A DNA stretch of 63,601 nucleotides from Heteronotia binoei. Taxonomy: Eukaryota. Where the stretch lies: NCBI RefSeq assembly GCF_032191835.1, contig NC_083223.1, forward strand, positions 806,001-869,601, read 5' to 3'. The translations under genes were made by a program, and so were the position numbers. The notes under the pieces are model-generated. The model saw only the letters and a list, made by a program, of their open reading frames with translations, made no database searches and had not been told where the DNA came from. This document shows, one piece after another, positions 1 to 63,601 of the stretch; position 1 is the first letter of the stretch; the number at the start of each line of letters is the position of its first letter.

Positions 1-355
1 GCTGTTTAAAAAATACATATCCAATATCAGGATGTAAACTGGGAGGGGGGCAGGGCGCAGGACCCCCGGGATTATGCCCCCCCCCGCCGAACTGCCAGGT
101 GTTGTCATGAAGCTGCTTAGGCTAAAACGGGGCTGTTTCAACATCTCCACTCGCACACAGGATGCCAGCATCACTTTCTTTCTCTGGGACTTTGGGACAC
201 TTAATTTGCCACACAGGGAGACCAACCCCACCCCCCTCCACTGCCTTGCCTTAGTCTGTTTCCCTGGTATCTTTGGAAGTTCTGCCAAAAGCCGCTATGT
301 GCCACCTGTGGATCATCAAAACAGACAACACACTGGAAGCGGAGGTGTTCTGGCG

Positions 356-1181
356 NNNNNNNNNNNNNNNNNNNNNNNNNNNNNNNNNNNNNNNNNNNNN
401 NNNNNNNNNNNNNNNNNNNNNNNNNNNNNNNNNNNNNNNNNNNNNNNNNNNNNNNNNNNNNNNNNNNNNNNNNNNNNNNNNNNNNNNNNNNNNNNNNNNN
501 NNNNNNNNNNNNNNNNNNNNNNNNNNNNNNNNNNNNNNNNNNNNNNNNNNNNNNNNNNNNNNNNNNNNNNNNNNNNNNNNNNNNNNNNNNNNNNNNNNNN
601 NNNNNNNNNNNNNACCCTCCCTCCCTTCACCCCTCCCCCCTCCCTCCCTTCCTTCCTCTCTCCCTCCCTCCCTTCCTTCTTTCCTCCCTCCAACNNNNNN
701 NNNNNNNNNNNNNNNNNNNNNNNNNNNNNNNNNNNNNNNNNNNNNNNNNNNNNNNNNNNNNNNNNNNNNNNNNNNNNNNNNNNNNNNNNNNNNNNNNNNN
801 NNNNNNNNNNNNNNNNNNNNNNNNNNNNNNNNNNNNNNNNNNNNNNNNNNNNNNNNNNNNNNNNNNNNNNNNNNNNNNNNNNNNNNNNNNNNNNNNNNNN
901 NNNNNNNNNNNNNNNNNNNNNNNNNNNNNNNNNNNNNNNNNNNNNNNNNNNNNNNNNNNNNNNNNNNNNNNNNNNNNNNNNNNNNNNNNNNNNNNNNNNN
1001 NNNNNNNNNNNNNNNNNNNNNNNNNNNNNNNNNNNNNNNNNNNNNNNNNNNNNNNNNNNNNNNNNNNNNNNNNNNNNNNNNNNNNNNNNNNNNNNNNNNN
1101 NNNNNNNNNNNNNNNNNNNNNNNNNNNNNNNNNNNNNNNNNNNNNNNNNNNNNNNNNNNNNNNNNNNNNNNNNNNNNNNNN
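356..1181. other. Assembly gaps (356-613 and 695-1181) around a (CCCT)-rich island; further gaps at 32217-32432, 53931-54104, 55840-56087 and 56484-56613
   Basis: Runs of N. Confidence 1.
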
Positions 1182-2040
1182 GGACTCTTCTTCAACCAAA
1201 CAGATGTCCCCATGATTTCCTGTTGGGGTATTTGAGAAGCCAGTGTTTCCTATGGAGTATTCTGAGATGCAGTTGGAGATTCCTGTTGAGTATCCTGTGT
1301 GTGAGTGATGTAAGAACACAACCTGCTTCATCGGATGGTTGTAAACAAAAGAGAGGGAGGGGAAGTATTTCCTTTTGTACACAAATGTAGTCTTTACTCA
1401 CCTTGCCGCCATGAAGGAACTCATGAGGTCTTTCCTCTCACGGAGCCCTTTCTTTGACTGAGATTCAGACTATTACAGCTGAAAAAATTGTGTTTTGAAA
1501 ACCACGTGATGAATTGTTGTTGGCATATATTTTTGGAAATGTGAACAGTTTCATATTTGAATAATTTAATATAGATTAGTAAGTGTAGCCTCGTGGCCCT
1601 CAACCCATTCTGAAAACTTGAGCAGTCTACACCGCTGTCCATTATTAATAAAGGGGGGGGGGACCCTGTGTGGCTTCTAACACAATACTTCTCACATTTC
1701 ATTTCATCCTTTGTCCACACGGAGGCACCAAAATACGAGGATTTGGAAATCTGCGGGGCCCTGTGGAGCACAGCTCACGCGGCATTGATGCTGCTAGTCG
1801 ATTCCTCTTTCTTCAGTCATGTGTGGCATAAGCCACAGTGTTTCCCTTGCAGTGCAGCTTTTTTTTTCTGCTGAAAAACAAGTGACGTGTATCTCATACC
1901 ACCACAACTCTTAACTGGGCCTGCAGAGTTACACAAGAAGAAGAATCTCTATAGTTTTGTCACTTCCTACTCAAAGTTTCCTGGCAATTCTGCGTCCGCT
2001 GCCTTGAATACCACACTGAAGGTCTAAATGTAATCAATAA

Positions 2041-3167
<1,127 letters not shown>

Positions 3168-3534
3168 TAGACGTGCCCGCTCAGCCCAAGACGGGCAGCT
3201 TGCCCAGAGTGGATGCAGCAGATGCGGCCATTCCGCTCTGGGCACAACGGGGGGATGCCGGTCACGTGGTGAGACATGGACATGTGCGTCAAATCAGGCA
3301 GGAAATAAAACAAAATGCACAGACATTTGTACAGGCCCGTTCCACTGCAGGATTAATTGACACAGCACACAAAGGCTTGCTGTTGTGACTGCCGTAGAAT
3401 AGCTACCCAAGCAGTGCCTTCGGATGAATCGCTTTTTGAGAAGGATCCATGTGTGCAACTTCTAAAAGTCAAGTGCTCTGAGGGGTGACAATAGGGCTTT
3501 ATCTTTATGCTTATTTATTTCCATCCCTGAAAAC

Positions 3535-4235
3535 CAGGGTGCTTTTTTTGCAGCAGGAACTCCTTTGAATATTAGGTCACACCCTGATGTAGCCAATCCT
3601 CCCAGAGTTTACAGAAGACCCTGTACTAAGAGCTCTGTAAGCTCTTCGAGGATTGGCTACATCAGGGATGTGAGGCCTAATATGCAAAGGAGTTCCTGCT
3701 ACAAAAAAAGCCCTGGGCCCCACCCCCTGATGTAGTCAATCCTCCAGGAGCTTACAGGACTCTTCTTCCAGGGCCTACTGTAAGCTCCAGGAGGATTGGC
3801 TACATCAGGGAGGTGTGGCCTAATAGGCAAAGGAGCTCCTGCTAAAATTCCACCCCTGTAGCCAATCCTCCAAGAGCTTACAGGGCTCTTCTTACAGGGC
3901 CTACTGCAAGCTCCAGGAGGATTGGCTACATCAGGGGGTGTGGCCTAATATGCAAAGGAGCTCCTGGTAAAATTCCACCCCTGTAGCCAATCCTCCAAGA
4001 GCTTACAGGGCTCTTCATACAGGGCCTACTGCAAGCTCCAGGAGGATTGGCTACATCAGGGGTGTGTGGCCTAATATGCAAAGGAGCTCCTGCTAAAATT
4101 CCACCCCTGTAGCCAATCCTCCAGGAGCATACAGGACTCTTCTTCCAGGGCCTACTGTAAGTTCCAGGAGGATTGGCTACATCAGGGAGGTGTGGCCTAA
4201 TAGGCAAAGGAGCTCCTGCTACAAAAAAAGCCCTG
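3535..4235. mobile_element. Palindromic hAT-type MITE family B expanded into about 5 tandem units
   Basis: Repeated gtagccaatcctcc...ggattggctacatc foldback units; perfect 8-bp TSD CTGAAAAC on both sides. Confidence 0.88.
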
Positions 4236-4830
4236 CTGAAAACTGTAGAGTTGGATTAATGCATGGTGGTGGGAACAGGCAAGCAGTCCGGGAAGTCAGT
4301 TGAGGTTCCTAATTCTGGCTTGGGAAATCCTTGGAGATTTGGGGATGGAGCTTGGGGGTGGAATTCGAGGAGGGAAGGGAGCTAAGCAGGATGTGAGTCC
4401 ATAGAGGCTGCCCCCAAAGCTGCCCTCCCCTCCAAAGGAACTGTTCACTGAAGTCCTGAAATCAGTTGCAATCCTGGAAGGTCTCCAGGCCCCAGTTGGA
4501 GGGTGCCAGTCAACTGACTCTCTGTGGAGAAGGTAAATTCAGAGGGTCCTTAATGCTCTAAGTGGAGCTGAAAACCAGGTTGTATCTACCATGCAGGAGG
4601 CTGCTGAAAAACCTTCTCTGCATTTCCATATTCCACCCTATGTGTGAGCACACTCAATTCTTGTAGATGACCCAGTATAAAGTTTTGTATCCCACCTAAA
4701 ATTTCCACCTGCTTGGGGAGGGGGCACAATTTAAGCCAATTCCCCCATCTCATGGCAGATCTCTGGTCCCCCTCAGCTATTTGTGGGGGTCCTCCATTAC
4801 CCTGGGACAGCAGGAGGGAGAAGGTGGGAA

Positions 4831-5690
4831 ATAAGAACACAAAATAAGCTATATTGAAACAGACCAATAGCCCACTCCACTTCACACAGTGGCCCAAACC
4901 CAGGGGCCATTAGGAGGTCCACCAGTGGGGCCAGAACTCCAGAAACCCTTCCACTTTGCTCCTCCAAGCACCAAGAATACAGAGCATCACTGCCCCATAC
5001 ATAAGAACAGAAGAGCTGCCATGTTGGATCAGGCCAATGGCCCATCCAGTCCAACACTCTGTGTCACACAGTGGCCAAAACCCAGGGGCCATTAGGAGGT
5101 CCACCAGTGGGGCCAGAACTCCAGAAGCCCTCCCACTTTGCTGCCCCAAGCACCAAGAATACAGGGCATCACTGCCCCAGACATAAGAACAGAAGAGCAG
5201 CCATGTTGGATCAGGCCAATGGCCCATCCAGTCCAACATTCTGTGTCACATAAGAACATAAGAGGAGCCCTATTGGATCAGGCCAATGGCCCATCCAGTC
5301 CAACACTCTGTGTCACAGAGTGGCCAAAACCCAGGGGCCATTAGGAGGTTCACCAGTGGGGCCAGAACTCCAGAAGCCCTCCCACTCTGCTCCCCCAAGC
5401 ACCAAGAATACAGGACATCACTGCCCCGGACATAAGAACAGAAGAGCAGCCATGTTGGATCCGGCCAATGGCCCATCCAGTCCAACACTATGTGTCACAC
5501 AGTGACCAAAACCCGGGGGCCATTAGGAGGTCCACCAGTGGGGCCAGAACTCTAGAAGCCTTCCAACTGTGACCCCTGGGCACCAAGAATACAGAGCATC
5601 ACTGCCCCAGACATAAAAACATAAAAGAAGCCAAGCTGGATCAGACCAGTGACCAATCCAGTCCAACACTCTGTGTCATACAGTGGCCAA
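4831..5690 (-). repeat. Tandem array of CR1 LINE 3'-end units (about 182 bp, about 5 copies)
   Basis: Repeated cataagaac...gccatgttggatcaggccaatggcccatccagtccaac; the same sequence caps the CR1 ORF2 fragments at 23058 and 57389. Confidence 0.85.
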
Positions 5691-6485
5691 CTTCTAATGC
5701 ACTGTAGTTTAAGACCCGACCATTTGTGTGCGCTGAACTAAGTGGGGCAGTCGCCAGACGTAAGCCAAAGGAGAATTGGAAAGTCTGTCCAAGTGTTGGA
5801 CTGGAGAACAGCCATATTGTTCTCTAGCAGCAAAACCAAGAGGTTTTCTAGCATCTTAAACTGAACTTACCGGTGGGAACAATTTTCACGAAGTAGAGCC
5901 AGAAGCAGGACGGATCTCAATGCAGCCAACGGTGTCTGTTCAGAGGTTTTAAGCCTTTATCTTTTTGCTTAAATCTGGACTGTGTCAGAAAGGGAGCTCT
6001 CAGGATGTGGGAACGTCTTTGCAACGTGTCTCTCTTCACCATCACCATTCAGCCTAAAAGATACATGGTGGTGAACCAGTGTGTTGGAACTGCAGTGTAA
6101 GCTTGCAGTGTTCTCTTTATAAGTTTTCATCATACTGGGACGTTTAACCCTTGTAAAGGTTATTAAAAATAAATCCTGCTTTAATGAAGAATCCTAGAAA
6201 TAGAAGCTGATTCATCATCATCCATCTGTCAAATTTCTTGATCTGTGTGACTCTGGGATTGCATAACTTGAATATATGTTGCCTACGAAAATTCAGATTT
6301 GACTTCAGTGGGATTAAAACTTCTCAGCTGTCGGAATAAGTATTTCCACTGAGCTTGTCCTTTTTGTTAAACCGGCTCTCTTGGGCAGTTGAGCGTCTTG
6401 CGTCCTTTAGATTAAGCCTGTTCAGAGTCCTTGGTTGGGGGAGGGGGGGGGAATGAGGCACTAAACTATTTTTGTCTCTTGACAG

Positions 6486-6537
6486 ATTTAGCAATGCAAT
6501 TGAACCAGGGGAAATTTGAATACAATGGCTCTTGCGG
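6486..6537 (+). CDS. PLCB4: PLCB4 exon: (D)LAMQLNQGKFEYNGSC(G)
   Basis: Acceptor gacag, donor gtgagt; phases match both neighbouring exons. Confidence 0.96.
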
Positions 6538-6869
6538 GTGAGTAATGATTTAAACTGTTACCTTGATGTAGAACTCTCGTCACTTTTAATTATGTGCCAA
6601 CGATGTGGGAAAAGGTTGCATAGGCTGAGTTTTCGTTTCCGTTTTATGAAAGGAAGCTGAAAGACCTGATCTTATTGGCACCAAGCGAGGGGGGAAAGAG
6701 TTGGAAGGAATAAGAAGGTTGTGCTCTTTGAATACAGGGAAGGGCATTTAGGAAGCGCAAGAAGGAGATGGCGTGCAGACACGCAGAATAAGGGCAGCTG
6801 GCACCTGCAGGTAGACATCTGCAGCACCCACAGACCAAACCCCACTCCAGGCTGTGGGTGGCATGCAAA

Positions 6870-7232
6870 CAGGGCTTTGCTTTTGTAGCAGGAACTCCTT
6901 TGCATAGTAGGTCACACCAGGCCTCAGATTCAGTGGGAGCTCACAGGAACGCAGCTCCTGAGTCTTTCTGAGAATTCCACCACCTCCTCTTGAGAGTTCC
7001 GCCTCCTTCTCCATTGAATAGTAGGTGCAGCTGCATAACAATCTCTGGATGAGCTTCACCACCTATTTTTCTACAAAACAGCCCCTGGGTCACACACTCA
7101 CCTGATGTAGCCAATCCTCTTGGAGCTTCCAGTAGGCCCTGTAAGAAGAGCCCTGTAAGTTCTTGGAGGATTGGCTACACCAGGGGGTGTGGCCTAATAT
7201 GCAAAGGAGTTCCTGTAACAAAAACAGCCCTG
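6870..7232. mobile_element. Family B MITE interrupted by a family C MITE (6918-7087)
   Basis: Inner element CAGGCCTC...GCCCCTG flanked by perfect 8-bp TSD GGTCACAC. Confidence 0.85.
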
Positions 7233-7235
7233 TAG

Positions 7236-7240
<5 letters not shown>

Positions 7241-7277
<37 letters not shown>
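7241..7277. repeat. (TA)n microsatellite
   Basis: Direct reading. Confidence 0.95.
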
Positions 7278-7281
<4 letters not shown>

Positions 7282-7369
7282 GAGGCAGAAGAAAGATAAC
7301 AGTGAATTATGCAAGAATTGGGGGTTCTGGTCTCTTTCAGACAGAATCTTTGAAGAAATGTATTTTTAA

Positions 7370-7925
7370 TAATAATAATAATACTTTTTATTTATATCCC
7401 GCCCTCCCTGCCGGAGCAGGCTCAGGGCGGCTCACAACATTTTAGTGCAATACAGTACAATACAATATAATACAATACATAAAATCACAATTCAATAATA
7501 CAATATAATACAATACAATAAAATCACAATTCAATAAATACTACATTATAAAACCATCATTTAAATCATTCCAATTAAAATTAACAGTTATGGTGCTAAA
7601 TTACAGGTTTTTAATAAATTGATGGCGGAATACAACAGCAGCGAATCTATCATTAGCTCAGCATTCAGCAAAGGCCATCTTAAAGAGAGTGGTCTTGCAG
7701 GCCCTGCGGAATTGGTCAAGACTCCGCTGGGCCCGCACTTCATCCGGAAGTTGTTTCCATAGGGGTAGAGCTGCGATAGAGAAGGGCCCGATCCCTTGCG
7801 TTCTTCAGTTTGGCCTCCCTCGGCCCAGGGATGTTCAGCTGGTTCTTTCCCGCTGACCTCAGTGCTCTCTGGGGTTCGTATGGGGAGAGACGGTCCCTCA
7901 GGTAGGCAGCCCTCGACCATATTTT
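7370..7925 (-). mobile_element. LINE 3' end, probably L2-type
   Basis: Reverse complement is nearly identical to 47686-48039, including tgtgagccgccctgagcc and a (TAT)n-type tail. Confidence 0.7.
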
Positions 7926-8480
7926 TATTAATCACAGTCTTTACTCTGCATAATATTTGTGACGTTTGGCATGCCGGAGTGGGGAAACTGAATCTCTACC
8001 CCCCCTCCCCCAAATTACATTTTTTATTTAAAAGGGAAATTGAACCCCGGAGTAGAAATTAGATCAAATTGCCCTCCTGCCCAAAGAAGATGCTCTCACA
8101 ATCCTTTTTCAGAAGCTGTTTGTGTGTCCATCTGCTTCGCTCATCAAGAGATTTTGCAACTTCTGTTGAAAGCAAGTCTCATTGGCAGAGGACTTTGGGC
8201 TAAACCGGTGTATGATTCACACTTGTTTTCTGTTGGCTCAGCTCCTGCAGTCTGCTGTTAGTTGAGAAATTCCTCTGGGATTCTCCCAACAAGAAGGTCA
8301 TGTCTGATTCAGTTCTACACAGTCAAAGTCAGTTAATCTAATCAGTTGACACTTGCTGCAAATTTGACACCTAGAGATCTCCGACTCTTAAGTTCTGTAG
8401 GGGAAACTTTGGGGAAAGAAAACCTGCCACTAATTTGTAATACCCTTGTCCTCTTGCCGTGTGTCAGGAAAGGGTGCCAG

Positions 8481-8665
8481 GCAGGGTTGCCTCTAAGCTG
8501 AGTGAGTGTGAGCTAGCTCACAGTGTTTTAGCATTTGGCTCACACATTTTTGTCTCAGCTCAGGAAATATGGCCCCAGAGCAAAATAAATTATTCAGTAG
8601 CTCCCAGCTTTAATGCCAGGAGTTCACAAAGTAGAATTTTTGCTCACAAGACTGCACAGCTTAGG
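8481..8665. mobile_element. hAT-type MITE family D, degenerate
   Basis: Homologous to 10628-10822. Confidence 0.7.
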
Positions 8666-8958
8666 TCGTGGTCCTGTTTGAGATTCCGAAGAGGGGAGAG
8701 GGGACAACAGAGTTTTCGTGCACAGCTTGGAGTAATCCCAATCAATACTCCCTCTAAGACTCACAGAGTCTCCTCCCCTGCCACAATCTTGGTTAGTCTT
8801 TGTGGGGCTCCTGGACTCTGGCTCTTTTCTGCTGCTACAGACAAACATGGCCACCCATCCAGATTTTCAGGGTATAAGCCTTCAGGAGAAAAAATTGCTT
8901 CCTTCGTTAGACCTAACATGTCTGCCATGCAGTTCATAACAACAGTTGATAATTCAGA

Positions 8959-9792
8959 TGAAGAAGATATTGGACTTATATCCCGCCCTATACTCTGAAT
9001 CTCAGTCTCAGAGCAGTCACAATCTCCTTTTACCTCCCCCCCCACACCACAACAAACACCCTGTAAGGTAGGTGGGGCTGAGAGAGCTTTCCCAGAAGCT
9101 GCCCTTTCAAGGACAACTCCTACAAGAGCTATGGCTAACCCAAGGCCATCCCAGCAGGTGCAAGTGGAGGAGTGGGGAATTAAACCTGGTTCTCCCAGAT
9201 AAGAGAGCTTTGGCTGACCCAAGGCCATTCCAGCAGGTGCAAGTGGAGGAGTGGGGAATTAAACCTGGTTCTCCCAGATAAGAGAGCTATGGCTGACCCA
9301 AGGCCATTCCAGCAGGTGCAAGTGGAGGAGTGGGGAATCAAACCCGGTTCTCCCAGATAAGAGAGCTCTGGCTGACCCAAGGCCATTCCAGCAGGTGCGA
9401 GTGGAGGAAGGGGGGAATCAAACCCGGTTCTCTCAGATAAGAGAGCTCTGGCTGACCCAAGGCCATTCCAGCAGCTGCAATTGGAGGAGTGGGGAATCAA
9501 ACCCGGTTCTCCCAGATAAGAGAGCTATGGCTGACCCAAGGCTATTCCAGCAGCTGCAGATGGAGGAGTGGGGAATCAAACCTGGTTCTCCCAGATAAGA
9601 GAGCTCTGGCTGACCCAAGGCCATTCCAGCAGCAGCAAGTGGAGGAGTGGGGAATCAAACCCGGTTCTCCCAGATAAGAGAGCTCTGGCTGACCCAAGGC
9701 CATTCCAGCAGCTGCAAGTGGAGGAGTGGGGAATCAAACTCAATTCTCCTAGGTTAGAGTCCGCACACTTCACCACTGCACCAAACTGGCTC
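8959..9792 (-). mobile_element. tRNA-headed CORE-type SINE (MIR/Ther1-derived, Squam3-like) with an internal 79-bp tandem array
   Basis: Head gagagccagtttggtgtagtgg, core cacctcacaggg and tail; 8 internal units at 9124-9756. Confidence 0.85.
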
Positions 9793-10269
9793 TGTGAATA
9801 TTTGGCATGACCCCTGGTACATGCAGTAAACACCAGCCATTTAGCCAACCCTGTAACTTGGCATTACATTTTTTAAAAATTCTCTCGGTGAATTCCCAAA
9901 TTCCTTTTAACTTGTGTGGTTTGAAAAACAAACGCACAACGGGAGAGGCCAACTGATTGCTGAAGGAGAACTTCAGAAAGACACACAGATGGGTTTCCTG
10001 GCTCTGTCATGCCCAGGGATGTTACGTACACGAGTAAGTGTCAGAAATGATTAGCAGAGAATGTCCGTAGCTTACACTGATTACTGTGCTTTTGTTTTCC
10101 ATGGTTCAGTGGTTAAAATTGCAGCAGTTCCGTACATATGTCTTGAAATGTACATTTCAGGAATGAATGCTTGGCTGCTACCGTACATTTTCAGTACGAA
10201 GCTTTGGTTGTTTAAAACATGTCTTCTATTTGTGCATTGGTGTGTGTGTGCTTTTGTTTTTGTTTTTGA

Positions 10270-10404
<135 letters not shown>

Positions 10405-10627
10405 TAAAGAGGGGGAGCTCAACAGCAGACCCACATTCTTGGCTTGCGCCGGATCCCAGTTTTAGTCCAATAAAAGGGTCTCCAGGACTGAAAAAGAGAT
10501 TTTTTCTGGAGCTGCAGATGAGCCTTTACTCAACCTAGAAGGCAGCTGAATGGTCTCTATTACATTACCATAAAAAAGAAATTGCTTTACCTAGAAAGGT
10601 ACACAATTGTTCCATTATTCAAGGGAG

Positions 10628-10822
10628 CAGTGTTCCCGCTAAGCTGAGTGAGTGTGAGCTGCCTCACAGTTTTTTAGCTTCCAGCCCACACACTTTGGTC
10701 TTAGCTCAGGAAAAATAGCCCCGGAGTAAACTAATTTGTGCAGCAGCTCACAACTTTAATGCCAGCAGCTCACAAAGTAGAATTTTTGCTCATAAAGACT
10801 GCACATCTTAGAGGGAATATTG
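10628..10822. mobile_element. hAT-type MITE family D (CAGTGTTCCC...GGGAATATTG)
   Basis: TIRs and 8-bp TSD CAAGGGAG/CAAGGCAG. Confidence 0.82.
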
Positions 10823-11430
10823 CAAGGCAGGTGTACCTGGCCTGGCAGCAAGTTATCTAGAATGAGGCCTCTAATTTGTAGTTCTGCCTGAGGTCGCAGG
10901 TTATTATTAAACAATCTTACCTTGGTCTGAGTTTAAGAAACGACTGTATCGTTGTAATGTTTTGAGCCACTCTGTAACAACATTGTTTGACCACTGAGGA
11001 AGGGCAGATGGCCAAAATGCATTTGGTCGGAGTCTGTAATAGTCTATCTTTGGGAGTAACGTGTATTTTTATTCTGAACTGAGACTATCCCTTGGGCCTT
11101 TCTTTGTTTTTATTGATTTTGCAATAAATATGATAAATAAATGTATTGGTAATATTTATGCTTCAAGTTTATAGAACTGTCGGGCCCTTATATTCTGTTT
11201 TCCTTAACCTTTTGGGTCTTAATTTGATTATTTTGAGGTTGAGTTTCTTTTCCTCCTTTCTTTGTCTTTTCTTCCGACTTATTAAAAAGACGGCTTCATG
11301 TGATCCGTATATAAAGGTCATATAAAGTGTGTTTTGGAATTTGTTTTGCTAGTTTATATCCTTGTTGCCATGTAAGTAGATAAGAGTATTATTTAGCGGA
11401 AAGGACGGCTTTCTCCCCGGCCATTGATGA

Positions 11431-11745
<315 letters not shown>

Positions 11746-11781
11746 TGAATCTGAGCACCCTGAAACAGGATATTATGTGAA

Positions 11782-11953
11782 CAGGGGTGGAATTCTAGCA
11801 GGAGCTCCTTTGCATATTAGGCCACACACCTGCGATGTAGCCAATCCTCCAAGAATTTACAAGGCTCTTTTTTGTAAGCTCTCGGAGGATTGGCTACATC
11901 AGGGTGTGTGTGACCTAATATGCAAAGGAGCTCCTGCTAGAATTCCACCCCTG
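11782..11953. mobile_element. Palindromic MITE family B
   Basis: About 40-bp perfect TIR; TSD TATGTGAA/TATGTGAG. Confidence 0.88.
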
Positions 11954-12558
11954 TATGTGAGATTCAAGTCTTGCCTAGAACATTCTGCCTTCATTTGTAG
12001 GACAAAGTGGCACCAAGGCATGCTTTTGGACGTGGTTAAGGCTATGGTTTAATGATAGGAGAGTTTTCTCCTATAAAGACAGACTCTCGTCGCTATCACA
12101 TGATTTTTATTTTTTTTTCTGTTTGGCTTTTCCCTCTTCTTGCTTTCCTCCTTCTCCTCCTCCCTCGTGGAGGAGGCCAACACCTGCGGGGCTGTGCCTG
12201 TGTTCCAGGTATCCCTTCTGCTCAGAATGAGCACCACCTGGGGGAACTCTGCCTTCCTTGGAGGTCGCACCGTCTTCCCTGCCCTGGCAGTGCCTCTGCT
12301 ATCTTGCACTGTTCCTTCAGCCCAGAGGGCAGGTGAGAGGCTGCATCCAAAGCTAAGGTCAATGTCATTACATGGATTTTGAGGCGGGAAGGGGGCAGCC
12401 CCCTGCATCTGAGGCTGGCTCCCTCCGCCTGTGTGCGTCATGTACATTTTTCTCACTTTCACAGAGAACCATTTTCGACACTGTTTACTGGATACGTTTT
12501 TTAAAAAGATCACGTCTTGGAGTGATGGTACACGTGTTGTTTTACAGAACTTTTCTTG

Positions 12559-12910
12559 TCATAGAATCATAGAGTTGGAAGGGACCTCTAGGGTCATCTA
12601 GTCCAACCCCCTGCGCAATGCAGGAAACTCACAAACCCCTCCCCCTAACTTCACAGGATCTTCACTGCTGTCAGATGTCCATCTAGCCTCTGTTTTAAAA
12701 CCTCCAAGGAAGGAGAGCCCACCACCTCCCAAGGGGGAAGCCTGTTCCACTGAGGAACCGCTCTAACGGTCAGGAAGTTCTGCCTAATATTGAGCCAGAA
12801 ACTCTTTTGATTTAATTTCCACCCACTGGTTCTGGCCCTACCTTCCAGGGCCACAGAAAACAATTCCACACCATCCTCTGTATGACAGCCCTTCAGGTAC
12901 TTGGTGATAG
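12559..12910 (-). mobile_element. CR1 LINE 3' fragment
   Basis: ORF2 C-terminus KYLKGCH...FSVALEGRARTSG...VVGSPSLEV and (catagaat)n tail. Confidence 0.9.
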
Positions 12911-14508
12911 CAGTAGAAGAAGTTACGCAGTTTCTGTGTTTAAACGTTTTATACAGGTGTTGCCAAACTGGTCTAAGCATGCAGCAGAGTGAAAGCTTAT
13001 ACAAGATTGTTATTGTTACTGTTATTATTTATCACACTTATCTGTAAAATGCACTTTGCGGTCTGCATTGGGGCTGTGAAGGGGAGAGGGTATTTAACCC
13101 TTCAACCTCCCCTTGGTTTTGCTGTTTGAAACTGGCTCCTCTATCTTGTAATTTGTAAAGGTAGAAGTATCTTTTAAAAGGATGTGTCTTTTTCTCCTTT
13201 CACGTGCTAACAGAGAAGTGGAGCTGCAAGTTTGGAATGCCCTCTCCCTTCTCTGCGTAGCTCAAGTCAAACGAAGACCAGTGTTTGGCTTTAACTGTTA
13301 TTTTATACTGTTTTTAGAATTTTGTGATCCGCCCTGAGCCGGTTTTGGGAAAGGGCTCAATATAAATTGCCTAAATAAAAATAAATAAATAAAAAACCTC
13401 CACCTCCCTACTCAAAGCAGTCAGGCCTGTCCCACCCTTTGGGGATTCTGGCGCTTAATCCCAAGTCCACTCTGCTGTGCACTTAGAGAGCAGAACCGCA
13501 TTTTTTGAAAAAAAAAACCGAGCACAAAATGAAAGTTTCACCACATTCGGCACAAAACGAAAGTTTCACCCTATTCAGCACATGGTTACCTGCTTAACAG
13601 CGGAAAGGTCTGTCAAAACTGCACGTGTGTTCCCTCCCTCGGGGCTGCAGTGAGCAGTGTCTCTTTGATATCCCATTCTATTTTTAATTTTTGTCAGCTG
13701 GATTTTCATCCCAAATATGTGCATTAGTGGTGCTGTCTTTGACAACGTCTCTTCAACTGTCACTTGTTCTGTCGTCCAGAATGCGGAATGATTACCTGCT
13801 TCCCCCCCCCCCTCTAATGGCAGATCTTTTTGCCTGATGATCACCTAACTTCCAAAAGGATGGCTGTGGTTTAGCATTAAATATTAGAAAATTCAGTCGT
13901 ATGGCACAGGTTTTCGCTGACTGATATTGGGGGGTTATAAAATCGGGAATAGGAGGAGACTCAGTTTGGAAGGCAGCTTCCAATAATCACAGCACCAGAG
14001 CCCTGTAAAAGAAAGAAAATGTCTTCGGGATGGATCTAAACATCCTTCAAGGAATCTTCCGCCAGCCTAAGGGGTCTTCCTCCAGTGGAAGCCAGCAAAA
14101 GGCTCTTCAGGCTGTGGGAAGGCTTCAGACTTAGCTCGTCTGAGTTTTAGGGACAGGGAAGGATCCAGCCCTCTGTGAGGCAATAAGTTTAAGCTCCATT
14201 GGCCCTCCCTTTACTTGCTGCACAAACTCTCTTGCAGACTCCTAGCAGGTAATGTGTGGATTGCGTTTTATTGTCCTCCTGTTCAGAAAGAACCAATAAA
14301 GCTACCCCTGTTGTAAGACATATTCTGTGTTGTCATTCCACTGTGAGATATTGAGGAAGTGGTGGTAAATGCTATCTTTTAATGGTCATGTTGGGTCAGT
14401 CTTGGTGTAGTTAAATGTGCATGCGAATTGGGAATGTTTTTGAATAAGTCGTAGATTTTGTAACTGTAATGAAGGATTAAAATGATGGTGGAGCAGGCCA
14501 CCGTCAGC

Positions 14509-14745
14509 AGACCAGCAGCAGCCCACGAGCGCTCAAGCTCTTGTGGGACGTGGTCCTTTGTGATTCGTGGGATGGAGGGACTCTCTAGTTAACAGACCAG
14601 CAGCAGCCCACGAGTGCTCAAGCTCTTGTGGGACGTGGTCCTTTGTGATTCGTGGGATGGAGGGACTCTCTAGTTAACAGACCAGCAGCAGCCCACGAGT
14701 GCTCAAGCTCTTGTGGGACGTGGTCCTTTGTGATTCGTGGGACGG
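14509..14745. repeat. 85-bp minisatellite, about 2.8 copies
   Basis: Units start at 14509, 14594 and 14679 and are nearly identical. Confidence 0.92.
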
Positions 14746-15404
14746 AACAACCCTCTTCCCTGCATGGTCCCCAGGCATGAGCCGGTAGTTAGTGGAGATG
14801 CCTGAAATTTGTCTCATCTGTCCAAGCCCTCAATTGTTCCTTCAGATAGTTTCTTTAGTTAGGAGAGAACTTAGCACTAGCTGTAAAGCTTTGCCCAGAA
14901 TCTACCACAAAACTTCTTCAGTAAATGCAAAAGAAGCTTTTAATGGAGAATCAGGTAGCAAACACTTGTAGCAGGCGCACACAAGATACTTATCTTGCCA
15001 GATGGACAATAAGTGAAAGTTACAGTCCAATTATAGGTTACAGGTTAACGGCTCATCATTTCTCCCGCCCAAAAGTCTTTGAATTACTTCCCAGACTGTG
15101 GTGTTGCTTTTCTCCAAAGTCACATTCCAGCTTTGCAGCCATCTTCCGTTGGTAGCTATCTTCCGTTACCCAGAAGACAAGATTAGGCCTTAGATTCCCA
15201 CAATGATCTCTCCTCCACTGTGGCCTTATTTGTTACCAACACTGTTCTACATAAAAGCATTTAATGAGTATCTATGAAGGTTAGTAAAAATTGATATTAT
15301 AATACATAGATTAATACAGGCATCGATACATGTGTATAACAATATATGAATACATAAAACAATATAGTTATGAATATATGAATATGCTTTGGACAATATG
15401 CTTA

Positions 15405-15750
15405 GGGGAGGGATGGTGGCTCAGTGGTAGAGCATCTGCTTGGGAAGCAGAAGGTCCCAGGTTCAATCCCCGGCATCTCCAACTAAAAGTGTCCTGGCAA
15501 ATAGGTGTGAAAAACCTCAGCGTGAGACCCTGGAGAGCCATGAATGGGGCTGTGGCTCAGTGGTAGAGCATCTGCTTGGTAAGCAGAAGGTCCCAGGTTC
15601 AATCCCTGGCATCTCCAAAAAAGGGTCCAGGCAAATAGGTGTGAAAAACCTCAGCTTGAGACCTTGGAGAGCCGCTGCCAGTCTGAGAAGACAATACTGA
15701 CTTTGATGGACCGAGGGTCTGATTCAGTAGAAGGCAGCTTCATATGTTCA
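15405..15750 (+). mobile_element. Dimeric tRNA-derived SINE with a CR1-like 3' tail
   Basis: Two heads with A box TGGCTCAGTGG and B box GGTTCAATCC; tail ...gatggaccgagggtctgattcag...catatgttca. Confidence 0.8.
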
Positions 15751-15944
15751 ATTGACCACTCAGCAGCAGTGACAATACTACTAGGAAAATCAATAGACTG
15801 TTTCTGGGCCACAAATTTAAAACAAATCCTTGTCAGGGACTGGCACCTGATACCAGTCCCAGTAAATCTGTCTGATATGGCTTGTACATAACCTCTCACT
15901 TCTTATCCATCAGTCATGAAATTCCTGAGAGAACTGGAACAAGG

Positions 15945-16056
15945 ATAGCAATGAAGCTCCTGTGAATTTAGGGGTAGGCATTTGTGAGTTTCCTGCATTG
16001 ACAGGGGGTTGGACTAGATGACCCTAGAGGTCCCTTTCAACTCTATGATTCTATGA
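15945..16056 (+). mobile_element. CR1 3' tail fragment
   Basis: ggttggactagatgaccctagaggtcccttt...ctatgattctatga. Confidence 0.85.
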
Positions 16057-18450
16057 AGGATAGTTCCCAGGCTGCCATTGTGGAGGCTGAAGGTCCTTCC
16101 ACATCCCATTCAAGGGCTCCCTAAAAAGAGTGTTCACTTAGGACAGTGTTCTTTGAGGCAGTGTCCTTGGGGCTTTGGAGTTTCAGCAATTGCATAAGAA
16201 AAATGTTTGCATTCTCCATCAAGATAAGACAATCCTCAGTACAAGACTCAAGCACTGAGTCAACTCTACTTTCTAGAGATCTCAAAATCCTGTCCTGTCT
16301 CCTTTGTGTTCAGAACACATGCATGCTAGAAACAACGTGGTACACACTTGATGTCTGAAGGGACTTGTGTTTTTAGAACCATCCCAAAACCTGTATCAGA
16401 AAAACAGAGCTCTATGCCCTTGAAGGGGTTTCCCACGGGGCAGAAGATATCCCCCGAATCCACTATATCTGAAGGATTACATTTTTAGTTGCATTCACAA
16501 AGCTACGTAAACCAGCTCATCACTAGGTCAGTCTTGTCTATTCAGCTCAGCACTGGCTTTCCAGGATCTCAAAGGCAGGAGTCATTCCAAGGCATCTACT
16601 ACTAACTGATCCTTTTTAATGGGAGATCTTGGGGGTTGAACCTGGGAATTCCTGCATGCCAAGCAAATATTCTGTCAGCTCCTTCTCTACATTCTCAGCA
16701 TTGTCCAAGGGGATCAGCACCCTTGGGGACCTTTCACAACACCCCTAAAAAACAGCAGAATCCCTTGATAGCGAGGTGAAGCAGTGCCGCAGAACGAGGG
16801 GGGAGCACTTTGTCATTGCAGCTCCCCCCACTTTGTATTTTTAATTTTAAAATATAGTTCTTTTAATTGCTTTTTAAGGAGCTTGTAAGCATCTCGTTGG
16901 TAGAAAGCCAGGGTCTAAATACTGGAAATAAACCATGCGAGATAGTGTTGGTGGGATTTGTACAGCCGTCGTGGCCTTTCTCAGCATGGGGAATGGACGT
17001 TTAGGCCTGTGCGGACGCGGTTCTTTAGCAGGAAAGTGCTGTTAAAAATGTTGCCCTGATAGAACTCTGCCCCACCCAGAATAGCAGTGTTCTTGGTCAC
17101 CCCAAGGAAAGGGCTCTTCTCCTTCTGCTGGGGGGGGGGGGGACTTGCCCTGAAAATTTCATCCTTCGTGGTGGTCCTAGCATTGGAGAACTGTTTGTTT
17201 CACCTGAGTTCCAAGGCTGAGGTGTTTCACATTGGTAGTATCCGTGAGGTTTAGGGACTCCTTCTGGCCTTTTTCATGTTCTGTTGTTTTCTATGGCCTG
17301 TTGTTTTCTATGGCCTTTCTGATTCGGATACGCCTAATATTGTTAATCATTGACTTTTTAAGAGTTTAGAGTTTTTGGCCTGCTTTGCATGCATTTTGGG
17401 AACGAGGGAGAGAAGGAGACCAGTATACGGTTCAAGCAGGCATTCAATACAATAGAACAAAGCACGAGTCGTGACACCTTTAAGACCAACCAATTTTTAT
17501 TTAGAACGTAAGCTTTCATACAATAGTAATTGTACAATACAATACAGTAGTAACAATAGTAAAAATTCAAATTTAAGAACTTTTAAGGTACAGCTCCCAT
17601 AATTTGAGAACTAATACACAACTTCACTTGTGATCTTAGAATTATTATCTTAGAATTATGATCTTAGAATTATTATCAGATTAATTATTATCAGCAACTT
17701 CACTTGTGATCTTAGAATTATTATCAGATTAAAAACCCCTGAAGCCTTATTTTGTTTGTGTTTAGGTAGCCAGAAGCCGTATCAAGTCTGTTAGCTTAGG
17801 GAGTCTCATGGAATCTTCCTCGAAGTATTGCAGATGGTAGCACATTGAGCCTAGCTTGCAAACAGGATCTGCATTGCCATTTCAAAATCGTCAAAACCAA
17901 CCAAGTTCTTCAATAGGACCAAGTTCAAATTAGCCTCTCACTGCCTCCTGTAAGTGGTACACAGAAGAAGACACACCTGCTAAGCCTCCAAGTTGGCTTC
18001 TGGGATGCAGGCTAATATTCACCCTGTTCAGGTGACCCGTTCACAGACTATGTGGGAGGGACAACAGAGAAGAACATGCGGCTCCCCTCCCCAAAACCCC
18101 CCTGTGATTTTCAGTTCTAGAGCACAGCTTTTACATGTAGAGGAAAGTCTGTATATACGCTCCTGTCTCATGATCTTTCAACATTTGGAAATCATCAACA
18201 TCTCTGACCATGGGAAAGGCACATGTGGGTGAGTTGGTCATGAGACAGTGATTGTGTAGAGACAGGGGTGGCACCATTATGTAGACGGGTAATCTGTACA
18301 GAGCTCGAGTCGAAACCCAGCTGGGGTACAATGTCCCTTTCATGACTCTGTTGGCCACAGATGTGTTTCCAGAATTCCTCCAAAGGTGAGGATTCTCAAA
18401 CATCTTATATGGTGACAATCAATGACTGTCCTTATTTTTGGGTCTCTTAG

Positions 18451-19223
<773 letters not shown>

Positions 19224-19845
19224 CGCTCTCTGGGAGTTTGTAGTTCTGAGGATTTTAGTGAGCGTGGAATTAAAAATATGTTTTAGAACCCAAAGGTCTT
19301 TTTAGACTCCCTTGAAATGACTAATTGCCAAAAAAAAAAATCATGCTTGTGAAGATATATCTTAATGGACGTGGTTGGCCTGATGATTATGGACTAATTC
19401 CAGTTATTAATCTCTTAATCCAGAAGTGACTCACAGGCGGTGCAAGTCTTCAAAGCGAATGCTTGGTGCCTGGGGGGAGGGAGGGCTCTTGGTAGGGGTC
19501 TCGGGGGGGGGGCCTCAGTGCTGAAGAGGCTGGGAGAGCCAGGGGCTTAGCCCCGATGTCTGCAGAACGATTGTCATTCACTCACAGGGAAGAGAGTGAA
19601 ATCGCTGCACTTGGGGAAGTTCTGCAGTGAAGTTGTGTAGTGAGGTCGACTCCTAATGTTGGCTGCTCAGCCCCTGTGTATTGGAGCGCCATCTCTGTTG
19701 TCGGAACGGGTTCCTTCCTAGTCCCAAGTTCTAGGCCAAGTGCACGTGTCTGAGACCTCCCTCCCCCAGTGACTGCATAGGAGACTGCATAGGGAGCAGG
19801 AGAGAGGCAACGCACAGCATTGAGCCCTCGCTAATCCCTCTAGGC

Positions 19846-20805
19846 CAGGGGTGTCAAACTCATTTGTTATGAGGGCCGGATCTGACATAAAGGAGACCTT
19901 GTCGAGCCGAGTCATGTTGGGTTGGGTTGGGCCGGGCCTTGTGTGTACCTCTTTAAGCTTAGGTAGCAGAGATTTAAACTTTATAAAGGACAAACACAAA
20001 TAAGGGTTTTTTAAAAAAAACTTAAACTAAAACATGATTAAAACATTAGCACTTGTTGGTCTTAGTGCTTTCTTTGTACCTCTCCCATGGGATCCAGGGA
20101 ACTGGGCAAAGGAAGCTCTGGCTCTTTCCTTCCTTCGCCAGGGGACCAGGAGGGAGAGGAGCCTCAGCCAATAGAAGGAAGAGAGGCTTGGCTCAGTAGC
20201 TCTGCTGTGCAATTGAGAGAGCCCCCCTTCCTCTCCAAGAGAGGAACCTCGGCCAATAGAAGGAAGAGAGGCTTGGCTCAGTAGCTCTGCTGTGCAATTG
20301 AGAGAGCCCCCCTTCCTCTCCAAGAGAGGAGCCTCAGCCAATAGAAGGAAGAGAGGCTTGGCTCAGTAGCTCTGCTGTGCAATTGAGAGAGCCCCCTTCC
20401 TCTCCAAGAGAGGAGCCTCGGCCAATAGAAGGAAGAGAGGCTTGGCTCAGTAGCTCTGCTGTGCAATTGAGAGAGCCCCCTTCCTCTCCAAGAGAGGAGC
20501 CTCGGCCAATAGAAGGAAGAGAGGCTTGGCTCAGTAGCTCTGCTGTGCAATTGAGAGAGCCCCCTTCCTCTCCAAGAGAGGAGCCTCGGCCAATAGAAGG
20601 AAGAGAGGCTTGGCTCAGTAGCTCTGCTGTGCAATTGAGAGAGCCCCCTTCCTCTCCAAGAGAGGAGCCTCAGCCAATAGAAGGAAGAGAGGCTTGGCTC
20701 AGTAGCTCTGCTGTGCAATTGAAAGAGCCCCTTTCCTCTCCAAAAGAGGAGCCTCAGCCAATGCCTTGGGCACCGGAGGGGGGAAGCCCAGTTTGGCACC
20801 CCCTG
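19846..20805. mobile_element. MITE family A with an internal 84-bp tandem array (20159-20762)
   Basis: Left TIR CAGGGGTGTCAA; 7 full units plus one partial unit. Confidence 0.85.
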
Positions 20806-21000
20806 CCTCTCACACCCTAGGCAACTGCCTAGTTTGCCCTGTGTGCCCCTGAAAGTCTGGTGGAATAAAATGTTGTTAGCCTTCCAGGTGCCACCAGACT
20901 CCGATTCATTTTGAAGCAGCAGCTTCAGCTGTTGAGGAAGTAGAACTTTCCTGCTGACCGAGTGGATTGTTTGGCCAGACATCACAGCCTCTGAAGAGAG

Positions 21001-21286
21001 GAGAAGAAGAAGAAAAGACTGGAGATTTATACCCCACCCTTCTCTCTGAATCAGAGTCTCAGAGGGGCTCACAATCTCCTTCTTCCTCCTCCCCCACAAC
21101 AGATATCCTGTGAGGTGGGTGGGGCTGAGAGAGCTCTCCCAGAAGCTGCCCTTTCAAGGACAACTCCTGCCAGAGCTCTGGCTGACCCAAGGCCATTCCA
21201 GCAGGTGCAAGTGGAGGAGTGGGGAATCAAACCTGGTTCTCCCAGATAAGAGTCCGCACACTTCACCACTACACCAAACTGGCTCC
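21001..21286 (-). mobile_element. CORE-type SINE, single copy
   Basis: Full-length match to the other copies. Confidence 0.88.
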
Positions 21287-21469
21287 CAGACGCCCAAAGA
21301 GGTAGTCCACGTAGCTCTTGCTGCCTTTGCACCGAGTGCGTTGTGCAGAGAATCAACAGTCTGTCTTCCCACCTCTTCAGAGTATACTGTGGCTTTCCAT
21401 GCCCTGCTTTTCTGCTTAAGAGGTGGGCCGTGTCTGACAAGTTTAAATATAGAGCCTTTGTAGAAATGA

Positions 21470-21808
<339 letters not shown>

Positions 21809-22478
21809 TAGCATAACTAATTAGCATATGATGCCCCCCCACCAGCCAAAAGCAACCCAATGCAAGAAAAAAGAGCCCCAGGCAAGTGAAGCCTGCTTGG
21901 GCTGGCTAGAGATCCAGCCAGCCCACGCAGGCCTTGCTCACCTGGAGCTTTCCTTGGCCACCCCCCACCCAACAGTCAAAAGGCCAGCAAGCCACCCACC
22001 ATCCAAGTCACATAAGAAGTGGAGAAGGGGTGGACTTCTCCAGGGGTTAATGAGGGCTGCTGGAGGTGTGGCAAAACCCCTGGAGACTGGCTAGCTGCCC
22101 GCTCTCCTCATCCAGGGATTGTTATGCAGCTGCACCTACTATTCAATGGACAAGGTAGGTGGGGAGGAGGGGAAACCCTCAGAAAGGTTCAGGAACTGCG
22201 CTTCTGAGAGCTCCTACTGAATCTGAGGCCTGCTCTTCACAAATAAGAAACCTGACATACACCTCAGTCTCCAATTCTGACATGTTTATTGTCTTTGCTG
22301 TTCCTCCCCCTCCCTGTTGAACCCAAATGGCCATCGGGTTGTGTACTGGGGTCATCTCTGCTTCTGCTGAAGTTGTGTTTATTGTGTCCACACGGATAAA
22401 TATTGTACACCAGTTTCTTGATCTCTGCACCGCCTTGGTTTCTGGGTTTCTCATTTTGGGATTCTTTATTTCTTGCAG

Positions 22479-22629
22479 AGCGACATCGCTGATGTTCCCA
22501 ACGACACTTCGAAGAATGATAAGAAAGGGAAAGCGAACAATCCCAAGGCAAATGTCACTCCTCAAACTAGCTCAGAACTTAGACAAAATGCCACTTCTGG
22601 TGTTGGGCCCGGGGTGGAAGTTAAGAAAG
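22479..22629 (+). CDS. PLCB4: PLCB4 exon: [50 protein letters not shown](G)
   Basis: Acceptor ttgcag, donor gtaaga. Confidence 0.95.
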
Positions 22630-22852
22630 GTAAGAAATCTGAGAGATCCCAACGGTTTCTTTCCTCCTTCACAACCACAGTGAACAAGGACTGATGTATC
22701 TATTGGAGCCTCAGTTTAAAACTCCCCTTTTAGGCTTCCTTACAGAAATCCACATAAGTTTGTCAGAGGATGCTGGTAGCTCACTAAAAAAACCCTGAAA
22801 GTGCAGATGGTCTTTGCTACACTCGTTTATTATTATTCTTTTTCCCCCCTAG

Positions 22853-22902
22853 GGATTGACCTGATCCCACAAGTCAGGTTAGAAGACCTAAAGCAAACAA
22901 AG
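22853..22902 (+). CDS. PLCB4: PLCB4 exon: (G)IDLIPQVRLEDLKQTK
   Basis: Strong pyrimidine tract with cctag acceptor; donor gtaagc. Confidence 0.95.
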
Positions 22903-23057
22903 GTAAGCACTCAAAGACTTAGTAAGAGATAAAACTTTCTAAAACTTTAAAAATCCTTAATTAAAAGCAGGAGCTTTCCTTGGATGCATCTCCCCAAACC
23001 GGAAGCCCTCCAAAACCTTTGTAGCCTCTTTCTAAACTGGGAGCATCAACTGCTTGT

Positions 23058-23720
23058 TAAGAACCTAAGAGAAGCCATGTTGGATCAGGCCAGTGGTCCA
23101 TCCAGTCCAACACTCTGTGTCACACAGTGGCCAAAAAACACCAGGTGCCATCAGGAGGTCCACCAGTGGGGCCAGAACCGCAGAAGCCCTCCCACTGTTG
23201 CCCCTCCCAAGCACCAAGAAGACAGAGGATCCCTGCCCCAGACAGGGAGTTCCAACAATACGCTGTGGCTAATAGCCACTGATGGACCTCTGCTCCATAT
23301 GCTTATCCAATCCCCTCCTGAAGTCAGCTATGCTTGTAGCCGCCACCACCTCCTGTGGCAGTGAATTCCATGTGTTAATCACCCTTTGGGTGAAGAAGGA
23401 CTTCCTGTTATCCATTCTAACCTGACTGCTCAGCAATTTCATTGAGTGCCCAAGAGTTCTTGTAGTGTGAGAAAAGGAGAAAAGTACTTCTTTCTCTGCC
23501 TTCTCTATCCCAAGCATAATCTTGTAAACCTCTCTCATGTCCCCCCTCAGTTAACATTTCTCCAAGCTAAAGAGCCCCAAGCGTTTTAACCTTTCTTCAT
23601 AGGGTAATTGTTCCAACCCTTGAATTTTTCTAGTCGCCCTTTTCTGCACCTTTTCCAAAGCTATAATGTCTTTCTTGAGGTGTGGTAACCAGAATTGTAC
23701 ACAGTACTCCAAATGAGGCC
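23058..23720 (-). mobile_element. CR1 LINE 3' fragment
   Basis: ORF2 C-terminal peptides [25 protein letters not shown] and FFTQRVINTWNSLPQEVV plus 3' UTR. Confidence 0.92.
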
Positions 23721-24078
23721 ACAAGAATGAAATTGAAATTTCATTTGTTGGATGCAAAATGAAATGGAAATTTAATGTGGCCCATTGGCATTCCTGTGCC
23801 CCCAAATTCACGATTCTTTAATTGGGAGCTTGCATTTTCCCTCCTTTTCAGGCACCCAGCAGACAGCAGGAAGCCAGTGGCGTGGAGTTCCACAAGGAAT
23901 TCCCACACGGGGGACTTCTTTGCCCCAGCTTGGGTGAACTGGTGTGTGTAATTGGTGTGTGTAATGTGTATTTCTCCCAAGACAGGGTGAGCAAGGATTC
24001 CTCCTCAGGGTGCTTATGGAACTGAGCATAGGAAACGGAAATTAATAAGTTTGTTTTGTTTTATTTGGGGGGGGACAG

Positions 24079-24144
24079 GCCTATATAAAGCATATGAAAA
24101 AGCAGCAAAAAGAACTGAATGCTTTAAAGAAGAGGCATGGAAAG
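24079..24144 (+). CDS. PLCB4: PLCB4 exon: AYIKHMKKQQKELNALKKRHGK
   Basis: Acceptor ggggacag, donor gtatga; matches the start of the distal CTD coiled coil. Confidence 0.94.
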
Positions 24145-24387
24145 GTATGATGGTTTTTTAAAATGATTTTCATGTTGGGGGGCTTTCCTTTTTTCATGGG
24201 GATGAGGGATCAGTGAGGGGGGAAATGTTGTGATCAGAGACAAAATGATGGAGCACAGTTGCTAGGTATCACTGCAATTCACCTTGTGCCTTCAATATTT
24301 ATTTATCGAATTATACACATTTATATGCAGTTATCAAGTTTATAAAATTTGTACCCCACTTTTCATCATCTCCCAAAGTGTCATAAG

Positions 24388-25005
24388 CAGGGGTCATTCC
24401 GTAGAAAAAGAGGTGCCGGAGCTCAGTAACACAGCTCATTTGCATAACTCATTTGCATATACCACACACACACCCTGACACCACCGGAAGGTGGACTCAA
24501 TTATATCAGCTCAACAGCTACCTTAAAAAGGCTTCTGGAATTATAATTGTCATCATAAAACCTTACTCCCATCCAGTGTTCCCTCTATGGTGAGTTAGAG
24601 TCAGCTAGCTCAGTTTTTGAGCATCTGGCTCACACCTTTTTGTCTTAGCTCAGGAAAAATGGCCCCAGAGCAAACTAATTTCTGCAGGAGCTCACTCTAC
24701 AGCTTAGAGGGAACATTGCTTCTATCATACTTTTAAAATGACTTTCTCCTGTGTGGCCGCAGTGGCAGAATGAAGGTTTCCATCTCTCTGCTTGATAAGT
24801 TTTGGTTCTTTTCCCAGTTTTTTTTTTGGGGGGGGGAGAAAGGTTGTAAAATCTTAAGAGTTCAGCAAAATTCTCACAGGGGGTTTGAACGATGGAATCC
24901 AGAAGCAAGTATTTGGAGGGGGGGGGGAGAGAGAAAGAAAGAGCACAATAACATTTAGAGGTTCCAGAACTCCACTCCTGTGAGCTCCTGCAAAAACGAG
25001 GCCTG
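24388..25005. mobile_element. MITE family C with a nested family D MITE (24574-24718)
   Basis: Outer TSD GTCATAAG/GTCATAGG; inner TIR CAGTGTTCCCTCT/AGAGGGAACATTG with TSD CTCCCATC/CTTCTATC. Confidence 0.8.
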
Positions 25006-25957
25006 GTCATAGGTAAATACAGAGACAGGTACGATGGTTTTTTTAAAAAATGAGTTTCATGTTGGGGTGCTTTCATTTTATCCTTTTTTTTGTAGGGTGG
25101 GAAGAAGGGATCAGAGATGGGGGGAAATGTGATGAGGGACAAAATGATGGAACACAGTTACTTGGTATCACTGCAATTCAGCCTGTGCCTCGAATATTTA
25201 TTTATCAAGTTATACAGATTTATGCGCATTCATCTTCTCCAGTTTAATTCTGGGTATCAGGCCTTCCACCCTGAGCTCCTCCCCACAAAAAAAGCTAGTG
25301 GACAAACATGATAACAGTTGTGCTTTTGGACAGTCTCTCTGGTTTTGCTGCCCGTGACTCTCAGTTAAACAGTAAAAGTCATGTAAAGAGAAACGTGTCA
25401 CAATCACGTCATCATCAAGAAACATGCCCACGAAAGCTTCGACCCAGAATTAAACGTCGTTGGTCTTCAGGGTGCCTGAATGGACTCAAACTTGGTTTTA
25501 TTGCTTCAGACCGACATGGCTGCCCCACCCGAGTCCATCTTCTGAGAGGAACGGCATCATCGCCCATCCGCCCCTCCCCTTTTTTCCAATTTCTAGTCCA
25601 AATAGATCTCCCATAATGAAATGAAATGGACAGTTTGCTAATGCTGTCTGGATAAACTTTTCTTTCAAATCCCTCTGAAATCGGAATGTGTGAGCTTTCA
25701 TCTCGGAGTGAGTCACAGAGAATTGTTTTCCAGTTGTGTCATTAAAGTATTTCGGAAACCAGGTTAATTTTTTTTTTTAATGGCAGAACTTCAAAGCATT
25801 TGCTTTGAATCTGCCTCCTAACCTTCAGTCTGCTTAATGCTGAAGACAATGTGAAATTCTCCTGTTAGATTTTTGCCAGAGACTTGGAAGGTTAAAAAAT
25901 AGGTGTAACGTCAAAGCTGCAGTGTGATGGGAGACCTATAAAGGCATTTGGAATAAG

Positions 25958-26155
25958 CAGGGCTTCTTTTGAGCAGGAACACACAGGAGCACAGTTCTGG
26001 CTGGCTGGGCAGCAGGGGGTGTGGCCCGATATGCAAATGAGTTCCCCCTGGGATTTTCCTACAAACAAGCCCCATGCGAAGCAATGGTGCATCAGAGGGT
26101 GTGGCCTAATATGCAAATGAGTTCCTGCTGGGCTTTTTCTATTAAAATAACCTCG
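25958..26155. mobile_element. MITE related to family B
   Basis: Perfect 8-bp TSD GGAATAAG; related copy at about 43115-43306. Confidence 0.8.
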
Positions 26156-26663
26156 GGAATAAGTAGAATTCAAATAAAGTGTCTGGGGCAGCAGCTCTCC
26201 TGTATCTCAGACATAGCTCTTCCACATCCTTTCCTGGGTGATTTATTTGGTGGGAAATGCTAGGGATTAAACCAGGGGTATTCTGCACGCAAAATCAAGG
26301 CCCTGTCCTAAACCTTCAGCCTGGAACACTGAGAAGAGCGACAGAGACTCACTGGAACTGCATAGCTGAAAGTGACATCATTACATCACAAGAAACTCTA
26401 CAGTTTCCCTGGCACTCTATGGTAAAAACCATGGTGTTTCAGGAAATCCTAGAGCGCTCTGTAATGTGATTTGATTAGACTTTTATCCTGGTCTTCCCAC
26501 AAATGGGCTCGGGCAGGTTGCACTCATAGTTGTAAGACAGAAAAACAATTTAAAAACAGTTTAAAAGATTCAACTAAGACAGTGCCTGTACCTAATATCA
26601 CACTGCCTGAGGTTGTTTTTACAAAATTGATGTGGGGGGGGGGGGAGGAGGAGGAAGAGAAAG

Positions 26664-27015
26664 AAGATGATGATGACGATGATGATATTGGATTTATATC
26701 CCGCCCTGTACTCTGAATCTCAGAGCGGTCACAATCTCCTTTACCTTCCCCCCCCCAACAGACACCCTGGGTGGGGCTGAGAGAGCTCTCCCAGAAACTG
26801 CCCTTTCAAGGACAGCTCTGCAAGAGCTATGGCTGACCCAAGACCATTCCAGCAGCTGCAAGTGGAGGAGTGGGGAATCAAACCCGGTTCTCCCAGATAA
26901 GAGAGCTCTGGCTGACCCAAGGCCATTCCAGCAGGTGCAAGTGGAGGGGTGGAGAATCAAACCCGGTTCTCCCAGATAAGAGTCAGCACACTTGACCACT
27001 ACACCAAACTGTCTC
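26664..27015 (-). mobile_element. CORE-type SINE with a duplicated 79-bp unit
   Basis: Two copies of the unit that is amplified at 9124. Confidence 0.85.
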
Positions 27016-27219
27016 GCTAATTAAATTAAAAAGAATGACAGAACAGTGGCAGCGAATCCGTATAAGGCAAAGTCAGGAATTCTCAATCTAGGAGCGGTAG
27101 GAATGTGTAATGTCCTTGGAGTCAAGGCCAGGTTTTTCTGTTTGCATGCTGTGACATACCTTTAAATACCTAACCCAACCGGATGCCTGATAAGGCCCCT
27201 TTTTGTTGTTGTTTTGCAG

Positions 27220-27335
27220 GAACACAGTATTATGCAGAAGCTGCACTGCACACAGGTTGACAAAATAGTCGCGCAGTATAACAAGGAGAAGTTGGGTTAC
27301 GAGAAAATCCTTGAAAAGGCCATCAAGAAAAGGGG
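27220..27335 (+). CDS. PLCB4: PLCB4 exon: [38 protein letters not shown](G)
   Basis: Acceptor ttttgcag, donor gtaaga. Confidence 0.96.
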
Positions 27336-27667
27336 GTAAGACCTCTCACAGTCGATGTACAACTCCCAAAGCAGTTGAGCATTTGGGGTACATCAGTTAC
27401 ATTCCTTCTTGATTTGTTTGTCCTTTTTTGGGGGGAGGGGTTAGCTCCTTAGGAGGACACACTGACCTCCTCTCTGGCCACACCACCTTTCTTTCCCGCA
27501 CGGTTCTTGCAGCGTCTCACCTTTCCCTGCTTCCTTCCTTCCTCTCACCTGCCTTTCTCAGTTCCCCCACTAGCCCCTCATCCTTTCTTCCATTCTCCAA
27601 CAGACCCCACATCTTCTCCCCTTTCCCTGGATCCTTCAGTCCCTCCAGCCCTCTCCCTCCACCTTTT

Positions 27668-28217
27668 GAGAGCCAGTTTGGTGTAGTGGTTAAGTGTGTG
27701 GACTCTTATCTGGGAGAACCGGGTTTGATTCCCCACTCCTCCACTTGCAGCTGCTGGAATGGCCTTGGGTCAGCCATAGCTCTTGCAGAGTTGTCCTTAA
27801 AAGGGCAGCTGCTGTGAGAACCCTCTCAGCCCCACCCACCTCACAGGGTGTCTTTTGTGGGGGAGGAAGATAAAGGAGATTGTGAGCTGCTCTCAGATTC
27901 AGAATGAAGGGCAGGGTATAAATCCAGTATCTTCTTCTTAGAGTCCCAGTGTGGTGTAGTGGTTAAGTGCGTAAACTCTTATCTGGGATAACCAGGTTTG
28001 ATTCCCCACTCCTCCACTTGCAGCTGCTGGAATGGCCTTGGCTCAGCCATAGCTCTGGCAGAGGTTGTCCTTGAAAGGCAGCTGCTGTGAGAGGCATCTC
28101 AGCCCCACCCACCTCACAGGGTGTCTGTTGTGGGGGAGGAAGATAAAGGAGATTGTAAGCCGCTCTGAGACTCTGATTCAGAAAGAAGGGTGGGGTATAA
28201 ATCTGCAATTCTTCTTC
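27668..28217 (+). mobile_element. Two CORE-type SINEs head to tail
   Basis: Heads at 27668 and 27941. Confidence 0.88.
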
Positions 28218-28664
28218 TCCATCACTCTTGGCTCCACTCTTCACTCCTGCCTCCCTTTGTCCTTCATTCCAGGTTCCCTTCCTCATCCTCCTTTTCTGCT
28301 TGCCGGATGATCTATTGCAGGTTTCAAAACAGAACCACAGAAACCATTTTGGAGCATAGACACAACTGTTGACAACATGGTGTCTTCAGTTTCCTAGACA
28401 ACCCCAAATGGTTGCCAAGATTCAATGAAAGGAAATTGTGAGGGCCTGGCATTTTCAAACTCTAAAACAAAATCTTATCCCCTGTTTGTTTGTTTGTTTT
28501 TTAAAAAATGAAGATTGTTCTGCAAATCTGTGGGCTATCCATATTTGCACATGGCCCAGTCCATACTCAGAACAGGTTCAGAATGAGAGGCATAGATGAT
28601 GGGCACGAGAGTCAGCCCTTTCTATAAATCATCCTATCATTTTGTTTAATCATCAAGTTTAAAT

Positions 28665-29275
28665 CATGGATGTCGGTACCATTTGTTAAAGGGCCAGATC
28701 TGACATAAATGGGTCCTTGTCGGGTCGGGCCAGGTCATGTGTGTCCCTATTTAAGTTTAGGTAGCAGAGATATAAACTTTTTAAAGGACACAGACAAACA
28801 CGACTAAAGAATTTTTTTTTTTTTTTTAAAAACTTAAAATATGCTTAAAACATTAGCACTTGTTGGTCTTAAAGGTGCTTTCTTTGTATCTCTCCCATGG
28901 GGTCCAGGGAACTGGGCAAAGGAAGCTCTGGCTCTTTCCTTCCTTCCTCAGAGGACCAGGAGGGGGAGGAGCCTCAGCCAATAGAAGGAAGAGAGGCTTG
29001 GCTCAGTAGCTCTGCTCTGTGATTAAGAGAGCCTGGCAAAGCCAGCTATCCCTCCCCCTCTCCTCCCCAAGGGAGGAGACTCAGCCAATGGAGAAAATGG
29101 AGGTTTTGCACTGCAGCTCCCGTCCGATTGAGCAAGCCTGGCAAAGCAAGCTGTGATGCAGAAGGAACAAGAGAGAGGGAGAAGGAAGCAGACAGGAGCC
29201 AGTTGCTCAGGGGCCTGATAAGAGTCCTCCGGGGGCCTGATTTGGCCCCCCCAGGCCACATGTTTGACATCCCTG
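28665..29275. mobile_element. MITE family A
   Basis: Perfect 8-bp TSD GTTTAAAT. Confidence 0.85.
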
Positions 29276-30200
29276 GTTTAAATATTAGTAGTTTAAGAAC
29301 CTTTTGGGGAAATCCTTTAAGGAGCATCACATGGTGCTCCTTGAGGTCACACGGGTGGCACATAGAGGCACATGCAGCACCCGTCACAGTTGAAGAAAGC
29401 GAGGAGGGGGCGGGACGTAAAGGCAGCTGGGGAGGGTGTGGGAGGAAGGCAGGCTGGTGGGGGGCAGAGGAGGGGAAGGGGCCATTGGGGCACTCTTTGC
29501 TCGAGGTGACCAAAGCCAGGTAATGGCCCCGGGAAGGAACGCTGCCATACAGAAGCAACATTTCCTCCCCGCTGTCTGCAAAGCGGCGTGAGCAAACACA
29601 TCTCTCTGGGTGACTTGAAATGGCCCCTGGCAATTAATGGAGTGCACATTTTCCAAGGTGCAATAAAGGCAGAATGCAAAGTTTTCATTTCTTTGTGTTT
29701 TCCCGTGTAAGTCCTTAAGCAGATGTGAATTTTATTTCCAGAGGGTTTAGCCACATTGGCCTTCATTAGAACAGTTGAGGAGCACCTTAGGGACACCAAC
29801 AAGATTTTTTTGGGGGGTGGGGTTTAGAAGATTTTGAGAGTGAAAAGCTCTCTTAACCAGATATTTTTTAAATGGCACATATTAAAAAGGGCGGAGGGGA
29901 AATCCATTTGAGAATTTGATTCTTATCCTTGAAAACATCTCCCAAGTAGGTGAGAGTAGCTAATGGAACTTCTGAAACCTTCTTTGTGTAGTTGAGTAAT
30001 CGTCCTGACATGGAAATAATTGCATAATTGGACCATATTTAATTTAAGCATCACTGAGCCAACAGTAATTGGTAACTTGTGACTAATACGTGAAAGGGAA
30101 TAATTTTGGTTCAATGTGTTTTTTTGGTATTTGGTGAATGTTATTAAGGGGTTTCAGAGCATTGGGGCTTGTTTTGGATTTTCCCTTTTCTTGTCCACAG

Positions 30201-30276
30201 GGGAAATAACTGCCTAGAGATAAAGAAAGAATTTGAAAATAAAATCCAGACGTTAACATCAGATCACACATCTAAG
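30201..30276 (+). CDS. PLCB4: PLCB4 exon: (G)GNNCLEIKKEFENKIQTLTSDHTSK
   Basis: Acceptor ccacag, donor gtaaga. Confidence 0.95.
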
Positions 30277-30591
30277 GTAAGAGATAAAATGGAGTGTGCT
30301 CTGTCCCTTGAAAAGTGTTGTTGTTTCTCGAGGATCCCTGAATCTCTCCTCCCCCCACCCCGATGCCAAAACCTTTTTATTCCACTTTCATTTAAATTTA
30401 CATTTCTTATTCCAATTGACCTAAAAATCCAGTTTCTCTCTTGGCTTTGGGGCGGGGTGGGCAACAGAATAACAGCCTGAGCTTTGCAGGGGACGGGGGA
30501 GGTCTTCATTTATGTGCCAGACATCAGGGGACAATTCCCAGCAATTCCCTTCTCCCTCCAGGGCCTCTTTTTAACCTGTGATTAATCTGCA

Positions 30592-30738
30592 GCCCCGTGG
30601 CGCAGAGCGGTAAAGCAGCAGTACTGCGGTCTGAACTCTCTGCTCACGACCTGAGTTCGATTCCGGAGGAAGCTGGTTCAGGTAGCCGGCCCAAGGTTGA
30701 CTCAGCCGTCCATGCTTCCGAGGTCGGTCAAAGGAGTC
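30592..30738 (+). mobile_element. Sauria-type SINE 5' portion (tRNA-derived head)
   Basis: gccccgtggcgcagagcggtaaag...gagttcgattcc...gttgactcagcc; overlaps in sequence with the minus-strand copies. Confidence 0.8.
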
Positions 30739-30928
30739 CCCATGAAGATTTAACAAGTTGCCTACATGTCCATAGATGCAAGAAATAACATTTAGGCCCA
30801 CAAGAACTGTAGACATTTCAAACAACCCCATTGCTCTTACTGAGAAGAAAATCTCCAAAATTTGGGATGAAGCAAGACTCAAGCTTTTTAGTTGCTGGCC
30901 CAAGTACCATCGTACACCACACACATGT

Positions 30929-31600
30929 AAGGTAAAAAAGGTAAAGATAGTCCCCTGTGCAAGCACCAGTCATTTCTGACTCTGGGGTGACGTCGCATCA
31001 TGACGTTTTCACAGCAGACTTTTTTTTACAGGGTGGTTTGCCATTGCCTTCCCCAGTCATCTACGCTTTCCTCCCAGCAAGCTGGGGACTCATTTGACCG
31101 ACCTCGGAAGAATGGAAGGCTGAGTCTAGAGAAAGGAAAGGGAAGGTCCCCTGTGCAAGCACCAGTCGTTTCTGACTCTGGGGTGATGTTGCTTTCAGAG
31201 CGTTTTCATGGCAGATTTTTTATGGGGTGGTTTGCCATTGCCTTCCCCAGTCACCCACACTTTCCCCCCAGCAAGCTGGGGACTCATTTTACCGACCTCG
31301 GAAGGATGGAAGGCTGAGTCTAGAGAAAGGAAAGGAAAGGTCCCCTGTGCAAGCACCAGTCGTTTCTGACTCTGGGGTGATGTTGCTTTCAGAACGTTTT
31401 CATGACAGACGTTTTACGGGGTGGTTTGCCATTGCCTTCCCCAGTCCTCTACACTTTCCTCCCAGCAAGCTGGGGACTCCTTTGACTGACCTCGGAAGGA
31501 TGGAAGGCTGAGTCTAGAGAAAGGAAAGGCCCCCTGTGCAAGCACCAGTCGTTTCCGACTCTGGGGTGACGTCGCATCACAATGTGTTCATGGCAGACTT
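30929..31600 (-). repeat. Tandem array of Sauria-type SINE 3' halves (about 190 bp, 3.5 copies)
   Basis: Repeated cccctgtgcaagcaccagtc...gccattgccttccccagtc...ggaaggctgagtctagagaaagg. Confidence 0.85.
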
Positions 31601-31669
31601 CTTTATGGCCTCCATTTTGTGTGACCCCAGAACCATTTTGCAGACCAGGCAGTGCCCCAGAACGTGTGA

Positions 31670-32029
<360 letters not shown>

Positions 32030-32432
32030 TGAGCAGGACGGGACTGGCCTCCAGGCGCTTGGCTCAGCCTGTCTTGCAAAACTGAGTCTGCTTCCAACCC
32101 CAGACTGAGAAAGTGGTGGAGTAGAGCAAAGTGCTATAGAGCAGCGGGGTCAAACTTGCTTAAGAATAAAATAAATGTCAGATTTTTAGATGGATGGATG
32201 GACGAACAGACAGACGNNNNNNNNNNNNNNNNNNNNNNNNNNNNNNNNNNNNNNNNNNNNNNNNNNNNNNNNNNNNNNNNNNNNNNNNNNNNNNNNNNNN
32301 NNNNNNNNNNNNNNNNNNNNNNNNNNNNNNNNNNNNNNNNNNNNNNNNNNNNNNNNNNNNNNNNNNNNNNNNNNNNNNNNNNNNNNNNNNNNNNNNNNNN
32401 NNNNNNNNNNNNNNNNNNNNNNNNNNNNNNNN

Positions 32433-32590
32433 GATTCAGTGGGAGCTCACAGGAGCGCAGCGCTTGAACCTTTCTGAGAGTTCCACGTCCTTCTGAGAGT
32501 TCCACCTCCTTGTCCACTGAATAGTAGGTGCGGCTGTATAACAATCCTTGGATGAGCTCCACCACCTATTTTTCTACAAAACGACCCCTG
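32433..32590. mobile_element. MITE family C, partly in a gap
   Basis: Homologous to 6918-7087. Confidence 0.8.
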
Positions 32591-33639
32591 GATGGATGGA
32601 TGGATGATGAAGGGAGGGAGGGAGGGAGTGGTGGAAAAAAGCAGAGGCATTCTCAAAGTCACCAGCTGGCTTGGCTTGGGGATGTGGTTTAAAGATGTCT
32701 CCAAGCTGGCTGATGGGACGGGGGGTGGGGGCTTCGAGAGCCACACAATATGTGTGAAAGAGCCACATGTGGCTCCCAAGCTGCAGTTTTGCCACCCTGC
32801 TACAGAGCAGAGGTCCCCAGGCCTTCTTGACCCTGCAGATGCCTATGGAGTTTTGACACCCTATGATGGGCACTGTCACAAAATGACTGCTCCAGGAACC
32901 TCTTGCCAGCCACAAAATGGCCGCTGCTACAGGACCAAAGTAACGTTTAAAAAAAAAAAAAAGAGTCTGCACAGCCAATCAAATCTCCAGTGGCCAGTCA
33001 GAAGCCTTGCAGGCAAGCCCCACCCAGCCCCACCCACTTCACCAAAACTCCTGAGAGGTGCCAAGAAAGGGTACCATGGCCCCCATTGGCCCCACATTGG
33101 GGGCTCCTTCTGCTGCCCACGGATGCCCACACATGCCGCCATTTTCAATCCACATTTCGGAGAATGGGAAAATAAAGCTGCTGAATACTCAGTCCTGGTA
33201 AAATTAACAACCTATTTGAGCAACAGTTTAGCTCCAAAATTTGAGGGGAGATGGAGCATGTCTTCTGTGTATTCTGCTGGCGGGAGACAAACTCAGAAGG
33301 AGAAGCAGTCTAAAATATTGTATATAAACATATAGTAATGAAACAGAAGTAGAATAGAAATCTGTTTTAAATGTGGTATCTCAAATACAAATGAGGTGTA
33401 AGGAAGTGGACTTTAGAGAGAACATATTTTTTGAAGTGGATTCTGAGTAGATATCTCCTATTTTCTTTTTATGAAATAGATAGCAGACCTCCCTTAATGT
33501 ATTGCTTATCCGTTATACGTAGAAGCGGCAAATATATGTAATCTTGAATACGCAATAGAGAAAAAGAGTGAGCTTCTGCTGGTAGGACTGAACGCCACAG
33601 TCTGGCCTTGTCCAGTCCAAAAGCAAGTCAGTAAATTAA

Positions 33640-33774
<135 letters not shown>

Positions 33775-34149
33775 TAAGGACATCATATTTCTTAGCTATC
33801 TGGGCGTCAGTGCTTGTTGCCTGCTTAATAAAAGCCCATGTCCTGCATCCAGCCATACATTCTGAAAACTTAATGACATTTAGGTTTTCCTGAAAGATGG
33901 CAGCAAGTGGGGTGCAGAGCTGTGCTTGTCCTTTTACGCTGTTGTGGGGGGCTCACTGACCCTCCAGAATAAAATCTCAGGGGGCTGCATTTTTTTGGGG
34001 GGGGGGACTCTGAATTCACCCCCAGACCTTTAAGAGAAATTTTGCTCTTTGCAGTGCAATCCTGAGAGAGTTACACCTTCCCAAACTCATTAACTTCCCT
34101 GGATTTAGAAGGGTGTGACCGTATTTAGGACTATGCCACAACTCTTCGC

Positions 34150-34265
34150 AAGTGTGCATGCACCCAAAAGCTTAAACCTAGAATAAAACTTGGTTGGCCT
34201 TAAAGGTGCCCAGCTGGTCTCCCGCTTTCTTCTGCTGCTTCAGACCAACACAACCCGCCTGAATC
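34150..34265. mobile_element. Probable Penelope-like element fragment
   Basis: aaagctta.acctagaataaaacttggttggccttaaaggtgc motif; related fragments near 8765-8862 and 17478-17520; family call from memory. Confidence 0.45.
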
Positions 34266-34557
34266 TAACTTTATAGCAATATTGTGTTCCAAGTGAATGA
34301 AAGCTGGTCATCCATTGATCAGAACTGGGTGCATCCCCTTGGATCCAACATAAAACTGACATGGTGGTTGTGTTCTGCGCAGGTGGTACCAGCTGGCAAT
34401 ACTGGCACAAGACTATTTTGTAAAGATGAAAGCAGGTCTGTGTTGGCTTCACCAAGCAGCCATCATTAGACCAATAAGAAGTCCAAACTGCCCTCTTCTG
34501 ACTCACAGTTTTATTCTAAAGGAAGCACTTTTGATAGCGTCAAACTGTCTTTTGTAG

Positions 34558-34615
34558 GCGTGTCCGGGAGCTGAACAGCAGCAACACAAAGAAATTTCTA
34601 GAAGAAAGAAAGCGG
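34558..34615 (+). CDS. PLCB4: PLCB4 exon: (R)RVRELNSSNTKKFLEERKR
   Basis: Acceptor tttgtag, donor gtgagt. Confidence 0.96.
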
Positions 34616-34847
34616 GTGAGTTGATAACTAGTAGTCTGTGCTGTGTGTGGTGTGGCTTTTTGTACTTCTCAGAAGTTCTGTTTTCTAAAAGCCATCCTCG
34701 CTCACGTCAAAAGCTCACCTGTTTGCTAAGGGATGACGCGGCTGATTCTGCTGCAAGATACAAGCAGTGATACAGTGGAAGACGTCTCATGTAACAGGGA
34801 ACACTGCAAACAAACTGTGCAGTTTTAAAAAACAGACTGCACCCAAG

Positions 34848-35439
34848 AGAGAGCCAATTTAGTGTAGTGGTGAAGTATGCGGACTCTTATCTGAGAGAAC
34901 CGGGTTTGATTCCCCACTCCTCCACTTTCAGCTGCTGGAATGGCCTTGGGTCAGCCAGAGCTCTCTTACCTGGGAGAACCGGGTTTGATTCCCCACTCCT
35001 CCACTTGCAGCTGCTGGAATGGCCTTGGGTCAGCCAGAGCTCTCTTATCTGGGAGAACCGGGTTGGATTCCCCACTCCTCCACTTGCAGCTGCTGGAATG
35101 GCCTTGGGTCAGCCAGAGATCTCTTATCTGGGAAAACCTGGTTGGATTCCCCACTACTCCATTTGCAGCTGCTGGAATGGCCTTGGGTCAGCCAGAGATC
35201 TCTTATCTGGGAGAAGCGGGTTTGATTCCCCACTCCTCCACTTGCAGCTGCTGGAATGGCCTTGGGTCAGCCATAGCTATAGCAGAGGTTGTCCTTGAAA
35301 GGCAGCTGCTGTGAGAGCCCTCTCAGCCCCACCTCACAGGGTGTCCGTTGTGGGGGAAGACGATATAGGACATTGTAAGCTGCTCTGAATCTCTGATTCA
35401 GAGAGAAGGGTGGGGTATAAATCCGCAGTCGTCTTCTTC
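34848..35439 (+). mobile_element. CORE-type SINE with a 79-bp unit amplified 5 times
   Basis: Units at about 34886, 34965, 35044, 35123 and 35202. Confidence 0.87.
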
Positions 35440-35681
35440 AAATATCAGATCCCTGTTTTCAGTGCATTATGGTGGAGATTAGACTTGTATAAGAGAAAGG
35501 AAAAAAACCCCATACTAATATTGCTTGAAATGGGAATTCTGCATTAGTCAGATCCACTCACTGTGTTCTTCTGGAGCGTTATAATTTGCTTCATTCCAAA
35601 AGCAAGGTTGAGGGACGGGGAATGAATTTATCTTAAAGCCTGTGACATCTGAGGGAGACGACTCTGTTGCATTTTGACTGA

Positions 35682-35801
<120 letters not shown>

Positions 35802-35878
35802 TAATCATAATGCTTGATCGCAGATCATAACAAAAATAATTTAAGAGTTAGGTAAGCGTGGAAAAAAACTGGGGAGCA

Positions 35879-36373
35879 CATAAAAACATCAGAGCACACG
35901 AGAACCCAGTGGCCTATCCAGCCCAACACTCTGTGTCACACAGTGGCAAAAAAACCCCAGGGGCCATCAAGAGGTCCACCAGCCGGGCTAGAACTCCAGA
36001 TGCCCTCCCACTGTTGCCCCCCTCCAAGTACCAAGAAGACAGAGCATCACTGCCCCAGGTGTAAGGACATAAGAGAGGCCATGTTGGATCAGGCCAATGG
36101 CCCATCCAATCCAACATTCTGTGTCACTCGGTGGCCAAAATCCAGAGGCCATCAGGAGGTCCACCAGCAGGACCGGAATTCCAGAATCACCCCCACTGTT
36201 GGCCGCCTCCAAGCACCAAGAAGACAGAGCATCACTGCCTCAGATGTAAGGACATAAGAGAGGCCATGTTGGATCAGGCCAATGGCCCATCCAATCCAAC
36301 ATTCTGTGTCACTCAGTGGCCAAAACCCAGGGGCCATCAGGAGGTCCACCAGCAGGACCGGAACTCCAGATGC
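35879..36373 (-). repeat. CR1 3'-end tandem array, about 3 units
   Basis: Same unit type as 4831-5690. Confidence 0.82.
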
Positions 36374-36823
36374 ATCCAACTATTGATACTTCTACTCTGG
36401 TTTCTCTATGTCTACTTAAAAAAAAATGTCTGTTTGATTTTAGTTTAATTGGCTTTACTCCTGAAACTCAAAAGATCTATGTGGAGGAGCAAGATTATGA
36501 AACTTTATTTTGGATAAAGGTTTTCCCTCTAGGGGTGTGTTATATTCCTTTCGGTAAGCCTTTGAAGTTTTTAACAGTGTGTTCATTTAGGCAGCACAGA
36601 CGCTGTACAACAGTTTCGATTAATCCAGTATGTGGAACTGGAGAAGTACCGGTAGAAACTTACCTGGTTTTTGTACAATTTTTTTTAATCTCATAATTTG
36701 TAAATTATATGGATTTTAATTTTTCTGTCACATTCGTTTCTGTGTCACCTCAGCTTTCATGCATTTTGTTTGCCTTCCTCTTGTATTATTCAATTTTGAC
36801 ATTTATTATTTTTGTGCAAACAG

Positions 36824-36860
36824 CTTTTGAAATCCTGCCACGCAGCCTCTCAGATTCAAG
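36824..36860 (+). CDS. PLCB4: PLCB4 37-nt alternative cassette exon: LLKSCHAASQIQ(G)
   Basis: Acceptor aaacag, donor gtagga; resembles the remembered mammalian alternative C-terminal peptide LLKSCHAVSQTQG. Confidence 0.9.
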
Positions 36861-36955
36861 GTAGGAAAGGTCTTACCCTCGGCAAGCTCTTGCAGTCACT
36901 ATCTTATCTGCCCTAAAATAAATCATCATACAAATGCGGCTGGACATGGGATGAC

Positions 36956-37375
36956 AAGGGTGTGAAAAGCATAACTGAACTCCAAAGGGAGTTCTGACCA
37001 TCACTTTTAAAGGGACAGCACACCTTTTAAATCCCTTCCCTCCACTGGAAATAATGAAGGATAGGGGCACCTTCTTTGGGGGCTACTAGAATTGGACCCC
37101 CTGGTCCAATCTTTTTGAAACTTGGAGGGTGTTTTGAGGAGAGGCACTGAATGCTATGCTGAAAATTTGGTGCCTTTACCTAAAAAAAACAGGGGCCCCC
37201 AGAGCCCCAGATACCCATGGATCAATTATTCATTATATCCTACAGGAATCGGTCTCCATAGGGAATAATGGAGTGCCCAGCAGACATCCCCCCCTGCTTT
37301 CTAATGACCCTGAAGCAGGGGGAGGCCTCCAAACCAAGAGATTCCTTGCCCCCACCTGGGGATTGGAAAGCCCTA
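36956..37375. mobile_element. hAT-type MITE family E
   Basis: Reverse-complement homolog of 43973-44454. Confidence 0.75.
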
Positions 37376-37599
37376 CCCCTGCTCAATGCTGTGTTTCTTC
37401 GTTTGGTATTGCATATGCTGTTGGCACACTGGTGAATAGAGATGCCACATCTCAGACACTCTGTCACTATGATATGCCCGGTACAGAAGTTCCTGTCACT
37501 ACAAAACAATCCCTTAGACCCTCTCTAGGAGTAAAGGGTTTAACGAACCTCTGCACTTTCACCTCTTAAAGAGAGCTTGGTTTGCCAGATACTCAGTCC

Positions 37600-37756
37600 C
37601 AGGGGTGGAATTCTAGCAGGGGCTCCTTTGCGTATTAGGCCACACCTCCTGATGTAGCCAGTCCTCCAAGGCTTTTTTGTAAGGTCTTGGAGGATTAGCT
37701 ACATCAGGGGGCATGGCCTAATATGCAAAGGAGCCCCTGCTAGAATTCCACCCCTG
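37600..37756. mobile_element. Palindromic MITE family B
   Basis: Long TIR; TSD CTCAGTCC/CTCAGTTC. Confidence 0.87.
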
Positions 37757-38126
37757 CTCAGTTCACATGAGCAGAAACTATTCTGACGTTCCAAGCCAGA
37801 GTGGGACTTCTGTAAGAAATGGACGTGGAAACAAGGAACCAGTGAGGACTCTGCTAATCGCAGTTCTGTGAAGGTTGCTCAAGCACCAGCCAGGTCAGGT
37901 CACGTCCTGTTCAGTGGCCCCCAACAGTGCGCTGGCTGTTTGGGTGATGGGCTCACCCGTTCATTGCCTCATTCACGGTCGTTTGCTAGGTGGCTCCACT
38001 GTATTCCTTCTTTGTTCCACCCAGCCTGATGGCGTTGTCCTAACCAGCCCGGCTGCCTTTTCTGTGTCGCTCCTCTGCCCATCAAGCGGTTGGTTAAATA
38101 CACAGATCATTCACACATCTCATAAG

Positions 38127-38317
38127 CAACGTTCCCTCTAAGCTGCAGAGTCTTGTCAGTAAAAATTCTACGTTGTGAGCTCCTGGCATGGAAGTTGTGA
38201 GCTGCTGCATACATTAGTGTGCTTTGGGGTCATCCTTCCTGAGCTAAGACAAATATGTGTGAACTGGCTAAAAAACTGTGAGCTAGCTCACGTTAACTCG
38301 TCTTAGAGGGAACACTG
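38127..38317. mobile_element. MITE family D
   Basis: TIR CAACGTTCCCTCT/AGAGGGAACACTG; TSD CTCATAAG/GTCATAAG. Confidence 0.83.
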
Positions 38318-39065
38318 GTCATAAGTTAACGGTGCGTTTCAGTCTAATCCTACCCTGTTTGTTTGAGTCATCGCTAGAGGCCCCAGCAGCTACCAACATG
38401 GCAGCGTCTTCACGCATGTCAAGCTCTGCAAAAACTCCAATGCAAACTTCCTCAGCAAGCTTTTGGAGCAGTTGGGCCCAGCTGCTGTTTGGGGATTGGC
38501 TTCTGTTTGATCAACACCTCTCAGCATAGCAGGTTTGATGGTCCAACATGCTCATCGCCAAATTCAGAGCGCCTCTAAATTATGCGCGTAATGCGCTGAA
38601 TCTGCCAGAACAGTGTCAGTGTCTCAGAAAAACAAAAGTAGTTTTAACAGATACCCAGCATCTTTCGTGATTCATTGATCTACTGCACGGGGAGAGCTTA
38701 CTGACGAATGAAATAGCCACGGTATTAATAACTCTCTGTTAATCCCCAGAGGAGACTAAAGCCGCAGTTAGAGAATTATACTAATACGACAGGACACTCA
38801 AACAGATGTCTGGGCATTTTGGCAAAAATTACAGGACCTGCCCTCTTGTTACCTCCGCAAACAGATGTCTCTTTACTCATATATGCTGAAGTAACAAAGA
38901 AGAAGTTTGTGGAGCGTTGTGTGGAGGGGTGATCTTTGCTTAATCCTTCCACCTACCTGCAATTTCTCCTCTGGAGATCTCTGCCCGGCTGCCTTTACCC
39001 CAGCAGGGCATTCTGATATAAACCTGAACAGGAGGACGACAACGTAAAGGGGAGGAAAAGGTTTT

Positions 39066-39297
39066 AAAAGGTAAAGGTCATCCCCTGTGTGAGCACTGAG
39101 TCACTACTGACCCATGGGGTGACGTCACATCGTGATGTTTTTCTGGCAGACTTTTTGTTATGAGGTGGTTTGCCATTGCCTTCCCCAGTCATCTGCACTT
39201 TCCCACCCCATAAAAAGCCATGGAAACGTCATGATGCGATGTCACCCCATGGGTCAGAAATGACCGGTGCTTGCACAGGGGACTGCCTTTACCTTTT
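39066..39297. mobile_element. Two Sauria-type SINE 3' fragments in inverted, tails-outward arrangement
   Basis: Both ends terminate in the aaaaggtaaagg tail motif, in opposite orientation. Confidence 0.8.
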
Positions 39298-39425
39298 TAA
39301 AGTTCCACGAGGCTCTTTGGTTATTTTGCTGCAGCAGACAAAATGCAGTTACCCTCTGGAATTCTTCTCAAACTACTTCCATTGCTTCAAAAGTGCCACA
39401 GGCCAAACCAAATAATAGCATATGT

Positions 39426-39562
39426 CAGGGGTGGCCAGCGGTAGCTCTCCAGATGTTTTTTGCCTACAACTCCCATCAGTCCCAGCCAGCATGGCCAATG
39501 GCTGGGGCTGATGGGAGTTGTAGGCAAAAAAACATCTGGAGAGCTACCGTTGGCCACCCGTG
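39426..39562. mobile_element. Palindromic MITE family F
   Basis: Near-complete foldback; TSD GCATATGT/GCGTATGT. Confidence 0.87.
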
Positions 39563-40756
39563 GCGTATGTAATGAGGCTGCCCCGTGATATTCTGGGAGG
39601 TCGACGTGAGCCGTTGGTTAAAACACGTTAACACAATTCAAAATATGGCAACAACATAGCAGTTCAGCTTCACTTGTGGGATGGCAAATCCCAAATTTCA
39701 CAAATGCAGAATCCTGCAAATGGGAAAACAGCTGGGGGGGGGCACACTGGGACAGGGAAACAATGAGCCAGACCAAAGCCAAAAAACCCCAAAGTATTTT
39801 AATAAAATATTCAGACCTCACGTTTCCTCTTAGTTCAAGACAGTTTACAGATAATAGTTAGAATACTACACATTAAAACCAACTGAAATGCCCCAGTCTA
39901 GCCCCCTTCAGAAACCCTGGGAAAGAAGCAAGCTCTGCAGCTCCCCCTAGTGGTCCCTCAGCTTTTCAAGGAGCCTGTTCTACGTTGTTGGAAGACGCCA
40001 TGTTGGAGAAGGCTCAGGCTGTGGCTGACATCAGAGGAAAATGGGTTTTCCTCCTTTCTGAATGGGGGGAATGCACACGTTCAGCCATCTTTGGTGGAAC
40101 ATACAGCAGTTTCTTCTTCTTTTTTTATGGACGACTCCCGTGTTCTTAGCAGGCTCAATTTCTGGTTGGAGTCCTCAGCAGTGATTTGTGCTGCCTTTCC
40201 CTTTTCCCAGTCAGGGGAGGTGGGGAGGCTTTCAGAAGGGGGGCCAGAGGGCCAATTGGTTGGGTGGGCAGAGAAACCCCAGGAATGGAGCCCCTCTAAG
40301 CACCCATGTGGGTCAGCACGAGCATTTCAAAAGAGTCTGCACTGTGTCGCATCTCCATATTTTCCACTTTTGATTTCCCACCATTCCTTTCTGAGTTGAG
40401 GTGTGTAACGACAATTAGTTTTTATGTGATAAAGCATGTTAGGATGAAAAAAAGCCACCTGCTTTCCAGAGAGAAACACAGTCCCTAGCACTTGCCTCAA
40501 ATGTGAATTATTCCCTTGTGCTTCAAAGATGTTCTGCTTTAGACCTTCGTGGGGTGTATTTGCAGAGAGCGAAAGTGGTCCGTGAGTATTTTGTCCAGCC
40601 CAGAAGCACACACAAGTGTGTTCGTGCAATCCCAGTGTGACAAGAGTCACGTCAGGGAATCCAGCTGCGCCGCTACCGCTGAAAGAGGGTTCTAGATTTC
40701 CATTCTCACTTCCTGTATTACGTCCCACTGATCCCACAATGGCCTTGGCTTTGCAG

Positions 40757-40825
40757 GCGAAAGAGATGCAACAGATGGTGAAGCTCGAAGCAGAGATGGA
40801 CCGCAGACCAGCCACGGTGGTGTGA
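40757..40825 (+). CDS. PLCB4: PLCB4 last coding exon, cassette-skipped frame: AKEMQQMVKLEAEMDRRPATVV*
   Basis: Acceptor ttgcag at 40756; TGA at 40823-40825; ends in a class I PDZ-ligand-type motif (T-V-V). Confidence 0.96.
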   Translation, partial: AKEMQQMVKLEAEMDRRPATVV

Positions 40826-40845
40826 AGCTCCAACATGCAACCTGA
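40757..40845 (+). CDS. PLCB4: PLCB4 last coding exon, cassette-included frame: (G)[28 protein letters not shown]
   Basis: Alternative frame is open to TGA at 40843-40845 and resembles the remembered mammalian [19 protein letters not shown] tail. Confidence 0.88.
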
Positions 40846-41136
40846 AGCCTGGGAATCCAACCCTTCTGTGTTTCCAAAGCAAACTCACTGAGGATTGTAA
40901 GACGCTCTCTCTCCGTCTCTCTCTGTCCGTAGTGTCAAGTGTAACAGCCAATCACTGACTCAGGGCTCCGAGATCTCTCCTGCAAATGGACCTTCAAGTT
41001 ATTCTTGCCACAGTAAACCCTGTTTCTCCTACAAGGAGCCTGATTGGAAAACCCCGTCCAGCTCCCCTTTCAACGAGAGGGTGGTTTGCATTGGGATCCT
41101 TGGTGCAGAACAGGCCAACAGAGTAACACTTCCTTA

Positions 41137-41420
41137 GAGAGCCAGTTTGGTTTAGTGGTTAAGTGTGTGGACTCTTATCTGGGATAACTGGGTTTGTTTC
41201 CCCACTTCTCCACTTGCAGCTGCTGGAATGGCCTTGGGCTGGCCATAGCTCTCGCAGAGTTGTCTTTGAAAGGGCAGCTTCCGTGAGAGCTCTCTCAGCC
41301 CCACCCACCTCACAGGGTGTCTGTTGTGGGGGGAGAAGATATAGGAGATTGTGAGCCGCTCTGAGTCTCTGATTCAGAGAGAAGGGCAGGGTATAAATCT
41401 GCAGTCGTCGTCTTCTTCTT
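41137..41420 (+). mobile_element. CORE-type SINE inside the inferred PLCB4 3' UTR
   Basis: Full-length copy between the stop codon and the first AATAAA. Confidence 0.87.
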
Positions 41421-42477
41421 TCTGTTGTCAACTTATTTGCACTTGTATGTTCTTAACTTGTGGTGGCATTCCAATTTTTATTATTATTATTATTATTATT
41501 ATTTGTCTGGGCTTCCTTGTCTTTTGAGAGCCGAGTGTGGGTGTCTTTTAACTCCCCAGAGCCACTCAGCCCTGGGTCAGGAGAGCCTTTTAAGGAAGAA
41601 CATGACCTTTTCCATTTCTTTTTTTTAAAAAAGGTAGCTTATAATGGATTTGACACCATATACATCTTCATCGAGGGAAATTCTGTTATTGTAATTTTTT
41701 GTTGTTGTTCAAGACAGCGTGGAACTGTAGCAAATTTGTATTAACTTTACATAAACACCACTTATAAAAAACAGTGGAGCAGAGAACCATGCAGAATTAA
41801 AAAAAAACCCCTCTGTGGGTTATTTTGTTTTTCTGAATTAGGTCATCAGAAAGGGCCAATATAAGGTTGGTGTTGGCCTGTATGAATTTGACAGTCTGTG
41901 AAATGCTGCTGAAATTCTTGTCACGGGTGTGGAAAAGACTGACTCCTAGAGTCTGCGGCCCCATGCGTGTCTACTTGGCAGTAAATCCCATTGAATCCAG
42001 TGAGTCTTACTTCCAAGTAAATCTACTTAGGGCTGGGCCAACAGTATGCTAACACATAAAGGTGTTGTCTTGTAGGCACTTTTAACAGTCGCTTTGTAAC
42101 TGCGGTGTTTTTGATCCACTGGACACCAATCCGAGATACTGCAGTTCATTGTATCTTAAAATTTGTTTAATATCTGTGGGGGGGGGGCGGAGTTTGTAAC
42201 TGTGAAAATGTAAAGTATTTATACACATGCAATCACAATATTGTAGAAATTCACATTCCTGTGGCTACATCAACAACCGTAGTAAACAAAACCCTGTTTG
42301 CATGTGGTTAAACACCCAATTTTGACTTCAGTACCTACTGTATGACACACACTCAATCTCTTAATGCTAAGTATGGAGTCAGTGTATGATACAGAATATT
42401 TGAATTATTAACAAAACATAATATATATATATATATGTGTATATGAATTATGTGGGCATTCTTAATACTTCTAGTTG

Positions 42478-42483
42478 AATAAA
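42478..42483 (+). terminator. Proximal AATAAA, candidate PLCB4 poly(A) signal
   Basis: AATAAA in the AU-rich region about 1.65 kb after the stop codon. Confidence 0.5.
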
Positions 42484-42824
42484 AAAAAGAGGAAAGTATG
42501 TTAATTTAATTTTACACTATATATTTATGCAGATTTTCAGACTTTCATATCGGGAATAACCCTTTTTATGTCTGTTAGATATCCAGAAATTTGCTACAGT
42601 ATTAATGTGCATGTTCTAAAAGCCAGCTGTAGTTCCTATGCAGACCACGACGCATGCCCCCCCTCCTACCTGGGAATTCTCCGTGCGACCCAAGAGAAAG
42701 GAGAGGATGAGGGAAGTGGTAGTTCTAAAGCAAATCAGAGGACTGATTTCAGGAACATGCCATACCGATCATGACATTGTATATGCCTGTACAAACTGAT
42801 TCTGTGTATTCCTATAAATGACCT

Positions 42825-42830
42825 AATAAA
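42825..42830 (+). terminator. Distal AATAAA, candidate PLCB4 poly(A) signal
   Basis: AATAAA preceded by TGTA elements (cctgtacaaa) and followed by tatgtaact; TE-rich DNA resumes shortly after. Confidence 0.6.
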
Positions 42831-43972
42831 GAGAGAATTATGTAACTGGCCTGCGAGAAGAAACTTTCAGGGTCTCTAATGGGAGGGGAGAGGGGGAAAT
42901 GCTGATGGCATACTTGGAAAACATGGAGTGAGTTGTTCTGAAATTTGCAAAACAAAAAAGCAACCTTGTCATTTAGCGGTGATAAAATTCTCACAAGATA
43001 CCAGTAGAGCAGAACATACTCATTTTCCCCCTTTAAAAATTTAGATTAGATTTAGATTTATTGGATTTATATCCCGCCCTCCCCACCAAAGCAGCCTCAA
43101 GGCGGCTCACAGCAATAGAGACATTTTGGGGTAGAAAAAGCCCAGCAGGAACTCATTCGCATGTTAGGCCACACACCACTGATGGCACATTGTTTCACAT
43201 AGGGCTTTGTTGTGGGGAAAGCCCAGTAGGAACTAATTTGCACATTAGGCCACGCCCCCTGATGCCATGCCAGCCAGAACTGCGTTCCTGCTCAAAAAAA
43301 GCCCTGGGTTACAGTAAAATATCAATAGTACGGATCCAGCAATTAAAACAGTTTAAAACAATTTGGTGCTGATATCAGATTAATTTTGATGCTGTCCCGT
43401 GCTCTCGGGTGTGCTGTGTATCGCTATATTGGCAGTTTAGTTAAAGGCCAGAAGACCTTGCGGAATTGGGTGAGGCCCCACAAGGCACTTGGTTCCACCA
43501 GTGGGGGGGCGACAATTCCCCCCCCCCTTCCTCTGATCATGTCTGAGACAAGCAAAAAAAGGAGGGGGGGGGTTGGCCAGAAGTGACGGCAGAACCAAAA
43601 ACACGCAAGAGAAGCCGCAGCCACTCGCAAGAAGCCCACCATCGCGAGAAACATCCTTTTAAATGAGACTTTAAATAAGAATGTGTTGCAAGGGACATTA
43701 AGAAGTCATTGTGGGCTTTTTGTGAGTGGTTGCGGCTTCTCTTGTGCGTCGTCGTTTCTGTCCCTGTGTGTGAAGCCAGAGGGTGGGGCCTGTGGTGCTT
43801 TGCGGAAGAAAAGAGGCTTCCCAGGGCTCTTTTGCTCACAACAGGCTCACCAGGTCGACTCGGTCTTCAAAGCATCGTGCAGACTGAAGCACAAGGAAGC
43901 CAGCGACTGGCAGAAACACACATTTCCCGGTGTTGACTGAGCCTCCTTCATTGACAAGAGCTCAGCGGGTGC

Positions 43973-44454
43973 TAAGGTTGCCAATCCCCAGGTGGGGGCA
44001 GGGGATCCCCCAGTTTGGAGGCCCCCTCCACCATTTCAGGGTCATCAGAAAACGAGGGGGGGGGATTGTCTGCTGGGCACTCCTTTATTCCCTGTGAAAA
44101 CCGATTCCCACGGTATAATAGAGAATTGATCTGCGAGTAGCTGGGGATCTGGGAGGGGTCTGTTTTTCGAGGTAGAGGCACCAAATTTTCAGTATAGCTT
44201 TTGGTGCCTCTCCCCAAAATACCCTCCAAGTTTCAAAAAGATTGGACCAGGGGGTCCAATTCTATGAGCCCCCAAAGAAGGTGCCCCTATCCTTCATTAT
44301 TTCCGATGGAGAGAAGGCATTTAAAAGGTGTGCGGCCCCTTTAAATGTGACGGCCAGAACTCCCTTCGGAGTTCGAATATGGTTGTCACAACCCTGCTCC
44401 TGGCTCCACCCCCAAAGTCCCCAGATATTTCTTGAATTGGACTTGGCAACTCAA
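43973..44454. mobile_element. hAT-type MITE family E
   Basis: Imperfect TIR TAAGGTTGCCA/TGGCAACTCAA; TSD GCGGGTGC/GCGGGAGC. Confidence 0.8.
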
Positions 44455-45371
44455 GCGGGAGCTGGCTTCTTCCCTGGCCACTCTGCCCGTCTCTTTCACG
44501 CCATCCTGGCCAGCTTCAGAGGGCCTCAGGGAATCGCCAGCAGCCCAGAGCAGCCTGCCCTTGGGAAGCCCTGCCTCGTCCCAGGGGGCAGCTGCACGTT
44601 GCAGGTCAAAAGGCCCTCGGCAGGAACGACGGGAGAGTTCAACCAACCGCAGGGGGTGGAGGGCTGCTTTTGGCCACGCTCTGGCTTCGCTTCCAACAAT
44701 AAGAACAAGTAATCAACACTGACAGGCAAATTCACCACCTGAGACGACTGACAGGGCCAACCTAACAGGAGAAGACAGAGCTTTTCCTAACCCTCTCTTC
44801 GCCTTCTGCTCAGGGGTCATCCAGGGTCACCTCCTGCAAGTTCCTGAGCCCCACACCAAACCTGACCCCTTCACCAGCTGCCTTTCTCCAGCAACCACCC
44901 AAATGCAGCCGGCACCCAATGCCTTGTTCCCTCCATCTGCCTCTCTCCTCTGATGGACTTGGATGCGCTCTGGGGGAAGCAGCTGCCTCCAAAACAGCCA
45001 AGGAGGACCACGGTTGCCGAGGGCGACGCCCAGGATGCTCTGGCCAGATGCTCACACAGCGGCGGGGGGAGGGGGGGCATGCTGTGAGAACCCAAAGAGC
45101 TGGAATTCGCTTCTTTCTTTCCTCGGTGATCCTTACTTAGTGTCGACTGTTTTTCCTTGTCGTCCCTCTGCTGTTGAGATAATGACTACATGGAATATCA
45201 GATAAATGTTAGGACACCCCTAGAACACTGAGGTTCAGGAGACAAAGGGTTCTGCTCCAGGGGCACAAGATGCAGTGTCTCCTTACTCTGTGAGTAACTG
45301 GATTGTAGAAGCCGCTGCCAGTGGATGCAATGATGCAGCAGAGGGGTGGCTTGAAGGGGGTACTAGTTGGA

Positions 45372-46425
45372 GAAAGAAGAAGAAGATGATATTGGATTTA
45401 TATCCCGCCCTCCACTCCGAAGAGTCTCAGAGCGGCTCACAATCTCCTTTCCCTTCCTCCCCCACAACAGACACCCTGTGAGGTAGATGAAGATATTGGA
45501 TTTATATCCCACCCTCCACTCCGAAGAGTCTCAGAGTGGCTCACAGTCTCCTTTCCCTTCCTCCCCCACAACAGACACCTTGTAAGGTAGATGAAGATAT
45601 TGGATTTATGTCCCACCCTCCACTCAGAAGAGCCTCAGAGCGGCTCACAGTCTCCTTTACCTTCCTCCCCCACAACAGACACCCTGTGAGGTAGATGAAG
45701 ATATTGGATTTATATCCCGCCCTCCACTCCGAAGAGTCTCAGAGGGGCTCACAATCTCCTTTACCTTCCCCCCCCCACCCACACAACAGACACTCTGTGA
45801 GGTAGATGAAGATATTGGATTCATAAGCCGCCCTCCATTCCGAAGGGTCTCAGAGCGGCTCACAATCTCCTTTCCCTTCCTCCCCCACAACAGACACCCT
45901 GTGAGGTGGGTGGGGCTGAGAGCCCCACTCCGAAGGGTCTCAGAGCTGCTCACAATCTCCTTTCCCTTCCTCCCCCACAGCAGACACGCTGTGAGGTGGG
46001 TGGGGCTGAGAGGGCTCTTAAAGAAGCTGCTCTTTCAAGTGTCCAGAGGATACTCTGTCCTTCACACTTCTTATTCCATCTTGTGTAGTGTCCAAATTCT
46101 ATTCAAATCCAGGCTACAAAGGTGATGTTCCCTTTACATGCCTGTCAACTTGGATCATGTTTCACATTCAGTGCTTTCTTGGAGAGCCAATTTGTTGTAC
46201 AAAGTATAACACCTAGTAATCTGCAAAATATACAAATCCTACAAAATCCTTTCCTTTTGTGAGATATTTTTGTATACCACTTTTTTGAGGTGCTCTTTCA
46301 AGGACAACTCCTGTGAGAGCTCTGGCTGACCCAAGGCCATTCCAGCAGCTGCAAGTGGAGGAGTGGGGAATCAAACCTGGTTCTCCCAGATAAGAGTCTG
46401 CACACTTAACCACTACATCAAACTG
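45372..46425 (-). mobile_element. CORE-type SINE with its tail amplified (about 104 bp x5 plus a partial unit), split by a 251-bp insertion
   Basis: Units at about 45385, 45486, 45590, 45694 and 45805; SINE resumes at 46291. Confidence 0.85.
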
Positions 46426-46599
46426 GGATGTATATGAGTGGCCACTAGCCCCAGCGAACCTTCACATTCAGAGGTAGTCAGTCTCTGAATCCCAGAGCCA
46501 ACATCAGGGGAAGGCCTCAGCCTCTGTGCCCCATAGGGCAACTGGGTGGCCCCTGGGTGAAACGGGAGGCTGTCCATCATGCCTGAGGGCTGGGAAACA

Positions 46600-46975
46600 G
46601 AAAAGGTCCCCTCCCCCAGTTTTTAAAAGGGGGTCCAGAGAAGATCCAGGGAGTTGCAGGCTGGTGACCGTAAGATCTGTTCCAGATATGTTAGTAGGAA
46701 CTCTCTTTAAAGAGAGAATTTTGAAGCACCTCCAGGAACAGAAACCCACCTGCCTTTTGCAAAGGTGAAGTCTTGCCTCACCAGCCTCCTGGAGTTCTTT
46801 GAGCATGCAGAGAAGGGCAGTCTGGCAGACTTGGACTTCTAGAAGGGTTTTGACAAAGCGTCTCAGAAAAGACTCCTGAATAAACTTTGGCAGTCCTGAA
46901 ACAAGAGGACAGCTCCCCTTAGGAATGACAAACTGGCCAAAAGGCAGGCATCAGAGAGCAGGAATAAGTGGGCTG
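46600..46975 (+). pseudogene. Degenerate CR1 reverse transcriptase fragment
   Basis: PVFKRGSREDPGSCRLVT..VP...KERILKHL, then GKSCLT.LLEFFE and DF.KGFDK motifs with stops and frameshifts. Confidence 0.8.
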
Positions 46976-47383
46976 CTCTTTCCGGGGAGGGGCTTGGGTG
47001 GGGGGGGGGGCATCCCCACAAGGATCCGCATCACAGCAAGTACAGTTTAATTTTGTAGGGGGCTCACAAGACCATTAGGGTCCCACAAAAATGTTTTGAT
47101 TTTTTTTAAAATCAGAAGAAGAAAAAACAGTTACAGGGTCAAAGTAAATGTTTTAAATTTTTTCCTCTCACATCAGAAGAAAGCACAGTTAGGACCCAGG
47201 AATATCTATTAAATTTTGCCTAAAACGTAAAAAAATGTGGTTTTTTAAATTTTTTTAAAAGGTTCATGACTGTAATTATACTTTCAGCTGTAATCTACTT
47301 TCAAATAATTTAAAAAGAAATCAGATCAGAGTAATATGGATGGATCGGAAGCATATCGTGTTCAACTATTGGGAGTCTACATT

Positions 47384-47490
47384 TCATAGAATCCTAGAGT
47401 TGGAAGGGACCTCTAGGGTCATCTAGTCCAACCCCCTGCACAATGCAGGAAACTCACAAACCCCTCCCCCTACATTCACAGCATCTTCTT
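47384..47490 (-). mobile_element. CR1 3' tail fragment
   Basis: catagaatcctagagttggaagggacctctagggtcatctagtccaacccc. Confidence 0.85.
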
Positions 47491-47685
47491 CATTTGTGCA
47501 GATGAGGAAAAAATGTTGAGGCATTTAAAGTTATCTCAAAAATCATTTGTAATATTGTTGTGATTACAGTGGGAGCAGCCCATGATGTTTTGTAAGGTTT
47601 CTTAATATTGTAAGCTGCCAAGAGCCCACTCGTGGGATAGGGTGGGGTATAAATAAAAATTAAATTAAATTAGATGAGATTAGTC

Positions 47686-47953
47686 TTGACCAATTCCGCA
47701 GGGCCTGCAAGACCACTCTCTTTAAGATGGCCTTCGCTGAATGCTGAGCTAATGATAGATTTGCTGCTGTTGTATTCCGCCATCAATTTATTAAAAACCT
47801 GTAATTTAGCACCATAACTGTTAATTTTAATTAGAATGTTGATTTAAATGATGGTTTTGTAATGTAGTATTTATTGAATTATATGAATTTATTGTATTAT
47901 ATTGAATTTATATGTTGTGAGCCGCCCTGAGCCTGCTTCGGGATATAAATAAA

Positions 47954-48039
<86 letters not shown>
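47686..48039 (+). mobile_element. LINE 3' end (probably L2-type) with a long (TAT)n tail
   Basis: Matches the reverse complement of 7370-7925. Confidence 0.72.
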
Positions 48040-48040
<1 letters not shown>

Positions 48041-51000
48041 AGTGATTGTGCAGCCCAGCTCATCCAGAGGGGAGAAATATACTGAAATCTGTCAACAAAG
48101 AGCAGTAAGGTTGGATGTACGCACTTTTGTTTCAAAGGAGACCCTCCCCCCAGACATTGGACAATTTTTTAGTATTAATCAAAAGTATTACATTTTGATA
48201 GATTAGTGGTACCTTTAGAATTAACTGGAAATTTATAACTTCGGGGAAGTCAATATTGGAGGGAGGGGGGGGTGAAATATCATATGGTTTAGTATAAGAA
48301 AAGTTAATTAAATATTGTAACCATGTGTTATTAATAAATTGGTAAAACACAAAGGAGACCCTCCCCCCCCACCTCATAAAACCTTTCCTCCTTGAGGATT
48401 GAGGGGGGGGGGCTTTCCTGAGAATGTTGTCCTTCCCACCCTCCGCCCCCTCTGCTCGCCAGAAGAGCAATGGCCTAGAGATGCAAACACTTTCCCTCCT
48501 CTTCGTCTGAAATGTGTTCTGTCAGAAGGTCTCTTTGAGAGATCCAGACCTTGACAGAGGGTCCCCCAGATAGATCCAGACGGGTCGCCCTGTCCGCAGC
48601 CGTGCTGAAGCTGTGAGCCGCAACTCACAGAGACTCCTTCCCTGCCCCCCCCCCCCAGTTGGATCCATCTTGCGCTTTTCTGCCGCCCCCAGCCCGAATC
48701 GTTCCTTTCTGCAGCTGCTCGGGGAGAAAGTCACCGCTGGGAATCCGTGGGATCCCTCTGAAGATCCAGTGGAAGCTTTCAACAAATGCAATCAAAACGA
48801 AGAGATGTTGTAGCAAGAACAGTGATGAGCAGATCCCTCGTTCAAGTGAACCGAAACCGAAACCATGCATTCCCCCCAAATTGCATCTCCGCTTGATGCA
48901 GGTGAGGGAGAGCTCCAAAATGCGCGGAGGTGATCCTCTCTGTTTGATTCCCACCTGCCCCGCGAGAAGTCAAAGGGACCTGCGTCTCACTGCGTCAGCC
49001 CAAGGCCGCCGGAGAGATTCGACTGGAACCTGGGATTCGACAGTGGCCCCCTTCCTCCCCCCCACCCTTGTCTCTTGAAATCCTCACCGCATCCTTCACA
49101 CCGAGCCTGGCCTCTTGCCATTCCCTCAGACTAGTTTCCCATCCCAGATCTCTCTGACCCCAAACCCTAGCCACAAAAGAGCACAAAACCTGAGACTGAA
49201 ATGAATGTTCTTTGCCTTTAAGGTGCCACTCCTTTGACCCCCCCCTCCAATTTAGCACACTGCAGTCATTAGGGGGGGGGGATTTTGCTTGCAAAACACG
49301 CCTTTCATACTTTTCCGTGGGATCTTTTGTTTTGCATTCAAACGGCTTTTGGTTCACCTATCAGGTGAGAAGTTCCGTGTGTTTGGAGAGGCATACTCGC
49401 GGGGGGAAGCAAAACAGGCCTGCGTTTGGAAACGTGGGCTGCTTTCCCCGGTCGTCGGAAAGGTGCCTTTCGAGGCGGTTTCAGCGGGCCAGTTTTTCCT
49501 TTCAAATTTATATTTTCTTGACCGTGATTTAAACAAACAAAACAGGCGTTCGGTCAAGATCTCCGCGCTGCGCAGTCATTCAGGATTCATTTGCCTCCTT
49601 TGTTAGTTACTGTGGCGGCTAATTATAATCCAATGTATTTTGGGGGGCAGGAATCAATGAGTTGGAGGCTGCCCGCGCGCTTCTCTGCAGCCGCGGACTG
49701 CGGCACTTCCCCGTTGGCTTCTGGTGCAGAAAGAGGTCCGGGGCAGACGTTTCCTCTCCGGGGCCACCCGTTTGTTCGGCCCTCGCGCAAAGATTTTTAG
49801 TTCCACGACTGGGGGGGTCTGTGGGGGCTGGCAGTGCTGCGCAGAGGGATCCCCGAACGTCCCCCCCTTTTTTCAAAAGAGCGGCCGCCTCTGTATCAAC
49901 GCCGCCCCAATTCCAACCCGGGTTCCCCATCCGGATTTCACGGCCACGGAGTACAGTTTTTCCAACCAAGCTTTGAGGGCATCGTGTGGGCGAGAGGCTG
50001 CCATTGACAGAGACGACATTTTGCAGTGATCGACTTGGCGACGGTCACTGTTTTGCTCAAATCTACAGTGTCCCCCCCCCCCCTGCACCAAAACAGCGCG
50101 TCTGGCGCCGGAATGGCTGGGGGGTGGCTCGCTTGTGGACTGCGGGGTCCTCTCTCACGTCGCTCCGCAAGGCAGGGCCGCATGGGAAGCCAGAGCAATG
50201 CAGAGGGGTCGAGCGAAGACCCCCTTCGCCCTAAGCGAGCTGTAGGAATGCGGGTCCCCTTCGCGTTCTTGTCTGGCGGCCAGGGGGGCACCGAAGCGCG
50301 CAGCTTCTCTCCCCGCAGGATGTGGCTGAAGACCGGGGGAGGCGGGCGACATCCTCTTGGTGGGCCCAGCAGCTCCGCAGCAGCCGCCTTTCCCCAGCCG
50401 CTCGTTTGCCTGGCCTCCCAGTGCCTCCGGCCCGGGCCTTTGTCTCCAGGTTCCTGTGAGCCATCTGGGGGGGTGGGGGTGGGGGGGGGTGCTTCATTCC
50501 CTTCATTTGAAACTCCTTTTCTGCCCAGGCTACTTTCCTCGCGGAGGCTCGAGTCAAAGGATGCCAAAGGGCGCGCGGCGGGCGGCGGGCCCACGAAATG
50601 GCACCCTCTCCCCACGCCAAGGACCCGAGAAGCCAGCGCCGGTCCTGGCGGGCCTGCAGGTCGCGGGAAAGCGCGGCCTTTGTTTCACGGGGGCTCCCCC
50701 CAAATCCGGAATGCGGCTTCTCACACCCAAGCCTCAAATCCACGCCATTGACTGCGGACCCGGCCTCGTTTCCTCCTTGCAACCCAGCGCCTGAAAGACC
50801 GCAAGCGCGATTCTAGGCCGCAGAGAAGTGGAGATGCTCAGAACAGCTGGGAAGGGGTGTGTGTGTGTGTGTGCGTGTTGTGCGTGGGTGTGGATTCAAG
50901 TGTGTGCACTTAAGGGGGGGGGGTATCTACTGCGGGGGGAAGGGGGCTCAGACCCCTATTTGTTCCCGCCACCCGCGGGCTTCCCCCGGTTCCGCGCATC

Positions 51001-51724
51001 TTCGTCACGTGCCTTCGGGAATGGGTAGCAGAAGCTTGCTGTCCAGCCCCAAGAGCCAGGGGACGAGACGGGGGGGGGGTCAGGAGGGACACTGCAATGC
51101 TGCCCCCCCTGCCCCCGCCGCCGGCAGCCCAGCCTTTGCGAAGGGCGCGCCTTGGAGGAGCGCAGAGGGCCGCTTTCAGCCCCCCGCAGCCAGGAGCGGA
51201 TTGGGAAGGCTTTGGGGGGGGGGGGCGGGGGGGGTGGAGAAGCAGGAGCCCGGGGAAGAGCAGCCCTTCGCCTTCCTCCTCCTCCTCTTCCTCCTCCCGC
51301 CGAGAGGCGAGGCGAGGCGGGCTGCTGGATGGCGCGGAGGGGGCGGGCGGAGGTCGGAGGGGGAGGACGGCGCGGGAGCCGCCTCCGCCGGGCAGCTGCA
51401 GTCCCCCCTGGGCGAGCGGCGGTGCGGAGCTCCGACGGCTGCAGAGGCTGGACAGCTCCTGAGCGGCCCGGCTGGCTCCAGCGGCGTCAGTTCAGCGCCG
51501 GGACTCGGCGGACAGCTCCCTCCCCCGCCCCGCCCCGCCCCGCCCGGCTGCAGCGGGAGGGCAGAGCCGCGCGGGGACTTGGGGATCGGGCGCAGCGGCG
51601 GCGGCAGCGGCAGCAGCGCTCTGAGCGGCGCCGAGGGCAGCAAGACGGACGCGCGGCGGGGAGCAGCCTCCTCTCGGGGAACCTACTCGGCGGCGGCGGC
51701 GGAGGAGAAGGAGGCGAAGGAGGC

Positions 51725-51800
51725 ATGGGCCGGCTGCTGCTGCTGCCGCCGCCCCCGGGGCGCCGGGCCCGAGTCCCCGCAGGGCTGCTCCTTCTGCTCG
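51725..51800 (+). CDS. LAMP5: LAMP5 exon 1 coding part (signal peptide): [25 protein letters not shown](G)
   Basis: ATG in good context (ggcATGG), Leu-rich core, donor gtgagc, phase 1 matches exon 2. Confidence 0.8.
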
Positions 51801-52004
51801 GTGAGCGCTGCCTTCCCCGGACGGGGCTTTCTGCCCAGCCCCCCCTGCCCCTGTTTGGCGCAGCTGGGGAGCCGCTGGCTGCGAGGGCGGCGGGGGGGAG
51901 CGGACCGTGGAGAGGCTGGCCGGGGGGCCGGGCTGGGCGTCGGGGAAAGCCTTCCGCCCCCTGCCCAGCTCAGCCCAGCGGCGTGGTGCTTCTGCTCCCG
52001 GCAG

Positions 52005-52183
52005 GGGCGGCGCTGTCGGGGGGCGGCGCGGCGGCGCAAGAAGTGGAGAACCTGTCGGGCCTCTCGCCCAACCCGGAGAAGGTCATCTTCGCCGTGCGCC
52101 AGAACGAGACCACCTGCCTCATGGCCGAGTTCGCCGCCCGCTTCCTCGTCCCCTACGACGTCTGGGCCAGCAACTTCGTCGAC
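52005..52183 (+). CDS. LAMP5: LAMP5 exon 2: (G)[59 protein letters not shown]
   Basis: Close match to remembered LAMP5 [33 protein letters not shown]; acceptor ggcag, donor gtaagc. Confidence 0.96.
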
Positions 52184-53074
52184 GTAAGCGCCCCCCCTCC
52201 CCCGCCCCTCCGCTGCCTCCAACACCTGCCCCGCGCGGGGCTTTCTCCGGCGCCTCCACCGGCCCCTGGATCGCGCGCCCCCGACTCTGGGAAGGTCCAC
52301 AGAAGGCCCCAGGCCAGCGCAGCCTTCGCCGTCCCGTCGGCGCCCCGGGGCTCGCCTGCAAGATGCCCCCTCCGTCACCCCCTCCCATTCTCGGCTGCGG
52401 GTTGCCAGGCAATGCGTCGCCCCCCCCCCCCCGCACCGCCTCCCACCGGATCCGCACACCCGCAAGCACACCGAGGAAAAGGCTCCGCGCCCCCACCCGT
52501 CTTTGTGAGCCCCCCCGTCTGGTTTGCAAACCTCGGAGGCGGGCGGCTCCTGGGGGGGGGGGGTCGGGAGAGGCGAGTTTGCCCTTTCTCCTTCCGCCCC
52601 CCCCCCCCCGGTTGCAGAGCTTTGCTGGAGCGGCTCCCTTCCCCGAGGGGCTGCAAACTTCGCTTTTCCTTGGGAGGGGTTTTCCCCGTGGTCCCCCCCT
52701 CTCCGGCCTCCAAGCGTTTCTGTCCAGCGCCGGTCCCGGGCGGGTTGCGGGGAGGGGGAGGGCCGGGCTGGAGGACATCTGTAGGGCGGCTGTGGGGCTA
52801 AGCGGGGCGGGGGGGGCAACGCTCCCTCTAAGGCGTGGGGTCTTCTTGGGAGCAGGAAATCCCTCTCTTGCTGCTCGCTCCTGCAGCAGTTCCTTGGCCC
52901 CGGGGCCCGCCCTTCCTGAGCGAAGACCAAAGGTGGGTGCGGGAGGCTGAGGACCGGGGAGCGGGCTCACACGCCCTCCGCTGCTGCCCGGGGTGGCGGG
53001 GCGGGGGGACGGCCCTGGTGGGTCCTCCGAGGGAGACTGACGCCCCTTCCCGTCCCTCCCTCCCTGGCCGGCAG

Positions 53075-53206
53075 CTGATCACGGAGCAGGCGTCCATCCC
53101 GCTGTCCCGCGGCGCCGAGGAGCAGGGGCGGTGCGGCGCCAACGAGTCGGAGCTGCAGATCTCCTGGGCCCAGCGCGCCTTCTCCCTTCGCCTCTCCTTC
53201 GTCAAG
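53075..53206 (+). CDS. LAMP5: LAMP5 exon 3: [44 protein letters not shown]
   Basis: Matches LAMP5 LITEQADIALTRGAEVKGRCG; acceptor ggcag, donor gtaccc. Confidence 0.95.
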
Positions 53207-53458
53207 GTACCCCCCCGCCGCCCCCCGACGGGAGGGCGGGCGGGAGGAAGGCGGGAGGGCAGCGGGGGCCCCGGACGCCCACTGGGGGAGCCCTCCCAGG
53301 CCAGCAGGGGGAGGGGCAGCGGGGGCCCCGTCGAGGAAAACCAGGTCCCGCCGCCCCCTTCAAGCCCGGCCCCTGGGTAGGCAGAGAGAGGCCCCCACCC
53401 CCACCAGGCCGGTCTGGCTGACTGATCCCCTTTCTCCCCCACCCCACCCGATGGCCAG

Positions 53459-53564
53459 GAGGGGCGCAACAGCAGCCGGGGGGCGGAGGCCTGGTGGAAG
53501 ATGAACCGAGTCCAGTTCATCTACGACAGCTCCGAGCGCACCTACTTCAAGGACCCCGTCAACC
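53459..53564 (+). CDS. LAMP5: LAMP5 exon 4: EGRNSSRGAEAWWKMNRVQFIYDSSERTYFKDPVN
   Basis: Matches LAMP5 VQFVYDSSEKTHFKDAVS; acceptor gccag, donor gtgagt. Confidence 0.95.
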
Positions 53565-53661
53565 GTGAGTGGTTCTTCTCCCACCCCCGAAGGGGCCTGA
53601 GAGGGGGGCGGGGGAGGTAGGAAAAGGAGAGAGGCTGCGGCCCAGCGGGAAATGGATATGG

Positions 53662-53930
53662 GGACATCAGGAGACCAGAGCCCAGCTGGGTCAGAGCAGG
53701 GAGGGTCCATCTAGTCCAGCCTCCCGTCTCACACAGGGGCCAACCAGTCCCTCTGGAGGGACAACAGGGCAGAGAGGCCGAGGCCTTCCCCAGCTGTTGC
53801 TTTCTGGCTCTGGGATTCAGAGGATTCGTGACTCAAAATGTGGAAGTTTCCCTCAGTCACAGTGGCTAGTAGTCACTCACAGACTTCCTCTCCATCAGTA
53901 TATCCAATCCCGCTTTAAAACTGGATGATG
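53662..53930 (-). mobile_element. CR1 3' end running into a gap
   Basis: Same unit type as 18671-19223. Confidence 0.8.
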
Positions 53931-54950
53931 NNNNNNNNNNNNNNNNNNNNNNNNNNNNNNNNNNNNNNNNNNNNNNNNNNNNNNNNNNNNNNNNNNNNNN
54001 NNNNNNNNNNNNNNNNNNNNNNNNNNNNNNNNNNNNNNNNNNNNNNNNNNNNNNNNNNNNNNNNNNNNNNNNNNNNNNNNNNNNNNNNNNNNNNNNNNNN
54101 NNNNTGACAGGCAGGAATAGCTCTCCTGTTTCCTGGAATATTTTGAAAGGGAAAGTGGGCACGATCCTTGTCATGCTTTTCCCTTCTCTTCCTTCTTTGG
54201 ACAGCTTCACACTGCATGTCTCTGTTGCCATAGTGCCTTCAGGATCTTCAGGGAAATATTTCCCTCCCCCCTCCCCTTTCATTTCCTCTCCCCCTTTCCT
54301 TGTTTCTTTCCAGCCCTGAAACCCACGAAACCCGCCTTCCCTTTCACACCCACGCTGGCTTCCCTCTGCACCTGAGTCCCGCCCCAGAGAGGCTGAGGGA
54401 GGCCTGCTGCTTGGTGGTTTCTCTTCTGAGAAGAGGGTGGGGAGAAAGTGCTCTTCCTATTCAAGGGCAGGCAGAAGTGCTGGGGTGAAAGGCCTCATGT
54501 CCATAGGACGGTCTGAAAGACATCCATTTCATCTGTGTGGACAGTTCCATAGGATTTGGTGTCATGTACAGTAATGGCACAGCCATGTCTTTTCCCAAAG
54601 GTGTTTCTTTGTGGTGAGAAAGGCTGGGGATGGGAAGAAGTTCCTTTCATAGGAAAGTCTCTTAATGGGACGTAGCAGCAAAGTTGGGTGTTTAGAAGCC
54701 ATTTATTCCAGTTGCTTTTCTGTCTGTTGGGGATCTTGCAGCTAGACTGCGTTGCTTCTAAGATTTCTGGGTACCTTCAGTCACATGAACAGCCCTGCAG
54801 ATTTCCGTGGTGCATTGTCTGACTTACAATTCTGCACACGTACAGATATTTCGGAGTGTTGTGTTTCATGCCGTATGCCTTCATCCTCCCCACCCCACCC
54901 CACCCCCCAAGTCCACATTTGCTGCTTTGAGCAATACCACCCCCCCCAGG

Positions 54951-55253
54951 CAGGGGTGGCCAAACTCTGGCTTTGGAGCCACATGTGGCTCTTTCACACA
55001 TATTGTGTGGCTCTTGAAGCCCCCGCTGTCCTGTGGGCCGGCTTGGAGAAGGTGTTTGTCTCTTTAAATCCAAGCCCGTGGCTTGGAGAATGCATTTAAA
55101 GTTGCTTTCTTTCCACCTCTCCCTCCCCCATCAATTTGCCTCCCTCCTTTCCTTGCGGCTCCCAAACATCTGACGTTCATGTCTTGTGTGGCTCTCAAAC
55201 ATCTGGTGTTTATTCTATGTGTCTCTTACCTTAAGCAAGTTTGGCCACCTCTG
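54951..55253. mobile_element. hAT-type MITE (CAGGGGTGGCCAAAC...GTTTGGCCACCTCTG), abutting a family D MITE to about 55439
   Basis: TIRs visible; partial homolog at about 32720-32800. Confidence 0.78.
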
Positions 55254-55458
55254 CTCTAAGCTGTGGAGTCTTGAGAGCAAAAATTCTACTTTGTGAGCTG
55301 GTGGCACGAAAGTTGTGAGCTGCTGCATAAATCAGTTTGCTCTCTGGGGCCATTTCCCTGAGCTAAGACAAAAATGTGGCAGCCTGAGTCTAAAAAACTG
55401 TGAACTGGCTCCCACTAAGTCAGCGTAGAGGGAACACTGGTCTTGAGTAGGACGAGAG

Positions 55459-55617
55459 GAGGGCATCGTGCAGCGGTGAAGAGTGCTAGGCTAGAATCTG
55501 GGGGACCCAGGCTCAACCTCAGTTCTGCCCTCGAAGCTCTTTGGGTGACCTTGGGAGGGCACAGCCTCTCTTCGCTTAACCCACGGCACAGTCCTGCTGT
55601 TGTGAGAATAAAAGGAA
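55459..55617 (+). mobile_element. Old MIR-like SINE
   Basis: Degenerate tRNA head, gggtgaccttggg core and gttgtgagaataaaa. Confidence 0.6.
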
Positions 55618-56087
55618 AGAGAGAAGGAACGGTGTGTTCCACCATGAGGTCTGTGGAGTCAGGCTCCAAAGGATTGTGTGGATTAATGTAGGGGAGAGGG
55701 AACAGAGCCCACAGGTCCCCACCAATCACTCAGCACCTACAGCAATTATTGCCATAGAAATGCCAGATACGCTGCACTGCCAGAGCCAGATTAACAATTA
55801 GGCCAAGTAGGCACTGATCTATGGGCTCCCACGCCTTTANNNNNNNNNNNNNNNNNNNNNNNNNNNNNNNNNNNNNNNNNNNNNNNNNNNNNNNNNNNNN
55901 NNNNNNNNNNNNNNNNNNNNNNNNNNNNNNNNNNNNNNNNNNNNNNNNNNNNNNNNNNNNNNNNNNNNNNNNNNNNNNNNNNNNNNNNNNNNNNNNNNNN
56001 NNNNNNNNNNNNNNNNNNNNNNNNNNNNNNNNNNNNNNNNNNNNNNNNNNNNNNNNNNNNNNNNNNNNNNNNNNNNNNNNNNNNNNN

Positions 56088-56205
56088 TTAGCAAGAGCTA
56101 TGGCTGACCCAAGGCCATTCCAGCAGCTGCAAGTGGAGGAGTGAGGAATCAAACCTGGTTCTCCCAGATAAGAGTCCACACACTTAACCACTACACCAAA
56201 CTGGC
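56088..56205 (-). mobile_element. CORE-type SINE 5' part, remainder in gap
   Basis: Matches the other copies. Confidence 0.85.
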
Positions 56206-57267
56206 TAATGAAGAAAAGAAGGCCATGAATGCCAAACTTATTTGACAAGAAATTACTCAAATCAGCAAACAGCCCCCCAAAGGAGATTATAGAACACCCT
56301 CCCCAGAGAGCTGCCCTCTACAAGGGACAGCAGAAGACCAGTTTATTTTGGACTGCATTTGACTGATTTGGTGTCTTTTATTGGCAACCCTTACTGGAGT
56401 TCTAAATGTGTAACCTTTTGTGTGCCTCTAATTGTTGCTTTATCATTTAACAATTTTAAATGGTTTTATTTCTACTGTAAGCTNNNNNNNNNNNNNNNNN
56501 NNNNNNNNNNNNNNNNNNNNNNNNNNNNNNNNNNNNNNNNNNNNNNNNNNNNNNNNNNNNNNNNNNNNNNNNNNNNNNNNNNNNNNNNNNNNNNNNNNNN
56601 NNNNNNNNNNNNNGACAATCATTGTCTCTTTTTCTGGTTAACTCCCTGGGAGAGGCCAAGAGACTTGTCCCTTCCCTCCTGCACCTTTGGGAAGAGTCAG
56701 GAAGGCCTGCTAATGCCTCTGAGGCTAGAGTGGGATTCGTCTCTGGCATCCTGTAATTTTGTTGTGCTGATGCCCTCCTTACCTAAAGTCCTTAGCCCGG
56801 GGTGAGACAGACACTTTTGACATGACCCCTGCCTAACCAAAGAAACAAGAAGTTGGTTAAATGTCGTCGACCTGCCCAAACCACTTCTTTATTCAAATAT
56901 TTATACCCCACTTTTACTGTGACCCAAGGCAGCTTACAAATCATACTGATAATAGTAGGTGTGCAAAAAAAAAAAAAGATTTTTCCTGCTCCATTATAGC
57001 CTATGTGGAGCATTATAGTCCATGGGCCCCACAGGCTATGATGGAAACTCAATCTGGGAGCATTTGGGGGTCTGGGGGGACTGTTTATTAACTTTGCAGC
57101 ATGGTTGCTGGTGCTTCTCCTAAAAAAGCAAACAACCCCCCCCCCCAAGTTTCAAAAATGGTTGGGCCAGGGGTTCAAAATCTGTGGACCCCCAAAGAAG
57201 GTGCCCCCAGACTCCATTGCTTCCAAAGGAGAGAGAAAGAGCTTGTGAGCTGGAAGCTAAAATCTCT

Positions 57268-58148
57268 GGAAAAGGGAAGGTCCCCTGTGCAAGCACCAGT
57301 CATTTCCGACTCTGGGGTGACGCTGCTTTCACAACGTTTTCACGGCAGACTTTTGATGGGGTGGTTTGCCATTGCCTTCCCCAGTCATAAGAACATAAGA
57401 GAAGCCATGTTGGATAAGGCCAATGGCCCATCCAGTTCAACACTCTGTGTCACACAGTGGCCAAAAAATTTATATACACACTGTGGCTAATAGCCACTGA
57501 TGGACCTCTGCTCCATATTTTTATCTAACCCCCTCTTGAAGCTGGCTATGCTTGTAGCCGCCACCACCTCCTGTGGCAGTGAATTCCACATGTTAATCAC
57601 CCTTTGGGTGAAGAAGTACTTCCTTCTATTCGTTTAAACCTGACTGCTCAGCAATTTCATTGAATGCCCATGAGTTGTGAGAAAGGGAGAAAAGGACTTC
57701 TTTCTCTACCTTCTCCATCCCATGCAGAATCTTGTAAACCTCTATCATGTCACCCCGCAGTCGACGTTTCTCCAAGCTAAAGAGCCCCAAGCGTTTTAAC
57801 CTTTCTTCATAGGGAAAGTGTTCCAACCCTTTAATCATTCTAGTTGCCCTTTTCTGCACTTTTTCCAATGCTATAATATCCTTTTTGAGGTGCAGTGACC
57901 AGAATTGCACACAGTATTCCAAATGAGACCTCACCATCGATTTATACAGGGGCATTATGATACTGGCTGATTTGTTTTCAATTCATCTACACTTTCCCCC
58001 CAGCAAGCTGGGGATTCCTTTTACCGACCTCGGAAGGATGGAAGACTGAGTCAACCTCGAGCCGGCTACCTGAAAACGCAGCTTCCATCGGGGATCGAAT
58101 TCAGGTCGTGAGCAGAGCTTAGGACTGCAGGACTGCAGCTTTAACACT
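57268..58148 (-). mobile_element. Sauria-type SINE interrupted by a CR1 3' fragment (about 57389-57982)
   Basis: SINE sequence ccccagtcat|ctacactttcc is split; the insert encodes [19 protein letters not shown]...[16 protein letters not shown]. Confidence 0.87.
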
Positions 58149-58220
58149 TTGTTTGTCAGGACCCTAGCACAATTTGAGGGGACACAATTCCTCAGCCTCC
58201 TCCTCAGTTGATGCTGGACT

Positions 58221-58226
58221 TTTATT
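58221..58226 (-). terminator. AATAAA downstream of the repeat ORF
   Basis: tttatt on the + strand at 58221-58226; TTGTG elements follow on the minus strand. Confidence 0.5.
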
Positions 58227-58300
58227 GGGTGCAACTTCTCATTTCCTCCCTCCCCCCCCCTCCGGTTCTTCCGTAGCTACCTGTGCCTCCCTTTGCACCT

Positions 58301-61300
58301 TTAGGGCCTCTTGCTGAGCTCTTCCATTTTCTTTCTTCTGGCTGCCTCCAGCTCCTGCAGGGCTTCCCTCTGGGCCAGCTGGAGTTCTTCTTGGGCTCTC
58401 TCTGCCTCCTCCCTCTTTTCCATTGCGATCTTCTCCGCTCTTTCCTGCTCCTCTAACACTTTTCTTTGAAGTTGTGAAAGTTCTTTCACGGCAGTCTCAG
58501 CTCTTTCTCTTGCTTTCATTGCTTTGTTAGCCTTTTCCTGTTCTTCTAGGCACTTTTCCTGATCCTTTAAAAGTTCTTCCTGGGCCTTTTGAGCTTTCTC
58601 TTTTGCCACTCTCTTCTCAGCCCTTTCCTGTTCTTCCAGGACATTCCTATGGCTTATTGAAAGTTCTTCCGGGGCCACCTCAACTATATGCCTTTCTTTT
58701 AGTGCTGTCTCAGCCCTTTCTTGTTCTTCAAAGGCTGTTCTCCGAATCGTTATAAGTCCTTCCTGAGCTTTTGGAGCTCCCCCTCTTTCTTTCAGCGCTT
58801 TCAGCTCAAGCTTTTCTTGTTCTTCTAAGACCTTCCTTTCAGTTTTTGCAAGTTCTTCCAGTGCTGCCACAATCATCCTTCTTTCATGCACTGCTTTCTT
58901 CTCAGCCCTTTCCTGTTCTTCTAGGACCACCCTATGAATCTTTGAAAACTCTCCCAGGGCTGACTCAGCCATTTCTGGTTCTTGCATGGCTCTCTGGGCC
59001 TTCTCCTGTTCTTCAAGGACCTTTATCTGGATTTCTGAAAGTTCTTTCTTGGCTTTTTGAGCTCTCTGGACTTCACACATTGCTTTCTTAAAAGCCTCTT
59101 CTTGTTCATCTAGAATCCTTCTCTGAATCTTTGCAACTTCTTCCAGGCCTGCTTCAGCCATCTTTTGTTCCTCCTTTGCTTTCCGCTCAGCTTTTTCTTG
59201 TTCTTCCAGGACTTTCCCCTGACTCTTCGAAAGTTCTCTCAGGGCTGCCTCAACTACATGTTTTTCTTGTAGTGCTTTCTTAGCCAATTCTTGTTCTTCA
59301 AGGACTCTTCTGTGAATCTTTATAAGCTCTTCCTGGGCTTTTTGAGTTCTCTCTCTTTCTTTCAGTGCTCTCAGCTTGAGCTTTTCTTGTTCTTCTAAGA
59401 CCTTCCTATGAGCCCTTGAAAGCTCTTCCAGGGCTGCTTCAGTTGTCCTTCTTTCTTGCATGGCTTTCTTCTCAGCCCTTTCCTGTTCTTCAAGGACCTT
59501 TCTCTGAATTTCTAAGAGTTCTTCCTTGGCTTTTTGAGCTCTCTGGATTTCACACATTGCTTTCTTTTCTGCTTCTTCTTGTTCATGTAGGACCTTTCTC
59601 TGAATCTTCAAAAGTTCTTCCAGGTCTGCTTCAGCCATCTTTCGTTCCTCCTTTGCTTTCCTCTCAGCCTTTTCCTGTTCCTCAAGGACCTTCTGATGCT
59701 TCCTTGAAAGTTCTTCCATTGCTACCTTGGTTTCTTCTCGTTCTTGCAGGGCTTTCTTCTTAGCCCTTTCGTGTTCTTCTAAAACCATCCTATGAATCTT
59801 TGAAAGTTCTTGGAGGGCCAACTCAACCATTTCTCGTTCCTGCATGACTTTTTTTGCCTTTTCCTGTTCTTCAAAGACCTGTATTTGGATTTCTGAGAGT
59901 TCTTCCTTGGCTTTTTGAGCTCTCTGGATCTCATGCATTACTTTCTTTTCAGCTTCTTTGTGTTCATCCAGGATCTGTCTTTGGATCTTTACAAGTTCTT
60001 CCAGGTCTGCTTCAGCTAACTTTCTTTCCTCCTTCACTTTCATCTCAGCTTTCTCCTGTTCCTCAAGGACCTTCCTATGAGTCTTCGAAAGCTCTTCCAG
60101 GGCTGCCTCAGCTTCTGCTCGTTCTTGGGACGCCTTCTTGGCCTTTTCCTGTTCTTCAAGGACCTGTATCTGGATTTCTGAGAGTTCTTCCTTGGCTTTT
60201 TGAGCTCTCTGTATTTCACACATTGCTTTCTTTTCAGCTTCTTCTTGTTCATGTAGAACCTTCCTCTGAGTCTTTAAAAGTTCTTCTAGTTCTGCTTCAG
60301 CCATCTTTCTTTCCTCCTTTGCTTTCCTCTCAGCTTCTTCCTGTTCTTCTAGGATCTTCTGATGAGTCTTTGAAAGTTCTTCCAGGGCTGCCTTGGCCAC
60401 TTCTCTTTCTTGCATGGCTTTCTTGGCCTTTTCCTGTTCTTCAAGGACCTTTCTCTGGATTTTTAAGAGTTCTTCCTTGGCTTTCTGAGTTCTCTGGATT
60501 TCACACATTGCTTTCTTTTCAGCTTCTTTGTGTTCATCCAACATCTGTCTTTGAATCTTTGCAAATTCTTCTAGTTCTGCTTCAGCCATCTTTCTTTCCT
60601 CCTTCGCTTTCCTCTCAGCCCTTTCCTGTTCCTCTAGGACTTTCCTATGAGTCTTTGAAAGTTCTTCCAGGGCTGCCTCTAATTCTTGCTTGGTTTTCTT
60701 CTTAGCCCTTTCGTGTTCTTCTAAGACTACCCTATGAATCTTTGAAAGCTCTTCTAGGGTTGCTTCGGCCATTTCTCGTTCTTGGATTGCTTTCTTGGCC
60801 TTCTCCTGTTCTTCGAGGACCTTTACCTGGATTTCTGAGAGTTCTTCCTTGGCTTTTTGAGCTCTCTGGATCTCATGAGTTGCTTTCTTTTCAGCTTCTT
60901 TGTGTTTGTCCAGGATCTGTCTTTGAATCTTTGCAAGTTCTTCTAGGTCTGCTTCAACCATCTTTCTTTCCTCCATTGCTTTTCTCTCAGCCCTTTCCTG
61001 TTCCTCAAGGACCTTCCTATGAGTCTTTAAAAGTTCTTCCTCAAGGACCTTTCTCTGGATTTCTGAAAATTCTAAGAGCTTTCTCTGAATTTTTGCAAGT
61101 TCTTCCAGGTCTGCTTTAGCCATCTTTATTTCCTCCATAACTTTCCTCTCAGCGCTTTCTGGATCCTCTAGGACCTTCCTATGAATCTTTGAAAGTTCTT
61201 GCAGGGCCAACTCAGCCATTTCTCGATCTTTCATTGCTTCTTGGACCTTTTCCTGCTCTTCAAAGACCTTTATCTGGATTTCTGAGAGTTTTTCCTTGGC

Positions 61301-62356
61301 TTTTTGAGCTATCTCTATTTCACACATTGATTTATTTTCAGCTTTTTCTTGTTCATGTAGGATCTTCCTCTGAATCTTTAAAAGTTCTTCCAGGTCTGCT
61401 TCAGCCATCTTTCTTTCCTCCTTTGCTTTCCTCTCAGCCCTTTCCAGTTCCTCTAGGACCTTCCGGTGAGTCCTTGAAAGTTCTTCCAATGCCGTCTCGG
61501 CTTCTTCTCGTTCTTGCATGGCTTTCTTCTTAGCCCTTTCCTGTTCTTCTAGGAGTACACTATGAATCTTTGAAAGTTCTTCTAGGGCCAACTCAGCAAT
61601 TTCTTGTTCTTGCGTTGCTTCCTTGGCCTGTTTTTGTTCTTCAATGACCTTTGTCTGGATTTCTGAGAGTTCTTCCTTAGCTTTTTGAGCTCTCCCTCTT
61701 TCATTCAGCTCTTTCAGCTCAAAGTTTTCTTGTTCTTCTAAGACCTTCCTATGAGCCCTTGAAAGGTCTTCCAGGGCTGCCTCAGCCGTCCTTCTTTCTT
61801 GCATGGCTTTCTTCTCAGCCCTTTCCTGTTCTTCTACGACTATCCTATGAATCTTTGATAGCTCCCCCAGGGCTGCCTCAGCCACTTCTCTTTCTTGCCT
61901 GGCTTTCTTGGCCTTCTCTTGTTTTTCAAGAACCTTCATCTGGATTTCTGAGAGTTCTTCCCTACTTTTTTGAGCTCTCTGCATTTCATATGTTGCTTTC
62001 TTTTCAGCTTCCTCTTGTTCATCTAAGATCCTCCTCTGAATCTTTGCAACTTCTTGCAGGTCTGCTTCAGCCATCTTTTGTTCCTCCTCCATTTTCCTTT
62101 CATCCCTTTTCTGTTCCTCAAGGACCTTCCTATGCGTCTTTGAAAGTTCTTTCAGGGCTGCCTCGGCCATTTCTTGTTCTTGCGTGCCTCTCTTGGCCTT
62201 CTCCTGTTCAAGGACTTTTATCTGGATTTCTGAGAGTTTTTTCTTGGCTTTTTGAGCTCTCTGAACTTCACACATTGCTTTCTTAAAAGCCTCTTCTTGT
62301 TCATCCAGGATCCTTCTCTGAATCTTCAAAAGTTCTTCCAGGTCTGCTTCAGCCAT
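58301..62356 (-). CDS. Uncharacterised 1351-aa E/K/A/Q/R-rich tandem-repeat helical/coiled-coil protein, antisense to LAMP5
   Basis: 4056-nt ORF without a stop; ATG in strong context (aagATGG); 31-32-aa monomers; AATAAA 75 nt after TAA. No expression data and no family recognised. Confidence 0.7.
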   Translation of the reverse strand: MAEADLEELLKIQRRILDEQEEAFKKAMCEVQRAQKAKKKLSEIQIKVLEQEKAKRGTQEQEMAEAALKELSKTHRKVLEEQKRDERKMEEEQKMAEADLQEVAKIQRRILDEQEEAEKKATYEMQRAQKSREELSEIQMKVLEKQEKAKKARQEREVAEAALGELSKIHRIVVEEQERAEKKAMQERRTAEAALEDLSRAHRKVLEEQENFELKELNERGRAQKAKEELSEIQTKVIEEQKQAKEATQEQEIAELALEELSKIHSVLLEEQERAKKKAMQEREEAETALEELSRTHRKVLEELERAERKAKEERKMAEADLEELLKIQRKILHEQEKAENKSMCEIEIAQKAKEKLSEIQIKVFEEQEKVQEAMKDREMAELALQELSKIHRKVLEDPESAERKVMEEIKMAKADLEELAKIQRKLLEFSEIQRKVLEEELLKTHRKVLEEQERAERKAMEERKMVEADLEELAKIQRQILDKHKEAEKKATHEIQRAQKAKEELSEIQVKVLEEQEKAKKAIQEREMAEATLEELSKIHRVVLEEHERAKKKTKQELEAALEELSKTHRKVLEEQERAERKAKEERKMAEAELEEFAKIQRQMLDEHKEAEKKAMCEIQRTQKAKEELLKIQRKVLEEQEKAKKAMQEREVAKAALEELSKTHQKILEEQEEAERKAKEERKMAEAELEELLKTQRKVLHEQEEAEKKAMCEIQRAQKAKEELSEIQIQVLEEQEKAKKASQERAEAEAALEELSKTHRKVLEEQEKAEMKVKEERKLAEADLEELVKIQRQILDEHKEAEKKVMHEIQRAQKAKEELSEIQIQVFEEQEKAKKVMQEREMVELALQELSKIHRMVLEEHERAKKKALQEREETKVAMEELSRKHQKVLEEQEKAERKAKEERKMAEADLEELLKIQRKVLHEQEEAEKKAMCEIQRAQKAKEELLEIQRKVLEEQERAEKKAMQERRTTEAALEELSRAHRKVLEEQEKLKLRALKERERTQKAQEELIKIHRRVLEEQELAKKALQEKHVVEAALRELSKSQGKVLEEQEKAERKAKEEQKMAEAGLEEVAKIQRRILDEQEEAFKKAMCEVQRAQKAKKELSEIQIKVLEEQEKAQRAMQEPEMAESALGEFSKIHRVVLEEQERAEKKAVHERRMIVAALEELAKTERKVLEEQEKLELKALKERGGAPKAQEGLITIRRTAFEEQERAETALKERHIVEVAPEELSISHRNVLEEQERAEKRVAKEKAQKAQEELLKDQEKCLEEQEKANKAMKARERAETAVKELSQLQRKVLEEQERAEKIAMEKREEAERAQEELQLAQREALQELEAARRKKMEELSKRP

Positions 62357-62708
62357 CTTTTGTTCCTCCTTTGCTTTCCTCTCAGCACTTTCCTGTTCTT
62401 CCAGGACTTCCCTATGAGTCTTTGAAAGTTCTTTCTACCCTGGGGCTATATCCTTGTGTTGCTACATCTACTTTATGTACTATCCTATTGGCTTTCCTAT
62501 GAATCTGTGAAAGCTCTCCTAGGGCTCCCTGATAGAGAGATTATCAAAAACAAAGGGTAATTTTGTGATGTCATCAGTGACATCATTGCCAGGGTGGGGG
62601 ACAGGGTGAGTAGGTTAAAGGTCACCCACCCAACATATAATCCCAGGGGCTATCAGAGAGTTTGACTGCAGTACTGCAGCTTTACCACTCTGCACCACGG
62701 GACTCTTA

Positions 62709-63441
62709 GCCCTTCTCCAATCCTCTGGCATATCACCTGTGCACCAAGAGGCCTTGAAGATACTGGATAACAGCTCTGCCAATTCTCCAGATATTTGTTT
62801 AAGCACTCTTGGGCGTTTTCTGTGGCCCCAGAAGGTAGGACCAGAACGAATGGGTTGAAATTAAATCAGAAGAGTTTTCAACTTAATAGTAGGAAGAACT
62901 TCCTGACCATTAGAGCCGTTCCTCAGTGGAACAGTCTTCCTCCTTGGGAGGTGGTGGGCTCTCCTTCCTTGGAGGTTTTTAAACAGAGGCTAGATGGCCA
63001 TCTGACAGCAATGTGGATCCTGTGAATTTAGTGGGAGGTATTTGTGAGTTTAGAGCGGTTCCTCAGTGGAACAGTCTTCCTCCTTGGGAGGTGGTGGGCT
63101 CTCCTTCCTTGGAGGTTTTGAAACAGAGGCTAGATGGCCATCTGACAGCAGTGCTAATTCTGCAAATTAAGCAGATCATGATGAGAGGGAGGAGAAGAAA
63201 GGCTTCATCGGGGCTTAGTTCTTGTGGCCTTTTCTTACACACCCAGATAAATGCTGTTCAAGCAGCGATTCTTCTCCAGGCCAATTTGGCCAGGAATCCT
63301 GGAGGTTTTTTGCCATCTCCTTGGTGTGGGGCAGGGGTCCCTTGGTGTGTGCGTGTGTGTGTGGAAGGTGTTTGTGAATTTCCTGCATTGTTCAGGGGAC
63401 TAGACGACCCAAGAGATCCCTTCCAACTCTAGGATTCTATG
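62709..63441. mobile_element. Composite CR1 remnants: inverted RT fragment (62709-62809), then sense 3' end with a duplicated unit and tail
   Basis: Minus-strand ELAELLSSIFKASWCTGDMPEDWRRA; plus-strand FSVAPEGRTRTNGLKL...VVGSPSLEVFKQRLDGHL, repeated at about 63051-63150. Confidence 0.8.
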
Positions 63442-63469
63442 ACACCACCTGGCCCAGGGAACTTATACC

Positions 63470-63601
63470 CAGGCCTCGGATTCAGCGGGAGCTCACAGGA
63501 GCACAGCTCCGAACCTTTTTGTGAGTTCCCCCTCTTCCTCCTTAACACCTTGTCCATTGAATAGTAGGTGCAGCTGCATAACAATCCCTGGATGAGCGCC
63601 A
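63470..63601. mobile_element. MITE family C, truncated by the window edge
   Basis: caggcctcggattcagcgggagctcacagg, as at 6918. Confidence 0.8.

What the first reader, a model, noticed from the sequence alone, without database searches (positions are those of the whole stretch)
58301..62356. Candidate novel nested antisense gene: 1351-aa repeat protein inside LAMP5
Seen: a 4056-nt ORF with no stop, although it is dominated by GAA/GAG/AAG/CAG codons that are one substitution from a stop and its monomers are substantially diverged. It has a strong-context ATG, no Trp that I could find, very few Pro or Gly, and AATAAA 75 nt after the stop. I know of no such gene at the mammalian PLCB4-LAMP5 locus, and it lacks the S100/EF-hand domain of trichohyalin-type proteins. 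Inference: a lineage-specific single-coding-exon gene under purifying selection, encoding a very long helical rod. Possible roles (untested) are epidermal scaffold, sperm structural protein or amphipathic lipid-binding helix.
Basis: partly seen in the sequence, partly recalled or inferred. Interest (0 to 1): 0.92.

Follow-up and report, generated by a model that had tools for sequence, protein, structure and literature searches.

The report
Truncated Hip-like repeat gene in LAMP5
The long open reading frame is real. It is not an orphan gene but a cut-down extra copy of an uncharacterised reptile/bird gene derived from the Hsp70 co-chaperone Hip (ST13), it keeps only the helical repeat rod, and its sequence changes suggest it is still kept as a protein, though expression could not be tested.

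Summary
**Observation confirmed.** Window 58301-62356 (-) is a 1351-codon ORF (1377 codons stop to stop). It consists of about 44 diverged 32-aa units, contains no Trp and has 5 Pro and 9 Gly. It lies antisense in a LAMP5 intron.

**It is not an orphan.**
- The same genome holds a 4134-codon single-exon paralogue on contig C159. That gene has a Hip/ST13-like N-terminus, three Hip-type TPR modules (PDB 4j8d, E 1.9e-52), about 100 of the same 32-aa units and a conserved C-terminal tail.
- Relatives with this architecture, all "uncharacterized", occur in Anolis and two birds. Pogona has a C-terminal fragment.

**The window copy is a truncated duplicate.**
- It shares a 114-bp 5' block with C159 that is found only at these two loci (89% identity).
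- It lacks the whole TPR half.
- A 10-nt deletion shifts the frame and ends the ORF early.
- The "strong" ATG is the Met that recurs in one unit type.

**The rod still looks selected.**
- Omega on private changes is about 0.4-0.6, the same as in the full-length paralogue.
- Stops: 0 seen against 14-29 expected.
- Pro: 2 seen against about 13 expected. Gly: 3 seen against about 28 expected.

**Best reading:** a rod-only paralogue that is probably still functional. Expression is untested, because no sequencing run was listed. This is a new variant of a known kind, of moderate interest.

The parts
58301..62356 (-). 1351-codon ORF from the first in-frame ATG to TAA. It encodes only 32-aa E/K/A/L/Q/R repeat units.
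58304..62434 (-). Full open frame from stop to stop (1377 codons). The in-frame TAG at 62435-62437 closes it upstream.
58421..62433 (-). Tandem array with a 96-nt period. Four unit types (A, B, C, D) form 285-nt (A-B-C) and 381-nt (A-B-C-D) higher-order repeats. The last roughly 235 codons are colinear with C159 codons 3776-4012.
62536..62648 (-). Unique 114-bp 5' block, 89% identical to C159:288934-289047, which lies 200-310 nt upstream of the C159 ATG. It is found nowhere else in the genome. It contains a conserved ATTATATG motif and TGATG/TGACA-type motifs. Candidate shared promoter or 5'UTR (inference).
62492..62525 (-). Decayed, out-of-frame remnant of a repeat unit (reads A-L-G-E-L-S-Q-I-H-R-K). 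It sits between the 5' block and the open array, at the junction left by loss of the TPR half.
58336..58339 (-). Site of a 10-nt deletion relative to C159. It shifts the frame and produces the stop 12 codons later.
58188..58300 (-). Former coding tail, homologous to about C159 codons 4019-4069 but out of frame. It has a further net -9 nt length change and a TGA in the parental frame.
62649..62716 (.). Young SINE fragment (96-98% identical to many genomic copies) abutting the 5' end of the duplicated segment. A CR1-type reverse-transcriptase fragment lies further upstream.
57386..58180 (.). SINE and CR1 fragments directly downstream of the point where homology to C159 ends. The last 65 codons of the parental tail, including its conserved end motif, are absent.
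52034..53560 (+). Host gene: three LAMP5-like coding exons on the opposite strand (about 52034-52189, 53075-53212, 53486-53560). The next exon lies beyond the window end, so the array sits in that intron.

Best explanation
The ORF is a truncated, rod-only paralogue of a Hip/ST13-derived gene family that is uncharacterised and, among the proteins found here, seen only in lizards and birds.

**The full-length gene.** It is a single exon. It has a Hip-like N-terminus, three Hip-type TPR modules (in Hip, this domain binds the Hsp70 ATPase domain), a rod of 32-aa charged units, and a conserved C-terminal tail. In this genome the full-length copy on contig C159 has expanded its rod to about 100 units (4134 codons).

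**How the window copy arose.** A DNA segment carrying the gene's 5' block, about 44 repeat units and part of the tail was duplicated into a LAMP5 intron. It lost the whole TPR-coding half. It later lost the conserved tail through a 10-nt frameshifting deletion, and SINE sequence now lies where homology to C159 ends.

**What remains.** The remaining 1351 codons encode a nearly continuous amphipathic alpha-helix with an apolar stripe of period about 3.53 residues, which is coiled-coil-like. The pattern of substitutions indicates it has been kept open and helical by purifying selection as strongly as the full-length paralogue.

**Most likely mechanism (inferred, not shown).** It is transcribed from the retained 5' block and translated from the first unit Met. 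It then acts as a long helical rod, either on its own or by pairing through the shared units with the full-length TPR-bearing paralogue. In the second case it would act as a TPR-less spacer or competitor in an Hsp70-tethering scaffold.
For: **Paralogy**
- An own-genome protein search finds the units only in the window and in a 4134-codon frame on C159.
- The last 235 codons are colinear with the C159 tail (84% nt identity).
- Homology continues out of frame past the stop.
- The 114-bp 5' block occurs only at these two loci.

**Family**
- C159 residues 465-616 match the Hip TPR domain, PDB 4j8d, at E 1.9e-52.
- C159 aligns with a Hip-family protein from Met1, and with three separate TPR modules (Pfam).
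- Proteins with the same architecture occur in Anolis (A0A803TUC8), Eudromia and Aegotheles. Pogona has a C-terminal fragment.

**Truncation**
- Pfam finds nothing in the window ORF.
- There is no TPR-coding sequence anywhere in C1:796001-889601, which reaches about 27 kb upstream of the ORF.

**Selection**
- Window units against their best C159 unit: omega 0.29.
- Private changes of window units: 82.5 synonymous and 131.5 non-synonymous. Omega is 0.41-0.63 for kappa 1-5, against 0.45-0.67 in C159.
- Stops expected at the synonymous rate: 14-29. Seen: 0 (P < 1e-6).
- Helix breakers: Pro 2 seen against 12.5-14.4 expected. Gly 3 seen against 27-28 expected. This depletion matches that in C159.
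- Window-window sister units: omega 0.25.
- Relative rate in the tail with Anolis as outgroup: 15 window-derived against 12 C159-derived changes.
- Every unit is at least 6% different in DNA from every other unit, so recent amplification cannot explain the open frame.
- The 5' block has 13 differences in 114 nt, against about 27% expected from dS 0.33 (P about 4e-5).

**Structure**
- AlphaFold2 folds 254 aa as two long helices (pLDDT 88), broken only at a window-specific Pro.
- The apolar periodicity peaks at 3.53 residues.
Against: - No transcription or translation evidence. Both run searches listed nothing.
- The exact protein is not in the 15-billion-protein collection.
- Both ends look eroded. 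There is an out-of-frame unit remnant at the 5' junction, and a frameshift with loss of the conserved tail at the 3' end.
- The window rod has 5 Pro in 1377 residues, against 0 in 3155 in the C159 rod (Fisher p = 0.0026). This points to some relaxation.
- Some private changes may predate the duplication, because orthology between repeat units cannot be established outside the tail.
- The former coding tail is no more diverged than the still-coding tail, so the frameshift could be recent.
- The homodimer prediction gave no verdict.
Confidence: 0.6

Rival explanations
1. It is a recently inactivated relic. The duplicate was functional for most of its history, perhaps as a fuller copy. It has only lately lost its TPR half and its tail, is no longer expressed or useful, and has not yet had time to pick up stops.
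For: - Both ends are eroded: a frameshifting 10-nt deletion, loss of the conserved end motif, and an out-of-frame remnant at the 5' junction.
- Neighbouring SINE fragments are young, 96-98% identical to other copies.
- Pro is in excess relative to the C159 rod.
- The ex-coding tail is not more diverged than the coding tail.
- No RNA evidence is available.
Against: - Stops, Pro and Gly together show no excess over the C159 baseline: 5 seen of about 57 expected under neutrality, against 7 of about 107 in C159. By my rough estimate this limits a fully neutral phase to about a tenth of the units' private history.
- Omega equals that of the full-length gene.
- The 5' block is better conserved than synonymous sites.
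Confidence: 0.28
2. It is one exon of a larger gene. Other exons, for example TPR-coding ones, would lie elsewhere and be spliced onto the array.
For: The parental family carries a large N-terminal half that is missing here. The open frame extends 78 nt upstream of the ATG.
Against: - An in-frame TAG at 62435-62437 closes the frame just upstream of the array.
- The family is single-exon in the bird locus and in C159.
- No TPR-coding sequence exists in C1:796001-889601.
- Own-genome searches find no further copy of the N-terminal half apart from ST13 itself and one retrocopy-like locus.
Confidence: 0.04
3. It is a non-coding minisatellite, or an assembly artefact, that merely happens to be open.
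For: - It is a tandem array with strong strand asymmetry. One antisense frame also has few stops (16).
- The paralogue sits on an unplaced 314-kb contig.
Against: - The other five frames have 16-104 stops against 0.
- Synonymous changes are in excess, and stops, Pro and Gly are depleted.
- Every length difference inside the array is a whole number of codons, which an open frame requires.
- The units are homologous to the coding repeats of proteins annotated in Anolis and birds.
- The window and C159 copies differ by 16-28% in DNA, so they are not one locus assembled twice.
Confidence: 0.03

Closest known systems
Uncharacterised lizard/bird Hip-like TPR-repeat proteins: Anolis carolinensis A0A803TUC8 / A0A803T9I5, Eudromia elegans KAM8810935.1, Aegotheles albertisi AAHN32_000658, Pogona vitticeps A0ABM5GQ97 (fragment), and the 4134-codon paralogue on contig C159 of this genome
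   Same: - The same 32-aa E/Q/K/A unit, with the same conserved positions (E1, L2, V9, L10, E12, Q13, E14, A16, K19, A20, E23, A27).
- A colinear tail and a shared 5' block with C159.
- Single-exon structure.
   Different: - The window copy lacks the Hip-like N-terminus, all three TPR modules and the conserved C-terminal end motif (V/I-L/W-D-F-F/L).
- Its rod (about 44 units) is about three times longer than in Anolis and the birds, but less than half the C159 rod.
Hip / ST13 (Hsc70-interacting protein; PDB 4j8d, 4j8f)
   Same: The parental family is derived from it. C159 is colinear with a Hip-family protein from Met1, and its TPR modules are 44-51% identical to it. In Hip a charged helix follows the TPR domain, which is a possible source of the repeat (my inference).
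   Different: The window ORF has no TPR domain, no dimerisation domain, no GGMP repeats and no STI1/DP domain (Pfam finds 0 hits). Nothing in it is known to bind Hsp70.
ST13 retrocopies with open frames (FAM10A4/FAM10A5 type; Monodelphis 'putative protein FAM10A4', and the intronless locus on C10 of this genome)
   Same: They are intronless derivatives of ST13 that keep open frames.
   Different: Those keep one TPR domain and the Hip C-terminal half. They have no 32-aa repeat rod.
Trichohyalin and other S100-fused-type, Glu/Lys/Arg/Gln-rich helical repeat proteins
   Same: Similar composition, long single coding exon, and a predicted continuous helix.
   Different: - No S100/EF-hand domain.
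- A different unit, 32 aa with a regular apolar stripe.
- No detectable sequence relation. Only 7 proteins in 1.84 billion reach E 0.001. The four best identified vertebrate ones (Anolis, two birds, Pogona) are Hip-like family members. The other three are weak, and none is named trichohyalin.

Membership tests
Hip/ST13 co-chaperone family | TPR domain of the Hip type, which binds the Hsp70 ATPase domain | tested here: not met
   Pfam finds 0 families in the window ORF. tblastn with the C159 N-terminal 700 aa finds nothing in C1:796001-889601. The paralogue on C159 does have it.
Hip/ST13 co-chaperone family | N-terminal dimerisation region and C-terminal STI1/DP domain | tested here: not met
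   No Pfam hit. The ORF consists of repeat units from its first to its last residue.
Lizard/bird Hip-like TPR x3 + 32-aa repeat family (uncharacterised) | Rod of 32-aa E/Q/K/A units with conserved positions | tested here: met
   phmmer hits Anolis at E 2e-23 and 7e-18, Eudromia at 3.9e-11 and Aegotheles at 1.7e-6. The position profile is the same as in C159.
Lizard/bird Hip-like TPR x3 + 32-aa repeat family (uncharacterised) | Three TPR modules and the N-terminal R-F-L-R-E-S-type motif | tested here: not met
   Absent from the window copy. Present in C159, Anolis and Eudromia.
Lizard/bird Hip-like TPR x3 + 32-aa repeat family (uncharacterised) | Conserved C-terminal tail ending in the V/I-L/W-D-F-F/L motif | tested here: not met
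   The frame is shifted by a 10-nt deletion, and homology stops at 58188, next to SINE sequence. The last 65 parental codons are missing.
Functional protein-coding gene (as opposed to pseudogene) | Purifying selection on the frame in its own lineage | tested here: met
   Omega 0.41-0.63. Stops 0 seen of 14-29 expected. Pro 2 of about 13 and Gly 3 of about 28. Sister units: omega 0.25. Caveat: part of the private changes may predate the duplication.
Functional protein-coding gene (as opposed to pseudogene) | Transcription and translation | not testable with these tools
   The look-up of sequencing runs listed no run for either query, so read laying could not be used.
Trichohyalin / S100-fused-type proteins | N-terminal S100 EF-hand pair | tested here: not met
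   No Pfam hit. None of the seven sequence relatives is named trichohyalin or S100-fused.
Coiled coil / single alpha-helix rod | Continuous helix with regular apolar or charge pattern | tested here: met
   AF2: helices 2-104 and 111-253, pLDDT 88. Apolar period 3.53 residues. LIVMF 22%, charged residues 48%.
Coiled coil / single alpha-helix rod | Self-association into a dimer | tested here: inconclusive
   Complex prediction gave no verdict.
Dispersed satellite | Many copies across the genome with no coding constraint | tested here: not met
   Only the window, C159 and one lone unit on C10 were found. Constraint is shown.

The most novel reading that the evidence does not exclude
The window ORF is a true young gene born by partial duplication. 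It would be a TPR-less, tail-less rod protein that co-assembles through the shared 32-aa units with the giant Hip-like paralogue. In doing so it would dilute or space that paralogue's Hsp70-binding TPR heads, as a built-in modulator of a multivalent chaperone scaffold specific to this lizard lineage.
Probability: 0.15. Interest if true: 0.6.

Novelty: new variant of a known kind. Interest (0 to 1): 0.45.

Why it matters
- **It turns an apparent orphan into a traceable case of gene birth by partial duplication.** A fragment of a chaperone-cofactor gene was stripped of its client-binding domain, inserted antisense into an intron of LAMP5, and still shows the same protein-level constraint as its parent.
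- **It exposes an uncharacterised gene family derived from Hip/ST13.** The family has three TPR modules and a 32-aa repeat rod. Here it was found only in lizards and birds.
- **It shows a lineage-specific expansion.** In this genome the family member on C159 has about 100 repeat units in one 12.4-kb exon. No protein of that family and size class was found in the searched collections.
- **If both proteins are made, they form a natural pair** (rod with heads, rod without heads) for asking what very long charged helices do in chaperone biology.

Tried and rejected
- **Sequencing runs:** The look-up of sequencing runs (kind rna on 58150-62700, kind any on 60300-62700) listed none. Expression could not be examined and read laying was never usable.
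- **Homodimer prediction:** Complex prediction on a 254-aa piece gave no verdict, with score 0.00 and chain pLDDT about 54. This is neither for nor against pairing.
- **Long relatives:** a search for relatives of 1833-5833 aa with the C159 N-terminal region found none.
- **Exact look-up:** the window protein is not in the collection.
- **Synteny test:** ORFs from the flanks of the bird locus L044 hit only CR1 reverse-transcriptase copies in C159 and C1. No LAMP5 exon lies within 10 kb of the bird gene. No contig is on record for the Anolis protein.
- **LAMP family scan:** the genome-wide PF01299 scan missed the window's LAMP exons. They had to be found by motif and then checked exon by exon.
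- **Protein atlas:** the look-up of a LAMP exon gave nothing usable.
- **5' block in the bird:** the 5' block is not alignable to the bird upstream region.
- **Literature:** two searches (ST13/retrogene/TPR, and Hip/ST13 with lizard terms) found nothing on this family.
- **Indel argument dropped:** I first counted three frameshifting indels in the ex-coding tail as a neutral yardstick. The last two sum to -9 nt in a G-rich stretch and may be one in-frame event, so I dropped that argument as statistically weak.
- **Rejected readings:** trichohyalin-type protein (no S100 domain), dispersed satellite, and exon of a larger gene (in-frame TAG upstream).

Full report
**1. The observation**

- The ORF listing reports a 1351-aa ORF at 58301..62356 on the minus strand.
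- Stop to stop, the frame is open for 1377 codons, 58304..62434.
- Tandem Repeats Finder sees a 96-nt period (62-63% matches) with 285- and 381-nt higher orders (69-88%).
- A unit HMM cuts the protein into about 44 units of 27-32 aa, in four recurring types arranged A-B-C(-D).
- Composition is E 24, K 15, A 12, L 10, Q 9, R 8%. There is no Trp, and there are 5 Pro and 9 Gly.
- 774 of 1377 codons are one step from a stop.
- The other five frames hold 16-104 stops, so the open frame is not a by-product of composition.

**2. The setting**

- The window is C1:806001-869601 of a 2.63-Gb genome.
- Plus-strand exons of a LAMP gene lie at about 52.0-52.2, 53.08-53.21 and 53.49-53.56 kb.
- Further exons lie at window-equivalent 68.5-68.7 and 74.8-74.9 kb, beyond the window end.
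- The 68.5-kb exon passes the Pfam PF01299 cut-off.
- The peptide motifs match my recollection of human LAMP5.
- It is embedded in SINE and CR1 fragments on both sides.

**3. It has a parent**

- A protein search of the same genome finds the units at one other place only. This is a 4134-codon open frame on the unplaced contig C159, 276419-288820, minus strand. One lone degenerate unit also lies on C10.
- The C159 frame starts with a Hip-like N-terminus, colinear with a Hip-family protein from Met1.
- It has three TPR modules (Pfam TPR_1 and relatives).
- The third module matches the solved TPR domain of Hsc70-interacting protein, 4j8d, at E 1.9e-52.
- About 100 of the same 32-aa units follow, and then a unique tail.

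**4. The family**

- Searches of 5.8 billion and 1.84 billion proteins return very few relatives.
- They are two Anolis carolinensis entries (1169 and 1262 aa), Eudromia elegans (1106 aa), Aegotheles albertisi (843 aa, low quality) and a 211-aa Pogona fragment. All are named "uncharacterized".
- Their sequences show the same order of parts: N-terminal motif, three Hip-type TPR modules, 350-450 aa of 32-aa units, and a tail ending in a V/I-L/W-D-F-F motif.
- The bird gene is essentially one exon and has no LAMP5 exon within 10 kb. The LAMP5 position is therefore probably derived.
- I infer that the family arose as an intronless derivative of ST13 in an ancestor of lizards and birds.
- No relative of 1833-5833 aa was found. 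Within what could be searched, the large rod on C159 is specific to this lineage.

**5. How the window copy relates to the parent**

- *5' side.* Window 62536-62648 is 89% identical to C159:288934-289047, which lies 200-310 nt upstream of the C159 ATG. The block occurs nowhere else in the genome, whereas the adjacent 68 nt are a common SINE.
- *Junction.* Between the block and the array lie a decayed out-of-frame unit remnant and about 60 nt of unrelated sequence. The roughly 2.5-kb TPR half is absent, and it is not found anywhere in C1:796001-889601.
- *3' side.* The last 235 codons are colinear with C159 codons 3776-4012. A 10-nt deletion at about 58337 then shifts the frame and creates the stop 12 codons later. 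Homology continues out of frame to 58188 and then ends next to SINE sequence. The last 65 parental codons, with the conserved end motif, are missing.
The ATG is the first of the Met codons that recur in the K-M-A-E-A motif of type-A units.
- *Conclusion.* The ORF is a duplicate truncated at both ends. It is neither a gene without ancestry nor a purpose-built transcription unit.

**6. Is it still under selection?**

- *Divergence is old.* In the uniquely alignable tail, dS is 0.33, dN 0.15 and omega 0.45. Every window unit differs by at least 6% in DNA from every other unit in either locus, so the frame was not reset by recent amplification or conversion.
- *Method.* For each unit I took as private those codon changes absent from its three nearest units.
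- *Private changes.* Window units have 82.5 synonymous and 131.5 non-synonymous changes. Omega is 0.41-0.63 for kappa 1-5. C159 units give 0.45-0.67.
- *Stops.* If all sites had changed at the synonymous rate, 14-29 stop codons would be expected in the 1109 scored codons. None is seen (P < 1e-6).
- *Helix breakers.* They are depleted to the same degree as in C159:

| Change | Window seen / expected | C159 seen / expected |
|---|---|---|
| Pro | 2 / 12.5-14.4 | 0 / 24-28 |
| Gly | 3 / 27-28 | 7 / 51-52 |

- *Sister units.* Four window-window sister pairs, which most likely diverged inside this locus, give omega 0.25.
- *Relative rate.* With Anolis as outgroup, the tail shows no acceleration: 15 window-derived against 12 C159-derived changes.
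- *Length differences.* Within the array they are all whole codons, as an open frame requires.
- *5' block.* It has 13 differences in 114 nt, against about 27% expected from dS (P about 4e-5). This suggests it is itself constrained.

**7. Points against a living gene**

- No RNA or protein evidence could be obtained.
- Both ends are eroded.
- The whole window rod has 5 Pro, against none in the 3155-residue C159 rod (p = 0.0026).
- The ex-coding tail is no more diverged than the coding tail, so the frameshift may be recent.
- Unit orthology outside the tail cannot be established, so some private changes may predate the duplication.
- My estimate, which is an inference: because stops, Pro and Gly together show no excess over the C159 baseline, any fully neutral phase covers at most about a tenth of the units' private history.

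**8. Structure and likely mechanism**

- AlphaFold2 folds two higher-order repeats (254 aa) as helices 2-104 and 111-253 with pLDDT 88. The only break is at a window-specific Pro.
- Conserved apolar positions (2, 5, 9, 10, 16, 20, 21, 27, 30, 31) give nine stripe positions per 32 residues. The measured periodicity peaks at 3.53 residues, which is nearer to a coiled coil than to a straight amphipathic helix. Large apolar residues make up 22% and charged residues 48%.
- The dimer prediction gave no verdict.
- I therefore read the product as a long helical rod, probably able to pair with like rods. Since the full-length paralogue carries the same units, hetero-pairing is the most specific hypothesis for a function. 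This is inferred, not shown.

**9. Comparison and verdict**

- The ORF works like a charged helical rod, as in trichohyalin-like or coiled-coil proteins.
- By descent it belongs to the Hip/ST13-derived lizard/bird family.
- By domain content it fails the tests that define Hip, since it has no TPR, no dimerisation domain and no STI1 domain. It also fails two of the three features of its own family.
- It is best filed as a new variant: a truncated, rod-only paralogue.
- Confidence that it is a truncated paralogue of the C159 gene is very high.
- My probabilities are about 0.6 that it is still a functional gene, about 0.28 that it is a recently dead relic, and under 0.1 for a larger spliced gene or an artefact.
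- Another agent's note in this scan (s1-328419) names the genome as the gecko Heteronotia binoei. I did not verify this.

Noticed in passing
G000:C159:276419-288820 (-) (loci L027, L029, L028, L030, L045): A 4134-codon single-exon open frame. It has a Hip-like N-terminus, three Hip-type TPR modules, about 100 units of 32 aa and a conserved tail. It is about three times longer than its Anolis and bird relatives and sits on an unplaced 314-kb contig. It deserves its own follow-up.
   Followed up: partly
G000:C10:101019528-101020013 (-) (L035): An intronless Hip-like open frame (about 330 aa) with a Hip-type N-terminus and a single TPR domain. It is probably an ST13 retrocopy. ST13 itself matches exon by exon on C8 near 80.87 Mb.
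   Followed up: partly
G000:C10:85718867-85718962 (L026:1496-1582): A single degenerate 32-aa unit of the same repeat, far from both arrays. It may be a relic of a third copy.
   Followed up: partly
L044:9700-10000 (Aegotheles albertisi CM078460.1): By eye, the sequence upstream of the annotated start of the bird homologue seemed to hold remnants of a first TPR module broken by stops. I did not translate or test this. It would fit the 'low quality protein' label.
   Followed up: no
window 59854-60705 and 61759-62286 (+): Two TTG-start ORFs of 283 and 175 aa on the strand opposite the array. They lie in the antisense frame that has only 16 stops and are by-products of the pyrimidine-rich complement, not genes.
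   Followed up: partly
window 50800-53100: A GC-rich, CpG-island-like stretch around the first LAMP5 coding exon. It contains many long spurious ORFs on both strands.
   Followed up: no

Follow-up and report, generated by a model that had tools for sequence, protein, structure and literature searches.

The window analyzed here, a stretch of 63,601 nt from Heteronotia binoei (GCA_032191835.1), contains a tandem repeat array that is open in one reading frame over 4 kb. This raises the question of whether the frame is kept open by selection on a protein or only by the way in which the repeats exchange with one another. We conclude, with a probability of about 0.7, that this gecko intronless ORF is held open by purifying selection and that its product is most likely a continuous alpha-helical rod ~200 nm in length.

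An Intronless Reading Frame Antisense Within LAMP5

The ORF and its surroundings comprise the following features:

52037..53565, plus strand: LAMP5 exons 1-3 with canonical splice sites (exon 1 ending at 52183, exon 2 at 53075-53206, exon 3 ending at ~53565)
58221..58226, minus strand: AATAAA, a candidate polyadenylation signal read from the sequence, 75 nt 3′ of the stop codon
58301..62356, minus strand: uninterrupted intronless ORF of 1351 codons followed by a TAA stop

The start ATG of the ORF has an A at −3 and a G at +4, and no promoter was identified for it. A called gene in the assembly has a product exactly equal to that of the ORF; it may be an ab initio model. Since LAMP5 exon 4 lies beyond the window, at a window-equivalent position of ~68.6 kb, the ORF is antisense within LAMP5 intron 3. 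An arrangement placing LAMP5 exons 4-6 inside three runs of N (53.9-56.6 kb), with the ORF downstream of LAMP5, was ruled out by this position of exon 4 and by the LAMP gene model of the assembly, which extends across the ORF.

Three Tiers of Repetition

A monomer profile covers ORF residues 1-1347 without gaps by 42 monomers, mostly of 32 or 31 aa, and five monomer types can be told apart (A, B, C, C′ and D). In the identity matrix, monomers of the same type are 81-85% identical at the nucleotide level, compared with 60-72% for different types and 64% for adjacent monomers, making the array a true higher-order repeat. The monomer phylogeny suggested by the preliminary description resolves the same five groups, the monomers clustering by their position in the unit rather than by adjacency. 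Tandem Repeats Finder (TRF) periods are 96, 285 and 381 nt. The lowest tier, which the preliminary description had missed, is a 10/11-residue sub-motif, A-x-x-x-hydrophobic-L-E-E-x-x-x; three such sub-motifs make up a 32-residue monomer (31 in type B), and monomers A, B and C form a 95-residue higher-order unit, while the extra types C′ and D occur in longer units of 127, 159 and 222 residues. In the identity autocorrelation, lags of 10/11, 21, 31/32 and 95 stand out as peaks, and those of 7, 14 and 28 do not rise above background.

The units of the array are:

62075..62356, minus strand: unit 1, A B C, 94 aa, with a B monomer one codon short
61409..62074, minus strand: unit 2, A B C′ D B C′ C, 222 aa
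61124..61408, minus strand: unit 3, A B C, 95 aa
60962..61123, minus strand: unit 4, 54 aa, an A-B-C unit shortened by two internal deletions (66 and 57 nt)
60590..60961, minus strand: unit 5, A B C′ C, 124 aa, with three codons gone at the C′/C junction
60020..60589, minus strand: units 6 and 7, both canonical A B C, 95 aa each
59639..60019, minus strand: unit 8, A B C′ C, 127 aa
59162..59638, minus strand: unit 9, A, B/C′ chimera, D, B-variant, C, 159 aa
59447-59542, minus strand: chimeric monomer 30 of unit 9
58688..59161, minus strand: unit 10, A B C′ D B-variant
58316..58687, minus strand: four diverged tail monomers of 31, 30, 32 and 31 aa

The ten MAEA-type starts from which a repeat grammar had originally been proposed lie, as described, at 62356, 62074, 61408, 61123, 60961, 60589, 60304, 60019, 59638 and 59161, the first residue at 60019 being L, not M. 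Their spacings of 94, 222, 95, 54, 124, 95, 95, 127 and 159 aa are confirmed, as is their reading as sums of monomers (95 = 32+31+32; 127 = 95+32; 159 = 32+32+32+31+32; 222 = 32+31+32+32+31+32+32). The three exceptions, 94, 54 and 124 aa, are indeed whole-codon deletions, all of 3n nt: 3 nt in monomer 2 of the 94-aa unit, 66 plus 57 nt, and 9 nt, respectively. A Cys said to recur in about six units is found at monomer position 29 in six of the nine full A-type monomers (residues 29, 345, 618, 713, 935 and 1094), and a seventh Cys of the ORF sits in the tail. The recurrence of the N-terminal block 3195 nt away, described as almost verbatim, is so for the protein (29 identical residues running) but less so for the DNA: the first two monomers of unit 10 have those of unit 1 as their closest relatives, with 92% nucleotide identity for monomers 1/34 and 2/35, and the match falls to 83% over 356 nt. 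Whole units are not near-identical, as ongoing homogenisation would make them, since identity reaches 83-87% in the best off-diagonal segments and 92% in the closest monomer pairs. Gap counts from the blastn self-alignment were discarded because of compensating 1-nt gap artefacts.

Exchange Between Units Explains the Changes in Length

Monomer 30 belongs to type B over its 5′ half and to type C′ over its 3′ half, of which 46 nt are identical to monomer 6, and the crossover falls within the shared VLEEQE core. Such a clean B/C′ chimera shows in-register exchange directly. In the 54-aa unit, each of the two deletions fuses the L-E-E codons of adjacent sub-motifs. The exchanging units are in the same codon phase, which keeps the large length variants and these microhomology deletions in frame for mechanical reasons. 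Homologous exchange among units of common codon phase has thus reshaped the array, producing gains, losses and chimeras that stay in frame by mechanism, and selection is needed only to account for why stops and 1-2 nt indels are missing.

Purifying Selection on the Frame

The ORF frame contains no internal stop, whereas the two alternative sense frames contain 65 and 102. In a neutral simulation using the observed substitution spectrum over 3048 nt, 14.3 ± 3.6 stops were expected and none of 2000 runs was stop-free; synonymous changes numbered 95, against 67 ± 7 expected. The codon third position is the most variable. dN/dS between monomers, for which a value near 1, together with frameshifted alleles in reads, had been put forward as grounds for rejecting the proposal, is ~0.34 in frame, compared with 0.59 and 1.13 in the shifted-frame controls; it is 0.30-0.39 within types A, B, C and C′ and higher in the D (0.77) and B-variant (0.56) monomers. 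All these comparisons are between paralogous repeats of a single allele, because no orthologue or close homologue was found among 1.84 billion representative proteins. Pooling positions 6, 9, 16 and 17 of the monomer, we counted 11 non-synonymous changes (17.75 expected) and 21 synonymous ones (9.1 expected), and the Leu positions 6 and 17 alone account for 18 synonymous and 2 non-synonymous changes.

The same repeat continues for a short distance beyond the start codon:

62357..62526, minus strand: repeat remnant outside the ORF, made of a C-monomer piece and a decayed C′ monomer

In this remnant, the 3′ 80 nt of a C monomer are still in frame, behind a TAG, and the decayed C′ monomer ahead of this piece carries stops and non-3n indels, which are seen only outside the ORF. 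Repeat similarity starts immediately after a pyrimidine-rich stretch ending in CAG. Taken together, these results show that purifying selection has purged stops and frameshifts and has kept the Leu/Val/Ile seam (positions 6, 9, 16 and 17) and the Glu at positions 8, 19 and 30. The earlier proposal of unequal exchange combined with selection on the frame is therefore supported by the chimera, the lack of stops and the frame-specific dN/dS.

A Predicted Helical Rod

The hydrophobic residues repeat with a period of 3.53 residues, with harmonics at 5.3 and 10.5. The claim that the 31/32 period is non-heptad, for which hydrophobicity analysis had been proposed as a check, thus holds for the sequence period, which has no 7-residue component, but only by half for the structure, the hydrophobic period being close to the heptad value of 3.50. 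The seam consists of L6, L9 and V/I16, plus I12 and L17, the remaining positions being Ala, Gln/His or Glu, and LIVMF make up 22% of residues. AlphaFold2 modeling of 285 residues gave helices at 2-160 and 164-284, with a mean pLDDT of 83; such models are unable to tell whether the helix is single or part of a dimeric coiled coil. Folding of each 95-residue unit into a spectrin-like three-helix bundle was ruled out, as Gly and Pro are almost absent and the modeled helices cross the unit borders. Pairs of opposite charge are enriched at i+4 (0.189) and i+7 (0.20) relative to the 0.115 expected, and not at i+5 (0.10), a pattern more in keeping with intrahelical salt bridges than with a classic parallel dimer. 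The predicted product would be a charged helical rod, dimer or single helix, with a weak hydrophobic stripe and one Cys per A monomer, and would act as a structural or spacer element.

Relatives in a Sauropsid TPR Plus Coiled-Coil Family

The sole sequence relatives of the ORF are sauropsid proteins that combine Hip/ST13-type TPR domains with a coiled-coil tail (phmmer E = 2e-23 and 7e-18), the best homologue, from Anolis, being 33-39% identical. Searches of Pfam and of PDB sequences with the ORF gave no match. ESM Atlas contains the ORF sequence letter for letter, and provided no usable neighbour for it. The relatives are uncharacterised (Anolis A0A803T9I5 and A0A803TUC8, Pogona A0ABM5GQ97, and bird entries automatically named “golgin subfamily A member 6-like”), and we found no paper on this family or on the locus. 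Their TPR matches the Hip structure 4J8D (E = 1e-67), and the gecko-monomer profile matches the tails of eight of them with a spacing of 32 and sub-spacings of 11/21/22. Like the ORF, these proteins have an E/K/Q-rich tail of 32-residue monomers with an ALEEQE-type core, and one Anolis and one Pogona monomer beginning MAEAAL closely resemble the gecko C type. Moreover, the gecko tail monomers and the final monomers of the Anolis and Pogona relatives are collinear. The family genes are single-exon, as is the ORF, the bird gene spans being exactly three times the protein length plus stop.

The family has TPR domains and a C-terminal tail, and the gecko ORF has neither: tblastn with six family proteins detected no TPR, either in the window or across the 10 kb upstream, the ORF terminates four residues past its last monomer, and the squamate C-terminal motif ending FFQTEYIPEF, present in two of the relatives, had no match downstream of the ORF at E < 10. 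When the Anolis C-terminal region was used as query, matches were confined to the Anolis cluster. Whereas the ORF has 42 monomers organized in three-monomer units, the relatives have roughly 8-12 loosely repeated ones, and the bird genes, unlike the ORF within LAMP5, are not inside another annotated gene. A tblastx comparison of the window with the bird loci recovered shared CR1-like retroelement pieces only, which says nothing on synteny.

Comparison With Known Repeat and Helix Systems

In the higher-order repeats of alpha satellite DNA, monomer types are set by position in a larger unit, monomers of the same type are more alike than neighbours, and in-register unequal exchange gives rise to variant units and chimeric monomers. 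The gecko array resembles alpha satellite in its position-defined types, in-register exchange and chimeric monomers, but it is coding and under purifying selection, its units are only 81-85% alike, where actively homogenised satellite arrays reach 95-100%, and there are ten of them rather than thousands. Among proteins, nebulin has 35-residue modules arranged in seven-module super-repeats, and the Olduvai triplets of NBPF are likewise grouped. As in these, short modules in the ORF make up a longer coding unit, and it is this longer unit that duplicates; the ORF has no sequence relation to them, and it is a single uninterrupted exon predicted to form one continuous helix.

With coiled coils containing regular heptad breaks, with 11-residue helical repeats such as those of apolipoproteins and perilipins, and with ER/K helices, the ORF shares an E/K/R/Q/A-rich helix, the 10/11-residue sub-motif and i+4 opposite charges. 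Its 32-residue monomer equals four heptads plus four residues, or three heptads plus one hendecad. It departs from these systems in that its hydrophobic period is 3.53, not 3.67, and that there is no proline punctuation; its content of large hydrophobics, with their conserved seam, may be too much for a typical single alpha-helix. The ORF is a tidy, lineage-specific instance of an already known kind and does not amount to a new principle.

Discussion

The most serious challenge to a protein that is still made is that the ORF was long under selection and is now a silent relic, or has no reality beyond an ab initio gene model, being a decaying partial copy of the tail of a TPR plus coiled-coil gene, not yet hit by a disabling mutation. 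Such a reading would accommodate the 5′-truncated array with its decayed monomer at the edge, the lack of the family's TPR domains and C-terminal tail, and the lack of any annotated close homologue. Yet nucleotide differences between repeat copies amount to 8-20%, most ORF codons are one step from a stop, and 4 kb have remained free of stops and frameshifts where ~14 stops are expected neutrally. Any loss of constraint would thus need to be very recent, and we regard this reading as improbable.

We give much less credence to a non-coding, satellite-like array whose open frame would be a by-product of composition and of the exchange of 93/96-nt units. The sense strand is indeed 70% purine and T-poor, and unit lengths in multiples of 3 would let exchange alone keep the phase, but the other two sense frames share this composition and are full of stops; the stop-free outcome absent from the simulations, the synonymous excess, the frame-specific dN/dS and the restriction of non-3n indels to the DNA outside the ORF likewise disfavour it. 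Selection on the RNA or DNA, for example on an antisense transcript that controls LAMP5 or on the LAMP5 pre-mRNA with its 4-kb pyrimidine tract, would suit the antisense location in intron 3 and the strong strand asymmetry of the stretch; however, constraint tracks codon phase, with a variable third position, synonymous Leu changes and stops avoided in one frame only, which makes such selection just as hard to credit. Finally, tandem arrays are error-prone in assemblies, and collapsed or mis-joined repeats could create a higher-order pattern. Here, the frame is intact over every junction, there is no N within 57-63.6 kb, and the copies are just 81-92% identical, so that reads place uniquely, leaving an assembly artefact the most remote of these explanations.

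We thus retain a protein-coding frame under purifying selection. Its array would descend from the coiled-coil tail of the sauropsid intronless Hip/ST13-type TPR family, which has an equal 32-residue period. A truncated copy was probably inserted antisense in LAMP5 intron 3 and expanded afterwards, an origin suggested by the collinear tail monomers and by the lack of TPR within 10 kb upstream. A parent gene was not located in the H. binoei genome. More tentatively, and with somewhat less than even confidence in the whole sequence of events, we propose a gene that arose in the gecko lineage from a fragment: a doubly truncated tail copy, antisense in LAMP5 intron 3, would have gained a start codon inside the repeat, undergone a several-fold, three-tier, in-phase expansion, and come to be translated into a 200-nm rod with periodic cysteines.

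If this is true, the fragment-born gene would be a coding array of satellite-style higher-order structure kept by selection. The stretch offers a compact case in which mechanism can be separated from selection in a coding tandem array, the same repeat just beyond the ORF showing the outcome without selection. It also reveals an uncharacterised sauropsid intronless family, derived from Hip/ST13 and bearing a 32-residue helical tail, together with a TPR-less derivative of this TPR plus coiled-coil family nested in a conserved neuronal gene, LAMP5. If expressed, the ORF would provide a defined system for the evolution of repeat number and hierarchy under helical constraint.

An intronless repeat ORF lies antisense within LAMP5

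The reading frame comprises 1351 codons, and a gene with exactly its product is called in GCA_032191835.1 (CM063325.1, 854301-878356; exact product look-up), the accession that a published study gives for the Heteronotia binoei reference genome. LAMP5 occupies the plus strand of the window, where exons 1-3 are readable.

Features of the locus
58301-62356, minus strand: intronless ORF
52037-52183, plus strand: LAMP5 exon 1, canonical splice sites
53075-53206, plus strand: LAMP5 exon 2, canonical splice sites
about 53495-53565, plus strand: LAMP5 exon 3, canonical splice sites

Given that exon 3 precedes the ORF, that exon 4 was found in the fetched locus at a window-equivalent position of ~68.6 kb, past the window end, and that the assembly's LAMP gene model extends across the ORF, the ORF is antisense in LAMP5 intron 3. 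The window holds six N runs (356-613, 695-1181, 32217-32432, 53931-54104, 55840-56087 and 56484-56613); that exon 4 is hidden in the three within intron 3 was ruled out by its location beyond the window. The product of the LAMP model has 487 residues, far above the expectation for LAMP5, so that its N-terminus is probably over-extended in a GC-rich open frame. A CpG-island-like block (50000-54000, ~70% G+C) contains the 5′ end and exons 1-3 of LAMP5, and inside intron 3 the plus strand, sense for LAMP5 pre-mRNA, forms a 4-kb pyrimidine-rich tract (58301-62526; AT skew about -0.5, GC skew about -0.26).

The ATG of the ORF has A at -3 and G at +4, and the TAA stop is followed 75 nt downstream by AATAAA, a candidate poly(A) signal immediately preceding a SINE and a CR1-like fragment. 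The tRNA-like head of this SINE spans 58060-58200, right behind the candidate signal, and upstream of the ORF a SINE-like piece of ~110 nt occurs in two direct copies (62910-63162). A CR1-like LINE is represented by copies of its 3′ portion, where the reverse-transcriptase ORF ends, at 57523-58060, ~12570-12900, 23305-23720 and 47395-47450; these copies also match the flanks of the fetched bird loci L001 and L002.

The array is a higher-order repeat built from short sub-motifs

The preliminary description is confirmed: all ten MAEA-type starts, with the nine spacings between them, match it exactly, and TRF gave tandem periods of 96, 285 and 381 nt. A monomer profile tiled residues 1-1347 without gaps, setting 42 monomers, each 32 or 31 residues long, that belong to five types.

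Monomer types and their order in the ORF
Type A: starts MAEADLEEL, bears the KAMCE cysteine
Type B: 31 residues, starts RAQKAKEEL
Types C and C′: MAEAALEEL-like, second halves differing
Type D: fifth type
Units 1 and 3: A B C
Unit 2: A B C′ D B C′ C
Unit 4: 54-residue fragment
Units 5 and 8: A B C′ C
Units 6 and 7: A B C each
Unit 9: A, B/C′ chimera, D, B-variant, C
Unit 10: A B C′ D B-variant
ORF end, after unit 10: four diverged tail monomers

Monomers of one type have a nucleotide identity of 0.81-0.85, those of different types 0.60-0.72 and neighbours 0.64, and type, not adjacency, groups the monomers in a maximum-likelihood tree; by this defining property the array is a higher-order repeat.

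Residue identity along the ORF protein by lag (autocorrelation; background ~0.10)
7 residues: 0.093
10 residues: 0.154
11 residues: 0.192
14 residues: 0.111
21 residues: 0.213
28 residues: 0.109
31 residues: 0.215
32 residues: 0.329
95 residues: 0.407

These lags, together with a hydrophobicity spectrum whose main peak at 3.53 residues is accompanied by harmonics at 5.3 and about 10.5, show that each monomer is composed of three sub-motifs, which are 10 or 11 residues long and have L-E-E as their core. The result is a hierarchy of sub-motif, monomer, 95-residue unit and longer variants. The 31/32-residue period had been described as non-heptad, which holds for the sequence, since lags 7, 14 and 28 are at background, but not for the hydrophobic stripe, whose 3.53 residues come near the 3.5 of a heptad, as they would if four heptads were followed by a stutter of four residues; 32 residues over nine turns correspond to 3.56, and the array average of 31.7 to 3.52.

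The frame is kept both by the mechanism of exchange and by selection

The proposed unequal exchange left a direct trace, in register, by exchange or conversion: monomer 30 (59447-59542), the B/C′ chimera, follows B over its first ~45 nt, while its last 46 nt are identical to C′ monomer 6, the switch falling inside the common VLEEQE core. The identical 46-nt 3′ ends are at 59447-59496 and 61790-61839, and monomers of one type usually differ by 11-18%; the identity is the trace of a fairly recent conversion or exchange across 2.3 kb. The exceptional spacings are whole-codon deletions, as had been proposed. The 54-residue unit is an A-B-C unit lacking 66 and 57 nt, both deletions fusing the L-E-E codons of a sub-motif with those of the next monomer, and the remaining exceptions are one 3-nt and one 9-nt deletion. 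Because the exchanging units have a common codon phase, these events are in frame by mechanism, and much of the frame preservation that the preliminary description credited to selection is thus mechanical. With this refinement, and the one on the hydrophobic period, the preliminary inference of unequal exchange filtered by selection is supported.

Selection is nevertheless supported by stop codons, substitutions and decay outside the ORF. The ORF frame has no internal stop, against 65 and 102 in the other sense frames. When each typed monomer was mutated neutrally away from its type consensus, by changes that matched the observed ones in number and spectrum (2000 runs), 14.3 ± 3.6 stops arose in 3048 nt and no run was stop-free (0/2000); the simulation is conservative because its spectrum derives from surviving sequence, and shared ancestry of changes reduces the expected stops, yet not to near zero. 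Synonymous codon changes numbered 95, against 67 ± 7 simulated. Within types A, B, C and C′, dN/dS by the Nei-Gojobori method lies at 0.30-0.39, and the value pooled over all typed monomers is 0.34 in frame rather than near 1, compared with 0.59 and 1.13 at a one- or two-base shift. Changes in the hydrophobic seam are mostly silent: of those at Leu positions 6 and 17, 18 are synonymous and 2 non-synonymous. Directly 5′ of the ATG, a C monomer remains in frame for 80 nt behind a TAG, preceded by a decayed C′ monomer that can be aligned only with gaps of 1, 6, 2, 2, 5 and 3 nt and has stops in all frames; the same repeat decays outside the ORF.

The product is predicted to be a long helical rod

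The predicted 1351-residue protein contains 24% Glu, 14.5% Lys, 12% Ala, 10% Leu, 9% Gln and 8% Arg, with 5 Pro and 9 Gly. For residues 590-874, AlphaFold2 without an alignment predicted helices 2-160 and 164-284 (mean pLDDT 83) that continue across monomer and unit borders, the lone low-confidence break and fold-back being untrustworthy. Enrichment of opposite charges is seen at i+4 and i+7, not at i+5. A helical rod of ~200 nm is a well-supported prediction; the rod may be either a dimeric coiled coil or, for the most part, a single helix.

The ORF resembles the tail of a Hip-like sauropsid family

Relatives were sought among 5.8 billion proteins by a word-indexed search and among 1.84 billion representatives by an exhaustive HMMER scan. 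The two gave only a handful of matches, the significant ones being one protein from Anolis, a fragment from Pogona and several proteins from birds. These relatives have two or three TPR modules (recognised by Pfam) followed by an E/K/Q-rich tail, and the Anolis TPR region tested matches the structure of Hsc70-interacting protein Hip (ST13), 4J8D, at E = 1e-67. In two birds the gene length is exactly the coding length, and the genes are therefore intronless (L001, 10001-13321; L002, 10001-13033), which suggests that the family started as an ST13/Hip retrocopy and then gained its repeat tail. Our literature search found no paper on this family.

The gecko monomer profile matches the relatives' tails every 32 residues, with sub-spacings of 11, 21 and 22, and by this match the 32-residue monomer predates the gecko array. 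The gecko ORF is similar to the tail only: no TPR coding was found in the window or in the 10 kb upstream, read as positions 1-10000 of the fetched locus L003, nor was the relatives' squamate C-terminal motif found with it. The final monomers of the gecko ORF are collinear with those of the relatives. As the origin of the ORF we infer a truncated copy of the tail of a TPR and coiled-coil gene, which later expanded. The gecko array brings no new principle and is a clean worked example; the ORF is probably a TPR-less derivative, specific to its lineage, of a sauropsid Hip-like family that is itself uncharacterised.
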